Part shown: piece after piece, positions 1-64,000 of the stretch
Position numbering within the stretch: position 1 is the stretch's first letter
Layout: every line of letters begins with the position of its first letter
Assembly: GCA_041484665.1 (NCBI GenBank)
Contig: JBGPIA010000001.1
Coordinates: forward strand, 512,001 to 576,000
Reading direction: 5' to 3'
DNA: 64,000 nucleotides
Origin: Candidatus Krumholzibacteriia bacterium
GTDB lineage: Bacteria; Krumholzibacteriota; Krumholzibacteriia; JAJRXK01
Notes under the pieces: model-generated
Database searches by the model: none
What the model was told of the DNA's origin: nothing
Seen by the model: the letters and a program-made list of their open reading frames with translations, nothing else
Position numbers and translations under genes: made by a program

Positions 1-41
1 GCGCCCATGAGTACGACGCGGTCCAGTGCGCCACGTTTCAT
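1..41 (-). CDS. 5' end of a gene running off the left edge (MKRGALDRVVLMGA...)
   Basis: ATG at 41-39 overlaps the penicillin acylase stop (ATGA); frame open to the window edge. Confidence 0.4.
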   Translation of the reverse strand, partial: MKRGALDRVVLMG

Positions 42-2644
42 CGCGCGGCCTCCTGCTCGACGTGCGCGGGCGCCAGCACCAGCCGGCGGCTGCCGGCGGT
101 TGCATCCGCCAGCAGGGGGCGGTACTCCCCGCGCGCCCACAGCGTGAATTGGTCCCCGAACCAGCGGCTCAGCGGATGCTCCGACTGTCCGGTGCTGAGG
201 ATGAAGCGGCTGCGGCGCACGTCCCCCAGATCGACGATCACGCGCATCACGGGGATCGTATCCACCTCCAGGTCGCCCTCGTCCTGGGCAGCGTTCGCGC
301 ACGGGGCGTCCCGGTCGCCCGGCACGGCGAGTGGCCCCAGCTGCAGCCAGCGCCCCAGCCCCGGAATCCGCGCTAGGGGGTGCGCGATGGTAACCGTGTG
401 CACGCGGTCCCAGCGCCAGCGCTCCGCGCGCTCGCCGTAGCGCGCCCGCACGGCGCGCAACGCCCACTCCATCGCGCGCGCGAGGATATCGGCCAACGAC
501 TCCACCTGTGGCGTGCGCCGGTCGTCGATCCAGGCCCTCGCGTCGAGGCTGTCGTCGGGCGCGGCCAGGGGATGCTCCCCGAGGAGCCCCAGCACGCGCA
601 GCACGGCCCGCTCCAACGGGAGCGGATCGGCATCGAGGGCCCAACGCTCTGGCGGCCGCGCGGGCAGGGCATCGGGCCAGTCATCGCCGAAGATCTCCTC
701 TTGCAGCCGATCGATCAGGGCGCGGTAGAGGGTGGGCCGCGCGTCGCCCGCCATCGCGCCGTCCCAGCGCGCAAGCTGCTCCCACCACGAGCGGACCTCG
801 GGCGAGGCCGTTGCCGGCGCCGCCGTGCGCGCGAGCAGCTGGGCGAGCCGGCGCGCCGGCACGACGACCGGATCCAGCTGCACGGCAGCCATGCTCGGGA
901 CCTCCAACGGGCGCTGGGCGCGCAAGCGCTCTTCGATGCGCTCCGCGCGCCAAGGCAGCGGCCAGAAGGGCGCGATCCGGCGGCCGTCCTCCCCAAAGGC
1001 GACGCGGTGGTTCGCCGACACGACCGCTCCATCGGGAGACGGCAGTAAAAGCGGCCGCTCGGAGAACGGGGCCAACTCGGGCACCCCCCCCGGTCGGACG
1101 GCTCCGGCTACGGGCCAGGCGCCGCCTTCAGAGCGGGCGCGGCGCGGCCAGCGTCCCGCTGGCACGTAGCCCACGCGCCCGTCTGTGCCGAGCGTGTCGG
1201 CCAGGACGAAGCTCTGCCCAGGTCCGGCATAGCCGGAGAGCGCCGCGCGGGCCTGCTCCAGGGAGGTGGCTTCCTGCAGCCGCAGCATCGCCGCCAGCGT
1301 TCCGCCCCCGGCCTCCCGTACCCACCGCCGCGCGCAGGGCCTTTCGTAGCCGGGCAGTCGCAGCAGCGGCCCATTGGCGGTGCGGCGGACGCGCAGGGTG
1401 TCGGGGCGTTCGCGCCCACGCGCCGCGATGAGCTCCACGCGCTCCTGCACCGGCTCGAAGCCGTCGGGTCGCACGACGCGCGTCGAGTCGCCCGGGACGA
1501 ACTCCTCCTCCACATAGTCGATGGCATCGTCGTAGAGCGTGGTCAGGCCCCAGGCGAGCGCTCCGTTGGTGCCCACCACCATCAGCGGAGTACCGGGGAT
1601 GGCGAGGCCCGCGAGCGTGCGGTCCGGCAGTCGAAGCTCGAAGGCGTGGAACAGCACCGGCAGGGCGTGCGCCAGGTGCGTGTCGTTGCACAGCAGCGGG
1701 CGTCCGCTGCGGGTCCAGCGGCCGTCGACCGCCCAGGAGTTGCTGCCCACGGAGTGCTCGCGCGCCTCGCCTTCGAGGGCACCGATGCCGAGGGGACCCA
1801 CGCCGACCCGGGCCGTGCCGAGCCCGTCCACGCCGAGTCCGCCCGGGCCGACTCCGTGCACGCCGAGTCCTTCCGGGCCGACCCGGGCCGCGCCGACCCG
1901 CCCCACGCCCGGTCCAGCGGGCCGTGGGGCGGCGCGGGCCCCTGGCACCGCGCCGGCAGCGGATGAGGGTGCGGCGGGGTGCTCCTCGCGCACCACGATC
2001 GCGGGCGAGTCCTGCGGCTCGACATCCCGCATCCAGTCCGCGGCGCGGCGCCCCACCCGCGCGGCGGTGGCCACGCGCAGCCGCTCGTCGCCGTCGAGGC
2101 TGAGGCGATCGTCCATATAGATCACCAGCGCCGCCGAGTCGATCGGCCGCCAGGGCTGTGGCGCGCCCGCGCGCAGCAGCCGCAGCGCCCAGGGGGCGCC
2201 GCCCGCGCGCAGCTGCGCGTTGACGCCCTCGGCGTAGGCCGAGAGCAGAGACCGCTCATGGTCGTTGAGGGCCTCGATCTCGGACTGGCGGAAGCCGGCG
2301 AAGCCGAGCGTGCGCGAACGCCGGTCCAACGGCAGCAGCGCTGGGCCCAGCAGCTCCGCCAGGCGGCCCTCCACCAGGCGGCGCGCGAGGTCCATCTGGA
2401 AGAAGCGATCTTGGGCGTGGATGTAACCCATGGCGAAGGCTCCATCCTCCAGCGTCTCCGCCTGGATGCGCGGAACCCCGCCGGCATCGGTGACGATCGT
2501 CACGGGATGCTGCAGGCCGGCGACGGTGATGGTGCCCTGCTTGCGAGGGAGCGTCGAGCGCAGCCACAAGAGCGCTGCCGCCGCCGCGCCCGCGATGAGA
2601 AGCACGAGGACCAGCAGGGCGCGCAGCACCCGACGCCGGGTCAC
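38..2644 (-). CDS. Penicillin acylase family protein (peptidase S45, Ntn hydrolase), N-terminal membrane anchor
   Basis: GVPRI, GYIHAQDRFFQMDL, beta-chain start GSNSW, CNDTHL, GQSEHPLS..DQF; GTG at 2644 overlaps the DegT stop, AGGAG upstream. Confidence 0.9.
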   Translation of the reverse strand: MTRRRVLRALLVLVLLIAGAAAAALLWLRSTLPRKQGTITVAGLQHPVTIVTDAGGVPRIQAETLEDGAFAMGYIHAQDRFFQMDLARRLVEGRLAELLGPALLPLDRRSRTLGFAGFRQSEIEALNDHERSLLSAYAEGVNAQLRAGGAPWALRLLRAGAPQPWRPIDSAALVIYMDDRLSLDGDERLRVATAARVGRRAADWMRDVEPQDSPAIVVREEHPAAPSSAAGAVPGARAAPRPAGPGVGRVGAARVGPEGLGVHGVGPGGLGVDGLGTARVGVGPLGIGALEGEAREHSVGSNSWAVDGRWTRSGRPLLCNDTHLAHALPVLFHAFELRLPDRTLAGLAIPGTPLMVVGTNGALAWGLTTLYDDAIDYVEEEFVPGDSTRVVRPDGFEPVQERVELIAARGRERPDTLRVRRTANGPLLRLPGYERPCARRWVREAGGGTLAAMLRLQEATSLEQARAALSGYAGPGQSFVLADTLGTDGRVGYVPAGRWPRRARSEGGAWPVAGAVRPGGVPELAPFSERPLLLPSPDGAVVSANHRVAFGEDGRRIAPFWPLPWRAERIEERLRAQRPLEVPSMAAVQLDPVVVPARRLAQLLARTAAPATASPEVRSWWEQLARWDGAMAGDARPTLYRALIDRLQEEIFGDDWPDALPARPPERWALDADPLPLERAVLRVLGLLGEHPLAAPDDSLDARAWIDDRRTPQVESLADILARAMEWALRAVRARYGERAERWRWDRVHTVTIAHPLARIPGLGRWLQLGPLAVPGDRDAPCANAAQDEGDLEVDTIPVMRVIVDLGDVRRSRFILSTGQSEHPLSRWFGDQFTLWARGEYRPLLADATAGSRRLVLAPAHVEQEAAR
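1787..1906. repeat. Eight degenerate 15-bp units (GCCGA-N10) encoding G-x-x-x-[V/L] pentapeptides in the acylase spacer
   Basis: GCCGA at 1787, 1802, 1817, 1832, 1847, 1862, 1877 and 1892. Confidence 0.8.
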
Positions 2645-3774
2645 GCTCCTGCGGCCGCCCGCGCCAGCTCGGCCCACGAGAGCACGCTGGCGATGACCCG
2701 CTCCTGATCGTGCTGTGCCATGTAGGCGGAGAACGGCAGGGACACCACCGTCTGGCACAGCTCCTCCACGACTGGCGTCGGGGGGATGCGGCGCAGCACG
2801 CCCACGAGCGAGGGCTGCGTGTGGAGGGGACGGGGGTAGTGGATGGCTGTGGGCACGCCACTGGCTGTCAGGTGCTCCACCAGCCGGTCGCGCCGGCCCT
2901 TCGGCACGCGCACCGTGTACTGCGCGTACGTGCAGAAGCGTCCCGGGCGGATGCGCGGGGTGCTCACCGCACAGGCGAGCGCCGCGTCGTAGCGCTGCGC
3001 CGCCTCGCGGCGCAACTCGACCTCCTGCTCGAAGGACTCCAGCTTGACGAGCAGCGCCGCGGCCTGCAGGGCGTCGAGCCGGCTGTTGACCCCCAGGTGC
3101 AGATGGTAGTGGTGACCCGCCTGTCCGTGCTCGCGGTAGGAGCGCAGGCGTGCTGCCAGCTCGCCATCGCGCGTGAAGATCATGCCACCGTCGCCCAGCC
3201 CGCCCAGCGGCTTGCTGGGATAGAACGATGTGAATCCAGCCAGGCCGAAGGAGCAGCTCGGGCGGCCGTCCAGCTGGGCTCCGAAGGACTGGCAGGCATC
3301 CTCCAGCAACGCGACGCCGTAGTCGGAGGCGATGGCCTCGAGCGCGTGGAGGTCGGCGGGTTGGCCGAACAGGCTCACCGGGATGATCGCGCGCACGCGC
3401 GGTCCCATGGCGGCGCGCACGGCCTCCGGGCTCAGCGTGAAGGTCTCCGGATCGACGTCGACGCAGACCGGCGTGGCCCCGACCATGGTGACAGCCTCGG
3501 CGGTCGCCATGAAGGTGAAGTCGGGCAGCAGGACCTCGTCACCGGGCCCGATGCCCAGGGCCATCAGTAGGAGCTCTTCGGCGTCCGTCCCCGAGCCGCA
3601 TGCCACCGCGTGCTCGACCCCCACCAGGGCGGCCAGGCGGGACTGGAGCTCCTCCACCTTGGGACCGCCGATGAAGCGGCCGGACCGCACGACCTCGGCC
3701 AGGGCCGCCTCCAGCGCGGGCCCGTGCACGCGCATCTGCGCCTCGACGTCGACGAAGGGTACGGTTCGGCTCAA
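2641..3774 (-). CDS. DegT/DnrJ/EryC1/StrS PLP-dependent sugar aminotransferase
   Basis: VPFVD, GSGTDA, FTFMAT, EDACQS, SFYPSKPLG (PLP Lys), NSRLDALQAA; TTG start after AGGAG. Confidence 0.92.
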   Translation of the reverse strand: MSRTVPFVDVEAQMRVHGPALEAALAEVVRSGRFIGGPKVEELQSRLAALVGVEHAVACGSGTDAEELLLMALGIGPGDEVLLPDFTFMATAEAVTMVGATPVCVDVDPETFTLSPEAVRAAMGPRVRAIIPVSLFGQPADLHALEAIASDYGVALLEDACQSFGAQLDGRPSCSFGLAGFTSFYPSKPLGGLGDGGMIFTRDGELAARLRSYREHGQAGHHYHLHLGVNSRLDALQAAALLVKLESFEQEVELRREAAQRYDAALACAVSTPRIRPGRFCTYAQYTVRVPKGRRDRLVEHLTASGVPTAIHYPRPLHTQPSLVGVLRRIPPTPVVEELCQTVVSLPFSAYMAQHDQERVIASVLSWAELARAAAGA

Positions 3775-3994
3775 CGCTGGCTCCTGGGGAATGCGCCCGG
3801 CCCGCTGGCAGGTCTCTAGGTGCGCGGGGCTGGCTGTGGTAGTGTTGAGGTGCGCCTTCCGGCCCCCTCGCCGGCAGACACGGCCGCCAGGGTAGCACGA
3901 CCGAATCCTTTGAGCCAGCCATGCCCTCCCGGGAGAGGGGGCAGTGTGCTGGAACGCTCCACCGTCTCCCACACAGCATCGGGGTTCGGCAGCG

Positions 3995-4456
3995 ATGGAT
4001 CCGCATCCGGCAGGATACTGGACGACGAATCTCTACCGGGAAAAAGAGCACGCACCAAGGCCCGACGCGCCCTATTACGACCTCCGGCCGGACGATGCGC
4101 GGCGTTTCCGGGTCCTACGCGAGGCGCTCCTCGCGCTGGACGGGCTGCAGGAGAAAGTGCTCTACCTGGGAGCGGCGTGGAAGTGGGTGTGGGAGTATTC
4201 GGCGGACGGCCAGCCGCTGGTCTACCTCCATCCAATGCGTGGCAGTGTGAGCGCGACCCTGACCATCGGCCCCGAGGAGGAGTCCCAGCTGACAGGCAAC
4301 GGGCACGTGAGCTCGTACGTGCTGGCGGCGATCCGCCGCGGCGTCGTGGCGGGCCCGATGCGCTGGTGCTGGCTGGACCTCCCCGCCGACGGCGAGATCG
4401 ACGAGGTCATCACCGCGCTGCACTATCGCCGCGGATTCGCTCGCCGGGCGCGATAG
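3995..4456 (+). CDS. Hypothetical protein, DUF3788/YjbR-like fold
   Basis: Plausible globular 153-aa protein with WKWVWEY, LVYLHP and MRWCWLD. Confidence 0.6.
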   Translation: MDPHPAGYWTTNLYREKEHAPRPDAPYYDLRPDDARRFRVLREALLALDGLQEKVLYLGAAWKWVWEYSADGQPLVYLHPMRGSVSATLTIGPEEESQLTGNGHVSSYVLAAIRRGVVAGPMRWCWLDLPADGEIDEVITALHYRRGFARRAR

Positions 4457-4477
4457 GTTCCGCGCTGCGCGCAGGCC

Positions 4478-5035
4478 TCACGCGCGATAACGCCCGGGCT
4501 CCCACAGGACGTCCCGACGCCCCTGTTCGTTGGCCGCGCGCGCCATCACGAACAGCAGATCGCTCAGGCGGTTCAGGTAGCGCAGGACGTCATCACTCAC
4601 GACCTGGCCGCCGGAGAGCGCCACCGCGCGCCGCTCGGCACGGCGGCAGACAGCGCGCGCCAGGTGCAGCCAGCAGGCGAGCAAACTGCCGCCGGGCAAC
4701 ACGAAGCTGGAGAGCGACTGCAGCGGCGCGTTGATCTCCTCGATTGCCGCGTCCAGCGCAGCCACCTGCGCGGCCACGATGCGCAGCCCGCCGTCGGCGC
4801 CGGGCGTGGCAAGGTCGGCGCCGACATCGAAGAGATCGTTCTGGACGCGTCGCAGCAGCGCTTGCAGCGCAGCTGGCGGTCCCGCCTGCACCACCATCCC
4901 CAGCACGCAATTGAGCTCGTCCACCGCGCCGCAGACCTCGATGCGCGGGTCGTCCTTGCGCACGCGCGTGCCGTCTGCCAGCCCCGTGGTCCCGTCGTCG
5001 CCGGTGCGCGTCGTGATGCGGTTGAGCTTGACCAT
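4478..5035 (-). CDS. pduO: ATP:cob(I)alamin adenosyltransferase, PduO type
   Basis: ITTRTGDDGTTGL, RIEVCGAVDELN, FVLPGG, RAVCRRAER, YLNRLSDLLF. Confidence 0.93.
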   Translation of the reverse strand: MVKLNRITTRTGDDGTTGLADGTRVRKDDPRIEVCGAVDELNCVLGMVVQAGPPAALQALLRRVQNDLFDVGADLATPGADGGLRIVAAQVAALDAAIEEINAPLQSLSSFVLPGGSLLACWLHLARAVCRRAERRAVALSGGQVVSDDVLRYLNRLSDLLFVMARAANEQGRRDVLWEPGRYRA

Positions 5036-5120
5036 GGGTCCAGGGTAGCGCGGGGGCGGCCCGGTGGCTACCGCGCTGGCTTGCACCGTTGATCGGGGTC
5101 GCGGCGGCGCCCGGCGCGGT

Positions 5121-6191
5121 TCACGGCGCGCGGCGCGCGCGCAGCAGCAGCCCCAGGAACAGCGGCGCTCCGACCATCGCGGTGAGGATTCCCACGGGCA
5201 ACTCTGCACCGCGGCCAGCGATGGTCAGCTCGCGGGCCACGGCATCCATCAACACGAGAAATGCGCCGCCGGCCAGGAACGCGCACGGCAGCAGCCAGCG
5301 GTGGTCGGGGCCGGTGAAGCGGCGCACCGCGTGCGGTGCGATCAAGCCGACGAATCCGATCGGCCCAGTCACTCCCACGACGGCCGCTGTGACCATCGAG
5401 CCTGCGAAGAGCGCGATCTGCTGCGTGCGCGCGACCTCCACGCCGCGCGCGGCGGCGAGCTCCTCGCCAAAGGCGAGCTGGTTGAGCGCGCGTGCCTGCA
5501 GCAACAGCAGCGCCGCTCCGGGCAAGAGCAGCGCGGGCACCGGCACGAGCTCCCCCCACCCGCTCACCTGCAGCCCGCCCATCATCCAATGGTCCATCGC
5601 CCGCAGCCGCTGCGGGTCGGTGAGGAAGCGCGTCAGCAGGATGCAGGCGCCGAAAAAGAAATTTAGGGTCACCCCTGCCAGCAGCAGCTCGTGGGTGTCC
5701 AGGTGGTCTGGACGGCGCGCCAGCGCGTACAGGGCGGCGACGTCCAACGCACTGAAGACCCAGGCGAACAGCGCCACCGATCCGACGGGTCCCAGCGAGA
5801 ACGAGAGCGCAGGCACGCTCAACGCCAGGAACGCCCCGAATGCGCCGGCGAATGAGACACCCAGTGTATAGGGAGTCGCGAGCGCGTTGCGCAGCAGGGT
5901 CTGGAAGGTCGCTCCGGCCAGCGCCAAGCCGCCGCCCGCGAGCATTCCCAGAACGATGCGCGGCAGCCGCAGGGCGAGGATGCGCTCGGAAGTGCTCGTC
6001 TCCCCGCGCAGCAGCGCCGCCGCGGCGGCCGGCACGTCGATCCGCTCGCTGCCACACCACGGCGCCGCGGCCAGCGCAAGCACCGCCAGCAGCAAGCAAC
6101 CGGCCAACGCCAGGGGTCCGGAGGTCTTGCGCTGCGAGCGGCCCGCCGTCGTCTGCGCCGCTGTACCGGTCGAGCGCGTCGCGGCGGTCAC
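5121..6191 (-). CDS. Cobalamin/iron-chelate ABC permease (BtuC/FecCD family)
   Basis: LRLPR, LLRNALATPYTLGVS, GEELAAARGV, GPIGFVGLIAPH, ELPVGILTA. Confidence 0.9.
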   Translation of the reverse strand: MTAATRSTGTAAQTTAGRSQRKTSGPLALAGCLLLAVLALAAAPWCGSERIDVPAAAAALLRGETSTSERILALRLPRIVLGMLAGGGLALAGATFQTLLRNALATPYTLGVSFAGAFGAFLALSVPALSFSLGPVGSVALFAWVFSALDVAALYALARRPDHLDTHELLLAGVTLNFFFGACILLTRFLTDPQRLRAMDHWMMGGLQVSGWGELVPVPALLLPGAALLLLQARALNQLAFGEELAAARGVEVARTQQIALFAGSMVTAAVVGVTGPIGFVGLIAPHAVRRFTGPDHRWLLPCAFLAGGAFLVLMDAVARELTIAGRGAELPVGILTAMVGAPLFLGLLLRARRAP

Positions 6192-6994
6192 GGATGGGCG
6201 CTCCTCGCTGCAGCCGCGGGTGACGGCAGGACGGCCATCCCGCCGCCCTGCGGATGCTCGCCCACCCAGATGCCCGCGCCGTAGACGCGAGCCACGCGCG
6301 CGGCGCTGAGCACCTCCGCGGCCGATCCCGTGCACTCGACGCGGCCACGGTCCAACATCACGAGCCGCTGCGCGTAGGCCGCCGCGAGGTTGAGATCGTG
6401 GGTCGCGCACAGCACCGCGCGCCCGGCAAGGGCCAGCTCGCGCAACAGGCGCATCACAGCGACCTGGTGGTGCAGGTCGAGGGAGATGGTGGGCTCGTCC
6501 AGCAGGAACAGCCGGCCGCCCTGCGCCAGCGCTGCCGCGATCAGCACCCGCTGGCGCTCGCCTCCGCTGAGTTCGTCGAAGGAGCGCGTGGCCAGCGCGT
6601 CGACCTCGGTGCGCTCCATGGCAAGGGCGATGGCGGCGCGGTCGGCGGCAGAGAACGGGCTGAACGGACCGCGCAGGTGGGGATGGCGGCCCAGGGCGAT
6701 CACGTCGCGCACGCTGTGCCGGTAGAGCACCGGAACGCTCTGGGGCAGGAAGGCGACTGCGCGAGCCCGCTGCAGCCGCGGAAGCGCCTGCAAGCTGCGC
6801 CCGTCCCAGGTGGCCTGACCCGCCGTGGGATCGAGCAGCCCCGCCGCGATCCGCAGCAGCGTGCTCTTCCCCGAGCCGTTGGGGCCCAGCACGGCCACAA
6901 GCTCGCCTTGCTCCACGCGCAGCTCGACCTGATCCAGCACCGGATCGCCCGCGCGGTAGGCGAAGGAGACCGCGGAGAGCGCCAGACCGCTCAC
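6188..6994 (-). CDS. Cobalamin/iron-chelate ABC ATP-binding protein (BtuD/FecE-like)
   Basis: GPNGSGKST, LSGGERQR, LLDEPT, HDLNLA. Confidence 0.92.
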   Translation of the reverse strand: MSGLALSAVSFAYRAGDPVLDQVELRVEQGELVAVLGPNGSGKSTLLRIAAGLLDPTAGQATWDGRSLQALPRLQRARAVAFLPQSVPVLYRHSVRDVIALGRHPHLRGPFSPFSAADRAAIALAMERTEVDALATRSFDELSGGERQRVLIAAALAQGGRLFLLDEPTISLDLHHQVAVMRLLRELALAGRAVLCATHDLNLAAAYAQRLVMLDRGRVECTGSAAEVLSAARVARVYGAGIWVGEHPQGGGMAVLPSPAAAARSAHP

Positions 6995-8070
6995 GGCGTC
7001 CTCCCGCGGGCTGGCGTGGTGGCAGCCGCGCCGGCAGCCGCGCCAGCCGCTTCGCTCTCGGCCGTGTCGGGGACCGCGCTCGCCCCCCCGCTCGCAGGCC
7101 CACTTGGTGCGCCACCCGCGCAGTCACCCCCCACCTCAGACGAGAGGGGCGGCAGCACGGCCTGCGGGTGCAGCAGCTGGAAAAGGCGTGCCGCCGCGCA
7201 AGCCACGCGCGGTCCCGGGATCTCCGCGCCATCGAACGTGCAGATCTCGACACGTGCCGCGGGCAGCCCGCCGGCGCGCCAGATGCGCCGTGCGCGGGCG
7301 AGCGCCTGCTCATCCACGCGCTCGCCGGGCCGCAGCTCGATCACGACCTCCGGCGGGTCGGCAATCAGCCGCTCGAGCCCCAGCTCCAGGTAGCCGTGCG
7401 TCTGCTCCGCGCTGACGCTCGCACCGCCAGCGATGGCGACCAGATCGGTCAGGAACGCTCCCTTGCCCGCCGTCCAGATCGACGCCAGCCGTTGCGGATC
7501 GCGCCCGAGCACCAGGAGCGTGCGCGGGTGCGGCAGACCCATGGCAGCCCGGCCGATGGCGTCGAGATCGCCGCGGATGCGAGCGACCACCGCCGGAGCG
7601 TGCGGCGCCGCGCCGCCGCTCAGCAGCGAGTCGAGCGCTGCGAAGCCCGCGAGCACCGTCGCCAGGTCGGTGTCCATGGTGACCACGCCCAGACGAATCC
7701 CGTTGGCGCGCGCCAGGTCGCGCAGCTGGGGGCTCTCACCCTGCACCACCAGCAGGCCGGGCCGCAGCGCCAGGATCCGCTCGAGGTTGGGATCGACCAT
7801 CCCTCCCACGCGCGGGCGGCTCAGCAGGGAAGGCGGCCACACGGTGTAGTCGTCGATGGCGACGATGTTCGCTTCGAAGCCCAACGCCCAGGCCGCCTCG
7901 TTCAGATTGGGAGCGAAGAGGATGACGCGGGACGGCGCGCCCGCGGGTGCGCTGCGCTGTCCGCGTGCCGCGAGCCGGTGCATCCCCAGCGACGCGAGCA
8001 CGCCGGCCAACGCGATGGCCAGCACGGCCAGCGGGCCCGTCAGGCGGGTGATGGAGGCGCGTGGATGCAT
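6991..8070 (-). CDS. Helical-backbone substrate-binding protein (BtuF-like)
   Basis: RVILFAPNLNE, VGGMVDPNLERILALRP, IPGPR; N-terminal hydrophobic segment; start uncertain. Confidence 0.8.
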   Translation of the reverse strand: MHPRASITRLTGPLAVLAIALAGVLASLGMHRLAARGQRSAPAGAPSRVILFAPNLNEAAWALGFEANIVAIDDYTVWPPSLLSRPRVGGMVDPNLERILALRPGLLVVQGESPQLRDLARANGIRLGVVTMDTDLATVLAGFAALDSLLSGGAAPHAPAVVARIRGDLDAIGRAAMGLPHPRTLLVLGRDPQRLASIWTAGKGAFLTDLVAIAGGASVSAEQTHGYLELGLERLIADPPEVVIELRPGERVDEQALARARRIWRAGGLPAARVEICTFDGAEIPGPRVACAAARLFQLLHPQAVLPPLSSEVGGDCAGGAPSGPASGGASAVPDTAESEAAGAAAGAAATTPARGRTP

Positions 8071-8291
8071 CACCGTGCGGGTGCGGGCGGGCGGCGGGCG
8101 GCGGGGCGTCGTCCGCAACCCGTGCCTACGCTACCATGGATGTGGCGGCCTGCCCATCGGGGGCCGCCGGTGGGCGCGCGCCCGGGGGCGGGCCGCCCAC
8201 GATCGCGCTACCATGCTGGAGTCGCGTCCGTCCGCCCGTGCAGTCGCGCCGAGCGGACGCACTGCGCTCCACGCCAGGAGGTCGGCACGCT

Positions 8292-9488
8292 ATGCGTTGG
8301 GTCTCGGTGGTCAGTGATCGCCCGGAGCTCGCGGATTCGTTGGCGGAGGCCACCGCCGCCATTGCGAGGCAGCTGGGACCCGGCTCCCCCGACCTGCTGG
8401 TGGTGTTCGTGAGCCAGGAGCACCTGTTCCACTACGGCCAGGTGGTCCCGACCCTGCAGAAGAGCCTCGCGCCGGGCACGCTGATCGGCTGCTCGGCAGG
8501 CGGCGTGATCGGCGGCGGGCGGGAACTGGAGCGGACCCCGGGGATCACGCTGACGGCTGCAATGCTTCCCGGCGTGCAGCGGCGCCTGGTCCACCTCACG
8601 AATGAGGACCTGCCTCCCCTCGACGGCAGCCCGCGCGCCTGGGTCGATACGCTGGGGGTCGAACCCGGGGACAACCCCAGCTTCATCGTGCTGGCGGACC
8701 CGTTCTCGTGCGACGCGCGCACGTTGCTGTCGGGGCTCGACTTCGCCTACGGCCAGGCGGTGAAGGTCGGCGGGTTGGCCAGTGGAGCGCAATCTCCGGG
8801 TGGCAACGCGTTGTTCGCCGACCAGCGCACGCTACGCCAGGGGGCGCTGGTACTGGTGCTGACGGGCGACGTCGTCGTGGACGCCATCGTGGCGCAGGGG
8901 TGCAAGGCCATCGGCAGGTTGGGCCGCGTGACGCGCTGCGAGGGCCATGTGCTCCACGAGCTCGACGGTCGCCCGCCGCTCCTGGTGCTCCAGGAGACCT
9001 ACGAGCAGCTCGACGGACGTGACCAGGAGCTGGCGCGCACTGCTCTGTTCCTGGGGCTCTCGATGGACGAGTTGCGCGAGCACCCCGGGCCGGGCGACTT
9101 CCTGATCCGCAACGTCCTTGGCCTCGACCCGCAGACCGGCACGATCGCCGTCGCCGCCGAGTTGCGCCAGGGGCAGACCGTCCAGTTCCACGTGCGTGAC
9201 GGCGTGGCGGCGGCGCAAGACCTCAACGCCGTTCTCGGCCGCTATCGCGAGCGGCTACCCGATGTCAGTCCCCACGGTGCGCTGCTCTTCTCGTGCCTGG
9301 GGCGTGGCGAGCATCTTTACGGGGAGCCCGACCACGACAGCCGCGCGTTCGCACGTCGCATCGGCGACGTCGCCCTGGGCGGATTCTTCTGCAACGGCGA
9401 GATCGGACCCGTGGGAGAGACGACCTACCTGCACGGCTACACGAGCGCATTCGGTCTCTTCCGGCCGCGTTCGGGATCGCGCGCCTAG
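8292..9488 (+). CDS. FIST N/FIST C sensory-domain protein
   Basis: IGCSAGGVIG, GGLASG, VAQGCKAIG, FSCLGRG, GFFCNGEIGP..LHGYT; AGGAGG RBS. Confidence 0.92.
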   Translation: MRWVSVVSDRPELADSLAEATAAIARQLGPGSPDLLVVFVSQEHLFHYGQVVPTLQKSLAPGTLIGCSAGGVIGGGRELERTPGITLTAAMLPGVQRRLVHLTNEDLPPLDGSPRAWVDTLGVEPGDNPSFIVLADPFSCDARTLLSGLDFAYGQAVKVGGLASGAQSPGGNALFADQRTLRQGALVLVLTGDVVVDAIVAQGCKAIGRLGRVTRCEGHVLHELDGRPPLLVLQETYEQLDGRDQELARTALFLGLSMDELREHPGPGDFLIRNVLGLDPQTGTIAVAAELRQGQTVQFHVRDGVAAAQDLNAVLGRYRERLPDVSPHGALLFSCLGRGEHLYGEPDHDSRAFARRIGDVALGGFFCNGEIGPVGETTYLHGYTSAFGLFRPRSGSRA

Positions 9489-9551
9489 CAGCGCGTGGTC
9501 CGCAGCGCGTGGTCCGCAGCGCGTGGTCCGCAGCGCGTGGTCCGCAGCGCG
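9488..9551. repeat. Perfect 14-bp tandem repeat GCAGCGCGTGGTCC x4 plus a partial copy, between convergent genes
   Basis: Units at 9488, 9502, 9516 and 9530; partial GCAGCGCG at 9544. Confidence 0.95.
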
Positions 9552-9592
9552 CGTGGCAGCCCCCGACCGTCGAAGCGACGGGCAGCCCGCCG

Positions 9593-11341
9593 CTAGGGGT
9601 TCGCGGCCAGGACCAGCTTGCGCGTCAGCTCACGGCCGCTGAAGCGCAGCCGAGCCAGGTACACACCCTGCGCCGCAGGCGCGCCCGCCCTATCGCGGCC
9701 GTCCCAGATCACTGCATGCGCCCCGGCCGACAGCGCCCCGTCGACGAGCGTGGCGACCGTGCGCCCGCGCGTGTCGTGCACGGTGAGCAGCACGTCGCCT
9801 CCCCGGGGCAACCCGAAGCGGATCGACGTCTGGGCGTCGAATGGGTTCGGCGTGCCCGGCAGCAGCGCCAACTCCCCCGCGTCCCACGCACCAGCCAGGT
9901 CGGACTCCAGAACCGCAGGGCCGTGCCAGCGCGAGGCGCCGCCGTCGACCTGCTCGAGGAAGTACTCGGTGCGCGACAACGGCGCTGAAGGGTCCGTGAA
10001 CTCCATGTGCGCGGCGCCGAGCAGCGGCCGCGGTGTGATGCGCTCCAGCGTGGCGCCGGACGTCGCGGCGTCGCGCCGGTGAACGTGGAAGATCGCGTGC
10101 GGCCCGTCGCCCGCGAGCTCCCAGCGCAAGAGCGCGCGGCCTTCCTCCCGCCTCGCCGAGAACGCGCTCAGCAGTACGGGCACCGCTCTCCCGTCCCAGC
10201 GGGCGATTCCCGGTGATGGCAGCCCACCGGCCACGCTGAAATCGCCGCCGACGTACAGATGGCGATCGAGGACGACCAGCGTGCGCGCCCAGTCGTCGGC
10301 GCCCTCACCCAGCGGCGTCCAGCCCGTTCCGTCCCAGCTGGCGAGGTAGTTGACGAATTGCCCGTCCGCGCGAACGAAGTTGCCCGCGGCGATCAGCTCC
10401 CCTCCGTATTCGGCGAGCCCGAAGACCCATGTGGAGTCCTGGCCCCGGATTCCCACTCCCATCCGCTGCCAGGCCGTGCCGTCCCAGCGCGCGATCCCCA
10501 GCACCGAATTCCCGTCGGCCTGCGTGAACGCCCCGCCAGCGATGAGGTCGCCGCGGTAGACGGCCAGCGCGAACACCCAGGAGATGGGATGGCCGCCGGA
10601 CAGCCCGCTCCCGATTGTCTCCCACCATGCGCCGTTCCACAGTCCCACGCCCCCGGCGAGCTGGCGTTCGACGCGAGTGAAATACCCGCCCACCGCGAGT
10701 GCCTCCCCGTAGACCGCCAGCGCGCTGGCGCCGCCGTTGATTCCGCCACCCAGCGTGTGGAAGTCAACGCCCGTCCAGCGCGCGATGAACGGCAGGCTCT
10801 GCTCGTTCACCTGGGTGAAGCGGCCGGCGACGATGAGCTCCCCCTGGAAGGAGATCGCGGCGAGCAGGATGCCATTGAAGACCGCGTCAAAGGTCGTCCA
10901 CGAGTCGCCGTTCCAACGCGCGACGCTGCTCGCCGCCGCGCCCCCCGCGCGGGTGAACTGTCCCACGGCGATGAGGTCGTCGTTGTGGACGGTCAGCCCG
11001 GCCACGTAGGGGGTGAATCCCGGGGCATCGGCCCCGTTGGAAATCCCCTCGCCCAGCGGCGCCCAGGCCGCGCCGTCCCAGCGGGCGATGTTGTTCGCCT
11101 CGACCGGACCGGCGTGGCTGAACGCCCCGCCGGCGATGAGCTGCCCGTGGTAGACGGTCAGCGCGAAGACCGTGCCGTCGAATCCTTGCGCCTGGAACCC
11201 ATCCCACCACTGGCCCGGGGTGGCAGGCGCGGGCGCGGGCGCCAGCAGCACGACCGCCGTCGTCCAGACGCACAACGAACGGGCCAGCGCGGATTGCAGC
11301 CGACCTGGCCACCAGCGGATCGGGGTCGGAATCATGGGCAT
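9593..11341 (-). CDS. Secreted beta-propeller repeat protein (IARWDG/AGGxF repeats) with C-terminal FlgD-Ig/PNPF domain
   Basis: About six repeats of LxVYxGxLIAGGxF...IARWDGxxW; PNPF...WDGRD...GVYLARL tail; signal peptide; start uncertain. Confidence 0.8.
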   Translation of the reverse strand: MPMIPTPIRWWPGRLQSALARSLCVWTTAVVLLAPAPAPATPGQWWDGFQAQGFDGTVFALTVYHGQLIAGGAFSHAGPVEANNIARWDGAAWAPLGEGISNGADAPGFTPYVAGLTVHNDDLIAVGQFTRAGGAAASSVARWNGDSWTTFDAVFNGILLAAISFQGELIVAGRFTQVNEQSLPFIARWTGVDFHTLGGGINGGASALAVYGEALAVGGYFTRVERQLAGGVGLWNGAWWETIGSGLSGGHPISWVFALAVYRGDLIAGGAFTQADGNSVLGIARWDGTAWQRMGVGIRGQDSTWVFGLAEYGGELIAAGNFVRADGQFVNYLASWDGTGWTPLGEGADDWARTLVVLDRHLYVGGDFSVAGGLPSPGIARWDGRAVPVLLSAFSARREEGRALLRWELAGDGPHAIFHVHRRDAATSGATLERITPRPLLGAAHMEFTDPSAPLSRTEYFLEQVDGGASRWHGPAVLESDLAGAWDAGELALLPGTPNPFDAQTSIRFGLPRGGDVLLTVHDTRGRTVATLVDGALSAGAHAVIWDGRDRAGAPAAQGVYLARLRFSGRELTRKLVLAANP

Positions 11342-11798
11342 CACCCTCGGGGCAGCGGGTTCTGCGATCGAGCGCGCGTCTCGGCCGGTGAGGGAGCGGC
11401 CGACCGGACGGCGAGCAAAGGGCCCCACGGACATGTCGCGGCGGATCGTGGCGCAGGGTGCCGCGGCGTGTCGCGTTCTGCACGGACCGCGCCGACGCTA
11501 TCCCGCACGTCCCGCCAGGAGTGTGGCGTTGCACCGCCCCCGCCGCCCGCGGGACAGCGGAGTGGGCGGAAGCATACTCCCCGAATGGGAATCGGGGGGA
11601 GTTTCCTTACGCTGGGCGAGCGCTTGCCGCAAGCGACCCCGGGCCGTGCCCGCCCGCGCAAACGCGGGGCGTGAAGGCATCCCCCGGCCGGTCCCGGGGC
11701 ATCCCTCTTGCCCTGGTGGAGCCCGGGAGGGGTCGCGGGGCGCGCCCCGCCGCCGCTGCCTGCCACCGCGCACCACCGCAGCCCGAAAGCACGGCACC

Positions 11799-12212
11799 AT
11801 GAGCGCCGAGGCACCCAGCGTGTTGATCGTGGAGGACGACCCGGGAATCCGCACCCTGCTGTCGCGCCTGGTCGCACGCCTGGGACTGACCTGCCGCGTC
11901 GCGCAAGACGGCGAGGAGGCGCTGCTCGCCGTCGCCGAAGGCACGCCCGATCTGATCATCCTCGATCTCATGATGCCCGGGATGAACGGGTTCCAGTTCC
12001 TGCGCGCCTACCGGGAGGGCGGCGCGCTGGAGACGCCGGTCATCGTGGTGACGGCCAAGGACGACGCGTTCGACCAGTTCTGGGCCCACAAGCTCGGTGT
12101 ACGCCACTTCCTGGTGAAGCCCTTCGCACCGCAGGCCATCCTCGGGGCGATCGAGGAGGCGCTGAGCAGCACCCCCCACGACGCCAACAGCCCGCCCTCC
12201 TCCCCACCGTGA
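11799..12212 (+). CDS. Single-domain response regulator (receiver)
   Basis: IVEDD, LDLMMPGMNG (phospho-Asp), VTAK, KPF. Confidence 0.92.
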   Translation: MSAEAPSVLIVEDDPGIRTLLSRLVARLGLTCRVAQDGEEALLAVAEGTPDLIILDLMMPGMNGFQFLRAYREGGALETPVIVVTAKDDAFDQFWAHKLGVRHFLVKPFAPQAILGAIEEALSSTPHDANSPPSSPP

Positions 12213-15200
12213 TCCCCACGGTCTGGTTGCTGGCGGCGGCGGGCGTGCTGCTGCTGGGCCAGATCCTCCTGATCGCCGTTCTAATCGCGCGCAACGGGCT
12301 CGTAGAGTGGAGGCTGCGCCGCCGCTGCGGACACTCGACGCTGCTGGCCTCCCTCTGCGAAAGCCTCGACGCGGGTGGAAGCGCCCACGTACGCGCCGAG
12401 CTCTCGCGCCGCGAGCTACTCGTCGACGTCTCGGCGTTGGAGGCCTGGCTCGACCTGGTGGCGTCGCGGGGCGAGGATCCGGCGCTGCTCCCCCCGGAGG
12501 AGTACGAGCGCGTCGGGCTCGTGGATCGCTATCTCCGCCAGCTCCAGCGAGCGCGCGGGTGGTCGGCACGCGCCGCCGCCGCCGAGGTCCTGGGATGGAC
12601 GCACAGCCCCCGCGCCGTGCCCGCGTTGCTGGAGGCGGCGCTCGACGAGCGCGGCGAGGAGCCGGCCGTGCGCGCGGTGGCGCTGCGCGCGCTGGGCCGC
12701 ATCCGGCACCCACGCGCGGTCGAGCCGTTGATCAGCGCGCTCGCCAGCAGCGATACCTGGTTCCCGCCGCGCGCGGCCGAGATGCTCGCCCGCATCGGGG
12801 CGCCGGCGGTGGAGCCCCTCGCGCGTCTGGTGGGGGACGCTTGCGCCCCCCTCACCACGCGCCGCTGGGCGGCCCAGGTGTTGGGTGAGGTGCGCGACCG
12901 CCGCGCGCTGCACGCGTTGCACGCAGCGCTCGGCGACCTGGACGCCGAGCTGCGGGCCAAGGCGGCGCGGGCCCTGGGCAACCTGGGACAGGAGCGCTCG
13001 ATCGGGCCCCTGCTGGACCGCTTGCTGGCCGACCCGATCCCGTTCGTGCGCTCCTGCGTCGCGCGCGCGCTGGGGCAGCTCTCCACCGGACGCACGGTGG
13101 GGTTCCTGGTGGAGGCCCTGGCCGATCCCGAGTGGTGGGTGCGCCTGCGCGCGGTCGAGGCGCTGGCGCAACTGGGAGAGCCAGCGCGGCAGGTGCTGCA
13201 CGGAGCGCTGCACGACAGCGACCCGCAAGTAGCCCGCGAGGCGGGGCGCGCGCTGGAGGGGCTGGGCGTCGTCGCCGAGCTGCTGGACAGCCTGCGGCGC
13301 GAGGGCTACTCGCCGGAGCTCACCGAGCTGTTGGTGGACATCGGCAGGGCGGGCAACATCGACGCGCTGCTGGACGCCCTCGACTCCGACGACGTGGAGT
13401 TCCTCACCTCGGTCACGCGCATCATCGCCCGCGTGGGCGACGCGCGCGCCGCCCCGGGCCTGGTGCGGCTCCTTCGCACGCGCTCGGAGCCGGGCTTGCA
13501 GGCTCGCGTGATCGACGCGCTGCGGCGGGCCGGGGCCGCGGACCTGGTCGGGGAGATCCTCCCGCTGCTTGCCTCGCCCAACGAGTGGGTCCGCAAGACC
13601 AGCCTCGACTACCTCGAGCGGTTCGCGGACACCGACGTGCTGCCGCGGGTGGCTCCGCTCCTGCAGGATCCCAACCCATGGGCGCGCGAGGCAGCGCTCA
13701 AGCTCATGGAGCGCCTGCCACCGCCGCCCGCGCTGGCGTGGCAGATCGAGTCCGCGCTCGGGGACCCTTACGTCTTCGTGCGCGCGCAGGCCGTGCGCAC
13801 CCTCTGCGCGTGCGACCGTCTCGAGCTGCTGTTCCAAGATGGCACCCCGGTGATCGAGGAGGCCCCCGAGGTGCGCGAAGCGGCGCTGCAGGGCCTCGCC
13901 CGCTCGGCCAGCCCAAAGGTGCTGCCCGTCGCGCTGGCGCTGTTTCCCAAGGCCGACACGGACGCCCTCGACCAGCTGACGCAGCTCGTGCGCGAGGCGG
14001 CGCGGCGCGACCCGGTGGTGAGCCTCGTGCAGGTGCGCGAGGGCGGCGACGTCGCCCATCGCTGGGCGCTGGCGACCATCGCCCCCGAGCTCGGCGACGC
14101 CCCCCTGCCCGTGGCGCTGCTCGCGTTGGCGGGCGACGAGGATCCGCGCGTGCGCGCCGCGGCCGTCGCATCGCTGCTGCGGCGGCCTGGGGCGGGCGAG
14201 ACGGAGCGTGCCTGTGTCGTGGACGCCCTGGCCGATCCGCACCCGCTGGTGGCGCGCGGGGCCCTGCGTGCGCTGGCTCTGCTGCCTCGAGGCGAGCTTG
14301 ACCGTCATCTGCGCCGTGGCCTCAGCCACGCCGAGGCCTCGGTGGCGGTCGATGCCGCGCTCGCCATTGCGCTGCGCCTCGGGCGGCAGAGCGTGCGGGC
14401 GCTGATGGCCGCCGTCAGCGACCGGCGCCCGTCGGTGCGGCTGGCGGCGCTGATCGGGCTGGTCTACCAGGGCGAGCGTACCGCGCTACCGAGCTGGCTG
14501 GCGGAGCTGCGCGCGCCGGCCAGCCTGCAGTTGCTGCACCGCTGGCGCGAGACGCAGCATCCGCTGCTGTCGCGCATCCTGGGCACCAGCCGCGAGGCCC
14601 GCGCGACCCTCGAGCAGCGCCTGCTCACGGCACGCTCGCCGCAGGAGGCCGAGGACCAGCTGCTGCGGGAGCTGGAGAGCAACCCCGACGCTGAGATCCG
14701 CAAGCTGGCAGCCGAGGGTCTCTCCACGCTGCAATCGCGCCGGGCCGTCAGCCTGATGCTGCCCACCAGCCAGCGCGATCCCGCCCCGGAGGTGCGCATC
14801 GCTGCGCTGCGGTTCCTCGTGCGCGAGAACGCCTTCGGTCACCGCCGCCGCTATCTCGAGACGGGGCTGCGCGACCCTGTGGCGGCCGTGCAAGTGGCCG
14901 CGGCGCACCTCAGCGTGGTGCTGCCCGACCACGAGGCGATTCCGCTGTTGGTGGAGCATCTGGAGACGCGGCTGCCGGCGCTGCGCGCCGCGCTCACCGA
15001 CATGCTCGCCGGCCGCGCCGAGGAGGGCGTCGAGGCGATCCTCGACGCGGTGATGGGCCGGCCCATGACCGTCGAGTTGATGCTCGGCCTGGTGGCGGTG
15101 CTGCGCCAGGTACCGTTGCCGCTGTCCGACGAGGTGCTGGAGGTCCTGCTGCGACATCGCTGGGCTGAGGTGCGCGCCGAGGCGCTCGCCGCGCTCATCC

Positions 15201-15610
15201 CGCGCCAGGGCGGCGCGGGCGCCGACTGGGTGATCGAGGCCCTGGGCGACCCGGCGGTGCGCGTGCGCAAGGAAGCCGTGCGCCTGTCCACCGCCGCGGG
15301 CGTCGATTTCGGCGGCCACGAGCGCGCGCGAGAGGAGACGTTGCTGCAGGCACTGGACGATCCCGCCCCCGCGGTACGCGCCCGGACGGCGCTGGCGGTG
15401 GCACGCCTGGGCCTTGCGCGCGCGCGACGAGCGCTGACCGCCATGGAGCGGGACCCCGACGCGCGCGTCGCGCGGGCGGCCCGCCGGGCACTCGCGGCGC
15501 TGGCGGCCGCGGTGGCCGGGACAGCGCCGGCGGCGGCGCCCCGGTCGTCGGTGTCTGCGGCGGCGCCGCCCGCGGTGACCGCGCCGGAGCAGGAGGTGAC
15601 GGCGCCATGA
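12209..15610 (+). CDS. Large HEAT-repeat protein (~1133 aa) with N-terminal transmembrane helix
   Basis: Many L.DP..xVR..A..AL repeats; GTGA overlap with the receiver gene and ATGA overlap with the GT2 gene. Confidence 0.85.
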   Translation: MIPTVWLLAAAGVLLLGQILLIAVLIARNGLVEWRLRRRCGHSTLLASLCESLDAGGSAHVRAELSRRELLVDVSALEAWLDLVASRGEDPALLPPEEYERVGLVDRYLRQLQRARGWSARAAAAEVLGWTHSPRAVPALLEAALDERGEEPAVRAVALRALGRIRHPRAVEPLISALASSDTWFPPRAAEMLARIGAPAVEPLARLVGDACAPLTTRRWAAQVLGEVRDRRALHALHAALGDLDAELRAKAARALGNLGQERSIGPLLDRLLADPIPFVRSCVARALGQLSTGRTVGFLVEALADPEWWVRLRAVEALAQLGEPARQVLHGALHDSDPQVAREAGRALEGLGVVAELLDSLRREGYSPELTELLVDIGRAGNIDALLDALDSDDVEFLTSVTRIIARVGDARAAPGLVRLLRTRSEPGLQARVIDALRRAGAADLVGEILPLLASPNEWVRKTSLDYLERFADTDVLPRVAPLLQDPNPWAREAALKLMERLPPPPALAWQIESALGDPYVFVRAQAVRTLCACDRLELLFQDGTPVIEEAPEVREAALQGLARSASPKVLPVALALFPKADTDALDQLTQLVREAARRDPVVSLVQVREGGDVAHRWALATIAPELGDAPLPVALLALAGDEDPRVRAAAVASLLRRPGAGETERACVVDALADPHPLVARGALRALALLPRGELDRHLRRGLSHAEASVAVDAALAIALRLGRQSVRALMAAVSDRRPSVRLAALIGLVYQGERTALPSWLAELRAPASLQLLHRWRETQHPLLSRILGTSREARATLEQRLLTARSPQEAEDQLLRELESNPDAEIRKLAAEGLSTLQSRRAVSLMLPTSQRDPAPEVRIAALRFLVRENAFGHRRRYLETGLRDPVAAVQVAAAHLSVVLPDHEAIPLLVEHLETRLPALRAALTDMLAGRAEEGVEAILDAVMGRPMTVELMLGLVAVLRQVPLPLSDEVLEVLLRHRWAEVRAEALAALIPRQGGAGADWVIEALGDPAVRVRKEAVRLSTAAGVDFGGHERAREETLLQALDDPAPAVRARTALAVARLGLARARRALTAMERDPDARVARAARRALAALAAAVAGTAPAAAPRSSVSAAAPPAVTAPEQEVTAP

Positions 15611-18057
15611 CCTGGCAGCTGTGGCTGGTCCGTAGCATCGAGCTGTTAGTCGTCACCTACACGGTCACCTACGCGCTGGCGAACATCGTCCTGATGGTCG
15701 TGGGCTTCAATCCGGTGCGCGAACAGGTGCGCGGCATCGCCTTCGAAGACCTGGACATGCTGGACGGCAACGGCAACGTGCCGTCGGTCGCCGTGCTCGT
15801 GCCCGCCTACAACGAATCGCTGATGATCGTCGAGGCCGTGCGGGCTCTGACCGAGCTCGACTATCCCCAGATCGAAATCATCATCGCCAACGACGGCTCG
15901 ACCGACGACACGCTGCAGCGCCTGCGCGAGGCCTTCGCGATGCGGCGGCGCGACGTGTCGATGCGCAGCGAGCTCCAGACAGCACAGGTGCGGGGCGTGT
16001 ACGAGGCCACCTACCCGTTCCCGAAGACCGTGCTGCGCCTGCTGGTCGTGGACAAGGAGAACGGCGGCCGCGCGGATGCGCTGAACGCCGCGCTCGACGC
16101 CGCCGTATCGCCCTACTTCATCACCGTGGACGCCGATTCGATCCTCGACGCGCAGGCCCTCAAGCAGGTGATGCGCATCTTCCAGGACCGGCCCGACGTC
16201 CTGGCCGCGGGCGGGCAGGTCGGCATCGTCAACGACTGCACCGTGGAGCGGGGCCGGATCGTGCGCAAGGCGCTGACGCACCGCTACGTGCCCCTTTGCC
16301 AGACGCTGGAATACCTGCGCTCGTTCACCACCATGCGCACCGGATGGACCCGGCTGGACAGCCTGGTGATCCTCAGCGGCGCGTTCCTGGTCATGTCGCG
16401 GGCTGCGGCGATCCGCGTCGGCGGATTCCTCACCGGCCGCGTGCGCTACCGTCTGCTTGACGAGTACGTCGGCCCCGAGGGGGCCACCATTTGCGAGGAC
16501 ATGGAGATGATCGTGCGACTGCACCGCTACGAGCGGGAGCACGGCCGCAAAGCCCGCATCGTCCACACGCCCGTGCCCGTATGCTGGACGGAGGTGCCCG
16601 CCACCCTGTCCAGCCTGGCCAAGCAGCGGCGCCGTTGGCATCGCGGCCTCATCGAGATCCTGCTGCACCACCGCCGCATGGTGCTCAACCCCTGTTACGG
16701 CTCCGTCGGGCTGTTCGCGCTGCCCTACTTCGTCCTCTTCGAGCTGGCCGGCCCTTACGTCGAGGCGGCCGGCTACGTGCTACTGCCCCTGTTTGCGCTG
16801 TGGGGCATCCTCGACCCGCTGCGCTGCATCCTGATCACCGCCGTCGCGCTGGCGTTCGGCGTGCTGCAATCGATGGTGGCGGTGTTGTGCGCCACGTGGC
16901 TCGAGCCGGTCAGCCCGGCCGGCACCCAGGTGCGGTCGCTCACCGGGATGGACCGCTGGCGCGACCGGCTGCTGTTGTTGGCAGCGTGCTTCCTGGGCGA
17001 GCTGGGCTTCCGCCAGCTCACTGTCTGGTGGCGGCTGCGCGGCACGTGGGACTTCCTGCGCGGCCGCACCGACTGGGACAAGTTCGAGCGGGCCGGCTTC
17101 CGCCAGGCGGCAGGAGCGGCGGGGGCAGCGTTGTTGGCCGCGTGGGTGCTGGCAGCGCCGCACCCAACGCGTGCGCAGCAGGCAAGCCCGGTGGTGCTGG
17201 TCGGGGCGAACGTCGCGACACCCGCAAAGGCCGGCGCGCCGATACCCGCAAAGGCCGGCGCGGCAATAACTGCGCAAGCCAGCGCAGCGGCGCGTACGGA
17301 GACCACCCCCGCGGCAGCCGGCGCCGAGCAGCCGCGCCGCCCGGACCACGCGCTCCAGGAGCGCGAGGTCACCGTCAACGGCGGCAGTGAGCATCGGATC
17401 AGTCTGGGCACCGGATGGTGGATGGAGGCCACCTCACGTTGGAAGTGGGACGACGGGCAGGTGCGTTGGGTGGGCCTCTCACGAATCGAGCGCCGAGGCC
17501 TCGCCGATGAGGGCCTGCTGGCCGGGATCGCGCTGAAGCCGTGGAAGCGCGCCGGATTCGCCGTCGAGCTGCGCGCCGCGCCGGGCGCAGAGGTCTCGCC
17601 GCGCTGGTTCCTGTCGGCGGAGGCGGAGGCCGCCTTCCACGAGCGCATCAGCAGCACGACGATCGCGCGCCTCTCCGCCTACCGCGACGTGACGGTGCTC
17701 GATCTGGCCACCGGTACGGTGCTCTACCTGCGCAAGGAGCGATGGCTCGCAACGCGTGCGCACCTGTTCAGTACATGGTTCGACAGCGGCGCACGCGCTG
17801 CGCTCTTGGGCGTGTCGGGCGTCTTCTCCACGCCGCTGGGCGCGAGCGAGCTGCGCCTGCAGGCGAGCTACGGCGGGGAAAGCTACCTCGCGGGCTACCA
17901 GGCGGAGGTGCGGGAGCTGCGCGCCTGGTCGCTGGGCGGGTCGCTGCGACGGCCGGTCGGCGACCGCTGGACGCTGGAGCTCGGAGCGGCCTACCGCCGG
18001 CCCGAGCTGGGCGCGCGGGAGATCGACGTGAGCGGTGGCGTGCGATGCCGCTGGTAA
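15607..18057 (+). CDS. Processive GT2 glycosyltransferase (PgaC/IcaA-like) fused to a C-terminal YaiO-like outer-membrane beta-barrel
   Basis: PAYNE, NDGSTD, KENGGRADALN, VDADS, EDME, QRRRW, TM helices; after ~aa 585 amphipathic strands ending VSGGVRCRW. Confidence 0.8.
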   Translation: MTWQLWLVRSIELLVVTYTVTYALANIVLMVVGFNPVREQVRGIAFEDLDMLDGNGNVPSVAVLVPAYNESLMIVEAVRALTELDYPQIEIIIANDGSTDDTLQRLREAFAMRRRDVSMRSELQTAQVRGVYEATYPFPKTVLRLLVVDKENGGRADALNAALDAAVSPYFITVDADSILDAQALKQVMRIFQDRPDVLAAGGQVGIVNDCTVERGRIVRKALTHRYVPLCQTLEYLRSFTTMRTGWTRLDSLVILSGAFLVMSRAAAIRVGGFLTGRVRYRLLDEYVGPEGATICEDMEMIVRLHRYEREHGRKARIVHTPVPVCWTEVPATLSSLAKQRRRWHRGLIEILLHHRRMVLNPCYGSVGLFALPYFVLFELAGPYVEAAGYVLLPLFALWGILDPLRCILITAVALAFGVLQSMVAVLCATWLEPVSPAGTQVRSLTGMDRWRDRLLLLAACFLGELGFRQLTVWWRLRGTWDFLRGRTDWDKFERAGFRQAAGAAGAALLAAWVLAAPHPTRAQQASPVVLVGANVATPAKAGAPIPAKAGAAITAQASAAARTETTPAAAGAEQPRRPDHALQEREVTVNGGSEHRISLGTGWWMEATSRWKWDDGQVRWVGLSRIERRGLADEGLLAGIALKPWKRAGFAVELRAAPGAEVSPRWFLSAEAEAAFHERISSTTIARLSAYRDVTVLDLATGTVLYLRKERWLATRAHLFSTWFDSGARAALLGVSGVFSTPLGASELRLQASYGGESYLAGYQAEVRELRAWSLGGSLRRPVGDRWTLELGAAYRRPELGAREIDVSGGVRCRW
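17217..17288. repeat. 24-bp tandem repeat x3 (TPAKAGAP/IPAKAGAA/ITAQASAA) in the GT2-barrel linker
   Basis: GACACCCGCAAAGGCCGGCGCGCC, GATACCCGCAAAGGCCGGCGCGGC, AATAACTGCGCAAGCCAGCGCAGC. Confidence 0.75.
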
Positions 18058-18088
18058 TCGCGCACCCCAAGCGACGCGGCGCGCCGGA

Positions 18089-18442
18089 CTAGGCCTTGGC
18101 CTGTCCCACGAAGCTGCGCAGCGCCGCGTCCACGTCGTCGTACTCCTCGAACAGGTCGAGGATCCGGGTGACGTAGGCCACCTTGCGATTGCGCTCGCTG
18201 AGGCCGGCCAGCTTGAGCAGGGCCCCTTCGCGGCTGCAGGTGCTGTAGGCGCTCACCAGCGTGCCGAGGCCGATGCTGGCGATCAGCGGTACGCCACTCA
18301 GGTCGAAGACGAAGTGCCGCTCCCCCGTGCCGAGCCACTGGCGGAGGTCCGTGCGCAAGCGCTCGTTGGAAGGATCGCCCGTCCAGTTGCCCGTGACGCG
18401 CACGATCCGCACCCCGCCCGATTGGTCGCTCGTATAGATCAT
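18089..18442 (-). CDS. STAS-domain anti-sigma factor antagonist
   Basis: VFDLSGVPLIASIGLGTLV, LKLAGL, TRILDLF; GAAAGGA RBS; TAGAAT -10 at 18484-18489. Confidence 0.88.
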   Translation of the reverse strand: MIYTSDQSGGVRIVRVTGNWTGDPSNERLRTDLRQWLGTGERHFVFDLSGVPLIASIGLGTLVSAYSTCSREGALLKLAGLSERNRKVAYVTRILDLFEEYDDVDAALRSFVGQAKA

Positions 18443-18727
18443 GGCCGTCCTTTCGGGGATGGGCCCTCGGGTCTTTGGACTGGATTCTAGGGGAAAGCGG
18501 GGGGGGGGCGCCAGCGGGGCGGTGGGTCGGGGCGGCGGGTCCCGCCGGCCAAAGCGGTTCCGGCCAACCGGGGGTGCCGCGGTCGCCGGGCGGGAACCGG
18601 TTGCGCCGCGGAGGCTGCCCAACCCGGTCCGATCGAGGGCGCACACCGGGCACGGGGCGGATACGCCCCGGCGCCCGCAACCGGCTGCCGCTTTGAGGCG
18701 GCGGTGGCCGCGCGGTGACGCACCGGG

Positions 18728-19933
18728 TTATTCGTACCTTATGGCGTCGATCACGTCGATGTGAGCTGCCTTCAGCGCCGGGTACAGCCCCGCCACGATC
18801 CCCACGCCGGCGCAGATCAGGAAGCTGTATCCCACCCATTGGTAGGGGAAGGCCGCGAGCTGGGGAAGCGTGAAGCGCCCGGCCAGCGCCCCGCCGGCGA
18901 CGCCGATCACCCCACCCAGGATCCCCAGCACCGCCGACTCGATGAGGAACTGCCGCAGGATGTCGCCGCGCTTGGCGCCGATGGCGCGGCGCACGCCGAT
19001 CTCCCGGGTGCGCTCCACGATCGTCACCAGCATGACGTTGGCGATGCCAATGCCCCCTACCACCAGCGACACGAATGCGATGAACAGGATCAGGCGGGCG
19101 ACCTCCTGGTTGGTGTCGCGCATCGCAGCCAGGAACGTGTCTTGCTTGCGGATCCCGAAATCGTTGGGCTGATCGTCGCGCAGGCGGTGATTGGAGCGCA
19201 GCGTGCTCTCGATGTCGAAGAAGGCCTCCTGGATCGCGCCTGGGTTCTTCACCTGCGCCCAGAGCATCGACACGTAGTCGGCGCCGAACAGGCGCTGCTG
19301 CGCCGTGGCCAGCGGCACGAACACCTGCTCGTCGGGATTGCGGAAACCGCTGCCCTTCGGCGGCAACGTGCCGACCACCGTGAAGCGCAGGTCCTTGATC
19401 GTGATCGTGCTGCCCACGGCGCCGCCGTTGGGGAACAGCTCCTTCACGACGTCGGAGCCGAGCACGGCAAGGCGCTGGCCACGCATCGCCTCCTCCTCGG
19501 TGAACCAGCGTCCCTCGGCCGTGATGTACTTGTTGACCTGCTCGTAATCGGGCAGCGTGCCGGTGATGCGCGTATTCTGGTTGAGATCCTGGAACTGGAC
19601 CTGCGCGTTGCCGGAGTACTCGGGTACGACCGCCGCGATGACCTTGCTGCGCGCCAGGATGTCGCGCCCATCTTTTTCGGTGAGGTTCTGCCAGCTCACC
19701 CCCGCGCTGACTCCGCCGTGCATGTGCGCGCCGCCGGGGAAGACCAGCAGGACGTTGGCGCCCAGCGACTCCAGCTGTGCACGGATGCGGGCCTGGGCCA
19801 CATCGCCGAGCATGACCACGTAGAGCACCGCGGTGATGCCCACGGCGATGCCCAGCAGCGTCAGCACGCTGCGCAGGACGTTGTGTCGCAGACTGTCGAC
19901 GGCGACGGGTAGGTCGCGCCAGAACGTCCTCAT
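18728..19933 (-). CDS. MacB-like ABC transporter permease (no ATPase domain)
   Basis: RSVLTLLGIAVG, VGGIGIANVMLVTIVERTREIGVRRAIGA, QFLIES, GLYPA. Confidence 0.92.
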   Translation of the reverse strand: MRTFWRDLPVAVDSLRHNVLRSVLTLLGIAVGITAVLYVVMLGDVAQARIRAQLESLGANVLLVFPGGAHMHGGVSAGVSWQNLTEKDGRDILARSKVIAAVVPEYSGNAQVQFQDLNQNTRITGTLPDYEQVNKYITAEGRWFTEEEAMRGQRLAVLGSDVVKELFPNGGAVGSTITIKDLRFTVVGTLPPKGSGFRNPDEQVFVPLATAQQRLFGADYVSMLWAQVKNPGAIQEAFFDIESTLRSNHRLRDDQPNDFGIRKQDTFLAAMRDTNQEVARLILFIAFVSLVVGGIGIANVMLVTIVERTREIGVRRAIGAKRGDILRQFLIESAVLGILGGVIGVAGGALAGRFTLPQLAAFPYQWVGYSFLICAGVGIVAGLYPALKAAHIDVIDAIRYE

Positions 19934-21141
19934 CGCGGTCCGCCCCCGGGCGGGCGCGCGCCCCCGCTGCTGCCGCTTCCGGTGACGTTGAACGGGCGGT
20001 TCTGCCGCATGCGGTCTTGCATCTGTTGCTGATCCGCGAACGCGCGGCTGGCCAGCGCCACCTTGAGCTGGTCGCCCTCCTTGATCCCGTCCAGCACCTC
20101 GACGTCGGAGCCACTGTGGATGCCGACTTTGATCGCGCGCTCCTCGAAGCCCGCGGGGGTCTTCACCAGCACCGTGCGCTCTTCGGTTGGGCCGCGCGTG
20201 CCGGGCGGCAGCGCCTGCAGCGCCTCGGCGGGCGCCAGTAGCGCCTCGTCCTTGCGCAGGAGTTGGACCGTGACATTGCAGTTCATCCCGCTGCTCAGGA
20301 TCCCCTCGGGGTTCTCCACCTCGATCAGGGCGTCGAACTGCGTCACGTTCTGCACGACCTTCGCCTCGGGCGCGATACGCACCACCATGCCGGTGAACTG
20401 GCGCTGTGGATAGGCGTCGGCCAGGATATCGGCCTTCATGCCCACGCGGATGCGGCCGATGTCGATCTCGTTCACGGCCGCGGTCACCTGCACGCGGGAC
20501 ATGTCGGCGATGGCCGCGATGAGGGTGCCCCCGCTGACCGAGCTGGTGGCGGAGCTGATGATCTGCCCCTTCTCCACCGCCTTCTGCAGCACGATCCCGC
20601 CCTGGGGAGCGCGCACGGTGGTGTCATCGAAGCGCTCTTGCGTGCGCTCGGCCTCGGTCTGCGCCCGCAGCAGGCTGGCGCGGGCGCGGGCCGTGGCCAA
20701 CGCCGAGTTGTCCAGGTCCACCTCGCTCACGATCTTCTTGTCGAACAGCTCGCGCTGGCGCTGCTCCTCGCGTTCGGTCTGGCGCAGCTCGATCTGGGCG
20801 ATCTCGAGGTCGGCCTTGGCCCGCGCCAGGTCGGCGCGGGCATCGGTGGCGTCCAGCCGCGCGATCAGCTCACCGCGACTGATGTGCTGTCCCTCGACGA
20901 TGGGCAGCTCCAGCACCTCGCCGGAGGCCTTGCTCTTGATCTCGACGCGGTTGACGGGCTCCACCACACCGGTCGCGTTGACGGACAGCTCGAGCGGGCC
21001 GCGCCGCACCGTTACCAGCCGGTACGAGTCGTCACCACCGGAGTTGTCATCCCCCTTGGCTCCCGTATCCTGCGCCCGCCAGACGCCGATGCCTCCGCCC
21101 ACCACCACCAGCGCTCCGGCCAGGATCCACCATCGTTTCAT
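19930..21141 (-). CDS. MacA-like periplasmic adaptor (membrane fusion protein)
   Basis: ATGVVEP..VEIKSKASG, helical hairpin, VRAP.GGIV, VNEIDIG. Confidence 0.9.
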   Translation of the reverse strand: MKRWWILAGALVVVGGGIGVWRAQDTGAKGDDNSGGDDSYRLVTVRRGPLELSVNATGVVEPVNRVEIKSKASGEVLELPIVEGQHISRGELIARLDATDARADLARAKADLEIAQIELRQTEREEQRQRELFDKKIVSEVDLDNSALATARARASLLRAQTEAERTQERFDDTTVRAPQGGIVLQKAVEKGQIISSATSSVSGGTLIAAIADMSRVQVTAAVNEIDIGRIRVGMKADILADAYPQRQFTGMVVRIAPEAKVVQNVTQFDALIEVENPEGILSSGMNCNVTVQLLRKDEALLAPAEALQALPPGTRGPTEERTVLVKTPAGFEERAIKVGIHSGSDVEVLDGIKEGDQLKVALASRAFADQQQMQDRMRQNRPFNVTGSGSSGGARPPGGGPR

Positions 21142-21287
21142 GTCGTCGTCCCCCGTGGCTCGAAGGTTCGGCGCCTGGACCCGAGCCGGCGCGCAGCCAA
21201 ATCAGGAGGGTGCAGGCTTTGGGTCAGGCCAGCGCGCGGCTGCGTCGTGCCTCCGCGCGCCCCGTATCAGCTTGCGCACGGCCCGTG

Positions 21288-22586
21288 TCAAACCGGCGCG
21301 CCGGGCTCCCAGCGCAGATCCAGCGGCCCGAACACCTTCGCCGGAAAGACGCACGGAACCACTCCCAGCAGGAACTGCCGGCGCTTGTATTCATGATGGT
21401 TGCGGTAGTCGCGGCTGTGCACCGTGGCCAGGAAGCTCTCCATGGTGAAGATTTGCAGCTCGACCCCGAACAGATATGGCTGCGCTCCCTCCCCGTTGTC
21501 ACCCGGATAAAGGATGTCCACGTCCTCCTTGAAGACGTGGAAACCTTCGGCGCTGAACCGGTTGAGCTGGGAGCGGTCCTGGGGATGGCGGAACGTGTCC
21601 ACCTGGTTGCGGAAGGAAAATGGTCCGCCCAGGACCTGGTGGAGGAGGTCGGCCAGCCGGTAGACCTCCGGCTCGCTGCGCACGATGAACTTCGCGCCAA
21701 GGATGTCGGTGATATCCACGGGATTGTTGATCCCCTTGCGCAGCATCTTGGACAGGATCGAAGCGGAGCGGTGGCGCTCCATCCCCGGGTAGCGCTGCCG
21801 CTCGTCCACTTCGTAGTCGTGGCGCCCGGTGTCGTAGTCGTACCCGGCGCTCTCCTTCTTGAAACGCGTATCGAAGTGGTAGATCTCCAGATCGTAGGTG
21901 CCGCCGGGCAGATCGCGCACGATGCGCTGCACGTGGAAGTGCCAGCACTCGACGCCGTTGCGCAGCGCGCGGACGTCTTCCACCAGGCGCAGATCTCCGC
22001 CGGAGAGGTCGTAGCAGAGCTCGTTGTCGTGCTGCTCGACGACGTGGCGCCATAGCTCGCGGTCCAGCAGCTCCAGCAGGTAGCGCCGGTGCCGCGGGCC
22101 GTCCTGGATGACGCGCGTGTGGTCGATCTGGATGAGCAGCTTGGCCAGGTAGAGCTTGCGCTGCACCTCGAAAACGCGGCGGTGGTCGCGGGTGGCGAAC
22201 AGCATCTCCACCAGGCGGCGCAGGTCGTTGGACGCCTCGACCTCCGGATCGGGCCGGCAGTGGTCGCGGTATTCGGGCGGCAAGAGCGTCACCAGATCGC
22301 GCACGTAAGCGCTGGCGTCGTGGAGGTAGCTGGCCAGGATGCGCTCGTTGACCTCCGGCGGATGCTCCCGTCCCAGCGGATGGAGCAGGCGGTTGAGCAT
22401 CTGCTGGTAACGCCAGCCGTGTCGGATGTACTCGCGGAATAGCCGGGCGTACGAGCGCAGGGCCGCGCGGTCGTTGCGTGGCAGGTCGGGGTCCAGGAAT
22501 GGGTGCGCGGAGTAGTCGGGTGCGGTTGCAGCGACCGGCTGCGGCGGCCGCACGGGTGCGGAAGCCGTCGTGATGCGGTCGGCCAT
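21288..22586 (-). CDS. RelA/SpoT-synthetase-like nucleotidyltransferase, resembling the TIGR04552 family
   Basis: SILSKMLRK, DITDILGAKFIV, FGVELQI, HHEYKRRQ. Confidence 0.65.
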   Translation of the reverse strand: MADRITTASAPVRPPQPVAATAPDYSAHPFLDPDLPRNDRAALRSYARLFREYIRHGWRYQQMLNRLLHPLGREHPPEVNERILASYLHDASAYVRDLVTLLPPEYRDHCRPDPEVEASNDLRRLVEMLFATRDHRRVFEVQRKLYLAKLLIQIDHTRVIQDGPRHRRYLLELLDRELWRHVVEQHDNELCYDLSGGDLRLVEDVRALRNGVECWHFHVQRIVRDLPGGTYDLEIYHFDTRFKKESAGYDYDTGRHDYEVDERQRYPGMERHRSASILSKMLRKGINNPVDITDILGAKFIVRSEPEVYRLADLLHQVLGGPFSFRNQVDTFRHPQDRSQLNRFSAEGFHVFKEDVDILYPGDNGEGAQPYLFGVELQIFTMESFLATVHSRDYRNHHEYKRRQFLLGVVPCVFPAKVFGPLDLRWEPGAPV

Positions 22587-22643
22587 GCGCGTGCAGCCCT
22601 CCCGGGCGGGAACCGTCGGGACCTCTAGCGGATCAACACCCGT

Positions 22644-24968
22644 CTAGCGGGTCAACACCAGACGGCGGGAGCTGGTTCCGTCGGGGGTCACCAGTGCATA
22701 GAAATAGGCACCGCTGCCGACCGCAAGTCCATTCTGGTCGCGGCCGTCCCAGTGGGCCTGATGCTCGCCAGCCGGGAGCTCTCCGTCCACGAGCACCCGC
22801 ACCAGTCGGCCCTGCGGGTCGTAGAGCGAAAGCCGCACCCGGGCTGGGTGGGGGAGGTCGAAGAGAATGGTGGTGCTGGGGTTGAACGGATTGGGGAAGT
22901 TCTGGCCCAGCGCCGGCCGCTGCCGGGGAGCCGGCCCGCCGCCCGCGACGGCATAGACCGTGGCGCTGGCCAGGGCGTCGCCGCCCTGGACTGGCACGAG
23001 CAGCTGGTAGGCGTAGGTGCGACCGGGCTGGACGGCGCGGTCGAGCGCGCTGCCACTGCCGCCGCGATCGTCGATGGGCAGCGCCAGCGGCACCAGGCGC
23101 GCAACATCGCCCACGGCCTGCACCACGGCGCGCTGGACCCGGACCGCCGAGGCAGCGAGGTCGCCGGACACGCGCCACTCCAGCCGGATGCCGTCCGATT
23201 GCGGCTGTGCCGTGAAGCTCTCCAGGGCAACCGGAAGGGGCAGTGCGCTGCCCCGGCCCTCGATCAGCCGGTAGAAGTGATCCGCCGACACGCCCGAGAA
23301 CACCTCTTCCGCCCCGCACGGCCAGCGCACTCGCACCTCCGTGATCGCGGTCACCTGACCCAGCCCGAACTCCACATCCAGGCTGTTCTGGCTGAGGTAG
23401 CTGCTGCCGGCCTCGATCTCGCGCATCTGCGTCGTGCCGCCGGCCGTGAGGTAGACGCGCGCACCGATCGCGCAGCGGTTGCAGCCCAGGCCCGGCTGGT
23501 GCTCGCCGCCGCCGATGAGCTTGAATTCAGCCCAGTGGTTGCCGCTGTCTTGATCGTTGCGGTAGAGCTGGCAATGCCCTTCGTAGAGCGCGGCCCACGG
23601 AGCGACGAGCGGATCGAAGAAGCTGTTGTTCGTGACAGCCACGTCGAGATCGCCGTCGCGGTCGAAGTCGGCGGTGGCGAGTCCTCGCCCCATGTTGGTG
23701 TCGGCAAACGCGGCCGCGAGGCTCACGTCGGTGAAGGTCCAGTCGGGCGCCCCGCTGTTCAGGTAGACCTTGTTGGGGATGCCGGTCGGCTGGTTGTTTG
23801 TATAACCGTTGACGAAGCCGCTGGCGAAGATCAGGTCGAGGTCACCGTCGTTGTCGAGGTCGCAGAAGTCCGCCCCCCAGCAGTTGAGCCCCCACTTGAC
23901 GCCCTTCTCCACGGCGCGATTGGTGAACCGCCACCCGCCGCCGACCTGGGGGCCCTGGTTCTCGTAGAAAGCGTTGCCGTTGTAGATCGTGGTGTAGATG
24001 TCGAGGTAACCGTCGTTGTTGTAATCGCCGACCGCCACGCCCATGTCCATGCTGTACGGGTCGGCGCTGGAGGCACCGCCGGCGACCTTGTACGTTCTGG
24101 CCACCTCCACGAACGTGAACCCCGCAGCCCGCCCCTGGTTCTCGAAGAGATAGTTGGGCCCGAAGTCGTTGGTGACGTAGATGTCCAAGTCGCCGTCGTT
24201 GTCGAAGTCGAGGAATACGGGCTGGAACCCGAATTCCTGGTGGCCGACGGGCAGGTCGCCCGTGCGCTCGAAGAAGTCGCCCGAGAGGTTATGGAACAGC
24301 TGGTCGGGTTGGTCGAGGTAGTTCGCGACGTAGAGGTCGACGTAGCCGTCCTGGTCGTAGTCGCCGAACGCCACGCCCATCGACTCCGGCTGGATCGGCT
24401 GGCCGGCCGGCAGCAGCGGGTCCAGCCCGAAGTGCACCGATTGCTCCGACAAGACGTTGCCTCCGCCAACGAAGAACTGGGGTTCGGCGAAGAAGTTCGC
24501 GATGGCGAGGTCGAGCGTCCCGTCGTTGTTCACGTCAGCCAGCGCCAGCCCGTCGGCGACGCGACTGGTGGCCACGCCCCAGGCCTGCGAGACGTCGGTG
24601 AACGTCCCATCGCCGTTGTTGAGCATCAGGTAGTTGTGCGCCGGCGTGCCCGCCCGATTCTTGATGCTCCCGTTGACGACGATCATGTCCGGCCAGCCAT
24701 CGTCGTTGACATCGGCCCAGGCCACGCCGGGCCCGAAGGCGTCCGGCCATTCCTGCGGGTCGCAGGGGTCGGGGGAGCAGGGCAGGAGGAATCCGCGGGA
24801 GTCATGGGTCAGCGTCATGGGCTGGCCCTGGCCGTCCTTCAAGGCGCTAGCGGAGATCTCACTGAAATGGAGCGATGCCGCAGCCGGTGGCGACGCCAGA
24901 AGAAAGCAGACCACCACGCTGAGCACGGGCGCCACTCGAGCGGCGCGCGGGGCGAGCAACTTCAGCAT
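22644..24968 (-). CDS. Secreted FG-GAP repeat/ASPIC-UnbV (CRTAC1-like) protein with C-terminal FlgD-Ig/PNPFNP domain
   Basis: Repeated DxDxDGxLD loops, AIGARV..GSSYLSQ..FGLG..VRWP, NFPNPFNP tail. Confidence 0.88.
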   Translation of the reverse strand: MLKLLAPRAARVAPVLSVVVCFLLASPPAAASLHFSEISASALKDGQGQPMTLTHDSRGFLLPCSPDPCDPQEWPDAFGPGVAWADVNDDGWPDMIVVNGSIKNRAGTPAHNYLMLNNGDGTFTDVSQAWGVATSRVADGLALADVNNDGTLDLAIANFFAEPQFFVGGGNVLSEQSVHFGLDPLLPAGQPIQPESMGVAFGDYDQDGYVDLYVANYLDQPDQLFHNLSGDFFERTGDLPVGHQEFGFQPVFLDFDNDGDLDIYVTNDFGPNYLFENQGRAAGFTFVEVARTYKVAGGASSADPYSMDMGVAVGDYNNDGYLDIYTTIYNGNAFYENQGPQVGGGWRFTNRAVEKGVKWGLNCWGADFCDLDNDGDLDLIFASGFVNGYTNNQPTGIPNKVYLNSGAPDWTFTDVSLAAAFADTNMGRGLATADFDRDGDLDVAVTNNSFFDPLVAPWAALYEGHCQLYRNDQDSGNHWAEFKLIGGGEHQPGLGCNRCAIGARVYLTAGGTTQMREIEAGSSYLSQNSLDVEFGLGQVTAITEVRVRWPCGAEEVFSGVSADHFYRLIEGRGSALPLPVALESFTAQPQSDGIRLEWRVSGDLAASAVRVQRAVVQAVGDVARLVPLALPIDDRGGSGSALDRAVQPGRTYAYQLLVPVQGGDALASATVYAVAGGGPAPRQRPALGQNFPNPFNPSTTILFDLPHPARVRLSLYDPQGRLVRVLVDGELPAGEHQAHWDGRDQNGLAVGSGAYFYALVTPDGTSSRRLVLTR

Positions 24969-25362
24969 GTGCACCCTTCCGTCGCGGCGAGGTCAGACGG
25001 GGAACCGAGGGCGCCTCGTCCGGGGGTGCGGGGCCCGGAAACCAACCGTCGAGACTGAGGGAGGATACCACGTTCGTGCAGCCGCCCACAAGGCGGGTGG
25101 GAAGTCGGTGTGCGACGGCGCGCGGCAGCGGCAGGCAGTCGGGGAGAATGGTGGGGGCGGCCCGCCTCGGCATGCGACCACCCGGTCTCGCCTTCTGTGG
25201 TTGCGGTGGTGCTGCTCGTCGCGGCCGGGCCCTGCCCCCTCTGCTGCAGGTATCGGCTGCGGATGATCGGAACTTGACCGGTGGACGACGGTAGCGTGCT
25301 GGGTCCCGGTTCGGGCGCGGCCGCACCATCGTGGAGCGGCGTGCCGAGCGCCCCGGCCACGC

Positions 25363-26043
25363 TCAGGGCAGCGTCTCGCGCTGGAAGCGCGCGCAACCCT
25401 CCCCCCGCAGCTCGACGGTCCACAGCCCGTCGAAGCCTTGGATGCCGTCGCCCCATGATTCCTTGACGATGCCAAGCTGCTCGTCGCACGCGTGCGTCGC
25501 CCCCAGGGCGCGCAGCATCATCGGGATCGTGTTCGCGTGGCCAACGACGAGCACCGCGCGCGCGGGGCCCGCATGCTGAGCCAGCAGCCCGCTCAGGAAG
25601 CTGCTCACCGCGGCGGTGTCGGTGGTGGCTGCCGAAGCACTCAGCGGACAGCCCACCTGGAGCGAAAGCGGCAGCCCAGTGGCGAGCGCCCGCGTCGTGG
25701 GGCTGGCGTACACGGCGACGATGCCCTTGTCGGCAAGCCGTTGCGCCAGCCGCTGCGCGCGCTCCGTTCCCGCCACACTGAGCGGCCAGTACGCGTCGAG
25801 CTCCTGCTGCTGCGGCCAACCGTCGAGTTTCTCGGCGTGGCGAACCAGGTAGATGCGCTCGAGGGCCAGGGCGGGCAGGGGGATCGCAACGGCCGTGAGC
25901 GCCAGCACAGTCAGCGAGGTCAGGATGGCCCGGTCCGGCTGGACCGCTGCGAGCGGCCCTGCGACGCAACGACTGCGCGCGATCACGGCGCGCCAGACGT
26001 CCCGCAGACGCGTCCCGGGGCTCGCGCATCTTCGCGCCTTCAT
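25363..26043 (-). CDS. Histidine phosphatase (SixA/PGAM superfamily), probably exported
   Basis: YLVRHAEK, SPTTRALAT, VVGHANT; ATGA overlap with the DPP-IV stop. Confidence 0.85.
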   Translation of the reverse strand: MKARRCASPGTRLRDVWRAVIARSRCVAGPLAAVQPDRAILTSLTVLALTAVAIPLPALALERIYLVRHAEKLDGWPQQQELDAYWPLSVAGTERAQRLAQRLADKGIVAVYASPTTRALATGLPLSLQVGCPLSASAATTDTAAVSSFLSGLLAQHAGPARAVLVVGHANTIPMMLRALGATHACDEQLGIVKESWGDGIQGFDGLWTVELRGEGCARFQRETLP

Positions 26044-28523
26044 GGCTTGCCCTCCGTTCCTGCAGCCTGCGCGCCCGCGGGTGCGAGCACCCGATTGAAG
26101 AAGTCGCGCAGCAACGTGTAGACGTGCTCCTGGGCGTCCTTGCCCTCGATTCCGTGGGTCTTGTCGGGATACATCATTAGCTCGAATTGCTTGCCCGCCT
26201 GCTGCAGTGCACCGGCCATGCGCAGGGTGTTCTGCACGTGCACATTGTCGTCGCCCGTACCGTGGACCAGCAACAGCTTGCCGTACAGGTCCTTGGCGTA
26301 GGTCAGCAGCGCTCCGGCGTCGTAGCCGGCGGCGTTGTCCTGCGGCTGGCCCATGTAGCGCTCGGTGTACACCGTGTCGTAGAAGCGCCAGTCCACAACC
26401 GGCGCCACGCTCGCCGCCGCCGCGATCGCCCCCTTCGACCGCAACAGCGTCAGCGCGCTCAGATAGCCGCCGTAGCTCCAGCCCCAGATCGCGATGCGCT
26501 GCGGGTCGACGTACGGCAGGCTGGCAAGGTAGTGCGCGCCGGCGAGCTGGTCCTCCACCTCGAGCTGGCCCAGCCGTTTGTAGACCTGCTGCATGAACTC
26601 GCGCCCGCGGCCGCCCGTGCCCCGGTTGTCCAGCAGGAAGACGATGATCCCGTCTGTGGCGAGCGCTCGGTGGAACAGGTAGCGCTTGCCGCCCCACCTG
26701 TCGCCGACGATCTGCGAACCGGGACCGCCGTAGCAGTAGATCAGCGCGGGGTAACGCTTCGTCGCATCAAAAGCCGGCGGAAGGATGATCTGCGCGTTCA
26801 GTTCCGAGCTTCCTCCCGCACTTCCGACGCCGTCGTCCCCGACGGTGGCAGCGCCCCCTGCGGGCACGGTGAGAAAGCGCGTCTCGCCCACGGCAATGCT
26901 GTCCAGATCGGCCATCGAGTTGGGCTCGATCACGCGCACCAGCGAGCCGTCGATCCGGCGCAGCAGCATGCGGGGGCGTTGCGCGACGCTGCTGACGGTC
27001 TCGATGAAGTATCGGCCATCGGGCGCGACATCGGCCTCGTGCCAGCCGCCCGGATCACAGATGCGCTTGGGCTCACCCCCCTCCAGTGGAACCAGATCGA
27101 GCTCGCGCGTCAGCGGCCCGCCGCGGGTGGATTGGATCAGGACGGCGCCGGCCTTTTCGTCGACCTGGTAGATCGCGGTGACCTCCCAGGAGCCTGAGCT
27201 GCGGTGTGGAGGACCCAACGTCCCACAGTGGACGTAGAGTCGCCGCAAGCCGTCGCCGTCGCTCGTCCCTACCCAGCATCTCCCGCCGTGGAGGAACTTG
27301 AGGTTCTCCGCGATATCGATCCAGGCGACCGAAGAGTCGGCCCGCACAGTGACCCGGAATGTGGCTGGGGCGGCTTCGCGCGGCGCCGGGTTGGCCAGCT
27401 CGACCAATTCCAGCCGGGCTTGCCGCCGATCAAGCCGCTGCCAGATGAGTGATCGGCCCTCGCCGGTGAACTGCACGCGCGGAATGTAGCCATCCGCACT
27501 CGAGACATGATCGACGCGGTGCAGCTGCGTGCCCGATTCCGTGTCGACGACCAACAAATCGACCGATGCGTTTGCGGTCCCAGGCTTCGGATAGGGCAGA
27601 TCCTCGCGCTCAGGGTATGGCCCGTCCCGCACGCGGACCAGGGGGTAGGTCTGCTCGGCCGACGTATCGAAGCGCAGGTACGCGATCGAGCTGCCGTCTG
27701 GCGACCACCACCATGCCTCCTCCATCTCGAACTCTTCCTCGTAGACCCAGTCCGGGTCGCCGTTGCGCACGTGCTCGGCGCCGTCGGTCGTCAACGCCCG
27801 CGCCTCGCCCCCGCAAGACGGTGCGACGTAGAGGTTGTTTGCGACGACGAACCCAACTTGCGATCCATCGAGCGAGAATTTTGCGTGGAGCGCAGGCGAG
27901 CGCTTCGGCTGCGCGAGGGGGTGGAGCGTATGGTTCTTGAGGTCGTACACGTAATACACCGCCGTGTGCGAGCGGCGCCAGCGCTTCCTGCGCAGGGTCT
28001 CCAACAGCACGAAGCGGGCGTCCGAAGACACTTCGTACCCGTCGACGTTCAGCGATCCGTCCACATCGAGCGCCGTGCTGTCGGTGCGCGCGGGGCCCGT
28101 GACTGCCGGCGCCGCCGTACAGGCCGTGGCGGCCGTGGAGCTCGTCGCAGCGGTCGATTGCGTGGCGGTCCCGGCCCACGCGAGCGCGAGGTCCGCCGCA
28201 CGCAGCCACGTTGCCGTCTTGCCGGTCCGGACGTCGGTGCGGATCCAGTTGCCCTCTCGTCCGGCCACCTTCTCGCGAGTGAGATAGGCCTTGCCCCCCT
28301 CGATCCAGGTGATCTTGGGCAGCGACGCTCCGTCGTGGCGCTCAGTGCCGAAGAGGTCGTGCAGGGTCAGCTGGCCCGACGGCGACTCCGTCGACGTCGT
28401 CCCTGCGGATGCCGCAGCGTCAATGCTGCGGGCGCCCGCCAGGACGGCCGTCCGATCTGGGGCGGCAAGCAGCGCCACGGGCGGGACCAGTGCGAGCACG
28501 AGGATCGAGCGTAGGATGTTCAC
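26040..28523 (-). CDS. Dipeptidyl peptidase IV (S9B), secreted
   Basis: NGDPDWVYEEE, YPKPG, GWSYGGY, YDTVYTERYM, HGTGDDNVH; GTG start with GGAG. Confidence 0.93.
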   Translation of the reverse strand: MNILRSILVLALVPPVALLAAPDRTAVLAGARSIDAAASAGTTSTESPSGQLTLHDLFGTERHDGASLPKITWIEGGKAYLTREKVAGREGNWIRTDVRTGKTATWLRAADLALAWAGTATQSTAATSSTAATACTAAPAVTGPARTDSTALDVDGSLNVDGYEVSSDARFVLLETLRRKRWRRSHTAVYYVYDLKNHTLHPLAQPKRSPALHAKFSLDGSQVGFVVANNLYVAPSCGGEARALTTDGAEHVRNGDPDWVYEEEFEMEEAWWWSPDGSSIAYLRFDTSAEQTYPLVRVRDGPYPEREDLPYPKPGTANASVDLLVVDTESGTQLHRVDHVSSADGYIPRVQFTGEGRSLIWQRLDRRQARLELVELANPAPREAAPATFRVTVRADSSVAWIDIAENLKFLHGGRCWVGTSDGDGLRRLYVHCGTLGPPHRSSGSWEVTAIYQVDEKAGAVLIQSTRGGPLTRELDLVPLEGGEPKRICDPGGWHEADVAPDGRYFIETVSSVAQRPRMLLRRIDGSLVRVIEPNSMADLDSIAVGETRFLTVPAGGAATVGDDGVGSAGGSSELNAQIILPPAFDATKRYPALIYCYGGPGSQIVGDRWGGKRYLFHRALATDGIIVFLLDNRGTGGRGREFMQQVYKRLGQLEVEDQLAGAHYLASLPYVDPQRIAIWGWSYGGYLSALTLLRSKGAIAAAASVAPVVDWRFYDTVYTERYMGQPQDNAAGYDAGALLTYAKDLYGKLLLVHGTGDDNVHVQNTLRMAGALQQAGKQFELMMYPDKTHGIEGKDAQEHVYTLLRDFFNRVLAPAGAQAAGTEGKP

Positions 28524-28845
28524 AGCGAGCTCTCCCGCCCAGTGGCCGCGCCAGCTCGGACGGCCGGCCACGCGGCCCGGCGTGGCATCCCGGGCGTGCC
28601 CTCCCGGGGGCAAGCCACGCGGCGGCCGAGCGGTTGACCCGGGTAAACCGTCAGCATCTTGACGCGCGTACCCGGGTGCACATTGCTTCATAAATATTTT
28701 CTGGACAATCGGTTATCGGTCCCGAATCCACGGGACGCTTCCGGCGCGCGCCCGCCGGCCGACGCGCTGGCGGCTGCGAGTCTGCTGCTGCGCGGGCGCC
28801 ACTGGCAAGCGCCGGCATCGTCGACAGCGCCGGCAATCGCCGGCG

Positions 28846-29904
28846 TCACCCGGTCGCGGGTTGCTGCTCCCACGCGGCCAGCTCGTGACGCACCAGTCCG
28901 GCCAGCGCCTCGATCCACGCTGGATGGTCGTTGAGGCATGGCACGAGCCGGAGCCTTCCGCCGCCGGCCTCCTGGAAGCGGCGCGCGGAGATTTCGCCGA
29001 TCTCGTCGATCGTCTCGAGACAGTCAGCGACGAAGCCGGGACACACGGCGTACACGGTGCCGACGCCCATCCGACCCAGCTCCATCAAGACCTCGTCGGT
29101 GTACGGCCGCAGCCAGGGCTCGGGGCCGAAGCGGCTCTGGTAGCAGAGGTGCCAGCGGTCCGCGCGCAGCCCGAGCGCCGCCGCCAGGGCGCGCGCCGTC
29201 GCGGCGCATTGCAACGGGTACATGTCGCCCTTGCGCGCGTAGCGCTGGGGAATGCCGTGAAAGCTGAACACCCAGCGGTCGGGCCGGCCGTGCGTGGCTA
29301 CGACTTCGCGTGCGCGGGCCGCCAGCGCCCCGATGTAGAGCGGGTCGGCGCAGAACGCCGGCAACGCGCGCAGCTCGGGCACGCGTCGCGCCGACGACGC
29401 GCGCACGGCGCGCTCGGTGGCGCTGCCAGTCCGCCGCAGCCGCCCCAGCGCCACCTCCACCCCGTCGATCACGCTGGCCACGGTCGTCGCCGAGGACTGC
29501 GGGAACATCGGCGCTACGAGCACCCGTTGCGCCCCGCGCTCGATCAGTCGCTCGAGCGCCAACGCCAGGGACGGCTCGCCGTAGCGCATCCCCATCTCGA
29601 CCTGAAGCTGCGGACCAAGGCGCTCCTGCAGCAGATCAGCCTGCCGGCGCGTGTTCAGCAGGAGCGGTGAACCCTGCGGCGTCCAGACACGCCGGTACAG
29701 CGCAGCGGAACGTCTTGGGCGAAACGCGAGAATCGGTCCGTACAGGATCGGCAGCCACAGCCAGCGCGGCAGGTCGATCACGCGCCGGTCGGACAGGAAC
29801 TCACGCAGGTAGCGCCGAAGCGCCGCCGCTGTGGGCGCGTCGGGCGTGCCGAGCTGGGCGAGCAGGATGCCGGTTGTGCTTCCGCTGTTGCTCATGGAGG
29901 CCAT
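28846..29904 (-). CDS. hemH: Ferrochelatase
   Basis: LGTPDAP, YLREFLSD.RV, MRYG.P, SFHGIP, QSRFG..WL.P, GFVADCLET. Confidence 0.95.
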   Translation of the reverse strand: MASMSNSGSTTGILLAQLGTPDAPTAAALRRYLREFLSDRRVIDLPRWLWLPILYGPILAFRPRRSAALYRRVWTPQGSPLLLNTRRQADLLQERLGPQLQVEMGMRYGEPSLALALERLIERGAQRVLVAPMFPQSSATTVASVIDGVEVALGRLRRTGSATERAVRASSARRVPELRALPAFCADPLYIGALAARAREVVATHGRPDRWVFSFHGIPQRYARKGDMYPLQCAATARALAAALGLRADRWHLCYQSRFGPEPWLRPYTDEVLMELGRMGVGTVYAVCPGFVADCLETIDEIGEISARRFQEAGGGRLRLVPCLNDHPAWIEALAGLVRHELAAWEQQPATG

Positions 29905-29968
29905 CGCGCCCGCAGGCTAACGGAGCGCTCGTTGACGGGCTAGTCACTTTCGTCCCAAGGCCGCGGCG

Positions 29969-30403
29969 CTAGTCGCCCTCGTCCCCCGGCCGCCGCCGCA
30001 CCTTCTTCAACGCTGCGCGCCGGCGCTTCTGGTTGCGCCTGCGGGCGCGGCTGGCCGTCGACGGCGCGGTGGCCACGCGCGTCTTGCGTGGCCGCATCGC
30101 CATGGCCAGCAGGGCACGAAAGCGGCGCACGGCCTCCTCGCGGTTGGCCGCCTGGCTGCGCTGTGTCTGGCTGACCAGCCGCAGGACGCCTTCCGAATCG
30201 ATCCGCGTTCGCAGCGCCTCCATCACGCGCTGCCGCTGCGAATCGGTCAGAGACGGCGAGCGCGCGACGTCGAACAGCAGCTCGACGCGGGTGCTGGAGG
30301 TATTGACATGCTGGCCGCCGGGGCCGCCGCTGCGAGAGGTGCGGAAGCGCAGCTCGGCGGGGTGGATGCTGACGCGTGCGCTGATGACGATGGGATCGTC
30401 CAC
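29969..30403 (-). CDS. arfB: Alternative ribosome-rescue peptidyl-tRNA hydrolase ArfB
   Basis: SRSGGPGGQHVN, RSQAANR, basic C-terminal tail. Confidence 0.92.
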   Translation of the reverse strand: MDDPIVISARVSIHPAELRFRTSRSGGPGGQHVNTSSTRVELLFDVARSPSLTDSQRQRVMEALRTRIDSEGVLRLVSQTQRSQAANREEAVRRFRALLAMAMRPRKTRVATAPSTASRARRRNQKRRRAALKKVRRRPGDEGD

Positions 30404-30567
30404 GTGATGGCCTCCGCGGCCGGTGCCGGTGCGTGTGGGGTGTGCGGTCTCTGCCGCGCGCCCGACTCCGGCCGCGAAGGTTGCAGGTTGGGAGCGCCCG
30501 CTGCAAGAGGGCTCCCCCGGGTGATCTCAGCGCTCAGCGCCTCCCACCAAGGGGGTTCTGCTCCAGA

Positions 30568-30813
30568 CTAGGGCTGGCTCCAGTGACCGGGGACCCATTG
30601 ATAGCGGCCGCGGTGGTAGACGTAGTGCCCCTGCAACCACACGGCATAGGGATGCGGCTTGGGCGGTCGCACGACGACCACGGTCGTCTCGGTGGGTGGC
30701 GGAGGAGGCGTCGCGCTCGAGCAACCGGCCGCGGCCAACGCCGTGGCGGCGGCAGCCGCCAGGACGAAGACGCGGGCGGCGCGGACACAGGACGGCGTTG
30801 GCGGGTTCTTCAC
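30568..30813 (-). CDS. Small lipoprotein with YXWGXW-type repeats
   Basis: GGAGG RBS and GTG; lipobox AAGC; VWLQGHY..YQWVPGHW. Confidence 0.8.
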   Translation of the reverse strand: MKNPPTPSCVRAARVFVLAAAAATALAAAGCSSATPPPPPTETTVVVVRPPKPHPYAVWLQGHYVYHRGRYQWVPGHWSQP

Positions 30814-31176
30814 GGATGTCCCTCCTCGAAGATGCCTGCGCCTTTCTGAGGCAAGATGCCGGCCAGGCCCGCTCCACCCAGGCGGGGAAGGGCGCGCGCT
30901 GCCCCCAGGGGAGCCGTGCGGGAGGGTCGCGGTGCGTTGCGGCCCGGCGGAAGCCGGCGGGTCGGTGCGGCGTCCGGCCTGGCCCCACGCGGAATGCGTT
31001 CGGCGGTAGCTTCTGTGTGTACCAATGGGTACACTCGCCCGCGGCTGAAGCGCCAGACCCGCAGCGCCCCCAGCGTTGCAGGGTTCTACCCCATGCCGTA
31101 GCCTACGGCCGCCCTCTGACAGGGCGCCCCCGGCCGACAACCTTTAGAACCTGTTGAACACCGAGGATGGCAATCG

Positions 31177-31992
31177 ATGCAGCGGAACCGCTTCCTGATC
31201 GCGTTTGCGTGGATTCCGGGCGCAGCCCTAGCAGCAGTCGCAGTGGCGCAGGCCCAGACCCAGGCCTCGACTGTGACCCGCTCCTCCGGCCCGACCCGCA
31301 CGGCCATGGACGAAGTGCGGCCCTTCTACTCGTGGGTGGAGGACGCCACGCTGGCCGACGGGCTGCGCATGGAGCCCGTGATGACGTGGGGCGACTTCGG
31401 CCACGGCAATGAGTTCACCCTCGGCCTGCAGGCCGGCGGCGAGGTCGTCACGGGTCTGGAGGTCGGCGGCGATCTCCATTTCATCTCCCTGGACCCTGAC
31501 GTGGGCGACGGCGAGACGGGCGTGAGCGACCTGGGTCTGTACGGTCGCTATTCGGTCTACGACCAGGAATTTCGCATCTTCCTGGGCGGTGGGCTGGACC
31601 TGCCGATCGGTAGCGAGAAGGTCGGAGCGAGCACTTTCGACTTCAAAATCTTCGGCGCCGGCCGCTACACCCTGCAGAACGACATGGTGATCTTCACCAA
31701 CATCGGCATCGAGAGCCTGGAGATCCCAAGCGCACCTGCCAACACCGATAGCCGCGAGAATGGTCTGCTGCTGGGCGGTGGCGTGCTGTGGCCCGCGACG
31801 ACGGAGCTGGGCATCATCGGCGAGCTCGATATTCGGGCCAACAACTACGCCATCTTCGGCGGCGGGGTGGACTACACGCTGCTGGGTGGCGGGCATCTGC
31901 GCGCCGGCATCGGCCTGGGCCTGGACGACCGTGCCCCGGACCTGCAGCTCAACCTGAGCTTCGCCACGTTACTGGGCGGCAGCGGGCGCTAG
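31177..31992 (+). CDS. Secreted hypothetical protein, probable outer-membrane beta-barrel
   Basis: Signal peptide (AQA), amphipathic Gly/aromatic strands, typical codon bias. Confidence 0.7.
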   Translation: MQRNRFLIAFAWIPGAALAAVAVAQAQTQASTVTRSSGPTRTAMDEVRPFYSWVEDATLADGLRMEPVMTWGDFGHGNEFTLGLQAGGEVVTGLEVGGDLHFISLDPDVGDGETGVSDLGLYGRYSVYDQEFRIFLGGGLDLPIGSEKVGASTFDFKIFGAGRYTLQNDMVIFTNIGIESLEIPSAPANTDSRENGLLLGGGVLWPATTELGIIGELDIRANNYAIFGGGVDYTLLGGGHLRAGIGLGLDDRAPDLQLNLSFATLLGGSGR

Positions 31993-32158
31993 CCGGGTAC
32001 CGCAACAGACGCGCGGCGTGGGGCGCGCGGCGTGGGACGCCCGCCGAGCGCGCTCGGCGGGCGGAACTGAGCGCGGGCGGCCAGCAAAGGCGGACGGCCC
32101 CAGCGACGGCGACACCGGAGACACCGGCGCTGTGCCGCGCAGCTTTGGAGGAAAGGAC

Positions 32159-33790
32159 ATGAGCAACGGCACCTTCCACGCGCCCACTCCGCGCAACGAG
32201 CCGGTGCGCTCCTACGCCCCCGGTAGCCTTGAGCGCATTGGCCTCAAGCGGCAGCTCGCATCGATGCTGGGGGAACAGATCGAGATCCCGCTGCGCATCG
32301 GTGGCAAGGACGTACGCACCGGAGACCTGGGCGACTGCCGCTGTCCCCACGACCACGCCGAGCTGCTGGGCCGATTCCACAAGGCCGGCGCCGCGCAGGT
32401 GCAACAGGCCGTCGACGCCGCCCGCGCGGCGCATGGCAGCTGGAGCGAGCTGCCGTGGGAGGCCCGGGCGTCGATCTTCCTGAGGGCCGCCGACCTGTTG
32501 GCGGGCCCCCACCGCGACGTATTGAACGCGGCCACCATGCTCGGGCAGAGCAAGAACGTGCTACAAGCCGAGATCGACAGCGCCTGCGAGCTGATCGACT
32601 TCTGGCGCTTCAACGTCGGCTACATGGAGCAGCTCTACGGGCAGCAGCCGCAGTCATCGCCGGGCGTGTGGAACTACCTGGATCACCGCCCGCTGGAGGG
32701 CTTCGTCTTTGCGGTGACGCCGTTCAATTTCACCTCCATCGCGGGCAACCTCCCCACCGCGCCCGCGCTGCTGGGCAACACCGTGCTGTGGAAGCCAGCC
32801 AGCAGCGCCGTGTACAGCGCCCACTACATCCTGCGCGTGCTCGAGGAGGCCGGCCTGCCGCCCGGCGTGATCAACCTGATCCCGGGCAGCGGCGCTGCGG
32901 TCGGCGATCCCGTGCTGGACAGCCCGGAGCTCGCCGGCATCCACTTCACGGGAAGCACCGCGACCTTCCAGGCCATGTGGCGGCGCGTCGGCGGCAACAT
33001 CGAGCGCTACCGGTCCTACCCGCGCATCGTGGGTGAGACGGGCGGCAAGGATTTCGTCTTCGCCCACCGCAGCGCCCACGTGCCGTCGTTGGTGACCGCG
33101 CTGGTGCGGGGGGCCTTCGAGTACCAGGGGCAGAAGTGCTCGGCGGCCAGCCGCGCCTACATTCCGGCCAGCCTGTGGGACGAAACCAACGAAGCGCTGA
33201 TGCAGGCGGTGGCCCAGATCCGCATGGGGCCGCCCACCGACTTCCGCAACTTCATGTGCGCGGTGATCGACAAGTCCGCCTACGAGTCCATCATGGGCTA
33301 TGTGCAGCACGCCAAGCACAGCAAGGATGCCAAGATCCTGTGCGGTGGCGAAGGCGACCCATCGCGCGGCTGGTTCATCCAACCTACGGTCGTGCAGGCC
33401 CACAAGCCCGATTTCAAGCTGCTGTGCGAGGAGATCTTCGGGCCCGTGCTGACCCTGTACCGCTACGACGACAGCAAGCTGGAGGAAACGCTGGGCCAGT
33501 GCGATACCGCCTCCCCCTACGCCCTCACCGGCGCCGTCTTCGCGCAGGATCGTGAGGCGATCGTGCGGATGGGCGCTCGGCTGCGCTACGCGGCGGGCAA
33601 TTTCTACATCAATGACAAGCCCACCGGCGCGCTGGTGGGCCAGCAACCGTTCGGAGGGGCCAGGGCGAGCGGCACCAACGACAAGGCTGGGAGCATCCTC
33701 AACCTGCTGCGCTGGACGAGCCCGCGGGCGATCAAGGAGACGTTCGTCCCGCCCGCGGACTTCCGGTATCCGCACATGGCGGAGGAGTAG
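32159..33790 (+). CDS. pruA: 1-pyrroline-5-carboxylate (glutamate gamma-semialdehyde) dehydrogenase
   Basis: NEPV..YAPGS, EIDSACELIDF, PFNF, ETGGKD, EYQGQKCSA, EEIFGP, QQPFGGARASGTNDK. Confidence 0.95.
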   Translation: MSNGTFHAPTPRNEPVRSYAPGSLERIGLKRQLASMLGEQIEIPLRIGGKDVRTGDLGDCRCPHDHAELLGRFHKAGAAQVQQAVDAARAAHGSWSELPWEARASIFLRAADLLAGPHRDVLNAATMLGQSKNVLQAEIDSACELIDFWRFNVGYMEQLYGQQPQSSPGVWNYLDHRPLEGFVFAVTPFNFTSIAGNLPTAPALLGNTVLWKPASSAVYSAHYILRVLEEAGLPPGVINLIPGSGAAVGDPVLDSPELAGIHFTGSTATFQAMWRRVGGNIERYRSYPRIVGETGGKDFVFAHRSAHVPSLVTALVRGAFEYQGQKCSAASRAYIPASLWDETNEALMQAVAQIRMGPPTDFRNFMCAVIDKSAYESIMGYVQHAKHSKDAKILCGGEGDPSRGWFIQPTVVQAHKPDFKLLCEEIFGPVLTLYRYDDSKLEETLGQCDTASPYALTGAVFAQDREAIVRMGARLRYAAGNFYINDKPTGALVGQQPFGGARASGTNDKAGSILNLLRWTSPRAIKETFVPPADFRYPHMAEE

Positions 33791-33793
33791 ATC

Positions 33794-34228
33794 TCAGTCG
33801 AACGCTCCGTGAAGTGAGACGGCGGCCGCGACCAGCAGCAGGGCGCCGGCCGTCAGGAGCCCGAAGGTGAGCGGCAGGGCCGCCCGCAGCAACGACGCGG
33901 TCTTGGTCTCGTAGGGCACGTAGCACACCGCCACGATCTCGTTGCGGGCGATCTCCATCCGGCGCGGCTCCGATCGCTTCACCTCGCCGCCGACACCCTG
34001 CAGCTCCCATCCGGTCCCGCAGAGCGACAGGGGACTGGCGTCGCGCACCTTCAGCTGCACGTACCGCCCACCGGCCAACGTGACGACGATCGTGTCGTCC
34101 TCGCCCACCCAGCGCAGTCTCTCCTGCGCCTGTGTTGCGGAGCAGGCCGAGAGCACCTCCACCGCTGGCGGCCGCGTGGCGCAGCCGCTTGTCATGAGCG
34201 CAAGCAGCACCCAGGTTGAGGGGGTCAA
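33794..34228 (-). CDS. Hypothetical lipoprotein with C-terminal hydrophobic helix
   Basis: LLALMTSGC lipobox-like; follows the NHL genes on the same strand. Confidence 0.55.
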   Translation of the reverse strand: MTPSTWVLLALMTSGCATRPPAVEVLSACSATQAQERLRWVGEDDTIVVTLAGGRYVQLKVRDASPLSLCGTGWELQGVGGEVKRSEPRRMEIARNEIVAVCYVPYETKTASLLRAALPLTFGLLTAGALLLVAAAVSLHGAFD

Positions 34229-34291
34229 CCGGACCAGCTGGCCTCGCCCGCCTCTGGGGATTCCGCCGCACCACTGCGCAGCTCTGGTGAT

Positions 34292-35557
34292 TCAGGACAC
34301 CACCTTCACCCTGCGCACCACATGGTTCCCCGTGTCAGCGATGTAGAGCACGTTGTTCGCGTCCACGTAGATCCCGGCCGGCGCGTTGAGCTGCGCGGCC
34401 GTTGCGAGGCCACCGTCACCGGCGAAGCCAGCGGAGCCAGTGCCGGCCACGGTGTCGATCGTCCCCAGCGGACTGACCCGGCGCACCACGTTGTTGGCCG
34501 TGTCCGCGATGTAGATCGAGTCGTCGGGCCCGATGACGGCGTCGCTGGGCAGGTTCAGGCTCGCGCTGATCGCGGCTCCGCCGTCGCCCGCGTAGGCCGC
34601 CGTGCCGTTGCCGGCGATCGGGCTGATCTCCCCCGTGCTGAGGTTGATCAGACGCACGCGATGGTTGCCGGCGTCGGCGATGACCAGGCGAGCGTAGGCA
34701 TGCGCTGGTGCGGCGCGCGGCGGGGCGCTCGGCTTGCCCCCTGCCGCGTTCGTGGGCGCCGCCGCTTCGGTCTCTGGAAACGTAATGGAGATCTTCGGAG
34801 TGCGTCCGGCAGGGAAGTTGAGCTGCGCCGACTGCGCCGACCCCCCATCGCCGCCGTAACCCTCCCCTCCGATGCCCGCATAGGTCGTGATGATCCCTAA
34901 GGGATCCACGCAGCGGATGCGATCATTGCCGGTGTCCACGATGTACAGGATGCCCAGGTTGTCGTACGCCGCGGAGGTGGGATGGTCGAGCTGCGCCTGC
35001 GGCTGACCGCCCACGGCCGGCCCGCCGTCTCCGGCGAATCCGGCGGTTCCGGACCCGGCGATGGTCTCCACGTTGCCGTCGGTATTCAGCCGGAGGACGC
35101 GGTGGTTGTTCTGCGCCGCGATCACCAGCCGACCCGACAGATCCCAGCCGACGCCCGTCGGATCGTTGATGTCGCACTGCAGCGCCGGGCCCGCCGTCGC
35201 GTTGCCCGCCGTTCCGCTGCCGACGCTCGTCTGGATGGAATTGGAGGTCAGGTTGCAGCTGCGCACGCGGTGGTTCAGGGCATCGATGACCACTAGCTCT
35301 CCCGCGGGCCCGAGCTCCGCGTCCTGGGGAGCGTTCAGGTGCGCCGCGGTCAGCGCGAGCGCGTCGCCGTTGAAGCCGGAAGTGCCGGGGACGCCGACGA
35401 TCGTCGTGATGATCCCGTTGTCGTTCGGCGGAGGGGTCGTAGACGGACCGCTGCTGTCGCTGCAACCGGCGCTGGCGATGCAGAGGACGGCCAGCAACGC
35501 TGGGGCGATCTGCGTGGCGGTCGAGAGCTTCATCTGTGCGGCGTCCGCTCGCAGCAT
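34292..35557 (-). CDS. NHL-repeat (teneurin-like) lipoprotein 4
   Basis: SAGC lipobox; repeats T.AG.G.AG..GDGG.A..A.L..P...YIADT.N..VR. Confidence 0.88.
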   Translation of the reverse strand: MLRADAAQMKLSTATQIAPALLAVLCIASAGCSDSSGPSTTPPPNDNGIITTIVGVPGTSGFNGDALALTAAHLNAPQDAELGPAGELVVIDALNHRVRSCNLTSNSIQTSVGSGTAGNATAGPALQCDINDPTGVGWDLSGRLVIAAQNNHRVLRLNTDGNVETIAGSGTAGFAGDGGPAVGGQPQAQLDHPTSAAYDNLGILYIVDTGNDRIRCVDPLGIITTYAGIGGEGYGGDGGSAQSAQLNFPAGRTPKISITFPETEAAAPTNAAGGKPSAPPRAAPAHAYARLVIADAGNHRVRLINLSTGEISPIAGNGTAAYAGDGGAAISASLNLPSDAVIGPDDSIYIADTANNVVRRVSPLGTIDTVAGTGSAGFAGDGGLATAAQLNAPAGIYVDANNVLYIADTGNHVVRRVKVVS

Positions 35558-35645
35558 GGGCTGGACCTCGCGATCGTGGGGGTTGGTGGCCTGTGGATCC
35601 TCGACGTCGTGGTGCGCGCGGTGACGCGGGAGGGCATCGGCCTCC

Positions 35646-36848
35646 TCAGTGGGCGATCCTGCGCACGCGGGAGCTCTGCATGTCCGCGACCCACAGGTCA
35701 CCCGCCGCATCGAAACCGAGAGCCGCGGGCTGGTTGAAGCCGGCGCTCAGAGCGTCGACTTGTTCGCCTGCGTAACCGCGGACCCCTGTGCCGGCGAAGG
35801 TCGTGATCACCCCACCCGCGGATACCCTGCGGATCCGCTGATTGCCGGTGTCGGCGATATACAGCGCTCCGTCGGGCCCGATCACTGCGTCGTAGGGCAG
35901 GGTCAGCCGCGCCTGAGCGGCCGGGCCCCCATCGCCCGAGAATCCCTGCTCGCCCGTCCCGGCGACGGTCGTAATGATGCCGTTGGCGTCGATGCGCCGC
36001 ACCGCGTGATTCTCGGTGTCGCAGACGTAGAGGCTGCCGGTGGGCGCATGGTAGCGCACGCGGTAGGGGTGACGCAGCTGCGCCTGGGCGGCCGGTCCGC
36101 CATCGCCGGCATAGCCGGGCGCACCGTTGCCGCAGAGCGTGGTGATGATCCCCGCGGCGTCGATCGCGCGCACGCAGCTGCGCGCGTTGTCGACGACGAA
36201 GACGTTTGTCCCGCCCGGGTCGACGGCCACGCCGGTGGGTGCATCGAGCTCGGCCTGGGTCGCCGGGCCTCCGTCCCCGCTGTATCCGACGGTCGCGCTG
36301 CCTGCGAAGATGTGTACCAGCTGCCCGCTGTCCACCTTCAGCACCTGCGGCTGGTGATTGCCTGCGATGTAGAGGTTCCCTGCAGCGTCGTATGCGAAGG
36401 AGAACGCGTGGTGCAAGGTCGTTTGCAGCGCAGGAGCGCCCTCCACCACCGGTCCCTCGTTCCCATTGCCCATGATCGTGCGCAGGCGGCCATCGACGTC
36501 GAGGCGGCGGATCCGCTGGTTGTTCCAGTCCAGCACCAGCAGCCTTTGCTGCGCGTCGAAGGTCAGGTCGATGGGATAGTAGAGCGCCTCCTGCAGCGCC
36601 GGCGCGCCCTCACCGTTGAACGCCCGCTCACCCGTGCCGACCACCGTGCAGATCGTGCCCGAATCGCTGCAGGCTCGCTGCGGCTGGCTCTCGACGAGCG
36701 CTCCGAGGTCCGAGCATGCGCCAAGCAGGATTGCGATCGAGAAGGCGGCCGCCGCGGGGGCGGCCGCCCAGAATCCGGCGATCCAGGGCGTCCCGCGCAC
36801 TGCCCCCCGCGGGGCGACGCAGCAGCTCCCTGAAGCACCTTGGATCAT
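35646..36848 (-). CDS. NHL-repeat lipoprotein 3
   Basis: LGAC lipobox; GDGGPA repeats; LDWNNQRIR. Confidence 0.88.
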   Translation of the reverse strand: MIQGASGSCCVAPRGAVRGTPWIAGFWAAAPAAAAFSIAILLGACSDLGALVESQPQRACSDSGTICTVVGTGERAFNGEGAPALQEALYYPIDLTFDAQQRLLVLDWNNQRIRRLDVDGRLRTIMGNGNEGPVVEGAPALQTTLHHAFSFAYDAAGNLYIAGNHQPQVLKVDSGQLVHIFAGSATVGYSGDGGPATQAELDAPTGVAVDPGGTNVFVVDNARSCVRAIDAAGIITTLCGNGAPGYAGDGGPAAQAQLRHPYRVRYHAPTGSLYVCDTENHAVRRIDANGIITTVAGTGEQGFSGDGGPAAQARLTLPYDAVIGPDGALYIADTGNQRIRRVSAGGVITTFAGTGVRGYAGEQVDALSAGFNQPAALGFDAAGDLWVADMQSSRVRRIAH

Positions 36849-38296
36849 CGATGCACGACCCGGATGCGGTGGTTCTGGGTGTCGGCGATGTACAGATTGC
36901 CGTGCGCATCGAAGGTGATGCCGGCCGGCCGGTTCAGCATGGCGGCCGTCGGGGGGCCGCCATCGCCGCCGTAGCCGCGCCCCTTGCCCTGTCCAGCGAC
37001 CGTCGTGATGATGCCGCTCTGGTCGACCTTGCGGATGCAGTCGTTCCAGGTGTCGGCGATGTAGAGCTCACCTTCGGGGCTGAACGCGATGTCTGCCGGC
37101 CAGAACAGGTGAGCGGCGGTGGCAGGGCCGCCGTCCCCGTCGAATTCCCCGGCGCCCCCACGCCCGGCGACCGTGGTGATGATCCCATTCTGGTCGACCA
37201 TGCGCACCCGCTGGTTCGCGCTGTCGGCGATGTACAGGTTGTTGTCCGGCCCGATCGCCAGGCGCGACTGGGGCTCGGCGGCCTGGCCGCCCTGCGCGTA
37301 GATCTGGGCCTGCGTGGCGGGTCCGCCGTCACCCGCGAAGCCGGCAATCCCGGTCCCGACGACCGTGGTGATGGTGCCATCCAGCTCGATGCGGCGGACG
37401 CGCTGGTTCTCCTGATCGGAGATGTACATGCGCCCCTGGTTGTCCCAGGCCGTCGAGCTGGGCAGGTTCACCGAGGCCCCCGCGGCGAGCCCGCCGTCTC
37501 CGGCGTAGGTGCGGCGTCCATCGCCACAGAAGTTGTCGATCTTCCCGGTGGCGAGATCCATGCGCATGATCTTCGAGTTGTGCCAGGCGGACAGGATCAG
37601 GCGGCCCTGCGGATCGAACGAGATGTGCGTGGGGTGGTTGAGCTTGATCTCCTTGGCATTCCAGGGCGGGGACGGGATCGGGTCGCCGCCGGGCGAGCCA
37701 TCGCCGAGCTCGCCTGTGCCGATGATCGTGCGCAGCCCGCCCTTGTCCAGCACGCGCACACGGTGGTTGTTCCAGTCCAGGATGTAGGGGATGCCGTCGT
37801 CCGGTCCGAAGGTCAGGTCCTTCGGCCAGTAGAACTTGGCCTCGAACGGGCCGACTCCGTCCTCGCCCATCGCGGCCTCGCCCGCGCCGGCGTAGGTCGC
37901 GATGAAGCTCGGCAGCGTGCTCCCCGCCATCCCCGCGTACAGGCGCGACTCGCCGCCGGCGTTGAACGCCCTCACGTGGTAGGTGTACGTGGTGGCGGCT
38001 GCGGCGCTCGCGTCGGTGTAGGTCGTGACGTTGGCAGCGACCTCCCCCAGCTTGGTTGCCGCCTGCGGCTGCCCATAAGGCTCGCGCCAGATCCGGAAGC
38101 CGTCCTCGTCGGACGCGTTGTCGGTCCAGCTGATCTGGATGCTGGCGTCCGACAGCCGGCTGGTTTGCATGAGGCTGGGCGACTCGGGCACTGCCGGCAG
38201 CTGGGGAGCCTCGGAGTCGTTGCTGCACGCGGCGATGCCCAGGAGCAGGAACATGGCCAGCGCTGGTCCCAGTGACAGGCGCGTCATCGTGTTCAT
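36845..38296 (-). CDS. FN3 plus NHL-repeat lipoprotein 2
   Basis: IAAC lipobox; FN3 (SWTDNASDEDGFRI..YTYHVRAFN); LDWNNHRVR, AWHNSK. Confidence 0.88.
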   Translation of the reverse strand: MNTMTRLSLGPALAMFLLLGIAACSNDSEAPQLPAVPESPSLMQTSRLSDASIQISWTDNASDEDGFRIWREPYGQPQAATKLGEVAANVTTYTDASAAAATTYTYHVRAFNAGGESRLYAGMAGSTLPSFIATYAGAGEAAMGEDGVGPFEAKFYWPKDLTFGPDDGIPYILDWNNHRVRVLDKGGLRTIIGTGELGDGSPGGDPIPSPPWNAKEIKLNHPTHISFDPQGRLILSAWHNSKIMRMDLATGKIDNFCGDGRRTYAGDGGLAAGASVNLPSSTAWDNQGRMYISDQENQRVRRIELDGTITTVVGTGIAGFAGDGGPATQAQIYAQGGQAAEPQSRLAIGPDNNLYIADSANQRVRMVDQNGIITTVAGRGGAGEFDGDGGPATAAHLFWPADIAFSPEGELYIADTWNDCIRKVDQSGIITTVAGQGKGRGYGGDGGPPTAAMLNRPAGITFDAHGNLYIADTQNHRIRVVHR

Positions 38297-38332
38297 CTCT
38301 CTCCCTGATTCACGGAGCCGGTCGAACTCCTG

Positions 38333-39583
38333 TTAGAGGTTCACCCGCCGGAAGCGGTGGTTGTAGGTGTCGGCGATGTAGAGATGGCCCTGGCCGTCGA
38401 TTTCCAGGCCGGCCGGCTGGTCCAGCGACGCCTGCGTCGCGGGGCCTCCATCGCCTTCCCCGCCGGGCTGCCCGTTGCCTGCCACCGTATTGATGATCCC
38501 GGTCGCGATGTCCACGACGCGCACGCGATGATTGAGCTCGTCGGCGATGTAGAGCTTGTCCTGGTAGACGACCAGATCGCGCGGGTGGTGGAGCGTCGCC
38601 GAAGTCGCCGCGATCGCGTCACCGGTGTAGAGCGAGTCACCGGTGCCGGCAAACGTCTCGATGCGATTCAGCGCGAAGTCCACGCGGCGGATCCGGTTGT
38701 TGAGCGTGTCCGAGATGTACAGGCGCCCTTGCGCGTCGAACGCGAGGGCCCCGCCCGGCGGCGGGTTGGTCCCGTAGGGCATATTGAGCTCCGCCTGCGC
38801 GGGCGGCCCACCGTCGCCCTGGAACCCGCGTGTGCCGTTTCCGACCACGGTCGAGATCGTGTTGTCGGTGGCGATCTTGCGCACGCGCTGATTACGCATG
38901 TCCAAAACGTAGAGCGCGTTGCCCGGGCCCACGATGGTCTGGGTCGGCTGGTTGAGCAACGCAGAGCTGGCGGGCCCGCCGTCTCCCCTGAATCCGACCC
39001 CATCCCCGCACGCGATCGACACGAGCCCCGTGGCCGGATCGTAATGGCGCAGCTTGTGGTTGTGCCACGCCGTCAGCATCAGCGTGCCATCGGGCAGCGG
39101 GCAGAGGTGGGTCGGATGATTGAGATTCACCTGCGTCCCCGGCCAGCCCGGCAAGGTGAACTCTGCTCGGTCGTTGGGCGGCTCCGGCCCGTCGCCGAGG
39201 ATGTCCGTGCCGATCACCGTCTGCAACGTGCCCTGCGGCGTGAGATGCCGCACGCGGTGGTTGTTCCAGTCGAGGAAGTACCACTCACCGGACGGCGTGT
39301 ACGTCAGGTCGATCGGCCAGTAGAACTTCGACTGCAAGAGCGTGTGGCCGTCGCCGTCGTACGCAGCTTCTCCGGTGCCCGCGAACGTGCAGATCGTAGC
39401 GGGCGTGTCGCTGCAGGTCACGGCCGGAGGGTTGGGCGTGCCGGTCGTGCTGTCCGAGCAGCCCGCCAGGACGCCCCCCAACAACCCCGCGCCCACCAGC
39501 AGAGCTGCGGCTTGCAGAGTGTGGGGAGCTGCGGGGTGCAACCCATAAAGGCGCGGCCGCAGCCGCGAGGATCCGCGATGCAT
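38333..39583 (-). CDS. NHL-repeat lipoprotein 1
   Basis: LAGC lipobox; GGAGG RBS; LDWNNHRVR, NHPTH, AWHNHK. Confidence 0.88.
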   Translation of the reverse strand: MHRGSSRLRPRLYGLHPAAPHTLQAAALLVGAGLLGGVLAGCSDSTTGTPNPPAVTCSDTPATICTFAGTGEAAYDGDGHTLLQSKFYWPIDLTYTPSGEWYFLDWNNHRVRHLTPQGTLQTVIGTDILGDGPEPPNDRAEFTLPGWPGTQVNLNHPTHLCPLPDGTLMLTAWHNHKLRHYDPATGLVSIACGDGVGFRGDGGPASSALLNQPTQTIVGPGNALYVLDMRNQRVRKIATDNTISTVVGNGTRGFQGDGGPPAQAELNMPYGTNPPPGGALAFDAQGRLYISDTLNNRIRRVDFALNRIETFAGTGDSLYTGDAIAATSATLHHPRDLVVYQDKLYIADELNHRVRVVDIATGIINTVAGNGQPGGEGDGGPATQASLDQPAGLEIDGQGHLYIADTYNHRFRRVNL

Positions 39584-39678
39584 GGGACCTCCCGGAAAAA
39601 CAGGGGGACGCCGACGTGCCCTGGGCTCCCAGGCGCGGGGGCGCGCGAGATCCAGGCCCCGAGACCTCCGGCCCGCGG

Positions 39679-39707
39679 AGTCTATCACGCTCGCGTTCGT
39701 GAGTCAA
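39679..39707 (-). promoter_or_regulatory. Sigma70-type promoter of the NHL cluster: TTGACT-17-TAGACT with extended -10 TG
   Basis: -35 at 39707-39702, -10 at 39684-39679. Confidence 0.65.
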
Positions 39708-39727
39708 ACTCCTTGACCGTCCTTGCG

Positions 39728-40702
39728 TTACGCCTGCTCCGGCGGGGTCTTGGACGGCTCCGCCGGCGCGGGGGCAGCGGCGATCGGCCGTTTTGGCCGC
39801 AGCAGCGAGGCGGCAACGCCCCCGCCCAGCAGCGTCGCCACGACCGCCAGCGAGGCGCCAATCGGGATGTGGACGAAGTTGCTGGCGAGCATCTTGCCGC
39901 CGATGAACGTCAGCACCAGGGCCAGCGCGACGTTCAGGTAGTGGAAGCGTCCCATCATGCCCGCCAGCAGGAAGAACAGCGACCGCAGCCCCAGGATGGC
40001 GAAGATGTTCGATGTATAGACGATGAATGGATCGCGCGTGATGGCGAAGATCGCTGGGATCGAGTCGACGGCAAAGACGATGTCGGTGGCCTCCAGCGCC
40101 ACCAGCACGCACAAGAGCAGCGTGGCGTGGCGCCGGCCCGAGTCCTGCACCACGAAGCGGGCTCCCTCGTACCGGGGCACGATGGGCACGATCCGCCGGA
40201 ACGCTCGCAGCACCGGATTGCGCTCGGGGTGGACCTCCTCGTCGCTGCCTCGCAGCAGGCGAATTCCCGTGTAGATCAGGAAGCCACCGAAGACGTAGAT
40301 GATCCAGTCGAACGCGCTCAGCAGCGCCGCGCCGGCCCCGATGAAGATGCCGCGCGCCACCACCGCCCCCAGGATGCCCCAGAACAACACGCGGTGCTGG
40401 TACGACTTCGGCACTCCGAAGTAGGCGAAGACAACCAGGAAGACGAAGAGATTGTCGACCGAGAGCGCGTACTCGATGAGGTAACCGGTGAAGAACTCGA
40501 GCGCGCGGTCGCTGCCGGCCTTTGCGTAGAGGATGCTGCCGAAGACCACCGCCAGCGAGATCCATGCGAGAGTCCAGCGCAGCGCCTCGCGGGTGCGGAC
40601 CTCGTGGGCCCGGCGATGGAAGATCCCCAGGTCCAGCGCCAGCGTGATGACGACGAACGCGCTGAAGCCTGCCCAGAGCGCCGGGGTGCCGATGGTGGCC
40701 AC
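39728..40702 (-). CDS. TerC/Alx family membrane protein
   Basis: FFTGYLIEYALSVDNLFVF, QHRVLFWGILGA, ATDIVFAVDSIPA, SNIFAILGLRSL; AGGAGG RBS. Confidence 0.93.
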   Translation of the reverse strand: MATIGTPALWAGFSAFVVITLALDLGIFHRRAHEVRTREALRWTLAWISLAVVFGSILYAKAGSDRALEFFTGYLIEYALSVDNLFVFLVVFAYFGVPKSYQHRVLFWGILGAVVARGIFIGAGAALLSAFDWIIYVFGGFLIYTGIRLLRGSDEEVHPERNPVLRAFRRIVPIVPRYEGARFVVQDSGRRHATLLLCVLVALEATDIVFAVDSIPAIFAITRDPFIVYTSNIFAILGLRSLFFLLAGMMGRFHYLNVALALVLTFIGGKMLASNFVHIPIGASLAVVATLLGGGVAASLLRPKRPIAAAPAPAEPSKTPPEQA

Positions 40703-40963
40703 GGAAGCCGTTCCTCCTGGGAGCGAGGCCGTGCGTGGGGCCGGGTGGCCTTCGCCTTGCGGCAGCGCGCCGTCGCGGCGCGGCGCGGCCCCCGCTCCCG
40801 GCCGCAGCCGAGCTCGGACGGCTGCCCCGATGGAGCCTGACGGCGCGGTATCGCCGCGCCAGGTCGCGCATTCTGGCGCTGTTACGTCCTTCACGCAAGC
40901 GCGGGCCCGCCCCCGACCGGAGCCGCTCGCCGTGCGCGATCGGCCGCGGAGCATGCGGGCCAG

Positions 40964-40992
40964 TTGACAGCCCTCGCGATCGAAGGTAGGTT
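40964..40992 (+). promoter_or_regulatory. Sigma70-type promoter of the kimA-like gene: TTGACA-17-TAGGTT
   Basis: -35 at 40964-40969, -10 at 40987-40992. Confidence 0.65.
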
Positions 40993-41016
40993 GCCGCGGC
41001 TCGCGGAGCCCCCTCC

Positions 41017-42858
41017 ATGACAAACGGTTCTGCGCTCTTCTCCATCAAGCGGCTGCTGCTCGGCAGGCCGATCCCTTCCTACGCCGCCCTGCACGAGCGG
41101 CTCTCCAAGAAGACGGGGCTGGCCGTCCTTTCCTCGGACGCGCTCTCGTCGGTTGCGTACGCCACCGAGGAGATCCTGCGCACGCTGGTGCTCGCGGGCG
41201 CCTCAGCCATCTGGCTGGCGACGCCGATCGGCGCCGTCATCGCGGGCCTGCTGCTGGTGGTTGCCTTCTCGTACCGGCAGACGATCTTCGCCTACCCTAG
41301 CGGCGGTGGCGCGTTCATCGTGGCGAAGGAGAACCTGGGTGCCCCGGCGGGGTTGGTGGCCGCGGCCGCGCTGCTCATCGACTACACGCTGACCGTCGCG
41401 GTGAGCGTCGCGGCCGGGACGGCGGCCGTCACATCGGCGGTGCCGGCACTGCAGGCGTGGCGGCTGCCCCTCACGCTCCTGTTCGTCGCCCTGCTGGCGA
41501 TGGGCAATCTCCGCGGCATCCGCGAGTCGGGCCGCATCTTCGCCGTCCCCACCTACTTCTTCCTCGTATCCCTGATGTTGATGATCGCCCGCGGGGCGTG
41601 GCTAGCGGTGCGAGGCGAGATCCCGCCCCCGGAGGTGAGCGACGCCGCCGTAGCCACGGGCGTGACGACCTTGACTCCGTTCCTGGTGCTGCGCGCGTTC
41701 GCCAACGGCTGCACCGCCATGACCGGCGTCGAGGCGGTCTCCAACGGCGTCCCCGCCTTCGAGCCTCCGGAGTCGCGCAACGCCGCGGCCACGCTGCTGA
41801 TCATGGCCGGGCTGTGCGTGACGCTGTTCCTGGGGATCACGCTCCTGGCGCGCACCTTCGGGATCATCCCCGCTCACGACGAGACGGTAATCTCGCAACT
41901 GGGACGGGCCGTGCTCGGCGGCCGCGGCCTGGCCTACTACCTGGTGCAGGCGGCGACGATGCTGATCCTGGTCCTGGCCGCCAACACTGCCTACAGCGAT
42001 TTCCCGCGCCTTTCCTCGGTGGTGGCGCGGGAGCGCTTCCTGCCGCGCCAGTTCATGAACCAGGGCGACCGGCTGGCGTTCACCAACGGGATCCTGGTGC
42101 TGAGCGGCTTGGCCGCCCTGTTGCTGGCGATCTTCCGGGGAGATACCCACAAGCTGATCCCGCTCTACATGGTGGGGGTCTTCGTCTCCTTCACGCTGTC
42201 TCAGGCGGGAATGGTCGTGCACTGGCGCAAGGAGCGCGGGCGGCAGTGGCGCCTCCATGCGGCGGTCAATGGCGTGGGCGCAGTGCTGACGGCCGTGGTC
42301 ATGGTGGTGGTCGCCGCCACGAAGTTCCACGAGGGCGCGTGGATCGTGGTCGTCCTGATCCCGATCCTTGTGCTGCACTTCCTGGCGATCCGCCGGCACT
42401 ATGCCAAGGTGGCGCAGCAGCTCACGCTGGAGGGGTACGTCCCCCCCCCGCGCCGCCACCACATCGTGATCGTGCCCGTCGGCGATCTGCAGCGGGCGGT
42501 GGTCGAGGCCCTGCGTTACGCCAAGACCCTCAGCACCGACGTGCGCGCCATCTACGTCGACGTGGATCCCTGGGCCACCCTCGACTTTCACAAGAAGTGG
42601 GAGGAGTGGGGGCAGGAGATCCCGTTATTCGTGCTCTCGTCACCGTATCGGTCGCTGATGGAGCCGCTGATGGGCTACATCGATGAAGTCACCGGGGGCA
42701 ACGAGGACACGTTCCTCACCGTGGTCCTCCCGGAGTTCGTCCCGGCGAAATGGTGGCACCACCTGCTGCACAACCAGCGGGCGCTGCTGATCAAGGGCGC
42801 GCTGCTCTTCCGGGCAAATACCGTCGTGACGAGCGTGCCGTTCCACCTGCGCGGCTAG
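41017..42858 (+). CDS. kimA: APC-superfamily K+ transporter, KimA/YdaO type
   Basis: SSDALSSVAYATEEI, YP.GGG, DYTLTVAVS, GVEAVSNGV, SPYRSL, WWHHLLHNQ. Confidence 0.85.
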   Translation: MTNGSALFSIKRLLLGRPIPSYAALHERLSKKTGLAVLSSDALSSVAYATEEILRTLVLAGASAIWLATPIGAVIAGLLLVVAFSYRQTIFAYPSGGGAFIVAKENLGAPAGLVAAAALLIDYTLTVAVSVAAGTAAVTSAVPALQAWRLPLTLLFVALLAMGNLRGIRESGRIFAVPTYFFLVSLMLMIARGAWLAVRGEIPPPEVSDAAVATGVTTLTPFLVLRAFANGCTAMTGVEAVSNGVPAFEPPESRNAAATLLIMAGLCVTLFLGITLLARTFGIIPAHDETVISQLGRAVLGGRGLAYYLVQAATMLILVLAANTAYSDFPRLSSVVARERFLPRQFMNQGDRLAFTNGILVLSGLAALLLAIFRGDTHKLIPLYMVGVFVSFTLSQAGMVVHWRKERGRQWRLHAAVNGVGAVLTAVVMVVVAATKFHEGAWIVVVLIPILVLHFLAIRRHYAKVAQQLTLEGYVPPPRRHHIVIVPVGDLQRAVVEALRYAKTLSTDVRAIYVDVDPWATLDFHKKWEEWGQEIPLFVLSSPYRSLMEPLMGYIDEVTGGNEDTFLTVVLPEFVPAKWWHHLLHNQRALLIKGALLFRANTVVTSVPFHLRG

Positions 42859-42929
42859 CCGACCGCCCCGCAGGCCGGGCGCGCCACGCGCACCATGCGC
42901 ACGCCGCGCTCGCTTGCAAGCCCCCCCCC

Positions 42930-43020
42930 CCACCATCCGTCTCCGCCCTCGGTCTACACCGTTGGTCTGCACCGTCCGTATCCACCATCCATCTCCACCA
43001 TGCGTCTCCACCCTCCCTCT
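42930..43020. repeat. Seven degenerate 13-bp tandem units (consensus CCACCATCCGTCT) preceded by a C11 run, between convergent genes
   Basis: Units at 42930, 42943, 42956, 42969, 42982, 42995 and 43008. Confidence 0.8.
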
Positions 43021-43026
43021 CCATTG

Positions 43027-44193
43027 TCAGTCCAGGCGCTTGCGGAAGCGCAGCGAGGCCAGCGCGAGCGTCGTACCCCCGAAGCATGCCAGTACCACCG
43101 CGTCCACCCAGAGCACGTCGAGCCCGGCACCCTTCAGGAATACCCCGCGGATGATGTGGTTGTAGTAGCGCAACGGGATCACCCTTGTTGCGACCTGCAT
43201 CACGTGGGGCATGTTCTCGATGGGGAAGATCAGTCCCGACAGATAGATCATCGGCACCATGAACAGGAAGATCGAGCTCATCATCGCCTGTTGCTGCGTC
43301 GTCACCACCGTGGATACGAACAGGCCCAGCCCCAGAGTCGTCAGCAGGAACAGCGTGGTGAGGGCGACCAACAGCACGAGCGACCCGCGAAGCGGAACGC
43401 CGAAGACGCCGATGGCCACGGCCGTCACCAGCAGCATCTCGACAATCCCCAGCAGACCGAACGGCAAGAGCTTGCCGACGATCAGCTGCCAGGGGCGCAC
43501 CGGGGTGACCAGCAGCTGCTCGAGGGTGCCGATCTCCTTCTCGCGCACAACGCCCATCGAGGACATGATCATCGTCACCAGCATGAGCACCATGGCCAGC
43601 ACCGCCGGCACGTAGAACCAGCGACTGCGCAGGTCGGGGTTGTACCAAACGCGCGGCACGAGCTGGATCCTGCCAGGGCCCGCCCGGACGGCGGCCGCGG
43701 TCCCGCTCCCGCTTCCTGCGGCGCTCGCCACCAGGCCCTGCAGCTGCTGCAGGAGCAGCCGGCGCCTCTCCTGCGCCACGATGCTCCCGGCGTAGCCCAG
43801 GCCGACCATGGCCGAGTTGGCGTCGCTGCCGTCGGCGATCACCTGCACCTGCGGCGCGCGCCCGGCGATCACGGCCTTGCCGTACCCTGCGCCGATCACC
43901 AGCGCGAGCTGGGCGCGGTTGGTGAGCAGCCAGCCGTCGATGGCGCGTACGCTCTCCTCCTGCCCGACCAGATCGAAATAGCCCGACGACAGGAAGCGGT
44001 CGACCAGCTCGCGGCTCTGGCGCGAACGGTCGTAGTCCACCAGCAAGGTGGGCGTATGGTTGACGTCGGTGTTGGCCGCGTAGCCGAACGCCAGGATCTG
44101 CGCGATGGGACCCACCACCAGCATGGGGATCATGCGCCGGTCGCGACGCAGCTGCAGCAGCTCCTTCACCAGCAGATTCAGCAGGACGTTCAT
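43027..44193 (-). CDS. ABC-2 permease (YbhR-like)
   Basis: KELLQLRRD, RVWYNP, VREKEIGTLEQL, LSGLIFPIENMP. Confidence 0.92.
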   Translation of the reverse strand: MNVLLNLLVKELLQLRRDRRMIPMLVVGPIAQILAFGYAANTDVNHTPTLLVDYDRSRQSRELVDRFLSSGYFDLVGQEESVRAIDGWLLTNRAQLALVIGAGYGKAVIAGRAPQVQVIADGSDANSAMVGLGYAGSIVAQERRRLLLQQLQGLVASAAGSGSGTAAAVRAGPGRIQLVPRVWYNPDLRSRWFYVPAVLAMVLMLVTMIMSSMGVVREKEIGTLEQLLVTPVRPWQLIVGKLLPFGLLGIVEMLLVTAVAIGVFGVPLRGSLVLLVALTTLFLLTTLGLGLFVSTVVTTQQQAMMSSIFLFMVPMIYLSGLIFPIENMPHVMQVATRVIPLRYYNHIIRGVFLKGAGLDVLWVDAVVLACFGGTTLALASLRFRKRLD

Positions 44194-45320
44194 GTCGCAC
44201 TCTCGCGCCGGGCCATCCGCAGATACGCCAGCGTGAACACCACCGCGCCGTAGGCCGCCAGGAACGCCATGCTCTTCCAGTACGGTGCAAGCCCCGATCC
44301 CTTGAGGATGACTCCGCGCAGCGCCACCAGGTAGTAGCGGGCAGGCACCGCGTAGGTGATGGCCTGCAGGACCGTCGGCATGGAGCGTATCGGGAAGATG
44401 AAGCCCGACAGCAGGATCGCGGGCAACAGCGACGTCACGGTCCCGACCTGGTAGGCCATGGCCTGCGTGCGCGCGAAGCTGCTCACCAACAGTCCAAAGC
44501 CCAGCGCGCCCATCAAATAAAGCAACGTTGCCACGAACAGGTCGAGGTAAGGCCCCTTGACCGCCACGCCGAACAGCACGCGCGCCACGATCAGTATGAT
44601 CACCGTCGCGAGCAGCGAGATCGCCAGGTAGGGGAGCGCCTTCCCCAGGATGAGATGGTGCGGCCGCACCGGCGAGACGTGGAGCTGCTCCATCGTGCCC
44701 CGCTCCTTCTCGCGCACCACCGACATGGCCGTGGAGAGCACCGCCGTGAGCATGAGGATGAAGCCGATCAGTCCCGGCACCAGGAAGTGGGTCGAGCGCA
44801 ACTGCGGGTTGTACCAGACGCGGGGCCGGTAGGCGATCGCCGCAGGTAAAGAGCGGCCGGCCAGAAGCGCCCGCGCCTCCAGGCGGGCGCCGTCGACCTG
44901 CGCGACCAAGGCGTCGGCGTAGCCCAAGAGCGTGGTCGCACTGTTGGCGTCGGTTCCGTCGACGATCAGCTGCACCGGCGACGTACTCCGGTCCGACAGG
45001 AGCGCTCCATAGCCCTGCGGGATGACCAGGATCGCCCGGGCTCGCCGCCGCTGCAGCAGCGCGTGTAGATCGGCGTCGGGCGAAAGACTGGCCGCCAGGT
45101 CGAACCAGGGCCCGCTGGTGAACGCCGTCACCAGCTCGCGACTCTGGGCGGTGTGGTCGCGGTCCTGTACGGCGAGCTGGACGTGCTTGACGTCGAAGTT
45201 CAAGGCGTAGCCGTAGAGCAGCAGCATCATCGCGGGCACGCCCAGCAGCATCATCAAGCTGAACGGATCGCGCACCGACTGGCGCAGCTCCTTGAGCGCG
45301 ATGGCCCGGATCTTCCTCAT
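44190..45320 (-). CDS. ABC-2 permease (YbhS-like)
   Basis: KELRQSVRD, RVWYNP, VREKERGTMEQL, LSGFIFPI. Confidence 0.92.
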   Translation of the reverse strand: MRKIRAIALKELRQSVRDPFSLMMLLGVPAMMLLLYGYALNFDVKHVQLAVQDRDHTAQSRELVTAFTSGPWFDLAASLSPDADLHALLQRRRARAILVIPQGYGALLSDRSTSPVQLIVDGTDANSATTLLGYADALVAQVDGARLEARALLAGRSLPAAIAYRPRVWYNPQLRSTHFLVPGLIGFILMLTAVLSTAMSVVREKERGTMEQLHVSPVRPHHLILGKALPYLAISLLATVIILIVARVLFGVAVKGPYLDLFVATLLYLMGALGFGLLVSSFARTQAMAYQVGTVTSLLPAILLSGFIFPIRSMPTVLQAITYAVPARYYLVALRGVILKGSGLAPYWKSMAFLAAYGAVVFTLAYLRMARRESAT

Positions 45321-46435
45321 GGCGCGGGCTGCCCTCCCACGCGGTCGGCGCCCCGCGTCTCGGCGCTCGCGCTGGCGGATGGTCCGCCGCGAGTGCCGGC
45401 CTGCGCCACGCCCGCGCCGGACAGCCGGGCTGCCTCCTGCTCCTCGATCAGGTGCAGGAACACGTCCTCCAGCGCCGGGATGATGACCTGCACGCCGGCG
45501 GGAGCGCTGCCGAGCTGCTGCAGCAGGTCCTGGGCGAGGCGGCTGCCCTCCTGCGCGTCGCCGACCAGCAGGTGGATGCGGTTGCCAAAGACAGTGGCCT
45601 CGATCACCCAGCTCTGCTCTTCCAGGGCGTCGAGGGCAGCCAGCGGATCGGGGCAGCGAACCTCCAGCAGCGCGCGACCCTGGAAGATGCGCCGCAGCTC
45701 GCTGACGCTGCCCAGTGCGATGAGCCGCCCGGCGTGCATGAGCGCGATGCGGTCGCAGTGCTCGGCCTCGTCCAGAGCGTGCGTCGTCACGAAGACCGTG
45801 ACGCCCGTTCCGGCCAGGACATCGATCTGTTCCCAGAAGCGCCGCCGCGAGATAGGATCCACGCCGCTGGTGGGCTCGTCGAGGAACAGTACCTGCGGGC
45901 GATGCAGCACCGCGCAGGCCAGCGCCAGCCGCTGCTTCCAGCCCCCCGGCAGCGCGCCCGCCAGACGGTCCTCCATCCCGGCGAGCTGCCCCATCTCGAT
46001 CGCCCAGGCCGCGCGCTCCCTCCATGGCTGGCCGCGCAGGCCGTAGATCCCGCCGAAGAAGCGCAGGTTCTCGCGCACCGTGAGATCCTCGTAGAGGCTG
46101 AAGCGCTGGCTCATGTAGCCGAGCTGCCACTTCACGCGCTCGGGGTGCGCCGCCACGTCGACGCCCAGTACGTGCGCCGAGCCGCCCGTCGGCGCCAACA
46201 GCCCGCACAGCATGCGGATCACCGTGGACTTGCCAGCGCCGTTGCTGCCCAGGAAGCCGAAGATCTCGCCCGCGCGGACTTCCAGCGTCAGGTCGTCGAC
46301 CGCTGTGAACGTGCCAAACCGCTTGGTGAGTCCCCGGGTCCGCACCGCGACCGCGCCGCCGGGGTTGGCCGCAGGCGCGGCGCGTCCTTCCGGCGACGAC
46401 CCGGGCGCCCGGCCGGGCTCGCGCTGCCCGTTCAC
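45317..46435 (-). CDS. ABC ATP-binding protein (like the C-terminal half of YbhF)
   Basis: GSNGAGKST, LPGGWKQRL, LDEPTSGVDP. Confidence 0.92.
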   Translation of the reverse strand: MNGQREPGRAPGSSPEGRAAPAANPGGAVAVRTRGLTKRFGTFTAVDDLTLEVRAGEIFGFLGSNGAGKSTVIRMLCGLLAPTGGSAHVLGVDVAAHPERVKWQLGYMSQRFSLYEDLTVRENLRFFGGIYGLRGQPWRERAAWAIEMGQLAGMEDRLAGALPGGWKQRLALACAVLHRPQVLFLDEPTSGVDPISRRRFWEQIDVLAGTGVTVFVTTHALDEAEHCDRIALMHAGRLIALGSVSELRRIFQGRALLEVRCPDPLAALDALEEQSWVIEATVFGNRIHLLVGDAQEGSRLAQDLLQQLGSAPAGVQVIIPALEDVFLHLIEEQEAARLSGAGVAQAGTRGGPSASASAETRGADRVGGQPAP

Positions 46436-47847
46436 CGGCCGCCTCCCACGGCGCGCTCCAGTTGCGCCGCGGCCAGTTGCAGGCGCGCGCGGGCCTCGGT
46501 GTAGTCCAGCCCGGCGCGCAGGAGCGCCGTCTCGGCATCGAGCAGCTCTGAGGATGGCATCATCCCCTCGCGGTAGCGATCGGTGGCCACGCGCCGGCTC
46601 TCCTGAGCGCTAGCAAGGGCGCGCGACGCGACCGCAACGGACTGCCGCGCGCTCGCCAGCTCGAGGGCCCGCTCGGTCACGTCGAGGCGGATCCGCTCGT
46701 CGAGATCGCGCAACGCGAAGCGGACCGCCTCGCCCTGCGCCGCGGCGCGCGCGACCGAAGATGAGATCCGCCCGCCGTCGAACACGTTCAGCGAGAGGCT
46801 CACCGCAACGTCCCAGGAGTCCTCCCACTTCGCCTGCTGCGGCAGGATCCTGCGATTCGGGTTGGCGTAGTCGTAGCCGCCCGAAGCCAGCAGCTGGGGC
46901 CAGCGCGCCCCGCGCGTGGCGCGCACCCGCGCCTGTGCCGCCTCCGCCCGCGCCGCAAGCGCGGTGCGCTCAGACCGGCTCGAAAGCGCGGCCACCACCA
47001 ACGAGTCGACGCTCGGCGCCACGGGCACGAGGCGATCCAGTGGCTCGCGCGCGGCCAGTCCCGTTGTGCCCGACACTCCCAGCAGGCGTTGCAGGTTTGC
47101 TTGCGCCACACGCGCGCGCTGCGACGCCTCCAGCCGTGCGAGCTCGGCGCGGTCGCGCACCACTTCCACCGCGAGCACCTCGTTACGCGCGGCCAGGCCG
47201 AGCGTCTCGCGATTGCGGGCGTCGCGGGCGTGCGCTTCGTAGGTGTCCACGGCCGTGGACATCACCCGCTCCGCCTCCCGCGCCGACACCAGCGTCCAAT
47301 AGGCCGTGGCGCTCTCCAGAGCGATGTCGGCGCCGGCCGTGCCAACGTCCGAGCCGGCGGCATCCCAGTCGCCCGCAGCCGCGTCCACCTGCCCAGCGAT
47401 CCGTCCGCCGGTGAACAGCGGCAACCAGAACCCCACGCGCGTGCGGGAATTCTCGGGAATGTTCGGGAAGAGCGTCTGAGTGCCGAGGCCCGGCAGCGTC
47501 ACGGTGAGCTCCGGCACGTCGGACTGGCGCGTGTAGACCGCCGATAGATCCAACTGCGGTAAGCGCTCCGCGCGAGCTCCGCGCAGCGTCGCGGCCGCCG
47601 CCTCCTGCAGCGCCGTGGCGCGCCCCAGCGCCGGCGAAGCTTGCCGGGCGCGGGTCAGCGCCTCCTCCAGCGTGAGCGCGAGGGTGTCGGGCGCGGCGGC
47701 ACTCGGCTGGGCCGGCACCCGCGTCGGCGCTTGCGCCGGCGCCTGCGCCTGCGCCCGTGCTGGCGCGGGGGCCATCGCGCATGCCAGCAGCAGCGCGGCC
47801 GCGGACGCCGCGAATTCCGCCGCAGGCACTGCACGCGCACGCCTCAT
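46432..47847 (-). CDS. TolC-family outer-membrane efflux protein
   Basis: Signal peptide, LTLEEAL, PLFTGG, NVFDGG, RYREG...LLDAE. Confidence 0.9.
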   Translation of the reverse strand: MRRARAVPAAEFAASAAALLLACAMAPAPARAQAQAPAQAPTRVPAQPSAAAPDTLALTLEEALTRARQASPALGRATALQEAAAATLRGARAERLPQLDLSAVYTRQSDVPELTVTLPGLGTQTLFPNIPENSRTRVGFWLPLFTGGRIAGQVDAAAGDWDAAGSDVGTAGADIALESATAYWTLVSAREAERVMSTAVDTYEAHARDARNRETLGLAARNEVLAVEVVRDRAELARLEASQRARVAQANLQRLLGVSGTTGLAAREPLDRLVPVAPSVDSLVVAALSSRSERTALAARAEAAQARVRATRGARWPQLLASGGYDYANPNRRILPQQAKWEDSWDVAVSLSLNVFDGGRISSSVARAAAQGEAVRFALRDLDERIRLDVTERALELASARQSVAVASRALASAQESRRVATDRYREGMMPSSELLDAETALLRAGLDYTEARARLQLAAAQLERAVGGGR

Positions 47848-48926
47848 GGCCGCACCTCCCCATCCGTCCCTTGGCCCTCTGCTGCCGCGCGCACCCGCGA
47901 CAGGAAGATGTCCTCCAGCGTGGGCGTGGTCGGGCGCACCAGCTCGACGGTCAGGCCTGCGGCGCGCAGCGACTGCTCGAGCTCGCGCGCGGTCTGCTCT
48001 GCGGCCGCGGCGCGCGCGGGCGAGAGAGTCACGTGGAAGCGTTCGCCGAAGGTCTGCAGATCCAGCACCGCGGCGTGGCCGCGTAGCACCTGGGCGGCCT
48101 GCCGCTTGGGGCTTGCCATCACCTCAAGCATCGCCCCGCGCCACTGCGCCCGCAGCGCCTCGGGCGTGTCCAGCACCAGGAGGCGGCCCTGGTGCATGAG
48201 CCCGACGCGCTGGCAGCGCTCGGCCTCGTCGAGGTAGGGGGTGGTCATCAGGATGGTGAGCCCCTCGCGCTGCAACGCGACGAGCAGCTTCCAGAAGTCG
48301 CGGCGCGAGACCGGATCCACGCCCGTGGTGGGCTCGTCGAGCACCAGCAAGCGCGGGGTGTGGATCAACGTGCACGCCAGCGCGAGCTTCTGCTTCATCC
48401 CTCCCGAGAGCTGCGCGGCGAGGCGGCGGCGGAACGGGGAGAGGCGCATCCGCTCCAGCAGCTCGTCGCGCCGGGGCTTCCAGCCGCGCACACCGTGGAT
48501 CTCGGCGAAGAACGCCACGTTCTCCTCCACCGAGAGGTCCCCGTACAGCGAGAAGCGTTGCGACAGGTAGCCCACCGCACCGGAGAGGGCCATGCGCTGG
48601 CGCTGCGGGTCGAGGCCGCAGGCGCGCAGCGTGCCGTGCGCGGGCGGCACGAGGCCGAGGATCGAGCGCAACGTCGAGGTCTTCCCAGCCCCGTCGGGAC
48701 CGATCAGACCGAACATCTCGCCCGCGCGCACCTCCAGGTCGAGGCGATCGACCGCGGTCAGCGCGCCGTAGCGCACGGTCAGCTCGCGCACCGTCACGAT
48801 GGCGGCGCCGGGGGCGGCGCCGGCGCGATCCGCGGCGGCGCCGGGCCCGCGGGTGGCCGCGCCCGGTCCGGCCGCGCCGCCAAGAGCCCCGGTCGAGGAT
48901 CGGGCGCGATCCTCGCGCGCGCTCAT
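47844..48926 (-). CDS. ABC ATP-binding protein (like the N-terminal half of YbhF)
   Basis: GPDGAGKTS, LSGGMKQKL, LDEPTTGVDP. Confidence 0.92.
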   Translation of the reverse strand: MSAREDRARSSTGALGGAAGPGAATRGPGAAADRAGAAPGAAIVTVRELTVRYGALTAVDRLDLEVRAGEMFGLIGPDGAGKTSTLRSILGLVPPAHGTLRACGLDPQRQRMALSGAVGYLSQRFSLYGDLSVEENVAFFAEIHGVRGWKPRRDELLERMRLSPFRRRLAAQLSGGMKQKLALACTLIHTPRLLVLDEPTTGVDPVSRRDFWKLLVALQREGLTILMTTPYLDEAERCQRVGLMHQGRLLVLDTPEALRAQWRGAMLEVMASPKRQAAQVLRGHAAVLDLQTFGERFHVTLSPARAAAAEQTARELEQSLRAAGLTVELVRPTTPTLEDIFLSRVRAAAEGQGTDGEVRP

Positions 48927-49915
48927 GGCTTCGCACCCGTGCCAGTCGCCGCGTGCAGCACCGCCTCGGCAGGCATTCCGGGCTTGAACAGGCCGTCCTC
49001 GTTGTGCAGCGCGATCTTGACGCGGTAGACGAGCTTCACGCGCTCCTCGCGTGTCTGGACGTTCTTGGGCGTGAACTCGGCCTGGGATGCGATGGCGGTC
49101 ACCGTCCCCTGCCGCGTCTGACCATCGTCGGTGCGCACCTGCGCCGGTTGGCCGACGCGCAGGCGCGCGAGGTCCAGCTCGCCGACGTACGCGGTCAGCC
49201 AGGCGTCGTGCAGGTCGGTGATCACCGCAAGCGTCGCCCCGGGCGCCACGAGCTCTCCCTGTTCCACGGTCTTCGCGGTGACGATGCCCGCCCGCGGACT
49301 GTGGACGACAGCGTCGGTGAGCTGCTGTCGCAGCTGATCGACACGGGCGTGCGTGGCGGCCAGGCGAGCGCGCGCACCGTCGATCTCCTGAGGCCGGCTG
49401 AGCGACCGTAGCTTGCGCAGGCGCTCCTGCGCGCCGGCCAGCGAGGCCGCGGCCACGTCGCGGCGCGTCCTGGCGTCATCGCGAGCCTTCACCGCGCCCG
49501 AGCCCAGGTCGAGCAGCCCTTGCATGCGCGAGAGATCGCTCTGCGCGCCGGTCAGGTCCGCCTGCGCGCGGTCGACCTGGGTCTGCGCCTCGGCGATGTC
49601 CTCGGTCCGTGCGCCGGCCAGGCGCAGGCGCAGGTCGGCGTCGACCTGGTCGCGGTCGGCGCGTGCCCCAGCCAGCGCCAGACCGACATCGACCGTGTCC
49701 ATGCGCGCCACGACCTGCCCCGCAATGACCGTATCTCCCTCCTGCAGTGTGAACCACTGCAGCGTCCCGCCCAGCTTGGTGGCAACGTGGATCTCGGTGG
49801 CCTCGACGTGGCCCGTGGCCAGGATGGCGCTGGGATCTCCGCTGTGGCCGCACGCCGCCAGCAGCAGAAGCGCCGCCCAGCCGGGGAGCGTCCGGTCTGG
49901 TGCCATGCGATGCAT
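48923..49915 (-). CDS. HlyD-family adaptor (YbhG-like) lipoprotein
   Basis: LAAC lipobox, GHVEATE, AEFTPKNVQT..ER..LVYRVKI, KPGMPA. Confidence 0.92.
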   Translation of the reverse strand: MHRMAPDRTLPGWAALLLLAACGHSGDPSAILATGHVEATEIHVATKLGGTLQWFTLQEGDTVIAGQVVARMDTVDVGLALAGARADRDQVDADLRLRLAGARTEDIAEAQTQVDRAQADLTGAQSDLSRMQGLLDLGSGAVKARDDARTRRDVAAASLAGAQERLRKLRSLSRPQEIDGARARLAATHARVDQLRQQLTDAVVHSPRAGIVTAKTVEQGELVAPGATLAVITDLHDAWLTAYVGELDLARLRVGQPAQVRTDDGQTRQGTVTAIASQAEFTPKNVQTREERVKLVYRVKIALHNEDGLFKPGMPAEAVLHAATGTGAKP

Positions 49916-49916
49916 C

Positions 49917-50573
49917 TCATCCCCCCTGCCCGGCCCCCACCGGCGTCGCGCCGGCGAGACCGCGCCTGAACAACTCGGTGATGTGCTCGATGTACTCATC
50001 CTCGGTCGGCATGTACAACTGCACGCGCCTCCCCTTGACCAGACGCTGACGCACCGGTGCGGTGGCGAAGAAGAAGATCACGCTTCCGATCATGCTGACG
50101 TGCGTGGCCACCGGATCGACGTTGCGGAAGACTCCTTCACGCATGCCTTGCTCCAGGATGCCGCGTACGAGCGCCAGGATCTCAAGGGGATAGGTGAGCG
50201 GAACTGCTGGAGCGCGCCTCCCCCCGGCCATGGCCTCGCGCAGCATCATCGCCGGGAATTCCGGGTGGGAGCCCGCGAACTCGCGTAGGACCAGGACGAA
50301 CGCGCGCAGTGCCTGATCGGGCTGAGGCGTCGACGCGCGCATCGCCTGCAGGCGCGCGAGCAGCGGCTCGAAGGTCGCGCGCAGGATCGCGTCGTACAGC
50401 CCGGCCTTGCCGCGGAAGTGGTAGCTGATGAGGGCCCGGTTCACCCCTGCCGCGCGGGCGATCTGCTCCACGGTCGTGCCGTCGAAGCCGTTGCGGGCAA
50501 AGAGCTTGGCGCCGGCCGCCCGCAGCGCGACGCGCGTCGCCTGGGAGCCGCGCTGACGGTTCGAACGTGGCAC
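49917..50573 (-). CDS. TetR/AcrR family regulator (CecR-like) heading the efflux operon
   Basis: LFARNGFDGTTVEQIARAAGVNRALISYHFRGK. Confidence 0.92.
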   Translation of the reverse strand: MPRSNRQRGSQATRVALRAAGAKLFARNGFDGTTVEQIARAAGVNRALISYHFRGKAGLYDAILRATFEPLLARLQAMRASTPQPDQALRAFVLVLREFAGSHPEFPAMMLREAMAGGRRAPAVPLTYPLEILALVRGILEQGMREGVFRNVDPVATHVSMIGSVIFFFATAPVRQRLVKGRRVQLYMPTEDEYIEHITELFRRGLAGATPVGAGQGG

Positions 50574-50599
50574 GCCCCACCTGCTGCCGGACGTCTGGT

Positions 50600-50636
50600 A
50601 TTCAACCGTTCGTTTGAATCAAACGTTTAGTTGAAT
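50600..50636. promoter_or_regulatory. Tandem imperfect palindromes, putative TetR operators
   Basis: ATTCAACCGTTCGTTTGAAT (50600-50619) and AATCAAACGTTTAGTTGAAT (50617-50636). Confidence 0.7.
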
Positions 50637-50662
50637 CTAGGCCCAGGCGTGCCGCGTGTCAA
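50634..50662 (-). promoter_or_regulatory. Sigma70 promoter of the TetR-efflux operon: TTGACA-17-TAGATT
   Basis: -35 at 50662-50657, -10 at 50639-50634. Confidence 0.75.
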
Positions 50663-50761
50663 GCGTTCGGGGGGGCGATCGGAGCTGGGCGGTGGCCGGC
50701 GCCGACGCCCCCGCTCCGCCGGTCGGCATCGCTCGCCGCAGGTTGGATTCCCGCGGGCCGA

Positions 50762-51226
50762 CTACCAGCGGTGGTAGGCGGGGTGACCCGGTTTCACGGC
50801 GACGAACGTCCCTTCGCAGGTCGCACAGACCTGCCCGCTGGACTCCAGCGTCGCCTTCACCTTCGCGCGCTCGTCGGTGGAGCTCACGACGGTGGCGCGC
50901 AACATGACCGGACCGTCGCTGGGCGTCGGCCGCCATAGCCGGACGTGGTAGTCGGCGGTGACGGTGCAGGGTGGCTGGTCCTCGCCGGCCTTCTGCATGA
51001 GATGCCAGGCCGCCGTCCAATTGCTGTGACAGTCCAGCAGAGTGCCGACGATGCCTCCACTGACCATCCCGGGGTAGGCCTCGTGGTGCGGCTCCGGCGT
51101 CCAGGTCGCCACGACGGCGTCGCCGTCGGGGTGGCTCTGGATGCGCAGGCCCTTGGGATTGGCCGGGCCGCACCCGAAGCAGGCGTGTTGCGGCGCGAAG
51201 CGCTGTTGCAGGCTGAGGTTCTCCAT
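50762..51226 (-). CDS. PaaI-family hotdog thioesterase
   Basis: CFGCGPANPKGL, SGGIVGTLLDCH, VTA.Y.VRL.RPTP. Confidence 0.88.
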   Translation of the reverse strand: MENLSLQQRFAPQHACFGCGPANPKGLRIQSHPDGDAVVATWTPEPHHEAYPGMVSGGIVGTLLDCHSNWTAAWHLMQKAGEDQPPCTVTADYHVRLWRPTPSDGPVMLRATVVSSTDERAKVKATLESSGQVCATCEGTFVAVKPGHPAYHRW

Positions 51227-51260
51227 GGGCCCCAGTCTACGCGCTTTGGGGCTGCGCTGC

Positions 51261-51875
51261 CTACTCGCTCCTGGGCTTGTCTGCCGCCGCTCTCCTGAGC
51301 TCGACGCCGCTGGCGACTACGGCCACCACGCTCTGTGGTCCCTTGATCGCGTCCGGGTTGCCGCCCTCGGACTCCGCGGCGAAATGGCGGGCGACCTCCT
51401 CCGGCATCGTCTCGCGGCTGACTTGCGCGACGATGACCGCCTTGGCGCCTTTGGCATCGCGTGGCACGAAGAAGCCGTAGTCCTTGAACGTAACCCGCAC
51501 CGTGGCGTCGCCGTCCCGCAGCATCATCCAACACCCCCGCTTGGAGCAGACGTCCAGCACCTCCCCCTCCAGCCGGATCGTCCGCCCGGCGTAGCGCTCA
51601 GCATCCGCCAGCGCGGAGGTAAGCTCGACTCTGTCGAAGGCGTCGATCGGCGTGCCCGCCTTGTAGAGACCCGCCGGGTCGAACCCCAGCGCAGCGGGTT
51701 CCGCCGGCGCAGCGGGCTCGGCCGCCGTGGCGGCGTTCTGGGTGGCGACGGACGAGCCCTGCTGGGCGGTGTCAGCCGCGCGGAGCTGTCCCTGCTCGCT
51801 GCATACGCACAGCATCAGGGCCAGCGCGCAGCACAGCATCGCAAGCTGCGGCGGACGAAGGTCGGATGCGCACAT
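51261..51875 (-). CDS. DUF4920-like OB-fold exported protein
   Basis: VCSKRGCWM, VTFKDYGFFVP, ARHFAAE. Confidence 0.8.
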   Translation of the reverse strand: MCASDLRPPQLAMLCCALALMLCVCSEQGQLRAADTAQQGSSVATQNAATAAEPAAPAEPAALGFDPAGLYKAGTPIDAFDRVELTSALADAERYAGRTIRLEGEVLDVCSKRGCWMMLRDGDATVRVTFKDYGFFVPRDAKGAKAVIVAQVSRETMPEEVARHFAAESEGGNPDAIKGPQSVVAVVASGVELRRAAADKPRSE

Positions 51876-51959
51876 GGTTTCTCCTCGAGGGTTGGAGCGA
51901 AAGCGCCAAGTGAAAGAAAGGCCGCGTGTCCCGCCCGGTCCAGCGCGGGCGTGGCATCC

Positions 51960-54095
51960 CTAGTGGCCCGCCGCGTGCGGTCGCGGCGCCGTGTGCAGGA
52001 GGTTGCGCTCCCAGAACAACGCCACCGCCAGCCGGTAGTAATCGGCGTTCTGCTGCTTGCCGAAGCCGTGCCCCTCGTCACCGGCGAACAGACTCCACAC
52101 CTCTTGGCCGTTGGCGCGCACGGCGGCGACGATAGCCTGTGCCTGCGCCAACGGCACGCGCGGGTCGTTGGCCCCGTGGGCCACCAGCAGGGGCGTGTGG
52201 ATCTGCGATGCCTTGCGCAGCGGCGAGATCGAATCCAGGAACTCGCGCATCTGCGGGTTCCGCTCGTCGCCGTACTCCGCCCGGCGCGCGTCGCGCCGGC
52301 TCTCGTGGGTGCCCTGCAGGAAGGTGACGAAATCGCTGAGCCCGACGTAGTCCACGGCCGCTGCGATCCGGCCGCCGTAATGGACCAGCGCCGCCAACAC
52401 GAGGTACCCGCCGTAGCTGCCGCCGTAGACTCCTACCCGTGATGCGTCCAGCTCGGGCTGGCGCGCGATCCAGTCCAGCAACGCCCCCACGTCGCGCACG
52501 GCATCCTCGCGGCGGCGCCCGTCGTCGAGCATCTGGAACGTCCGGCCGTAACCCGTCGACCCGCGGACGTTGGGCGCCAGCACGGCGATCCCCTGCTCCT
52601 TCACCCAGTACTGGATGTGGCTCGCGAATTCCGGACGGGTCTGGTCCTCCGGGCCGCCGTGCAGGTAGACGATCACCGGGTGTGGCCCGCGGCCCGCGGG
52701 GTGGAAGTAGAACGCGGCGAGCTTGCGCGGCGCCCCGTCCACGACGTCGAACGTGGGAAACTCAACGCGCTCCGGCTCGACGAACCCGTTGGGATCGAGG
52801 CCACCCACTTCGCTGAGCGTCCAGCGCACCAAGGCTGCAGCGGGCTTGCCCCCCTGCAGGTCGAGGGAGAAGACGTCGCCAGGAGTGGACGGCGTGTTGA
52901 GCACGAGGCCCAGCCGCGTCCCGGCCGGCTCGAACTGCAGGCCGCTGACGACCCCCGTGGGCAGGTCGATGTGGTGACGGCGTCCCGACCGGGTGTCCAT
53001 CAGATAAAGGTCGCTCGCGCCGTTCACATTGGCCGTGAAGGCCAACCACCGCCCGTCTACCGAGAGGGCGACCTCCTCCACGTCCCAGGGCAGGTCCGCG
53101 GTCAGCACCCGCGGCGCCGCGCCGCCCACGCGCAGGTGCGCCAGCCGCCGGAGTTCCCCTCCCGAGTCGCAGACGAAATAGACGCCCTTGCCGCTGGCAT
53201 CGAACACCGCGTCGCCGTACGCCACCGGCTGCGCGAGCTGCTGCAGTGGCTGTTTGTCGCCCGTCGCCACGTCCACGATCCACAGCTGCGAGCTCGATTC
53301 GGAGATCAGGTGCTTCACCAGCAGCTGACGGTCATCCGGCGACCACTCGACCGGGGTCCACCGCCCTTCCCCCTGCAGCAGGACGCGCGAAGCGGCCCCT
53401 GTGCGCGGCTCCACGATCCGGATATCGAAGTCGTGACCGTTGCGGAGTGTGCTCTGGAAGGCCAGGGCGTTGCCCGCCCGGCTCCACAGCAGCCCGCCGC
53501 TGCGCCCGGGCCGTTGGGTGAGTTGCCGCGTGCGGCGCGCGCGCAGATCGAAGAGGTAGAGCTGGTATTCCTCGTCACCGCCCTTGTCCATCGTGAACGC
53601 GAAGGCCGCGCTCTCGACCGCGGGCGACACCGCCGCGCCGGCCACGGGCTCGCCGAAAAAGGTGACCTGCTGCCGCGCGCCGCCCGGCATCTGGACGATG
53701 TGGAGCTGGCGCGTCTCGGCGAAGCGCGTGCCGATCAGGATACCGGCTCCGTCGGGGAGCCACCCCTCGAGGGTGGCGGAGCGCGTGTTGTTGTACTGCT
53801 CCATGCGCGCCGCCACGGAGTCGGGGATCTCGGGGATGCCCTCCGCGGCGATGCTCGCAGCAGCCGCGATGGCGGCCCTGCACTGCGCAGGCTGCGCCCA
53901 GGGCAACGCCGCGAGCCAGGCGGCGGCCACTACGGCGACGCCCAACGACGCCGCGCGCCCCGCCGGAACGCGCGCTTCTCCGGCGGGCAGGGGCGCTACG
54001 CCGGTCCGTACGGGCGCTACGCCGGCGCGCGTGGGCAGCGCGCCGCCGCCGCTGCGCGTCCGACTCGGGGCCGTGACGATCGCCCCTCGTCTCAT
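51960..54095 (-). CDS. S9 prolyl-oligopeptidase family peptidase, secreted
   Basis: HGGPE, PNVRGSTGYG, GGSYGG, HGANDPRVP, DEGHGF. Confidence 0.92.
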   Translation of the reverse strand: MRRGAIVTAPSRTRSGGGALPTRAGVAPVRTGVAPLPAGEARVPAGRAASLGVAVVAAAWLAALPWAQPAQCRAAIAAAASIAAEGIPEIPDSVAARMEQYNNTRSATLEGWLPDGAGILIGTRFAETRQLHIVQMPGGARQQVTFFGEPVAGAAVSPAVESAAFAFTMDKGGDEEYQLYLFDLRARRTRQLTQRPGRSGGLLWSRAGNALAFQSTLRNGHDFDIRIVEPRTGAASRVLLQGEGRWTPVEWSPDDRQLLVKHLISESSSQLWIVDVATGDKQPLQQLAQPVAYGDAVFDASGKGVYFVCDSGGELRRLAHLRVGGAAPRVLTADLPWDVEEVALSVDGRWLAFTANVNGASDLYLMDTRSGRRHHIDLPTGVVSGLQFEPAGTRLGLVLNTPSTPGDVFSLDLQGGKPAAALVRWTLSEVGGLDPNGFVEPERVEFPTFDVVDGAPRKLAAFYFHPAGRGPHPVIVYLHGGPEDQTRPEFASHIQYWVKEQGIAVLAPNVRGSTGYGRTFQMLDDGRRREDAVRDVGALLDWIARQPELDASRVGVYGGSYGGYLVLAALVHYGGRIAAAVDYVGLSDFVTFLQGTHESRRDARRAEYGDERNPQMREFLDSISPLRKASQIHTPLLVAHGANDPRVPLAQAQAIVAAVRANGQEVWSLFAGDEGHGFGKQQNADYYRLAVALFWERNLLHTAPRPHAAGH

Positions 54096-56842
54096 CGGCC
54101 CTCCGTCGCGGTTCCCGATGCGCGCAGCAACGCATTGAACAGCAGCTTGAACTTTGCTTCGGACTGCGCGCGATGCTGCGGGCGGAACCCGAACGATACG
54201 ACGTGGCCCTTGCCCAGCGGGATGTCCAGCAAGGCCGGCAGCCCGGCCACCTTGTCCTCCCCCAGCAGGAAGCCCGCGACACGCACGTGGCGATCGGCGT
54301 AGCGCACCGGGACCGACGTGGGACGCGAGCACGCGATCGGCGCGAACGCGCGGCCCTGGTCGAACCAGACCGCCAGCTCGGCCGGCATGCCCCAGCCCAA
54401 CGGCTCCTCGGGGTCGACCTGCGCGCGCAGCAGCGTGCCCGGCGCGCTGAACTCCGCCTCGGGCAGGCCCTCCAGGCGCACGCGTGCCGGCACGCCCAGG
54501 TACTGGATCGCCCATGGGGTCGCCTGGTCGACGGCGATGAGCGTCCCACCCTGCTCCACGAACAGGCGCAGCCGGTCGCCGGTCTGCTTGCCGCCAATGC
54601 CGCCACGGTACTCCGATGGCCACACCGGCGCGTACGCGTTGGGCGCCTGCTCCGGCTGCTCGCCCTGCTCGAGGGCGGCCTGTCGGATGGAGGGCAGCAC
54701 GATCACGTCGAAGCCGCGCAGAGCACCGAGGGGATCGCCCCGCCGGGCCGAGTCCGGGGGCGGCCGCAGGTCCGCCGCTCGAAGCCTCTGGTGGGGGAAA
54801 CCGTAGCGGTCGAGCACCAACCGCGTCCACGCCTCTTCCATGGAGCCGCCCCAGGGGTCGAACAGACCGATGCGAGGCGCGCGGATCGCGATGGCAAAAG
54901 CCGTCGCCCCGATGTCCTTCAGCCCGCCAGGCACCCGTGCCTGCACGCGCGCGCCCAGCTCGCGCGCGGCATCGCGCACCGCATCGGGCGCTCCTTCGAT
55001 CAGGAAGTCACCCGTCGCCGCGCCTGCCGGCAGCGCGGCCGCGCGCGCACCGTGCCCCGTCGCCGCCGGAGCACCCAGCCGCCGCACGCGGGCGCCGGCC
55101 TTGAGTGCCGCCAGCACGACCCCGTAGGACGCGTTGTCGCTGGCGGGCAGCCACAGGCCGCCAGCCGCGGGCCCGGACTTGAGTTCCGGCTCCCCAGGCC
55201 GGGGCCACCGCGGCGGCAGCTCGGCCGCCGGCGCCGAACCGCTCCACGGCTGCAGCAGGGCCTGGACCTCGACGCCCAGCAGCGCGGGCAGGTTCCAGGC
55301 CATCGCGTCGTAGGGACGGATGACCTGGCCCGCAGCGGACTCGTGCACCCTCGGATACTCATCGGCCTGCAACATCTCGATCAGGAAGGGCCGCTCGGGC
55401 TGCGCGGCGAGCGCCACATATGCGCCGCGCTCGTGCACGCGCCCTTCGATCTCCAGGCGGCCCGGCAGCCAGCCCACCTCGACGCCGCCCGTGCGCAGCA
55501 GCTCCACCAGCCGGGGTGCCGCGCCGGAGTCGTGCTGCTGCGCGGGGATCACGAAGCCGTACGGCGGCTGACTACGTCCGGCCGCCACCGCGTCGCGGTT
55601 CATCGCGTGGAAATTGCGCAGGACGCTCTGCTTCTCGCGCGCGGCCCAGCGCATCATCGACCACGTGAGGTCGCAATCGAGCCCCACGATGTCGCCCAGA
55701 CGCCACCAGCCGCCCGGCCACGGCTGCAGGAAGTTGGCGCGGCGCTCGTACTGCGGCAGACCGCGCCCCTTGCCGGCGAGGCTACCGGGCGGGAAGTACA
55801 AAGGCGTCGCCAGCTGCACGCTCGCCGCCTCGCTCAGCACGCCGAGCATGTTGTGCCAGAAGGCTGTCGAGCGCACCGACCCCGGCCACTCCGCCGTGAA
55901 GATCGTGCTGGTGGCGATGCCGGTCCAGCCGCGGGCGGTGAGATCGCTCACCATCTGCTCGCCGGCGGCCGCGAGCTGGCTGTACACCAGCGGGTGCACG
56001 GTTGCCGAGAGGGGGTCGTCGAAGGGAGGCAGGAACAGGCGTGGGCCCTCGCTCTCCATCTGGTGCTCGTCGAGCACGATCTGCGGCAGCCAGTCCGCAT
56101 GGAGCAACTTCGACCACATGGCCGTCTCGACCAGATTGTTGAAGACGCCATCGCGGTTGTTATCGTGGCCAGCGTACTGGTGGTAGAGCCACGGCGGCGA
56201 GCTCCCCTCGGCGGGGGTGCCGACGGTCTTGCGGTACCAATCGACGACGATCTCGTGCCCGTCGGGATTCATCGATGGCACCAGCAGCAGGAGCACGTTG
56301 GCCCGCAGCTCGCGCATCCAGGGCTCCTCGCTGGTCGCCAGCGCGTGCAGCAGCTCCAGGGAGGCCTGCGTCGCGCCCACCTCGTTGCTGTGCAGACCGA
56401 GGGAGAGCGCGATGATCACGCGGCCCTCGCGCGCCAGCTCCGCCGCGCGTGCGTCATCGGTGCTCGAGACGTCGTGGAGCTGGTGGGAGATCGCGCGCAG
56501 CCGCGCGCGAGAACGGATCCCGTCCTCGTCGCCGGCGATCACCACGATGAAGGGGCGTCCCTGGGTCGTGGTCCCCATGTGTTCCACCACGATACGCTGG
56601 GTGTCCTGGGCGAGCTGGTCGCAGTAGGCGACGACCGTTCGCCAGTCGACGCGCTCGCGGTCCGCGCCGATGGCGTGCCCGACGAACTCCTGGGCAGCGG
56701 GCACGGCCGGGGCGGCGGGAGCGAGAGCCGGGGCGGCGGGAGCGAGAGCCGCAGCGCCGAAAGCGATCGCCACGACGGCAGCATCGGCGGCCGCCCGCGT
56801 GCGGGCGGCCGTCGCAACGAGAGCGCGGGAGGATGCGGGCAC
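54092..56842 (-). CDS. M14 zinc carboxypeptidase-like secreted protein
   Basis: LHSNE, NPDG, YAGHDNNRD, DEHQM, PYD..AW; GTG start after GAGG (start uncertain). Confidence 0.88.
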   Translation of the reverse strand: MPASSRALVATAARTRAAADAAVVAIAFGAAALAPAAPALAPAAPAVPAAQEFVGHAIGADRERVDWRTVVAYCDQLAQDTQRIVVEHMGTTTQGRPFIVVIAGDEDGIRSRARLRAISHQLHDVSSTDDARAAELAREGRVIIALSLGLHSNEVGATQASLELLHALATSEEPWMRELRANVLLLLVPSMNPDGHEIVVDWYRKTVGTPAEGSSPPWLYHQYAGHDNNRDGVFNNLVETAMWSKLLHADWLPQIVLDEHQMESEGPRLFLPPFDDPLSATVHPLVYSQLAAAGEQMVSDLTARGWTGIATSTIFTAEWPGSVRSTAFWHNMLGVLSEAASVQLATPLYFPPGSLAGKGRGLPQYERRANFLQPWPGGWWRLGDIVGLDCDLTWSMMRWAAREKQSVLRNFHAMNRDAVAAGRSQPPYGFVIPAQQHDSGAAPRLVELLRTGGVEVGWLPGRLEIEGRVHERGAYVALAAQPERPFLIEMLQADEYPRVHESAAGQVIRPYDAMAWNLPALLGVEVQALLQPWSGSAPAAELPPRWPRPGEPELKSGPAAGGLWLPASDNASYGVVLAALKAGARVRRLGAPAATGHGARAAALPAGAATGDFLIEGAPDAVRDAARELGARVQARVPGGLKDIGATAFAIAIRAPRIGLFDPWGGSMEEAWTRLVLDRYGFPHQRLRAADLRPPPDSARRGDPLGALRGFDVIVLPSIRQAALEQGEQPEQAPNAYAPVWPSEYRGGIGGKQTGDRLRLFVEQGGTLIAVDQATPWAIQYLGVPARVRLEGLPEAEFSAPGTLLRAQVDPEEPLGWGMPAELAVWFDQGRAFAPIACSRPTSVPVRYADRHVRVAGFLLGEDKVAGLPALLDIPLGKGHVVSFGFRPQHRAQSEAKFKLLFNALLRASGTATEGR

Positions 56843-56847
56843 GGTCC

Positions 56848-58860
56848 TCAGCGGACGAGGGTCATGCGCAATGACTGGCTCACGCCATCGGCCTGCAGCC
56901 GGCAGATGTACACGCCGCTGGCCAGTGGACGACCATCGGAGCCCCGCCCGTCCCACACGTGGGTGTGCCTCCCGGCCGGCAGCGCCCCCGCCAGCAGCGT
57001 GGCCGCTAGACGACCGCGCGTATCGTAGATGCGCAGCGTCGCGTCGCCCGCATGGGCCAAATCGAAACTCAGCGTGGTGGCCGGGTTGAACGGGTTGGGC
57101 ACGTTGGGATGCAGGACCGTGCGCGCCGCCACGATCGCGGGTGCCGACACCCCGCCGGTCTCGACGGCCGCCTGCAGCTCGTACGTGAGCGCGGGCAGCA
57201 GCGCCGCCCCGGCCAGGTCCTGCTGGTCGCGCGTGGAGAATGTAAGCGTGGCAGTATAGGTGGTTCCGCCTGCGGCTCCCGTATCGTCGAAGTGCACCGC
57301 GAAGCTCGCGGGCGTGGCGCCCACCTGGATCGCGGCGAACGCCACCAGGCTGAAGCGGGCGGCGTCCGGCCCGCCAACCTGGGCGGCGTAGACGTCCAGC
57401 AGCGCCTGCAAGGAGCTGTAGCCCGCGTTGTCGACCTCCGCGGTCTGGTCGGTGAAAGCAGCGACGGCGTGACTGCCGAAATCGACGGCCCCGCCGAGCA
57501 CTTGTGCAGCGGCGACGGTCGAGGGCACGGCGTGGTTGTAGACCGTGCCGGTGGCATTGAAGGAGTCGCTGGGGTTGTCCGGCGCATCGCCCGCCACGCT
57601 GATCGTGGCCAAGCGCGCGCCGGCCGTGGCGGTATTCATCGCGATCAGGCGCAGATCGTTGCCGCCGGCTGCCAGCACGAAGGGCCCCGGCGCCGCGGAG
57701 AAGCCCGCTCCAGCCGCAATCGTGTAATCCAGGGCGTCGGCCGGTCCGGTCGCCGTATTCTGCACCGAAAGCGCGCGGACAGCGCTCGCTCCCACCAGCG
57801 CCCCGCCGAAGGAGAGGTCCGCGCTGGTGACCATGATCGCCGGCAGCTGCAGGTCGAGGAAGATCGGCAGGTGGTCCGAGGACGTGTAGAGCGCGGTGGC
57901 GATCGCCGCCGATACCACGCTGTCGGCCGGCGCATCGATGAGCGCGAGATTGAAGTGCGCTCCGTCGTTGCCATAGTTCCGGTAGCTCCCCGGCAGGTAC
58001 GAGAGACCCTGCCCGCCCAACACGTCGTCGTTGGCCAGCAGGAAATCGAAGCGGTCGTCCATGCCGCCGTTGGCGCCGCCGTCGGGCAGCTGGGCCGTGC
58101 GGGTGGACTGCGTGAAGACGTCCGCAAAGGCTCCATTGTTGTGCCAGGGGCCCACGCGGCTGATGGGATCGAAGAGCTGCCCTGCACTGTTGGTCAGAGC
58201 GCCGGTCAGCTCGCCCCAGGCGGGCTCCGTGTCGGTATAGATGTTGTAGTCGCCGCCCAGGAGGAAGCGCGTCCCCACCGACAATCCGTTGAGGTGGTTG
58301 CGCAACAGCGTCGCCTCAGCGAGGCGTAGCTGCTCTTCAGTCGAGCCCTGACTGGCCTTGAGATGCGCCATGTAGACATGGAGCTCGGCCGCCGGCGCCG
58401 TATAGCCCGCAGGACGCAGGGTCCAGCCGTCGATCTGCCGCAGCGCCGTGATGACGTCGACGTGGCCCGTCTCGGTGAAGTGGCCGGTCCGGAAGAAGCA
58501 CGCGTTCTGCGTGTCGGGGCCACTGGTGAAGGTGCCCATCGTCCACGCGCCGGGCTGCCCGAAGTTGAGCACGTTGTTCAGGAACTGCGTGGGGCTCGCG
58601 GAGCTCGTGCCCGCCATCTCGCAGACGACCAGCACGTCGGGGCTGGCCGAGTTGATCGCCAGCCGCAGACTCGGCTCCCGCGTGCTCCCGGTGGTCCCCG
58701 GGTAGTTCAAGACGTTCCACGACATGAGGCGGATCGCCCAGGCTGGTGTTGCAATCGCCAGGGTGAGCAGCGCGAGCAGAGTCGATGCGGCGAGTCTGTG
58801 CGAGGCAGACCGACGCGCACGGCTGGCCGCGCCGCGCGGCGGGAGCTGGACGGGAGGCAT
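56848..58860 (-). CDS. Secreted endonuclease/exonuclease/phosphatase family protein with Ig-like and FlgD-Ig/PNPFNP domains
   Basis: MSWNV, HLKA, GDYN, DDRFDF, SDHLP; PNPFNP..WDGR..SGVY tail. Confidence 0.88.
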   Translation of the reverse strand: MPPVQLPPRGAASRARRSASHRLAASTLLALLTLAIATPAWAIRLMSWNVLNYPGTTGSTREPSLRLAINSASPDVLVVCEMAGTSSASPTQFLNNVLNFGQPGAWTMGTFTSGPDTQNACFFRTGHFTETGHVDVITALRQIDGWTLRPAGYTAPAAELHVYMAHLKASQGSTEEQLRLAEATLLRNHLNGLSVGTRFLLGGDYNIYTDTEPAWGELTGALTNSAGQLFDPISRVGPWHNNGAFADVFTQSTRTAQLPDGGANGGMDDRFDFLLANDDVLGGQGLSYLPGSYRNYGNDGAHFNLALIDAPADSVVSAAIATALYTSSDHLPIFLDLQLPAIMVTSADLSFGGALVGASAVRALSVQNTATGPADALDYTIAAGAGFSAAPGPFVLAAGGNDLRLIAMNTATAGARLATISVAGDAPDNPSDSFNATGTVYNHAVPSTVAAAQVLGGAVDFGSHAVAAFTDQTAEVDNAGYSSLQALLDVYAAQVGGPDAARFSLVAFAAIQVGATPASFAVHFDDTGAAGGTTYTATLTFSTRDQQDLAGAALLPALTYELQAAVETGGVSAPAIVAARTVLHPNVPNPFNPATTLSFDLAHAGDATLRIYDTRGRLAATLLAGALPAGRHTHVWDGRGSDGRPLASGVYICRLQADGVSQSLRMTLVR

Positions 58861-58953
58861 ACGTTGTCCTTTCGGCGCCGGTGGAACTGGGCCGAGCTGA
58901 TTCTACCACGATCCGGCGGGCCTGGCACGACCCGGCCCGGGGCTGCTCGCCGT

Positions 58954-60339
58954 TTAGCCCGGAATCCTCCGCTCCGTCATCGCGCGCGGGTCGAGGATGC
59001 GCACCAACTCCTCCTCGCTCAGCCCGCTCTCCTCGCGTGCGACCTCGCGCACGGTCCGGCTCTCCGCCCACGCGCGCTGCGCGATGGCGGCGGCCCGGTC
59101 GTAGCCGATGCGGGGCGCCAGCGCCGTGGCCAGCGCGAGGCAGCCTTCCAACTGCGCGGCGCAACGTTCGCGGTCCGCCTCCAAGCCGTTCACGCACTTC
59201 TCGCTCAGCACGTGGCACGCGTTGGCCAGCAGCTCGATGGACTGCAGCAGGTCGTAGGCGATCAAAGGCATCATCGTGTTCAGCTCGAGCGTCCCGGCGG
59301 CGCCGGCGAACGCGATGGCAGCGTCGTGGCCCATCACCTGGGCGCAGACCATGGCCACCGCCTCGGGGATGACGGGATTGACCTTGCCGGGCATGATGCT
59401 GCTGCCGGGCTGCAGCTCGGGCAGCTTCAGCTCGCCCAGCCCCGCACGGGGACCGCTGCCCAGCCAGCGCAGATCGGTCGTGATCTTGTACAGACTGACG
59501 GACAGCCCGCGCAGCTGTCCCGACAACTCGACTGCCGCGCCTCGCGCTCCCAGCGCCTCGAAACAGTCGCCCGCGGGCAACAGCTGCAGCCCCGTGGCCG
59601 CGCTCAGAGCCGCCGCCGCCCGTCGCGGGAACTCCGCGTGCGTGTTGATCCCGGTGCCCACGGCCGTGCCCCCCAGCGGCAGCTCGCACAAGGACGTCGC
59701 GCTGCGCTCGATGCGCGCCGCGCCCAGCTCCAGCATCGCGGCGTAGCCACCCAGCTCCTGGCCCAGGCGCACCGGCGTGGCATCTTGCATGTGCGTGCGG
59801 CCCACCTTGATCACGTCGCCGTACTCGGTGGCCTTGCGCGCGAAGGCGGCCTCTAGCGCACGCAGCGCCGGCAGCAGTCGGAAGGTCGTGGTCTCCAGCG
59901 CGGCAACGTGGATCGCGGTGGGGATGACGTCGTTGCTGCTCTGGCCGAGGTTCACGTGGTCGTTGGGGTGCACGGGCGAGCCCAGGATCTGGCTCGCGCG
60001 GCGCGCCAGCACCTCGTTGGCATTCATGTTCGTGCTGGTGCCGCTGCCGGTCTGGAACACGTCGACGGGGAAATGCCCGTCGAGCGCCCCGTCGACCAGC
60101 TCGTCGGCCGCCCGCGCGATCGCCTCGGCGCGCTCGCGCTGCAGCAGGCCCAGATCCGCGTTGACCCGGGCCGCTGCGCGCTTGATCAAGCCCAGCGCGC
60201 GCAGCATCGGGCGCGGCATGCGCAGCCCGCTGATCGGGAAGTTCTCGACGGCGCGCTGCGTCTGGGCTCCGTAGAGCGCCTCGTCCGGGACCCGGATCTC
60301 GCCCAGGGAATCGCGCTCCACCCGTGTCTTTGCCATCAT
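58954..60339 (-). CDS. fumC: Fumarate hydratase class II
   Basis: FQTGSGTSTNMNANEV, HPNDHVN, GRTHMQDA, GSSIMPGKVNP; GGAGG RBS. Confidence 0.93.
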   Translation of the reverse strand: MMAKTRVERDSLGEIRVPDEALYGAQTQRAVENFPISGLRMPRPMLRALGLIKRAAARVNADLGLLQRERAEAIARAADELVDGALDGHFPVDVFQTGSGTSTNMNANEVLARRASQILGSPVHPNDHVNLGQSSNDVIPTAIHVAALETTTFRLLPALRALEAAFARKATEYGDVIKVGRTHMQDATPVRLGQELGGYAAMLELGAARIERSATSLCELPLGGTAVGTGINTHAEFPRRAAAALSAATGLQLLPAGDCFEALGARGAAVELSGQLRGLSVSLYKITTDLRWLGSGPRAGLGELKLPELQPGSSIMPGKVNPVIPEAVAMVCAQVMGHDAAIAFAGAAGTLELNTMMPLIAYDLLQSIELLANACHVLSEKCVNGLEADRERCAAQLEGCLALATALAPRIGYDRAAAIAQRAWAESRTVREVAREESGLSEEELVRILDPRAMTERRIPG

Positions 60340-60402
60340 CACACCTCCGCGCGGCGCGCTGTCGGAGTTTCCCCGCGCGGCACGCTTCCGCATTCTCGTG
60401 CC

Positions 60403-61461
60403 CTACACCTGCACGTCGCCGCGAGCGTAGTCCTTCAGCCGCACCACTTGCTCGCGGCGACCGAGCACGATCATCACGTCACCGGACTGCAGGCGTACGT
60501 CGGGACCCGGGTTGTAGGCGTACGCGCCCGGCTGGTCGCCGGGCCGGATCGCCAGCACGGTGAGCCCAGTGCGCCGGGGGATCTGCGCCTCGGCGAGTGT
60601 CTTGCCCACCAACGACGAGGTCGGCGGCACCTGGGCCTCCTCCAGGCGCAGATCGATGTCGTGGCCGGTCATCGTCACGTCCAGGAAGCTCACCACCGAG
60701 GGGCGCAAAAGCGCCGACGCCATGCGGATGCCGCCGGTGGTCACCGGCGAGATCACATGGTTGGCGCCGGCACGCTCGATCTTGTTCACCGACTCCTCGT
60801 CGTTGGCGCGCGCCACCACCGTGAGGTCGGGCTTCATCCCCCGCGCGGTCATGCACACCAGCAGGTTGTCCGCATCCTGGCGCAGGCAGGCCGCCAGCCC
60901 CCGCGCCGACTCGATGCGCGCGCTGCCCAGGGTGTGCTCTTTCAACGCGTCGCCCTCCAGCACCAAAGCGTCGGGGATCAGCTCGCTGAACGCCGCGATG
61001 CGCCCCGGGTCGTTCTCGATCACGACCAGCGGGTGATCGGAACGACGGATCTCCGCCGCCACCATGCGGCCGATGCGGCCCGCACCGCAAACGATGTAAT
61101 GTTCGCGGAGCCCTTCGATCCTCTTGCTCATCTGGCGCCTCCGCAGCAAGCCCCCCAGGTCAATCTCGATGATCAGCGCGGTGGTCAGAGCCCACCAGAT
61201 CCCCAGCCCGGTGATCCCCAACGCGATGACCGCCAGTGTGAACATGCGGCCGGCGTCGGAGAGGGGCCGCACCTCCATGAAACCCACCGAGGTCAGCGTG
61301 GTGACGGCCATGTAGAGGCACTCGAGCCAGCTCCAGCGCTCGAGGAGGTGATACCCCACAGTGGAGATGAGCGCGACCACAGTCAAGTAGAGCGCAGCGA
61401 ACAGGAAACGTTGCACGAACGGCTGCAGAGCTCCGCGAAGCGTGTCGGCGCGCTGCCGCAT
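60403..61461 (-). CDS. 2-TM potassium-channel family protein with RCK_N and RCK_C domains
   Basis: TTLTSVGFMEV pore loop, HYIVCGAGRIG, GANHVISP, GKTLAEAQI. Confidence 0.88.
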   Translation of the reverse strand: MRQRADTLRGALQPFVQRFLFAALYLTVVALISTVGYHLLERWSWLECLYMAVTTLTSVGFMEVRPLSDAGRMFTLAVIALGITGLGIWWALTTALIIEIDLGGLLRRRQMSKRIEGLREHYIVCGAGRIGRMVAAEIRRSDHPLVVIENDPGRIAAFSELIPDALVLEGDALKEHTLGSARIESARGLAACLRQDADNLLVCMTARGMKPDLTVVARANDEESVNKIERAGANHVISPVTTGGIRMASALLRPSVVSFLDVTMTGHDIDLRLEEAQVPPTSSLVGKTLAEAQIPRRTGLTVLAIRPGDQPGAYAYNPGPDVRLQSGDVMIVLGRREQVVRLKDYARGDVQV

Positions 61462-61494
61462 CTCGTCCTCTCCGGACCGCGCTGCCGCGCGGGC

Positions 61495-62709
61495 TCAGCT
61501 CTTGTCGCGCTCGAGGAGCCAGGCGCAGTCCATCAGTCGGCTGCCCTCGCCGTCGGTCACGGCGTACTTGCCGCCGCTCCACATCGATACACCGGCGTGT
61601 TCGCCCTTCTTGTTCACGATGTAGTACTTGATATCGAACTGCGGCCGCCCCTTGGCGTCGCGCAGGCGGCGCTCGCACGCCGCTGCGACGCGCCGCAGCA
61701 CCTCCATGCCGGCCTCCAGCGGGCTCTTGCCCTGGCGCATCTGCTCGACGGCCACGAAGCTGCCCAGACGCTGGAGGTTCTCCTCGCCGCGGCCGGTGCT
61801 GCCGGCCGCACCCACAGCGTTGTCGACATAGAGGCCGGCGCCCAGAATCGGCGAGTCGCCCACACGCCCGGGAATCTTGTAGGCCAGCCCGCTGGTGGAC
61901 GTGCAGCCGGCGAGATTCCCAAGTGCGTCAAGCACGTTGCAGTTGACGGTGCCAAAGACGTGCTCGTCCATGAAATCGACATGGCCGCGCCGCGGACGCC
62001 ACGGCGCCGGAGCGTCCGCCGCGCGGGGCGCGCCTGGACGGCCCGCTGAGCCCGGCGTCCCTACCCCACCGGCTGCCCCCACCGCCCCCGGCCGCGCCGG
62101 CACGAGCTCCCCGGTGCGCTTGTCCTGTGTCTCGGGTGGCGGCAGCCAATCGTCCTGGTCGCTGAGCGTCTCCTTCCAGTGCAGCCACTTCATCCGCGAG
62201 GACTCGGTCAACAGGTTCTCCTCCTTGAAGCCATGAGCCCGGGCGAAGCGCAACGCCCCCTCCCCCACCAGCAGTACGTGATCGGTGCGGAAGGCCACGA
62301 GCTTGGCCACCTGGCTGGGGTTGCGGATGTTCTGCAGCGCTGCCACCGCCCCGCCGCGTGCCGTCGGCCCGTGCATGCAACTCGAGTCGAGCTCGACGAC
62401 GCCCTCCTCGTTGGGCAAGCCGCCGAGGCCAACCGATTCGTCCAACGGATCGTCCTCGATGATATTGACGCCGGCGATCGCCGCGTCGAGCGGGTCGGCC
62501 CCGCCCTGGAGCAGCTCGTAGGCGCGGGCGGTGGCGCGCAGGCCGTTGGCGCTGGAGATGACGACGGGCGGCCTGCCCACTGTCGTCTTGCCCAGAGCGG
62601 GTTTGCTCTGGGCCAGCAGCGCGGTAGGCCAGAGAGCGGTGGTCGATACGGACGCTGCGGCGGCGGCGAGGCCTCCGACGAGAAAGCGGCGGCGGGTGGT
62701 CGTGGGCAT
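61495..62709 (-). CDS. Tat-exported N4-(beta-N-acetylglucosaminyl)-L-asparaginase / type-2 asparaginase
   Basis: TRRRFL Tat motif, SVGLGGLPN, GTV nucleophile, TSTSGLAYKIPGRVGDSP, TGRGE. Confidence 0.9.
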   Translation of the reverse strand: MPTTTRRRFLVGGLAAAAASVSTTALWPTALLAQSKPALGKTTVGRPPVVISSANGLRATARAYELLQGGADPLDAAIAGVNIIEDDPLDESVGLGGLPNEEGVVELDSSCMHGPTARGGAVAALQNIRNPSQVAKLVAFRTDHVLLVGEGALRFARAHGFKEENLLTESSRMKWLHWKETLSDQDDWLPPPETQDKRTGELVPARPGAVGAAGGVGTPGSAGRPGAPRAADAPAPWRPRRGHVDFMDEHVFGTVNCNVLDALGNLAGCTSTSGLAYKIPGRVGDSPILGAGLYVDNAVGAAGSTGRGEENLQRLGSFVAVEQMRQGKSPLEAGMEVLRRVAAACERRLRDAKGRPQFDIKYYIVNKKGEHAGVSMWSGGKYAVTDGEGSRLMDCAWLLERDKS

Positions 62710-63082
62710 ACTTGCGCTCCTTCGTTCGCGGGGCCGCTGCTGCGGCGCGATCGGGGCGATCCACAGGGGGCCCCGCAGCAGAGCCGAGCGACAGACTACA
62801 GGAGACCCGCGAAAGATTCCCTGGGGAAACTGCCCGTGCCAGCGGGGCGACTCCCCCCGCAGGGGCCGCGTCGCGCGGCAGTCCCGCCACGCCCGCGCGG
62901 TGGCATCCTTTCCGGGACGGCGGCCCGGTGCTAGGATGCGCGCACGCAACCGTCGGCGCCCGACGCTCGGCGCGGCACCGCCATCGCCGGTGTTGCGGCC
63001 GCCCCGAGGACCCGCTGCGCAACCCGGCCGCCGGGCGTCCGTACCACGAACGTCGGACCGTCCCTTCCCAGGAGCCTCACTC

Positions 63083-64000
63083 ATGCGGAAAGCCGGCAAG
63101 ATCGCTCTGGGATGCCTGGGCATCCCTGTGGTGTTGGTCCTGTTCATGATCATGCTCGCCCTCGGTTTCAAGGCCGCGGGCGTGCCGGCGCCCAAGATCG
63201 TAACTAAGGAGCTCGGCCAGCCGCTGGCCAGCGGGGCGGGCGCAGCGGGGTCATCGGCAGCGCCGGCGTCTGCGGGCGCAGCGGGCGCCTCAGCCAGCGC
63301 AGGCGAGCCCGCCCACGCCGGTGCGCCGGCCGCCAGCTCGGGTGGCGGCGTCCCAGCGACGGTGCTGGAGACCCGCGCTGCATCGCCAACGCCGGCCGGC
63401 GAGCCGGGCGCAAGCCTGCTGCTGTCGGCCGCCAAGCCGGTGCGCGTGCTGCTGGAGATGGAAGAAGGCATGTTCGAGATCCTGCCCGGTCCGCCGGAGC
63501 AGGGCATCCAGGTGAAGGCGGACTACGACGAGTCGACCTACGAGCTGACGCAGGAGTACGACGTCGACAAGGATGGCACGCCCGTCTACCACCTGCGCTT
63601 CTGCTCCAAGATCGCGTTCCTGCGCCGCCTCATGAAGAACGGCCATTTCAGCGACGAGGATATGGCCGCCAACCGCATTCGCGTCCAACTGCCGCGCGAC
63701 ACGCCGATGGAGCTGGTCATGGCATTGGATCGGTCTCAGACCGAGATCGATCTCTCCGGCGTGGCGCTGCGCCAGGCGGTGTGCAAGCTGCGCATGGGCG
63801 AATATCGGCTCGATGTGAACGAGCCCAATCCGGTGGCGATGGAGACGTTTCTGGTCGACTCCAGCATGGGGCAGGTGCGCATGGGAGGGCTGTCGCGGCT
63901 GCGCGCCCACCGACTGATCACGCAGGGAATGATGGGGGAGATGCGCATGGACCTGGGCGGCGCACTGCGCAATGAGACGCTGCTGGAGGCGCGCATGCGC
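63083..64000 (+). CDS. Membrane-anchored hypothetical protein with beta-repeat (toast-rack/DUF4097-like) region; truncated at the window edge
   Basis: AGGAG then ATG at 63083; MRKAGKIALGCLGIPVVLVLF; xMG repeats; no stop before the edge, so it is absent from the ORF track. Confidence 0.7.
   Translation, partial: MRKAGKIALGCLGIPVVLVLFMIMLALGFKAAGVPAPKIVTKELGQPLASGAGAAGSSAAPASAGAAGASASAGEPAHAGAPAASSGGGVPATVLETRAASPTPAGEPGASLLLSAAKPVRVLLEMEEGMFEILPGPPEQGIQVKADYDESTYELTQEYDVDKDGTPVYHLRFCSKIAFLRRLMKNGHFSDEDMAANRIRVQLPRDTPMELVMALDRSQTEIDLSGVALRQAVCKLRMGEYRLDVNEPNPVAMETFLVDSSMGQVRMGGLSRLRAHRLITQGMMGEMRMDLGGALRNETLLEARMR

Follow-up and report, generated by a model that had tools for sequence, protein, structure and literature searches.

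The window, meaning the whole stretch of 64,000 nucleotides analysed, shows an operon containing genes for a single-domain response regulator, a HEAT-repeat protein and a GT2 synthase fused to a YaiO-family outer-membrane barrel (Table 1). The response regulator occupies the equivalent position in G002 and L113, and a gene of 1100-1220 aa with a similar start precedes the GT2 gene in five loci (L031, L113, L213, L217 and L218). The start of the HEAT gene is placed at a GTG because of its GTGA overlap. HEAT-GT2 operons lacking a detectable YaiO gene also occur, and none of the four f3 relatives having HEAT-GT2 shows a match to TIGR04390 (YaiO). Genes for a TPR scaffold, a deacetylase or a PgaD-like protein are absent from the window operon.

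Table 1. Features of the operon and of the fused gene in the window.
Feature	Residues	Position	Strand	Basis or remark
Single-domain response regulator (opens the operon)		11799..12212	+	PF00072, E 1.5e-27
HEAT-repeat protein	~1133 aa	12209..15610	+	HEAT_2, 10 stretches; N-terminal membrane helix aa 8-26
Fused gene	816 aa	15607..18057	+	GT2 synthase, internal signal peptide (predicted), linker and YaiO-family barrel
Membrane helix 1, putatively N-out	14-32	15646..15702	+	Hydropathy
Cytosolic GT-A core, D,D,D and QRRRW	59-347	15781..16647	+	Pfam and motifs
Helices, the first two membrane-spanning	367-398, 404-429, 451-484	16705..17058	+	DSSP of the model, charge counts
W-x4-R motif	W490-R495	17074..17100	+	Usual C-terminus of the GT2 family
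Internal signal-peptide-like segment	499-523	17101..17175	+	h-region ~507-517, Pro-containing c-region
Low-complexity Ala/Pro linker	524-582	17176..17352	+	Longest among relatives
14-strand YaiO-family outer-membrane barrel, terminal Trp	583-816	17353..18054	+	TIGR04390, AlphaFold2, fold matches

The fused gene is read as a single ORF with no internal stops; its start overlaps the end of the HEAT gene (ATGA) and an AGGAGG lies just upstream (15591-15596). In all four runs one contig (X2 16644-18300, X5 16735-17398, X6 16572-17316 and X7 16607-17791) bridges the junction region, 17040-17200, and differs from it by no letter and no gap; these are assembled contigs, which drop rare variants, and X2 may itself be the source of the window. 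Neither a stop nor an indel is found there, and the original prediction of one 816-aa ORF running without a stop into the barrel is borne out by the ORF and the bridging contigs. As far as contigs allow, the frame is genuine and an assembly artefact at the junction is ruled out, both by the bridging contigs and by fused relatives: the same GT2-barrel fusion is found in 18 relatives, which form one clade with the window ORF in the tree. Two low-depth joints close to the junction, in a single contig each with sides of 20-27 letters (X6 16662-17008 and X7 17338-17559), were set aside as probably coming from other organisms.

The GT2 half matches PF13641 (aa 59-347, 76.3 bits, cut-off 27) and PF00535 (aa 63-215, 74.6 bits, cut-off 23.3), and shows the D,D,D and Q(Q/R)xRW motifs: NDGS 95, DADS 175, EDME 297 and QRRRW 340. 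It scores 106.3 bits with the PgaC/IcaA model TIGR03937, well under the cut-off of 422, and 55.5 bits with the BcsA model TIGR03030 (cut-off 699); a PilZ match is absent. Model and hydropathy give only about three membrane-spanning helices. Its earlier description as a complete processive GT2 holds for the GT2 domains and motifs, and is too strong as to "complete processive" in view of the PgaC score and the number of helices. In fold it comes closest to PcManGT (Z 25.1), an archaeal mannosyltransferase not known to be processive, and hyaluronan synthases (HAS) show Z 23.1 and 21.4, these matches lying within 2-4 Z of each other. As modelled, the GT2 half has a hyaluronan-synthase-like, membrane-integrated GT-A fold, in which the Arg-rich helix 451-484 can be read as interface helix 3, and it may be processive. 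The identity to HAS and PcManGT is 15-22%, and a sequence search of solved structures returned GT-A cores only, with no barrel and no gating-loop alignment. HAS and PcManGT share with the window protein the GT-A core, the interface helices, QxxRW and a W-x4-R loop past interface helix 3 (bioRxiv 10.1101/2023.05.11.540447). HAS differs in having six membrane helices and a channel of its own, where the window protein shows about three and a signal helix.

The C-terminal region matches TIGR04390 over aa 598-800 (35.5 bits, cut-off 32) and is unmatched by Pfam PF19413 (gathering 23.9) at E 0.01 or 0.1, a model which does match fused barrels of other lineages. Four of eight C-terminal parts or partial proteins of the clade score 27-30 bits with TIGR04390 or are unmatched at 1e-5, so the clade lies at the edge of the YaiO family. 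AlphaFold2 shows 14 strands between aa 583 and 815, with pLDDT 81-94 in most 10-residue blocks and 58 in a single one, and the fold matches of aa 582-816 include OmpG (Z 19.4), a FadL homologue (19.3) and CymA (19.1). Together with the terminal Trp, these results agree with the barrel proposed for the ~230-aa strand region. In the ESM Atlas, YaiO clusters are found at 0.87, below 0.9, and are taken as a lead only. The terminal residue is W or F in 16 of the 19 clade members, and mean identity across the clade is 0.37 in the barrel, 0.62 at the GT2 end and 0.28 at the junction. It is very improbable that the barrel is just carried along in a fusion merely tolerated, being retained, degraded or without use: some HEAT-GT2 operons do without a detectable YaiO, and L111 shows a broken barrel end, with a frameshift in the last strands, but a barrel intact in 16/19 at this identity and with a confident fold has therefore been under long purifying selection.

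The Ala-rich linker of the original prediction is found as the Ala/Pro stretch of Table 1. In the window it is unconserved and derives partly from a recent 24-nt tandem duplication (17216-17262). The gap between the hydrophobic helix and strand 1 ranges from 9 to 70 residues in the clade (median 15), and the 70 residues of the window are an outlier. At 3.5 angstrom per residue these would span ~245 angstrom fully extended, in a periplasm of roughly 150-250 angstrom, and TPR repeats precede the barrel in L109, P0098, P0100 and P0146, which belong to other lineages; both observations would suit a single uncut chain that bridges the two membranes and tethers the pore to the synthase. However, in 14 of the 19 members the gap is of 20 residues or fewer, and therefore too short to cross the periplasm, and the window linker is, as noted, of low complexity, unconserved and partly a recent duplication. 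The chain spanning both membranes, one of the two arms of the original prediction, is thus not supported and becomes the least probable of the readings considered.

At the junction, the stretch DWDKFERAGF had been said to resemble the usual C-terminus of this GT family, and 77 of 80 genome loci of the family do terminate 1-20 residues past W-x4-R. This motif maps on the cytosolic gating loop of HAS (HAS1 loop 488-501, Trp491 and Arg496), the structural alignment to Xenopus HAS1 stopping at model residue 483 (chain 486). In the model, W490-R495 appears as the counterpart of this loop and, with the next Arg, as the n-region of the segment that follows. AlphaFold2 places a helix at 498-515, with pLDDT <50 across 489-579. 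The cut is predicted to follow T-R-A 523 (nt 17175/17176), and the TRA/QQ site (aa 521-525, nt 17167-17181) and the junction sequence are as previously reported. The junction can be read as a Sec signal peptide, which by analogy with HAS would be correctly oriented in the membrane. A lipobox (SPII) was also looked for: the window c-region contains no Cys and none is conserved across the clade alignment, and the LAAC that follows M448, although it resembles a lipobox, was discarded, with a hydrophobic run of just six and the same Cys in unfused proteins.

Despite the low junction identity, basic residues, a stretch of hydrophobic ones and a small-x-small site are found in all 19 clade members, and the signal-peptide pattern is present in 11 of 12 barrel fusions outside the clade, of which P0045, P0100 and P0146 have no YaiO match and were called barrels by eye or, for P0045, by a custom profile (E 6e-5). 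Barrel fusions contain a median of 7-8 large hydrophobic residues per 21, versus 11.5 in 12 non-barrel GT2 fusions chosen by eye among long-tailed GT2 proteins (p 4e-6; 2e-4 without the clade). A -3/-1 site follows the hydrophobic stretch in 30/31 barrel fusions versus 5/12 non-barrel ones (Fisher p 2e-4; 0.03 without the clade), this site and the signal-peptide pattern being scored by an ad hoc rule and the clade members being mutually non-independent. Against a composition shuffle, the relaxed -3/-1 motif is found in 19/19 versus 16.9 in the clade and 11/12 versus 9.5 in the other barrel fusions, and strict A-x-A in 12/19 versus 9.7 and 5/12 versus 4.9. Enrichment of strict A-x-A in GT2-barrel fusions was rejected on these counts, and the window site itself is T-R-A. 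The only other YaiO barrel of the genome is fused likewise, to an unrelated six-helix membrane protein, and here 14 of 15 homologues show strict A-x-A, versus 7.3 by shuffle. Cutting of the polyprotein by another protease, such as a rhomboid, an RseP-type or periplasmic protease, or the barrel itself, is improbable: the -3/-1 motif of the GT2 fusions barely exceeds the shuffle, and the available part of the report on fused BcsAB leaves its cutting enzyme unnamed (PMC9757748), but the n/h/c order is kept in 19/19 clade members, as in the N-terminal signal peptides of split barrel genes, and the second fusion has clear A-x-A sites. The genome contains two signal peptidase I genes and one BamA above curated cut-offs.

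The barrel could instead be translated from an internal start, the full-length product being of little importance. The window shows AGGAG at 17112-17116 and TTG at 17131, the motif Met (WGxM) of several relatives could begin a plausible signal peptide, and Met lies ahead of the helix in three of the 15 members of the second fusion. Nevertheless, AGGAG and TTG are 14 nt apart and the TTG lies within the h-region, leaving no basic n-region; the Met belongs to a GT2 motif also present in unfused proteins and is Phe in the window; in L003 the stretch that begins 16 codons ahead of the Trp and ends 39 past it is free of ATG, GTG and TTG; and no start is common to the eight fused loci with DNA. As had been noted, there is no ATG by the junction, the nearest being 42 codons before W490. 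We consider an internal start hardly probable.

In six genomes of the same class and two metagenome loci the barrel gene is separate and next in order, with a start and a signal peptide of its own, and most of these split barrel genes overlap the GT2 end by 17 nt; in split relatives YaiO or TPR-YaiO forms a separate gene. Two loci on viral contigs show barrel, HEAT and GT2 as separate genes, with no fusion. An AU test indicates that the GT2-barrel fusion arose several times (p 2e-46), seven scattered fusions being single-member clusters and possible sequencing errors. The fusion probably originated through a small deletion between a GT2 gene and the barrel gene overlapping it, which would have brought the barrel signal peptide in frame. 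That it arose repeatedly out of overlapping genes is equally compatible with a tolerated accident and with a selected 1:1 stoichiometry.

In the textbook view, each outer-membrane barrel is first made as a preprotein of its own that carries an N-terminal signal peptide. Here, the reading we favour, with a probability of about three in four, is a two-membrane polyprotein in which signal peptidase I frees the barrel from the synthase. The chain most likely must be cut in two for each half to reach its own membrane. The GT2 half, with its ~three membrane helices, would be inserted at the inner-membrane Sec translocon, W-x4-R remaining cytosolic; the next hydrophobic segment, formerly the N-terminal signal peptide of the barrel, would insert N-in/C-out and start exporting the last 293 residues; signal peptidase I would cleave after A523 and the barrel would pass through BAM to the outer membrane, the spent signal being retained by the synthase as an extra helix where HAS has helix 5. 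Both products, the HEAT protein and the response regulator most likely constitute a minimal system that would synthesise a surface glycan polymer and export it via the barrel. Export is made less certain by the f3 relatives with HEAT-GT2 and no TIGR04390 match, by the occurrence of this GT2 in Bacillota, and by the closeness in fold to PcManGT; cleavage by signal peptidase I, by the near-shuffle counts of the -3/-1 motif. The signal-peptidase arm of the original prediction is supported by the kept fusion and the junction anatomy, and none of four contrary results was found: a broken frame, two genes in all relatives, a C-terminal half other than a barrel, or a barrel made only from an internal start.

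FbcH of Bradyrhizobium japonicum, the precursor of cytochromes b and c1, is a polytopic protein with an internal signal sequence that is cut into two proteins. The window gene is alike in encoding a membrane protein that is polytopic and carries an internal signal-like segment, its processing being predicted, but both FbcH products are inner-membrane proteins and the sequences are unrelated. Fused BcsAB (AcsAB) of Gluconacetobacter/Komagataeibacter hansenii is a single chain cut post-translationally (PMC9757748, PMC8892547), likewise joining a GT2 synthase to a partner outside the cytoplasm, one for which a cleavable signal peptide is the norm. It differs in that BcsA and BcsB are both inner-membrane proteins with a separate exporter, BcsC, whereas the half freed here would be an outer-membrane barrel; the window protein also lacks PilZ and belongs to another GT2 subfamily (CelA 55 bits versus 699). 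PgaABCD, Bcs and operons with YaiO beside GT2 similarly contain an inner-membrane GT2 and an outer-membrane barrel, but the window operon differs in its HEAT protein, its response regulator, its 14-strand barrel and its score far below the PgaC cut-off. In Staphylococcus aureus, SpsB, a type I signal peptidase, cleaves LtaS past its membrane domain, and presentation of LtaS to SpsB is inferred to depend on the state of the synthase (PMC12260438). LtaS is also a polytopic polymer synthase, the cut after the membrane domain being putative in the window protein, but in LtaS the cut inactivates the enzyme and frees its own catalytic domain, with no outer membrane, whereas here it would free a second functional protein. 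By analogy, the window signal peptide, hung directly on the gating loop, might be offered to the peptidase only in a certain synthase state. In this improbable reading, taken as a whole, every pore in the outer membrane would be set free by a single assembled synthase and matched to it in number, the retained signal would contribute to the channel in the manner of HAS helix 5, and two-membrane polyproteins would form a recurring bacterial class.

In the literature searched, which did not extend to supplements and subscription papers, no description of a GT2-YaiO fusion and no paper on a HEAT-GT2 glycan system was found, and the role of YaiO as an export pore is not established; xagABC of Xanthomonas is named with its domains not given (PMC3826837). 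If the favoured polyprotein reading is true, the tail of a polytopic inner-membrane enzyme can deliver a barrel through an internal signal peptidase cut, in an arrangement that evolved repeatedly and that one genome has twice, with unrelated partners. It would provide a test case for the hand-over of a co-translationally exported barrel between Sec, signal peptidase I and BAM, expose a blind spot in N-terminal signal predictors and annotation, and tie YaiO physically to the widespread HEAT-GT2 system, of putative glycan function. In the natural HEAT-GT2 fusions P0035 and P0041 one additional helix stands ahead of GT2 helix 1, in line with the putative N-out orientation of helix 1. P0183, a HEAT-GT2-barrel protein of 1035 aa, is without this helix, which fusions of the kind require, and is a possible artefact. 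The same GT2 is present in Bacillota, which have no outer membrane.

The stop-free frame of the window encodes 816 residues, with a GT2 domain at residues 59-347 (Pfam domain search) that contains the motifs NDGS (95), DADS (175), EDME (297) and QRRRW (340). Residues 598-800 exceed the cut-off of TIGR04390, the curated YaiO barrel model (35.5 against 32 bits, profile search); the Pfam YaiO model gave no match to this barrel in the domain search. The AlphaFold2 model, built from a 13-row alignment, shows 14 strands predicted with high confidence in 583-815, a helix at 498-515 and pLDDT below 50 for 489-579. In a wide structural search, model residues 5-488 match the archaeal mannosyltransferase PcManGT (Z 25.1) and hyaluronan synthases (HAS; Z 23.1 and 21.4), and residues 582-816 match OmpG, a FadL homologue and CymA (Z about 19). 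Both the single GT2-barrel ORF and the barrel nature of its C-terminal half, as claimed in the original prediction, are thus borne out.

The ORF is the last gene of an operon that also contains a response regulator and a 1133-aa HEAT protein, with GTGA and ATGA overlaps, and relatives show similar genes upstream of its counterpart. The HEAT protein has ~1100-1220 aa in the window's clade and near relatives, against ~370-400 aa in the Thermoanaerobaculia locus L109 and viral loci. Upstream, the operon is flanked by a FIST-domain gene; on its downstream side, the opposite strand carries a short gene that looks STAS-like and one for a 432-aa protein, which matches RelA_SpoT weakly. These flanking genes are apparently the same in G002, a genome of the same family. 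Two secreted-looking repeat-domain proteins with an FlgD/type-IX-like C-terminal tail (by look) are also encoded in the window.

Coordinates of the fused ORFs, their surroundings and related loci
Feature	Coordinates	Strand	Gene or segment order
Fused GT2-barrel ORF	window 15607-18057	+	
HEAT protein	window 12209-15610		
Operon flanks	window 8061-12212; 18089-22586		
Secreted-looking repeat-domain proteins	window 9593-11434; 22644-24974	-	
573-aa fused ORF	G000:C5:218484-220205 (locus L223 4485-6206)	-	six membrane helices, basic linker, hydrophobic run, A-R-A, barrel with final Trp
Second GT2 operon	G000:C5:216308-223524 (locus L223)	-	GT2, gene with repeated short strands, fusion, multi-helix membrane protein
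Viral contig L221	2936-6365		
Viral contig L222	2794-6245		
Frameshift in last strands of a fused barrel	L111 ~1350-1470		
Frameshift in an unfused GT2	L076 ~8280		

The junction is spanned by one contig in each of the four runs (4/4), with no differing letters and no gaps, and a lost stop or indel is excluded at this level, although contigs conceal rare variants and one run is possibly the source of the window's assembly. The fusion is found in one open frame in two of nine genomes of the same family (G002 and G003) and, counting the window's genome, in three of 208 genomes of the phylum, so relatives do not always have two genes. Fused sequences total 19, the window's included: 10 database proteins from the first search (P0003-P0012), P0022, P0027, the locus L031 and three of 80 metagenome loci contribute to them. 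In the tree, the 14 that are sufficiently complete group as one clade (SH-aLRT 100). The GT2-barrel fusion is real, conserved and recurrent.

A preprint on Xenopus HAS1 (bioRxiv 10.1101/2023.05.11.540447) describes a cytosolic gating loop (488-501; Trp491, Arg496) that connects interface helix 3 to membrane helix 5. Since the structural alignment of the model to apo HAS1 ends at model residue 483 (chain 486), W490-x4-R495 was placed on this loop. By this analogy the motif would be cytosolic and the next hydrophobic segment would run from inside to outside, the orientation required of a signal peptide. Past the motif, each of the 19 clade members has basic residues, then a short stretch of hydrophobic ones and a site of the small-x-small type, even though mean identity is 0.28 at the junction, against 0.62 before and 0.37 after it. 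Compared with 12 GT2 fusions to non-barrel domains, chosen by eye among proteins with long C-terminal tails, the hydrophobic stretch is weaker: large hydrophobic residues per 21-residue window have a median of 7-8, against 11.5 in the comparison set. A -3/-1 site follows it in 30 of 31 barrel fusions against five of these 12. It speaks against the signal-peptide reading that within the clade, whose members are kin and whose counts are not independent, this motif is hardly more frequent than after shuffling the residues (strict, 12/19 against 9.7; relaxed, 19 against 16.9).

Between the end of the hydrophobic window and the first barrel strand there are 9-70 residues (median 15), at most 20 in 14 of the 19 members; the window's spacer of 70, which contains a 24-nt tandem duplication, is an outlier. 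At about 3.5 angstrom per extended residue, and taking the general value for the width of the periplasm, the spacer of these 14 members is far too short to cross it, so the chain would have to be cut. Of the two fates originally proposed, release of the barrel by signal peptidase I agrees with the signal-like anatomy and short spacers, and one uncut chain spanning both membranes is disfavoured by spacer length. Translation of the barrel solely from an internal start (AGGAG at 17112, TTG at 17131) is unlikely: the AGGAG is 14 nt ahead of a TTG that falls within the h-region, no start is common to the eight fused loci with DNA, and L003, a fused locus, has none over the junction. The barrel is kept whole, with a final W or F in 16/19 members, although that of L111 has a frameshift in its last strands. 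Genes for BamA and for two signal peptidase I enzymes are present in the window's genome. Two studies describe a type I signal peptidase able to cut the polytopic synthase LtaS internally (PMC12260438) and a fused BcsAB cut into its component parts (PMC9757748). From the spacers, the whole barrel, the improbable internal start, these genes and both precedents, we infer that signal peptidase I cuts the fused chain, with a probability of about three in four.

FbcH, the cytochrome b/c1 precursor, is an internally signalled polyprotein. It would share its working principle, as would fused BcsAB, with the GT2-barrel fusion; however, both products of each stay in the inner membrane, whereas the fusion pairs an inner-membrane enzyme with an outer-membrane barrel. 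No description of such a pair joined via an internal signal was found in the literature listings covered, which held few subscription papers, and this one-gene arrangement is apparently new on a known polyprotein theme.

The unfused state is usual: 77 of 80 genome loci stop 1-20 residues past the W-x4-R-x-G motif, two are fused and one is frameshifted earlier. The frameshifts in the loci L111 and L076 may be assembly errors or mark pseudogenes. The split form is seen in six f4-family genomes and two metagenome loci: here the barrel gene comes directly after the GT2 gene and has a start and an N-terminal signal-like segment of its own. In most cases its ATG lies in the +1 frame, 17 nt ahead of the GT2 stop codon; a short deletion between such overlapping genes would yield the fused form. 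On the tree, these f4 genomes stand near the fused clade without being its sister group. Further GT2-family fusions with YaiO-model matches are L109 (with TPR), P0039, P0062, P0068, P0098, P0104, P0141, P0189 and P0190; P0045, P0100 and P0146 were also classed as barrel fusions on weaker grounds. Seven of the scattered fusions each form a cluster by themselves, and sequencing errors may be among them. In the P0039 cluster (90 members), nine of the 15 members listed are fused, four are unfused at ~90% identity and two are fragments. The fused/unfused label requires 11 changes on the trees (245 and 61 rows), and a single clade was rejected for all 27 fused rows (AU p 2e-46) and for the window's clade with the P0039 pair (AU p 9e-6). 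These trees are unrooted, and several gains are not strictly separable from one gain with many reversions; several independent gains appear favoured because the barrels and TPR content differ among fusions.

Besides the window's barrel, its genome matches TIGR04390 at one place only, the C-terminal part of a 573-aa ORF whose six-helix half matched no Pfam family. It has 14 other full-length homologues (41-49% identity), and strict A-x-A is present in 14 of the 15 members, against 7.3 by shuffle. Among 19 loci from the phylum, three are fused, 14 split and two show one half; the fused form is conserved in three genomes of the same family. In architecture, the N-terminal half of this second fusion bears no relation to that of the first, and the fusion device is therefore not special to GT2. 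In the second operon, the gene of repeated short strands had no Pfam match; this operon adjoins an integrase-like gene (by look).

By analogy with Bcs, in which the exporter BcsC is required for secretion (PMC8892547), the GT2 most likely makes a surface glycan that the barrel exports. This role is less certain than the cleavage by signal peptidase I. By score, the GT2 is neither PgaC nor BcsA (curated profile search), and it shows about three membrane helices (model and hydropathy). PcManGT, its best fold match, is non-processive. No YaiO gene was detected by TIGR04390 in the four f3 genomes tested, although they have the GT2, and in Bacillota, which lack an outer membrane, this GT2 likewise occurs with no YaiO gene detected. 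Speculatively, a channel might be completed by the single helix of the HEAT protein together with the signal helix left behind.

About 60 of the database proteins P0022-P0170 have 920-1020 aa, with the GT2 after ~470 N-terminal residues and HEAT repeats in those scanned; HEAT-GT2 fusions are thus common, which ties the HEAT partner to the enzyme. Other proteins show, just past the gating-loop motif, a membrane anchor with SPOR, FecR-TPR or unassigned domains, or LtaS-like sulfatase modules (non-barrel fusions P0034, P0036, P0042, P0047, P0080, P0091, P0102, P0106, P0130, P0131, P0136, P0143 and P0147-P0149), and P0065 and its kin show a receiver domain at the same point. In the viral contigs L221 and L222, the YaiO gene, a ~400-aa gene and a GT2 of the same family are separate and adjacent, and the ~400-aa gene of L222 shows a HEAT match.
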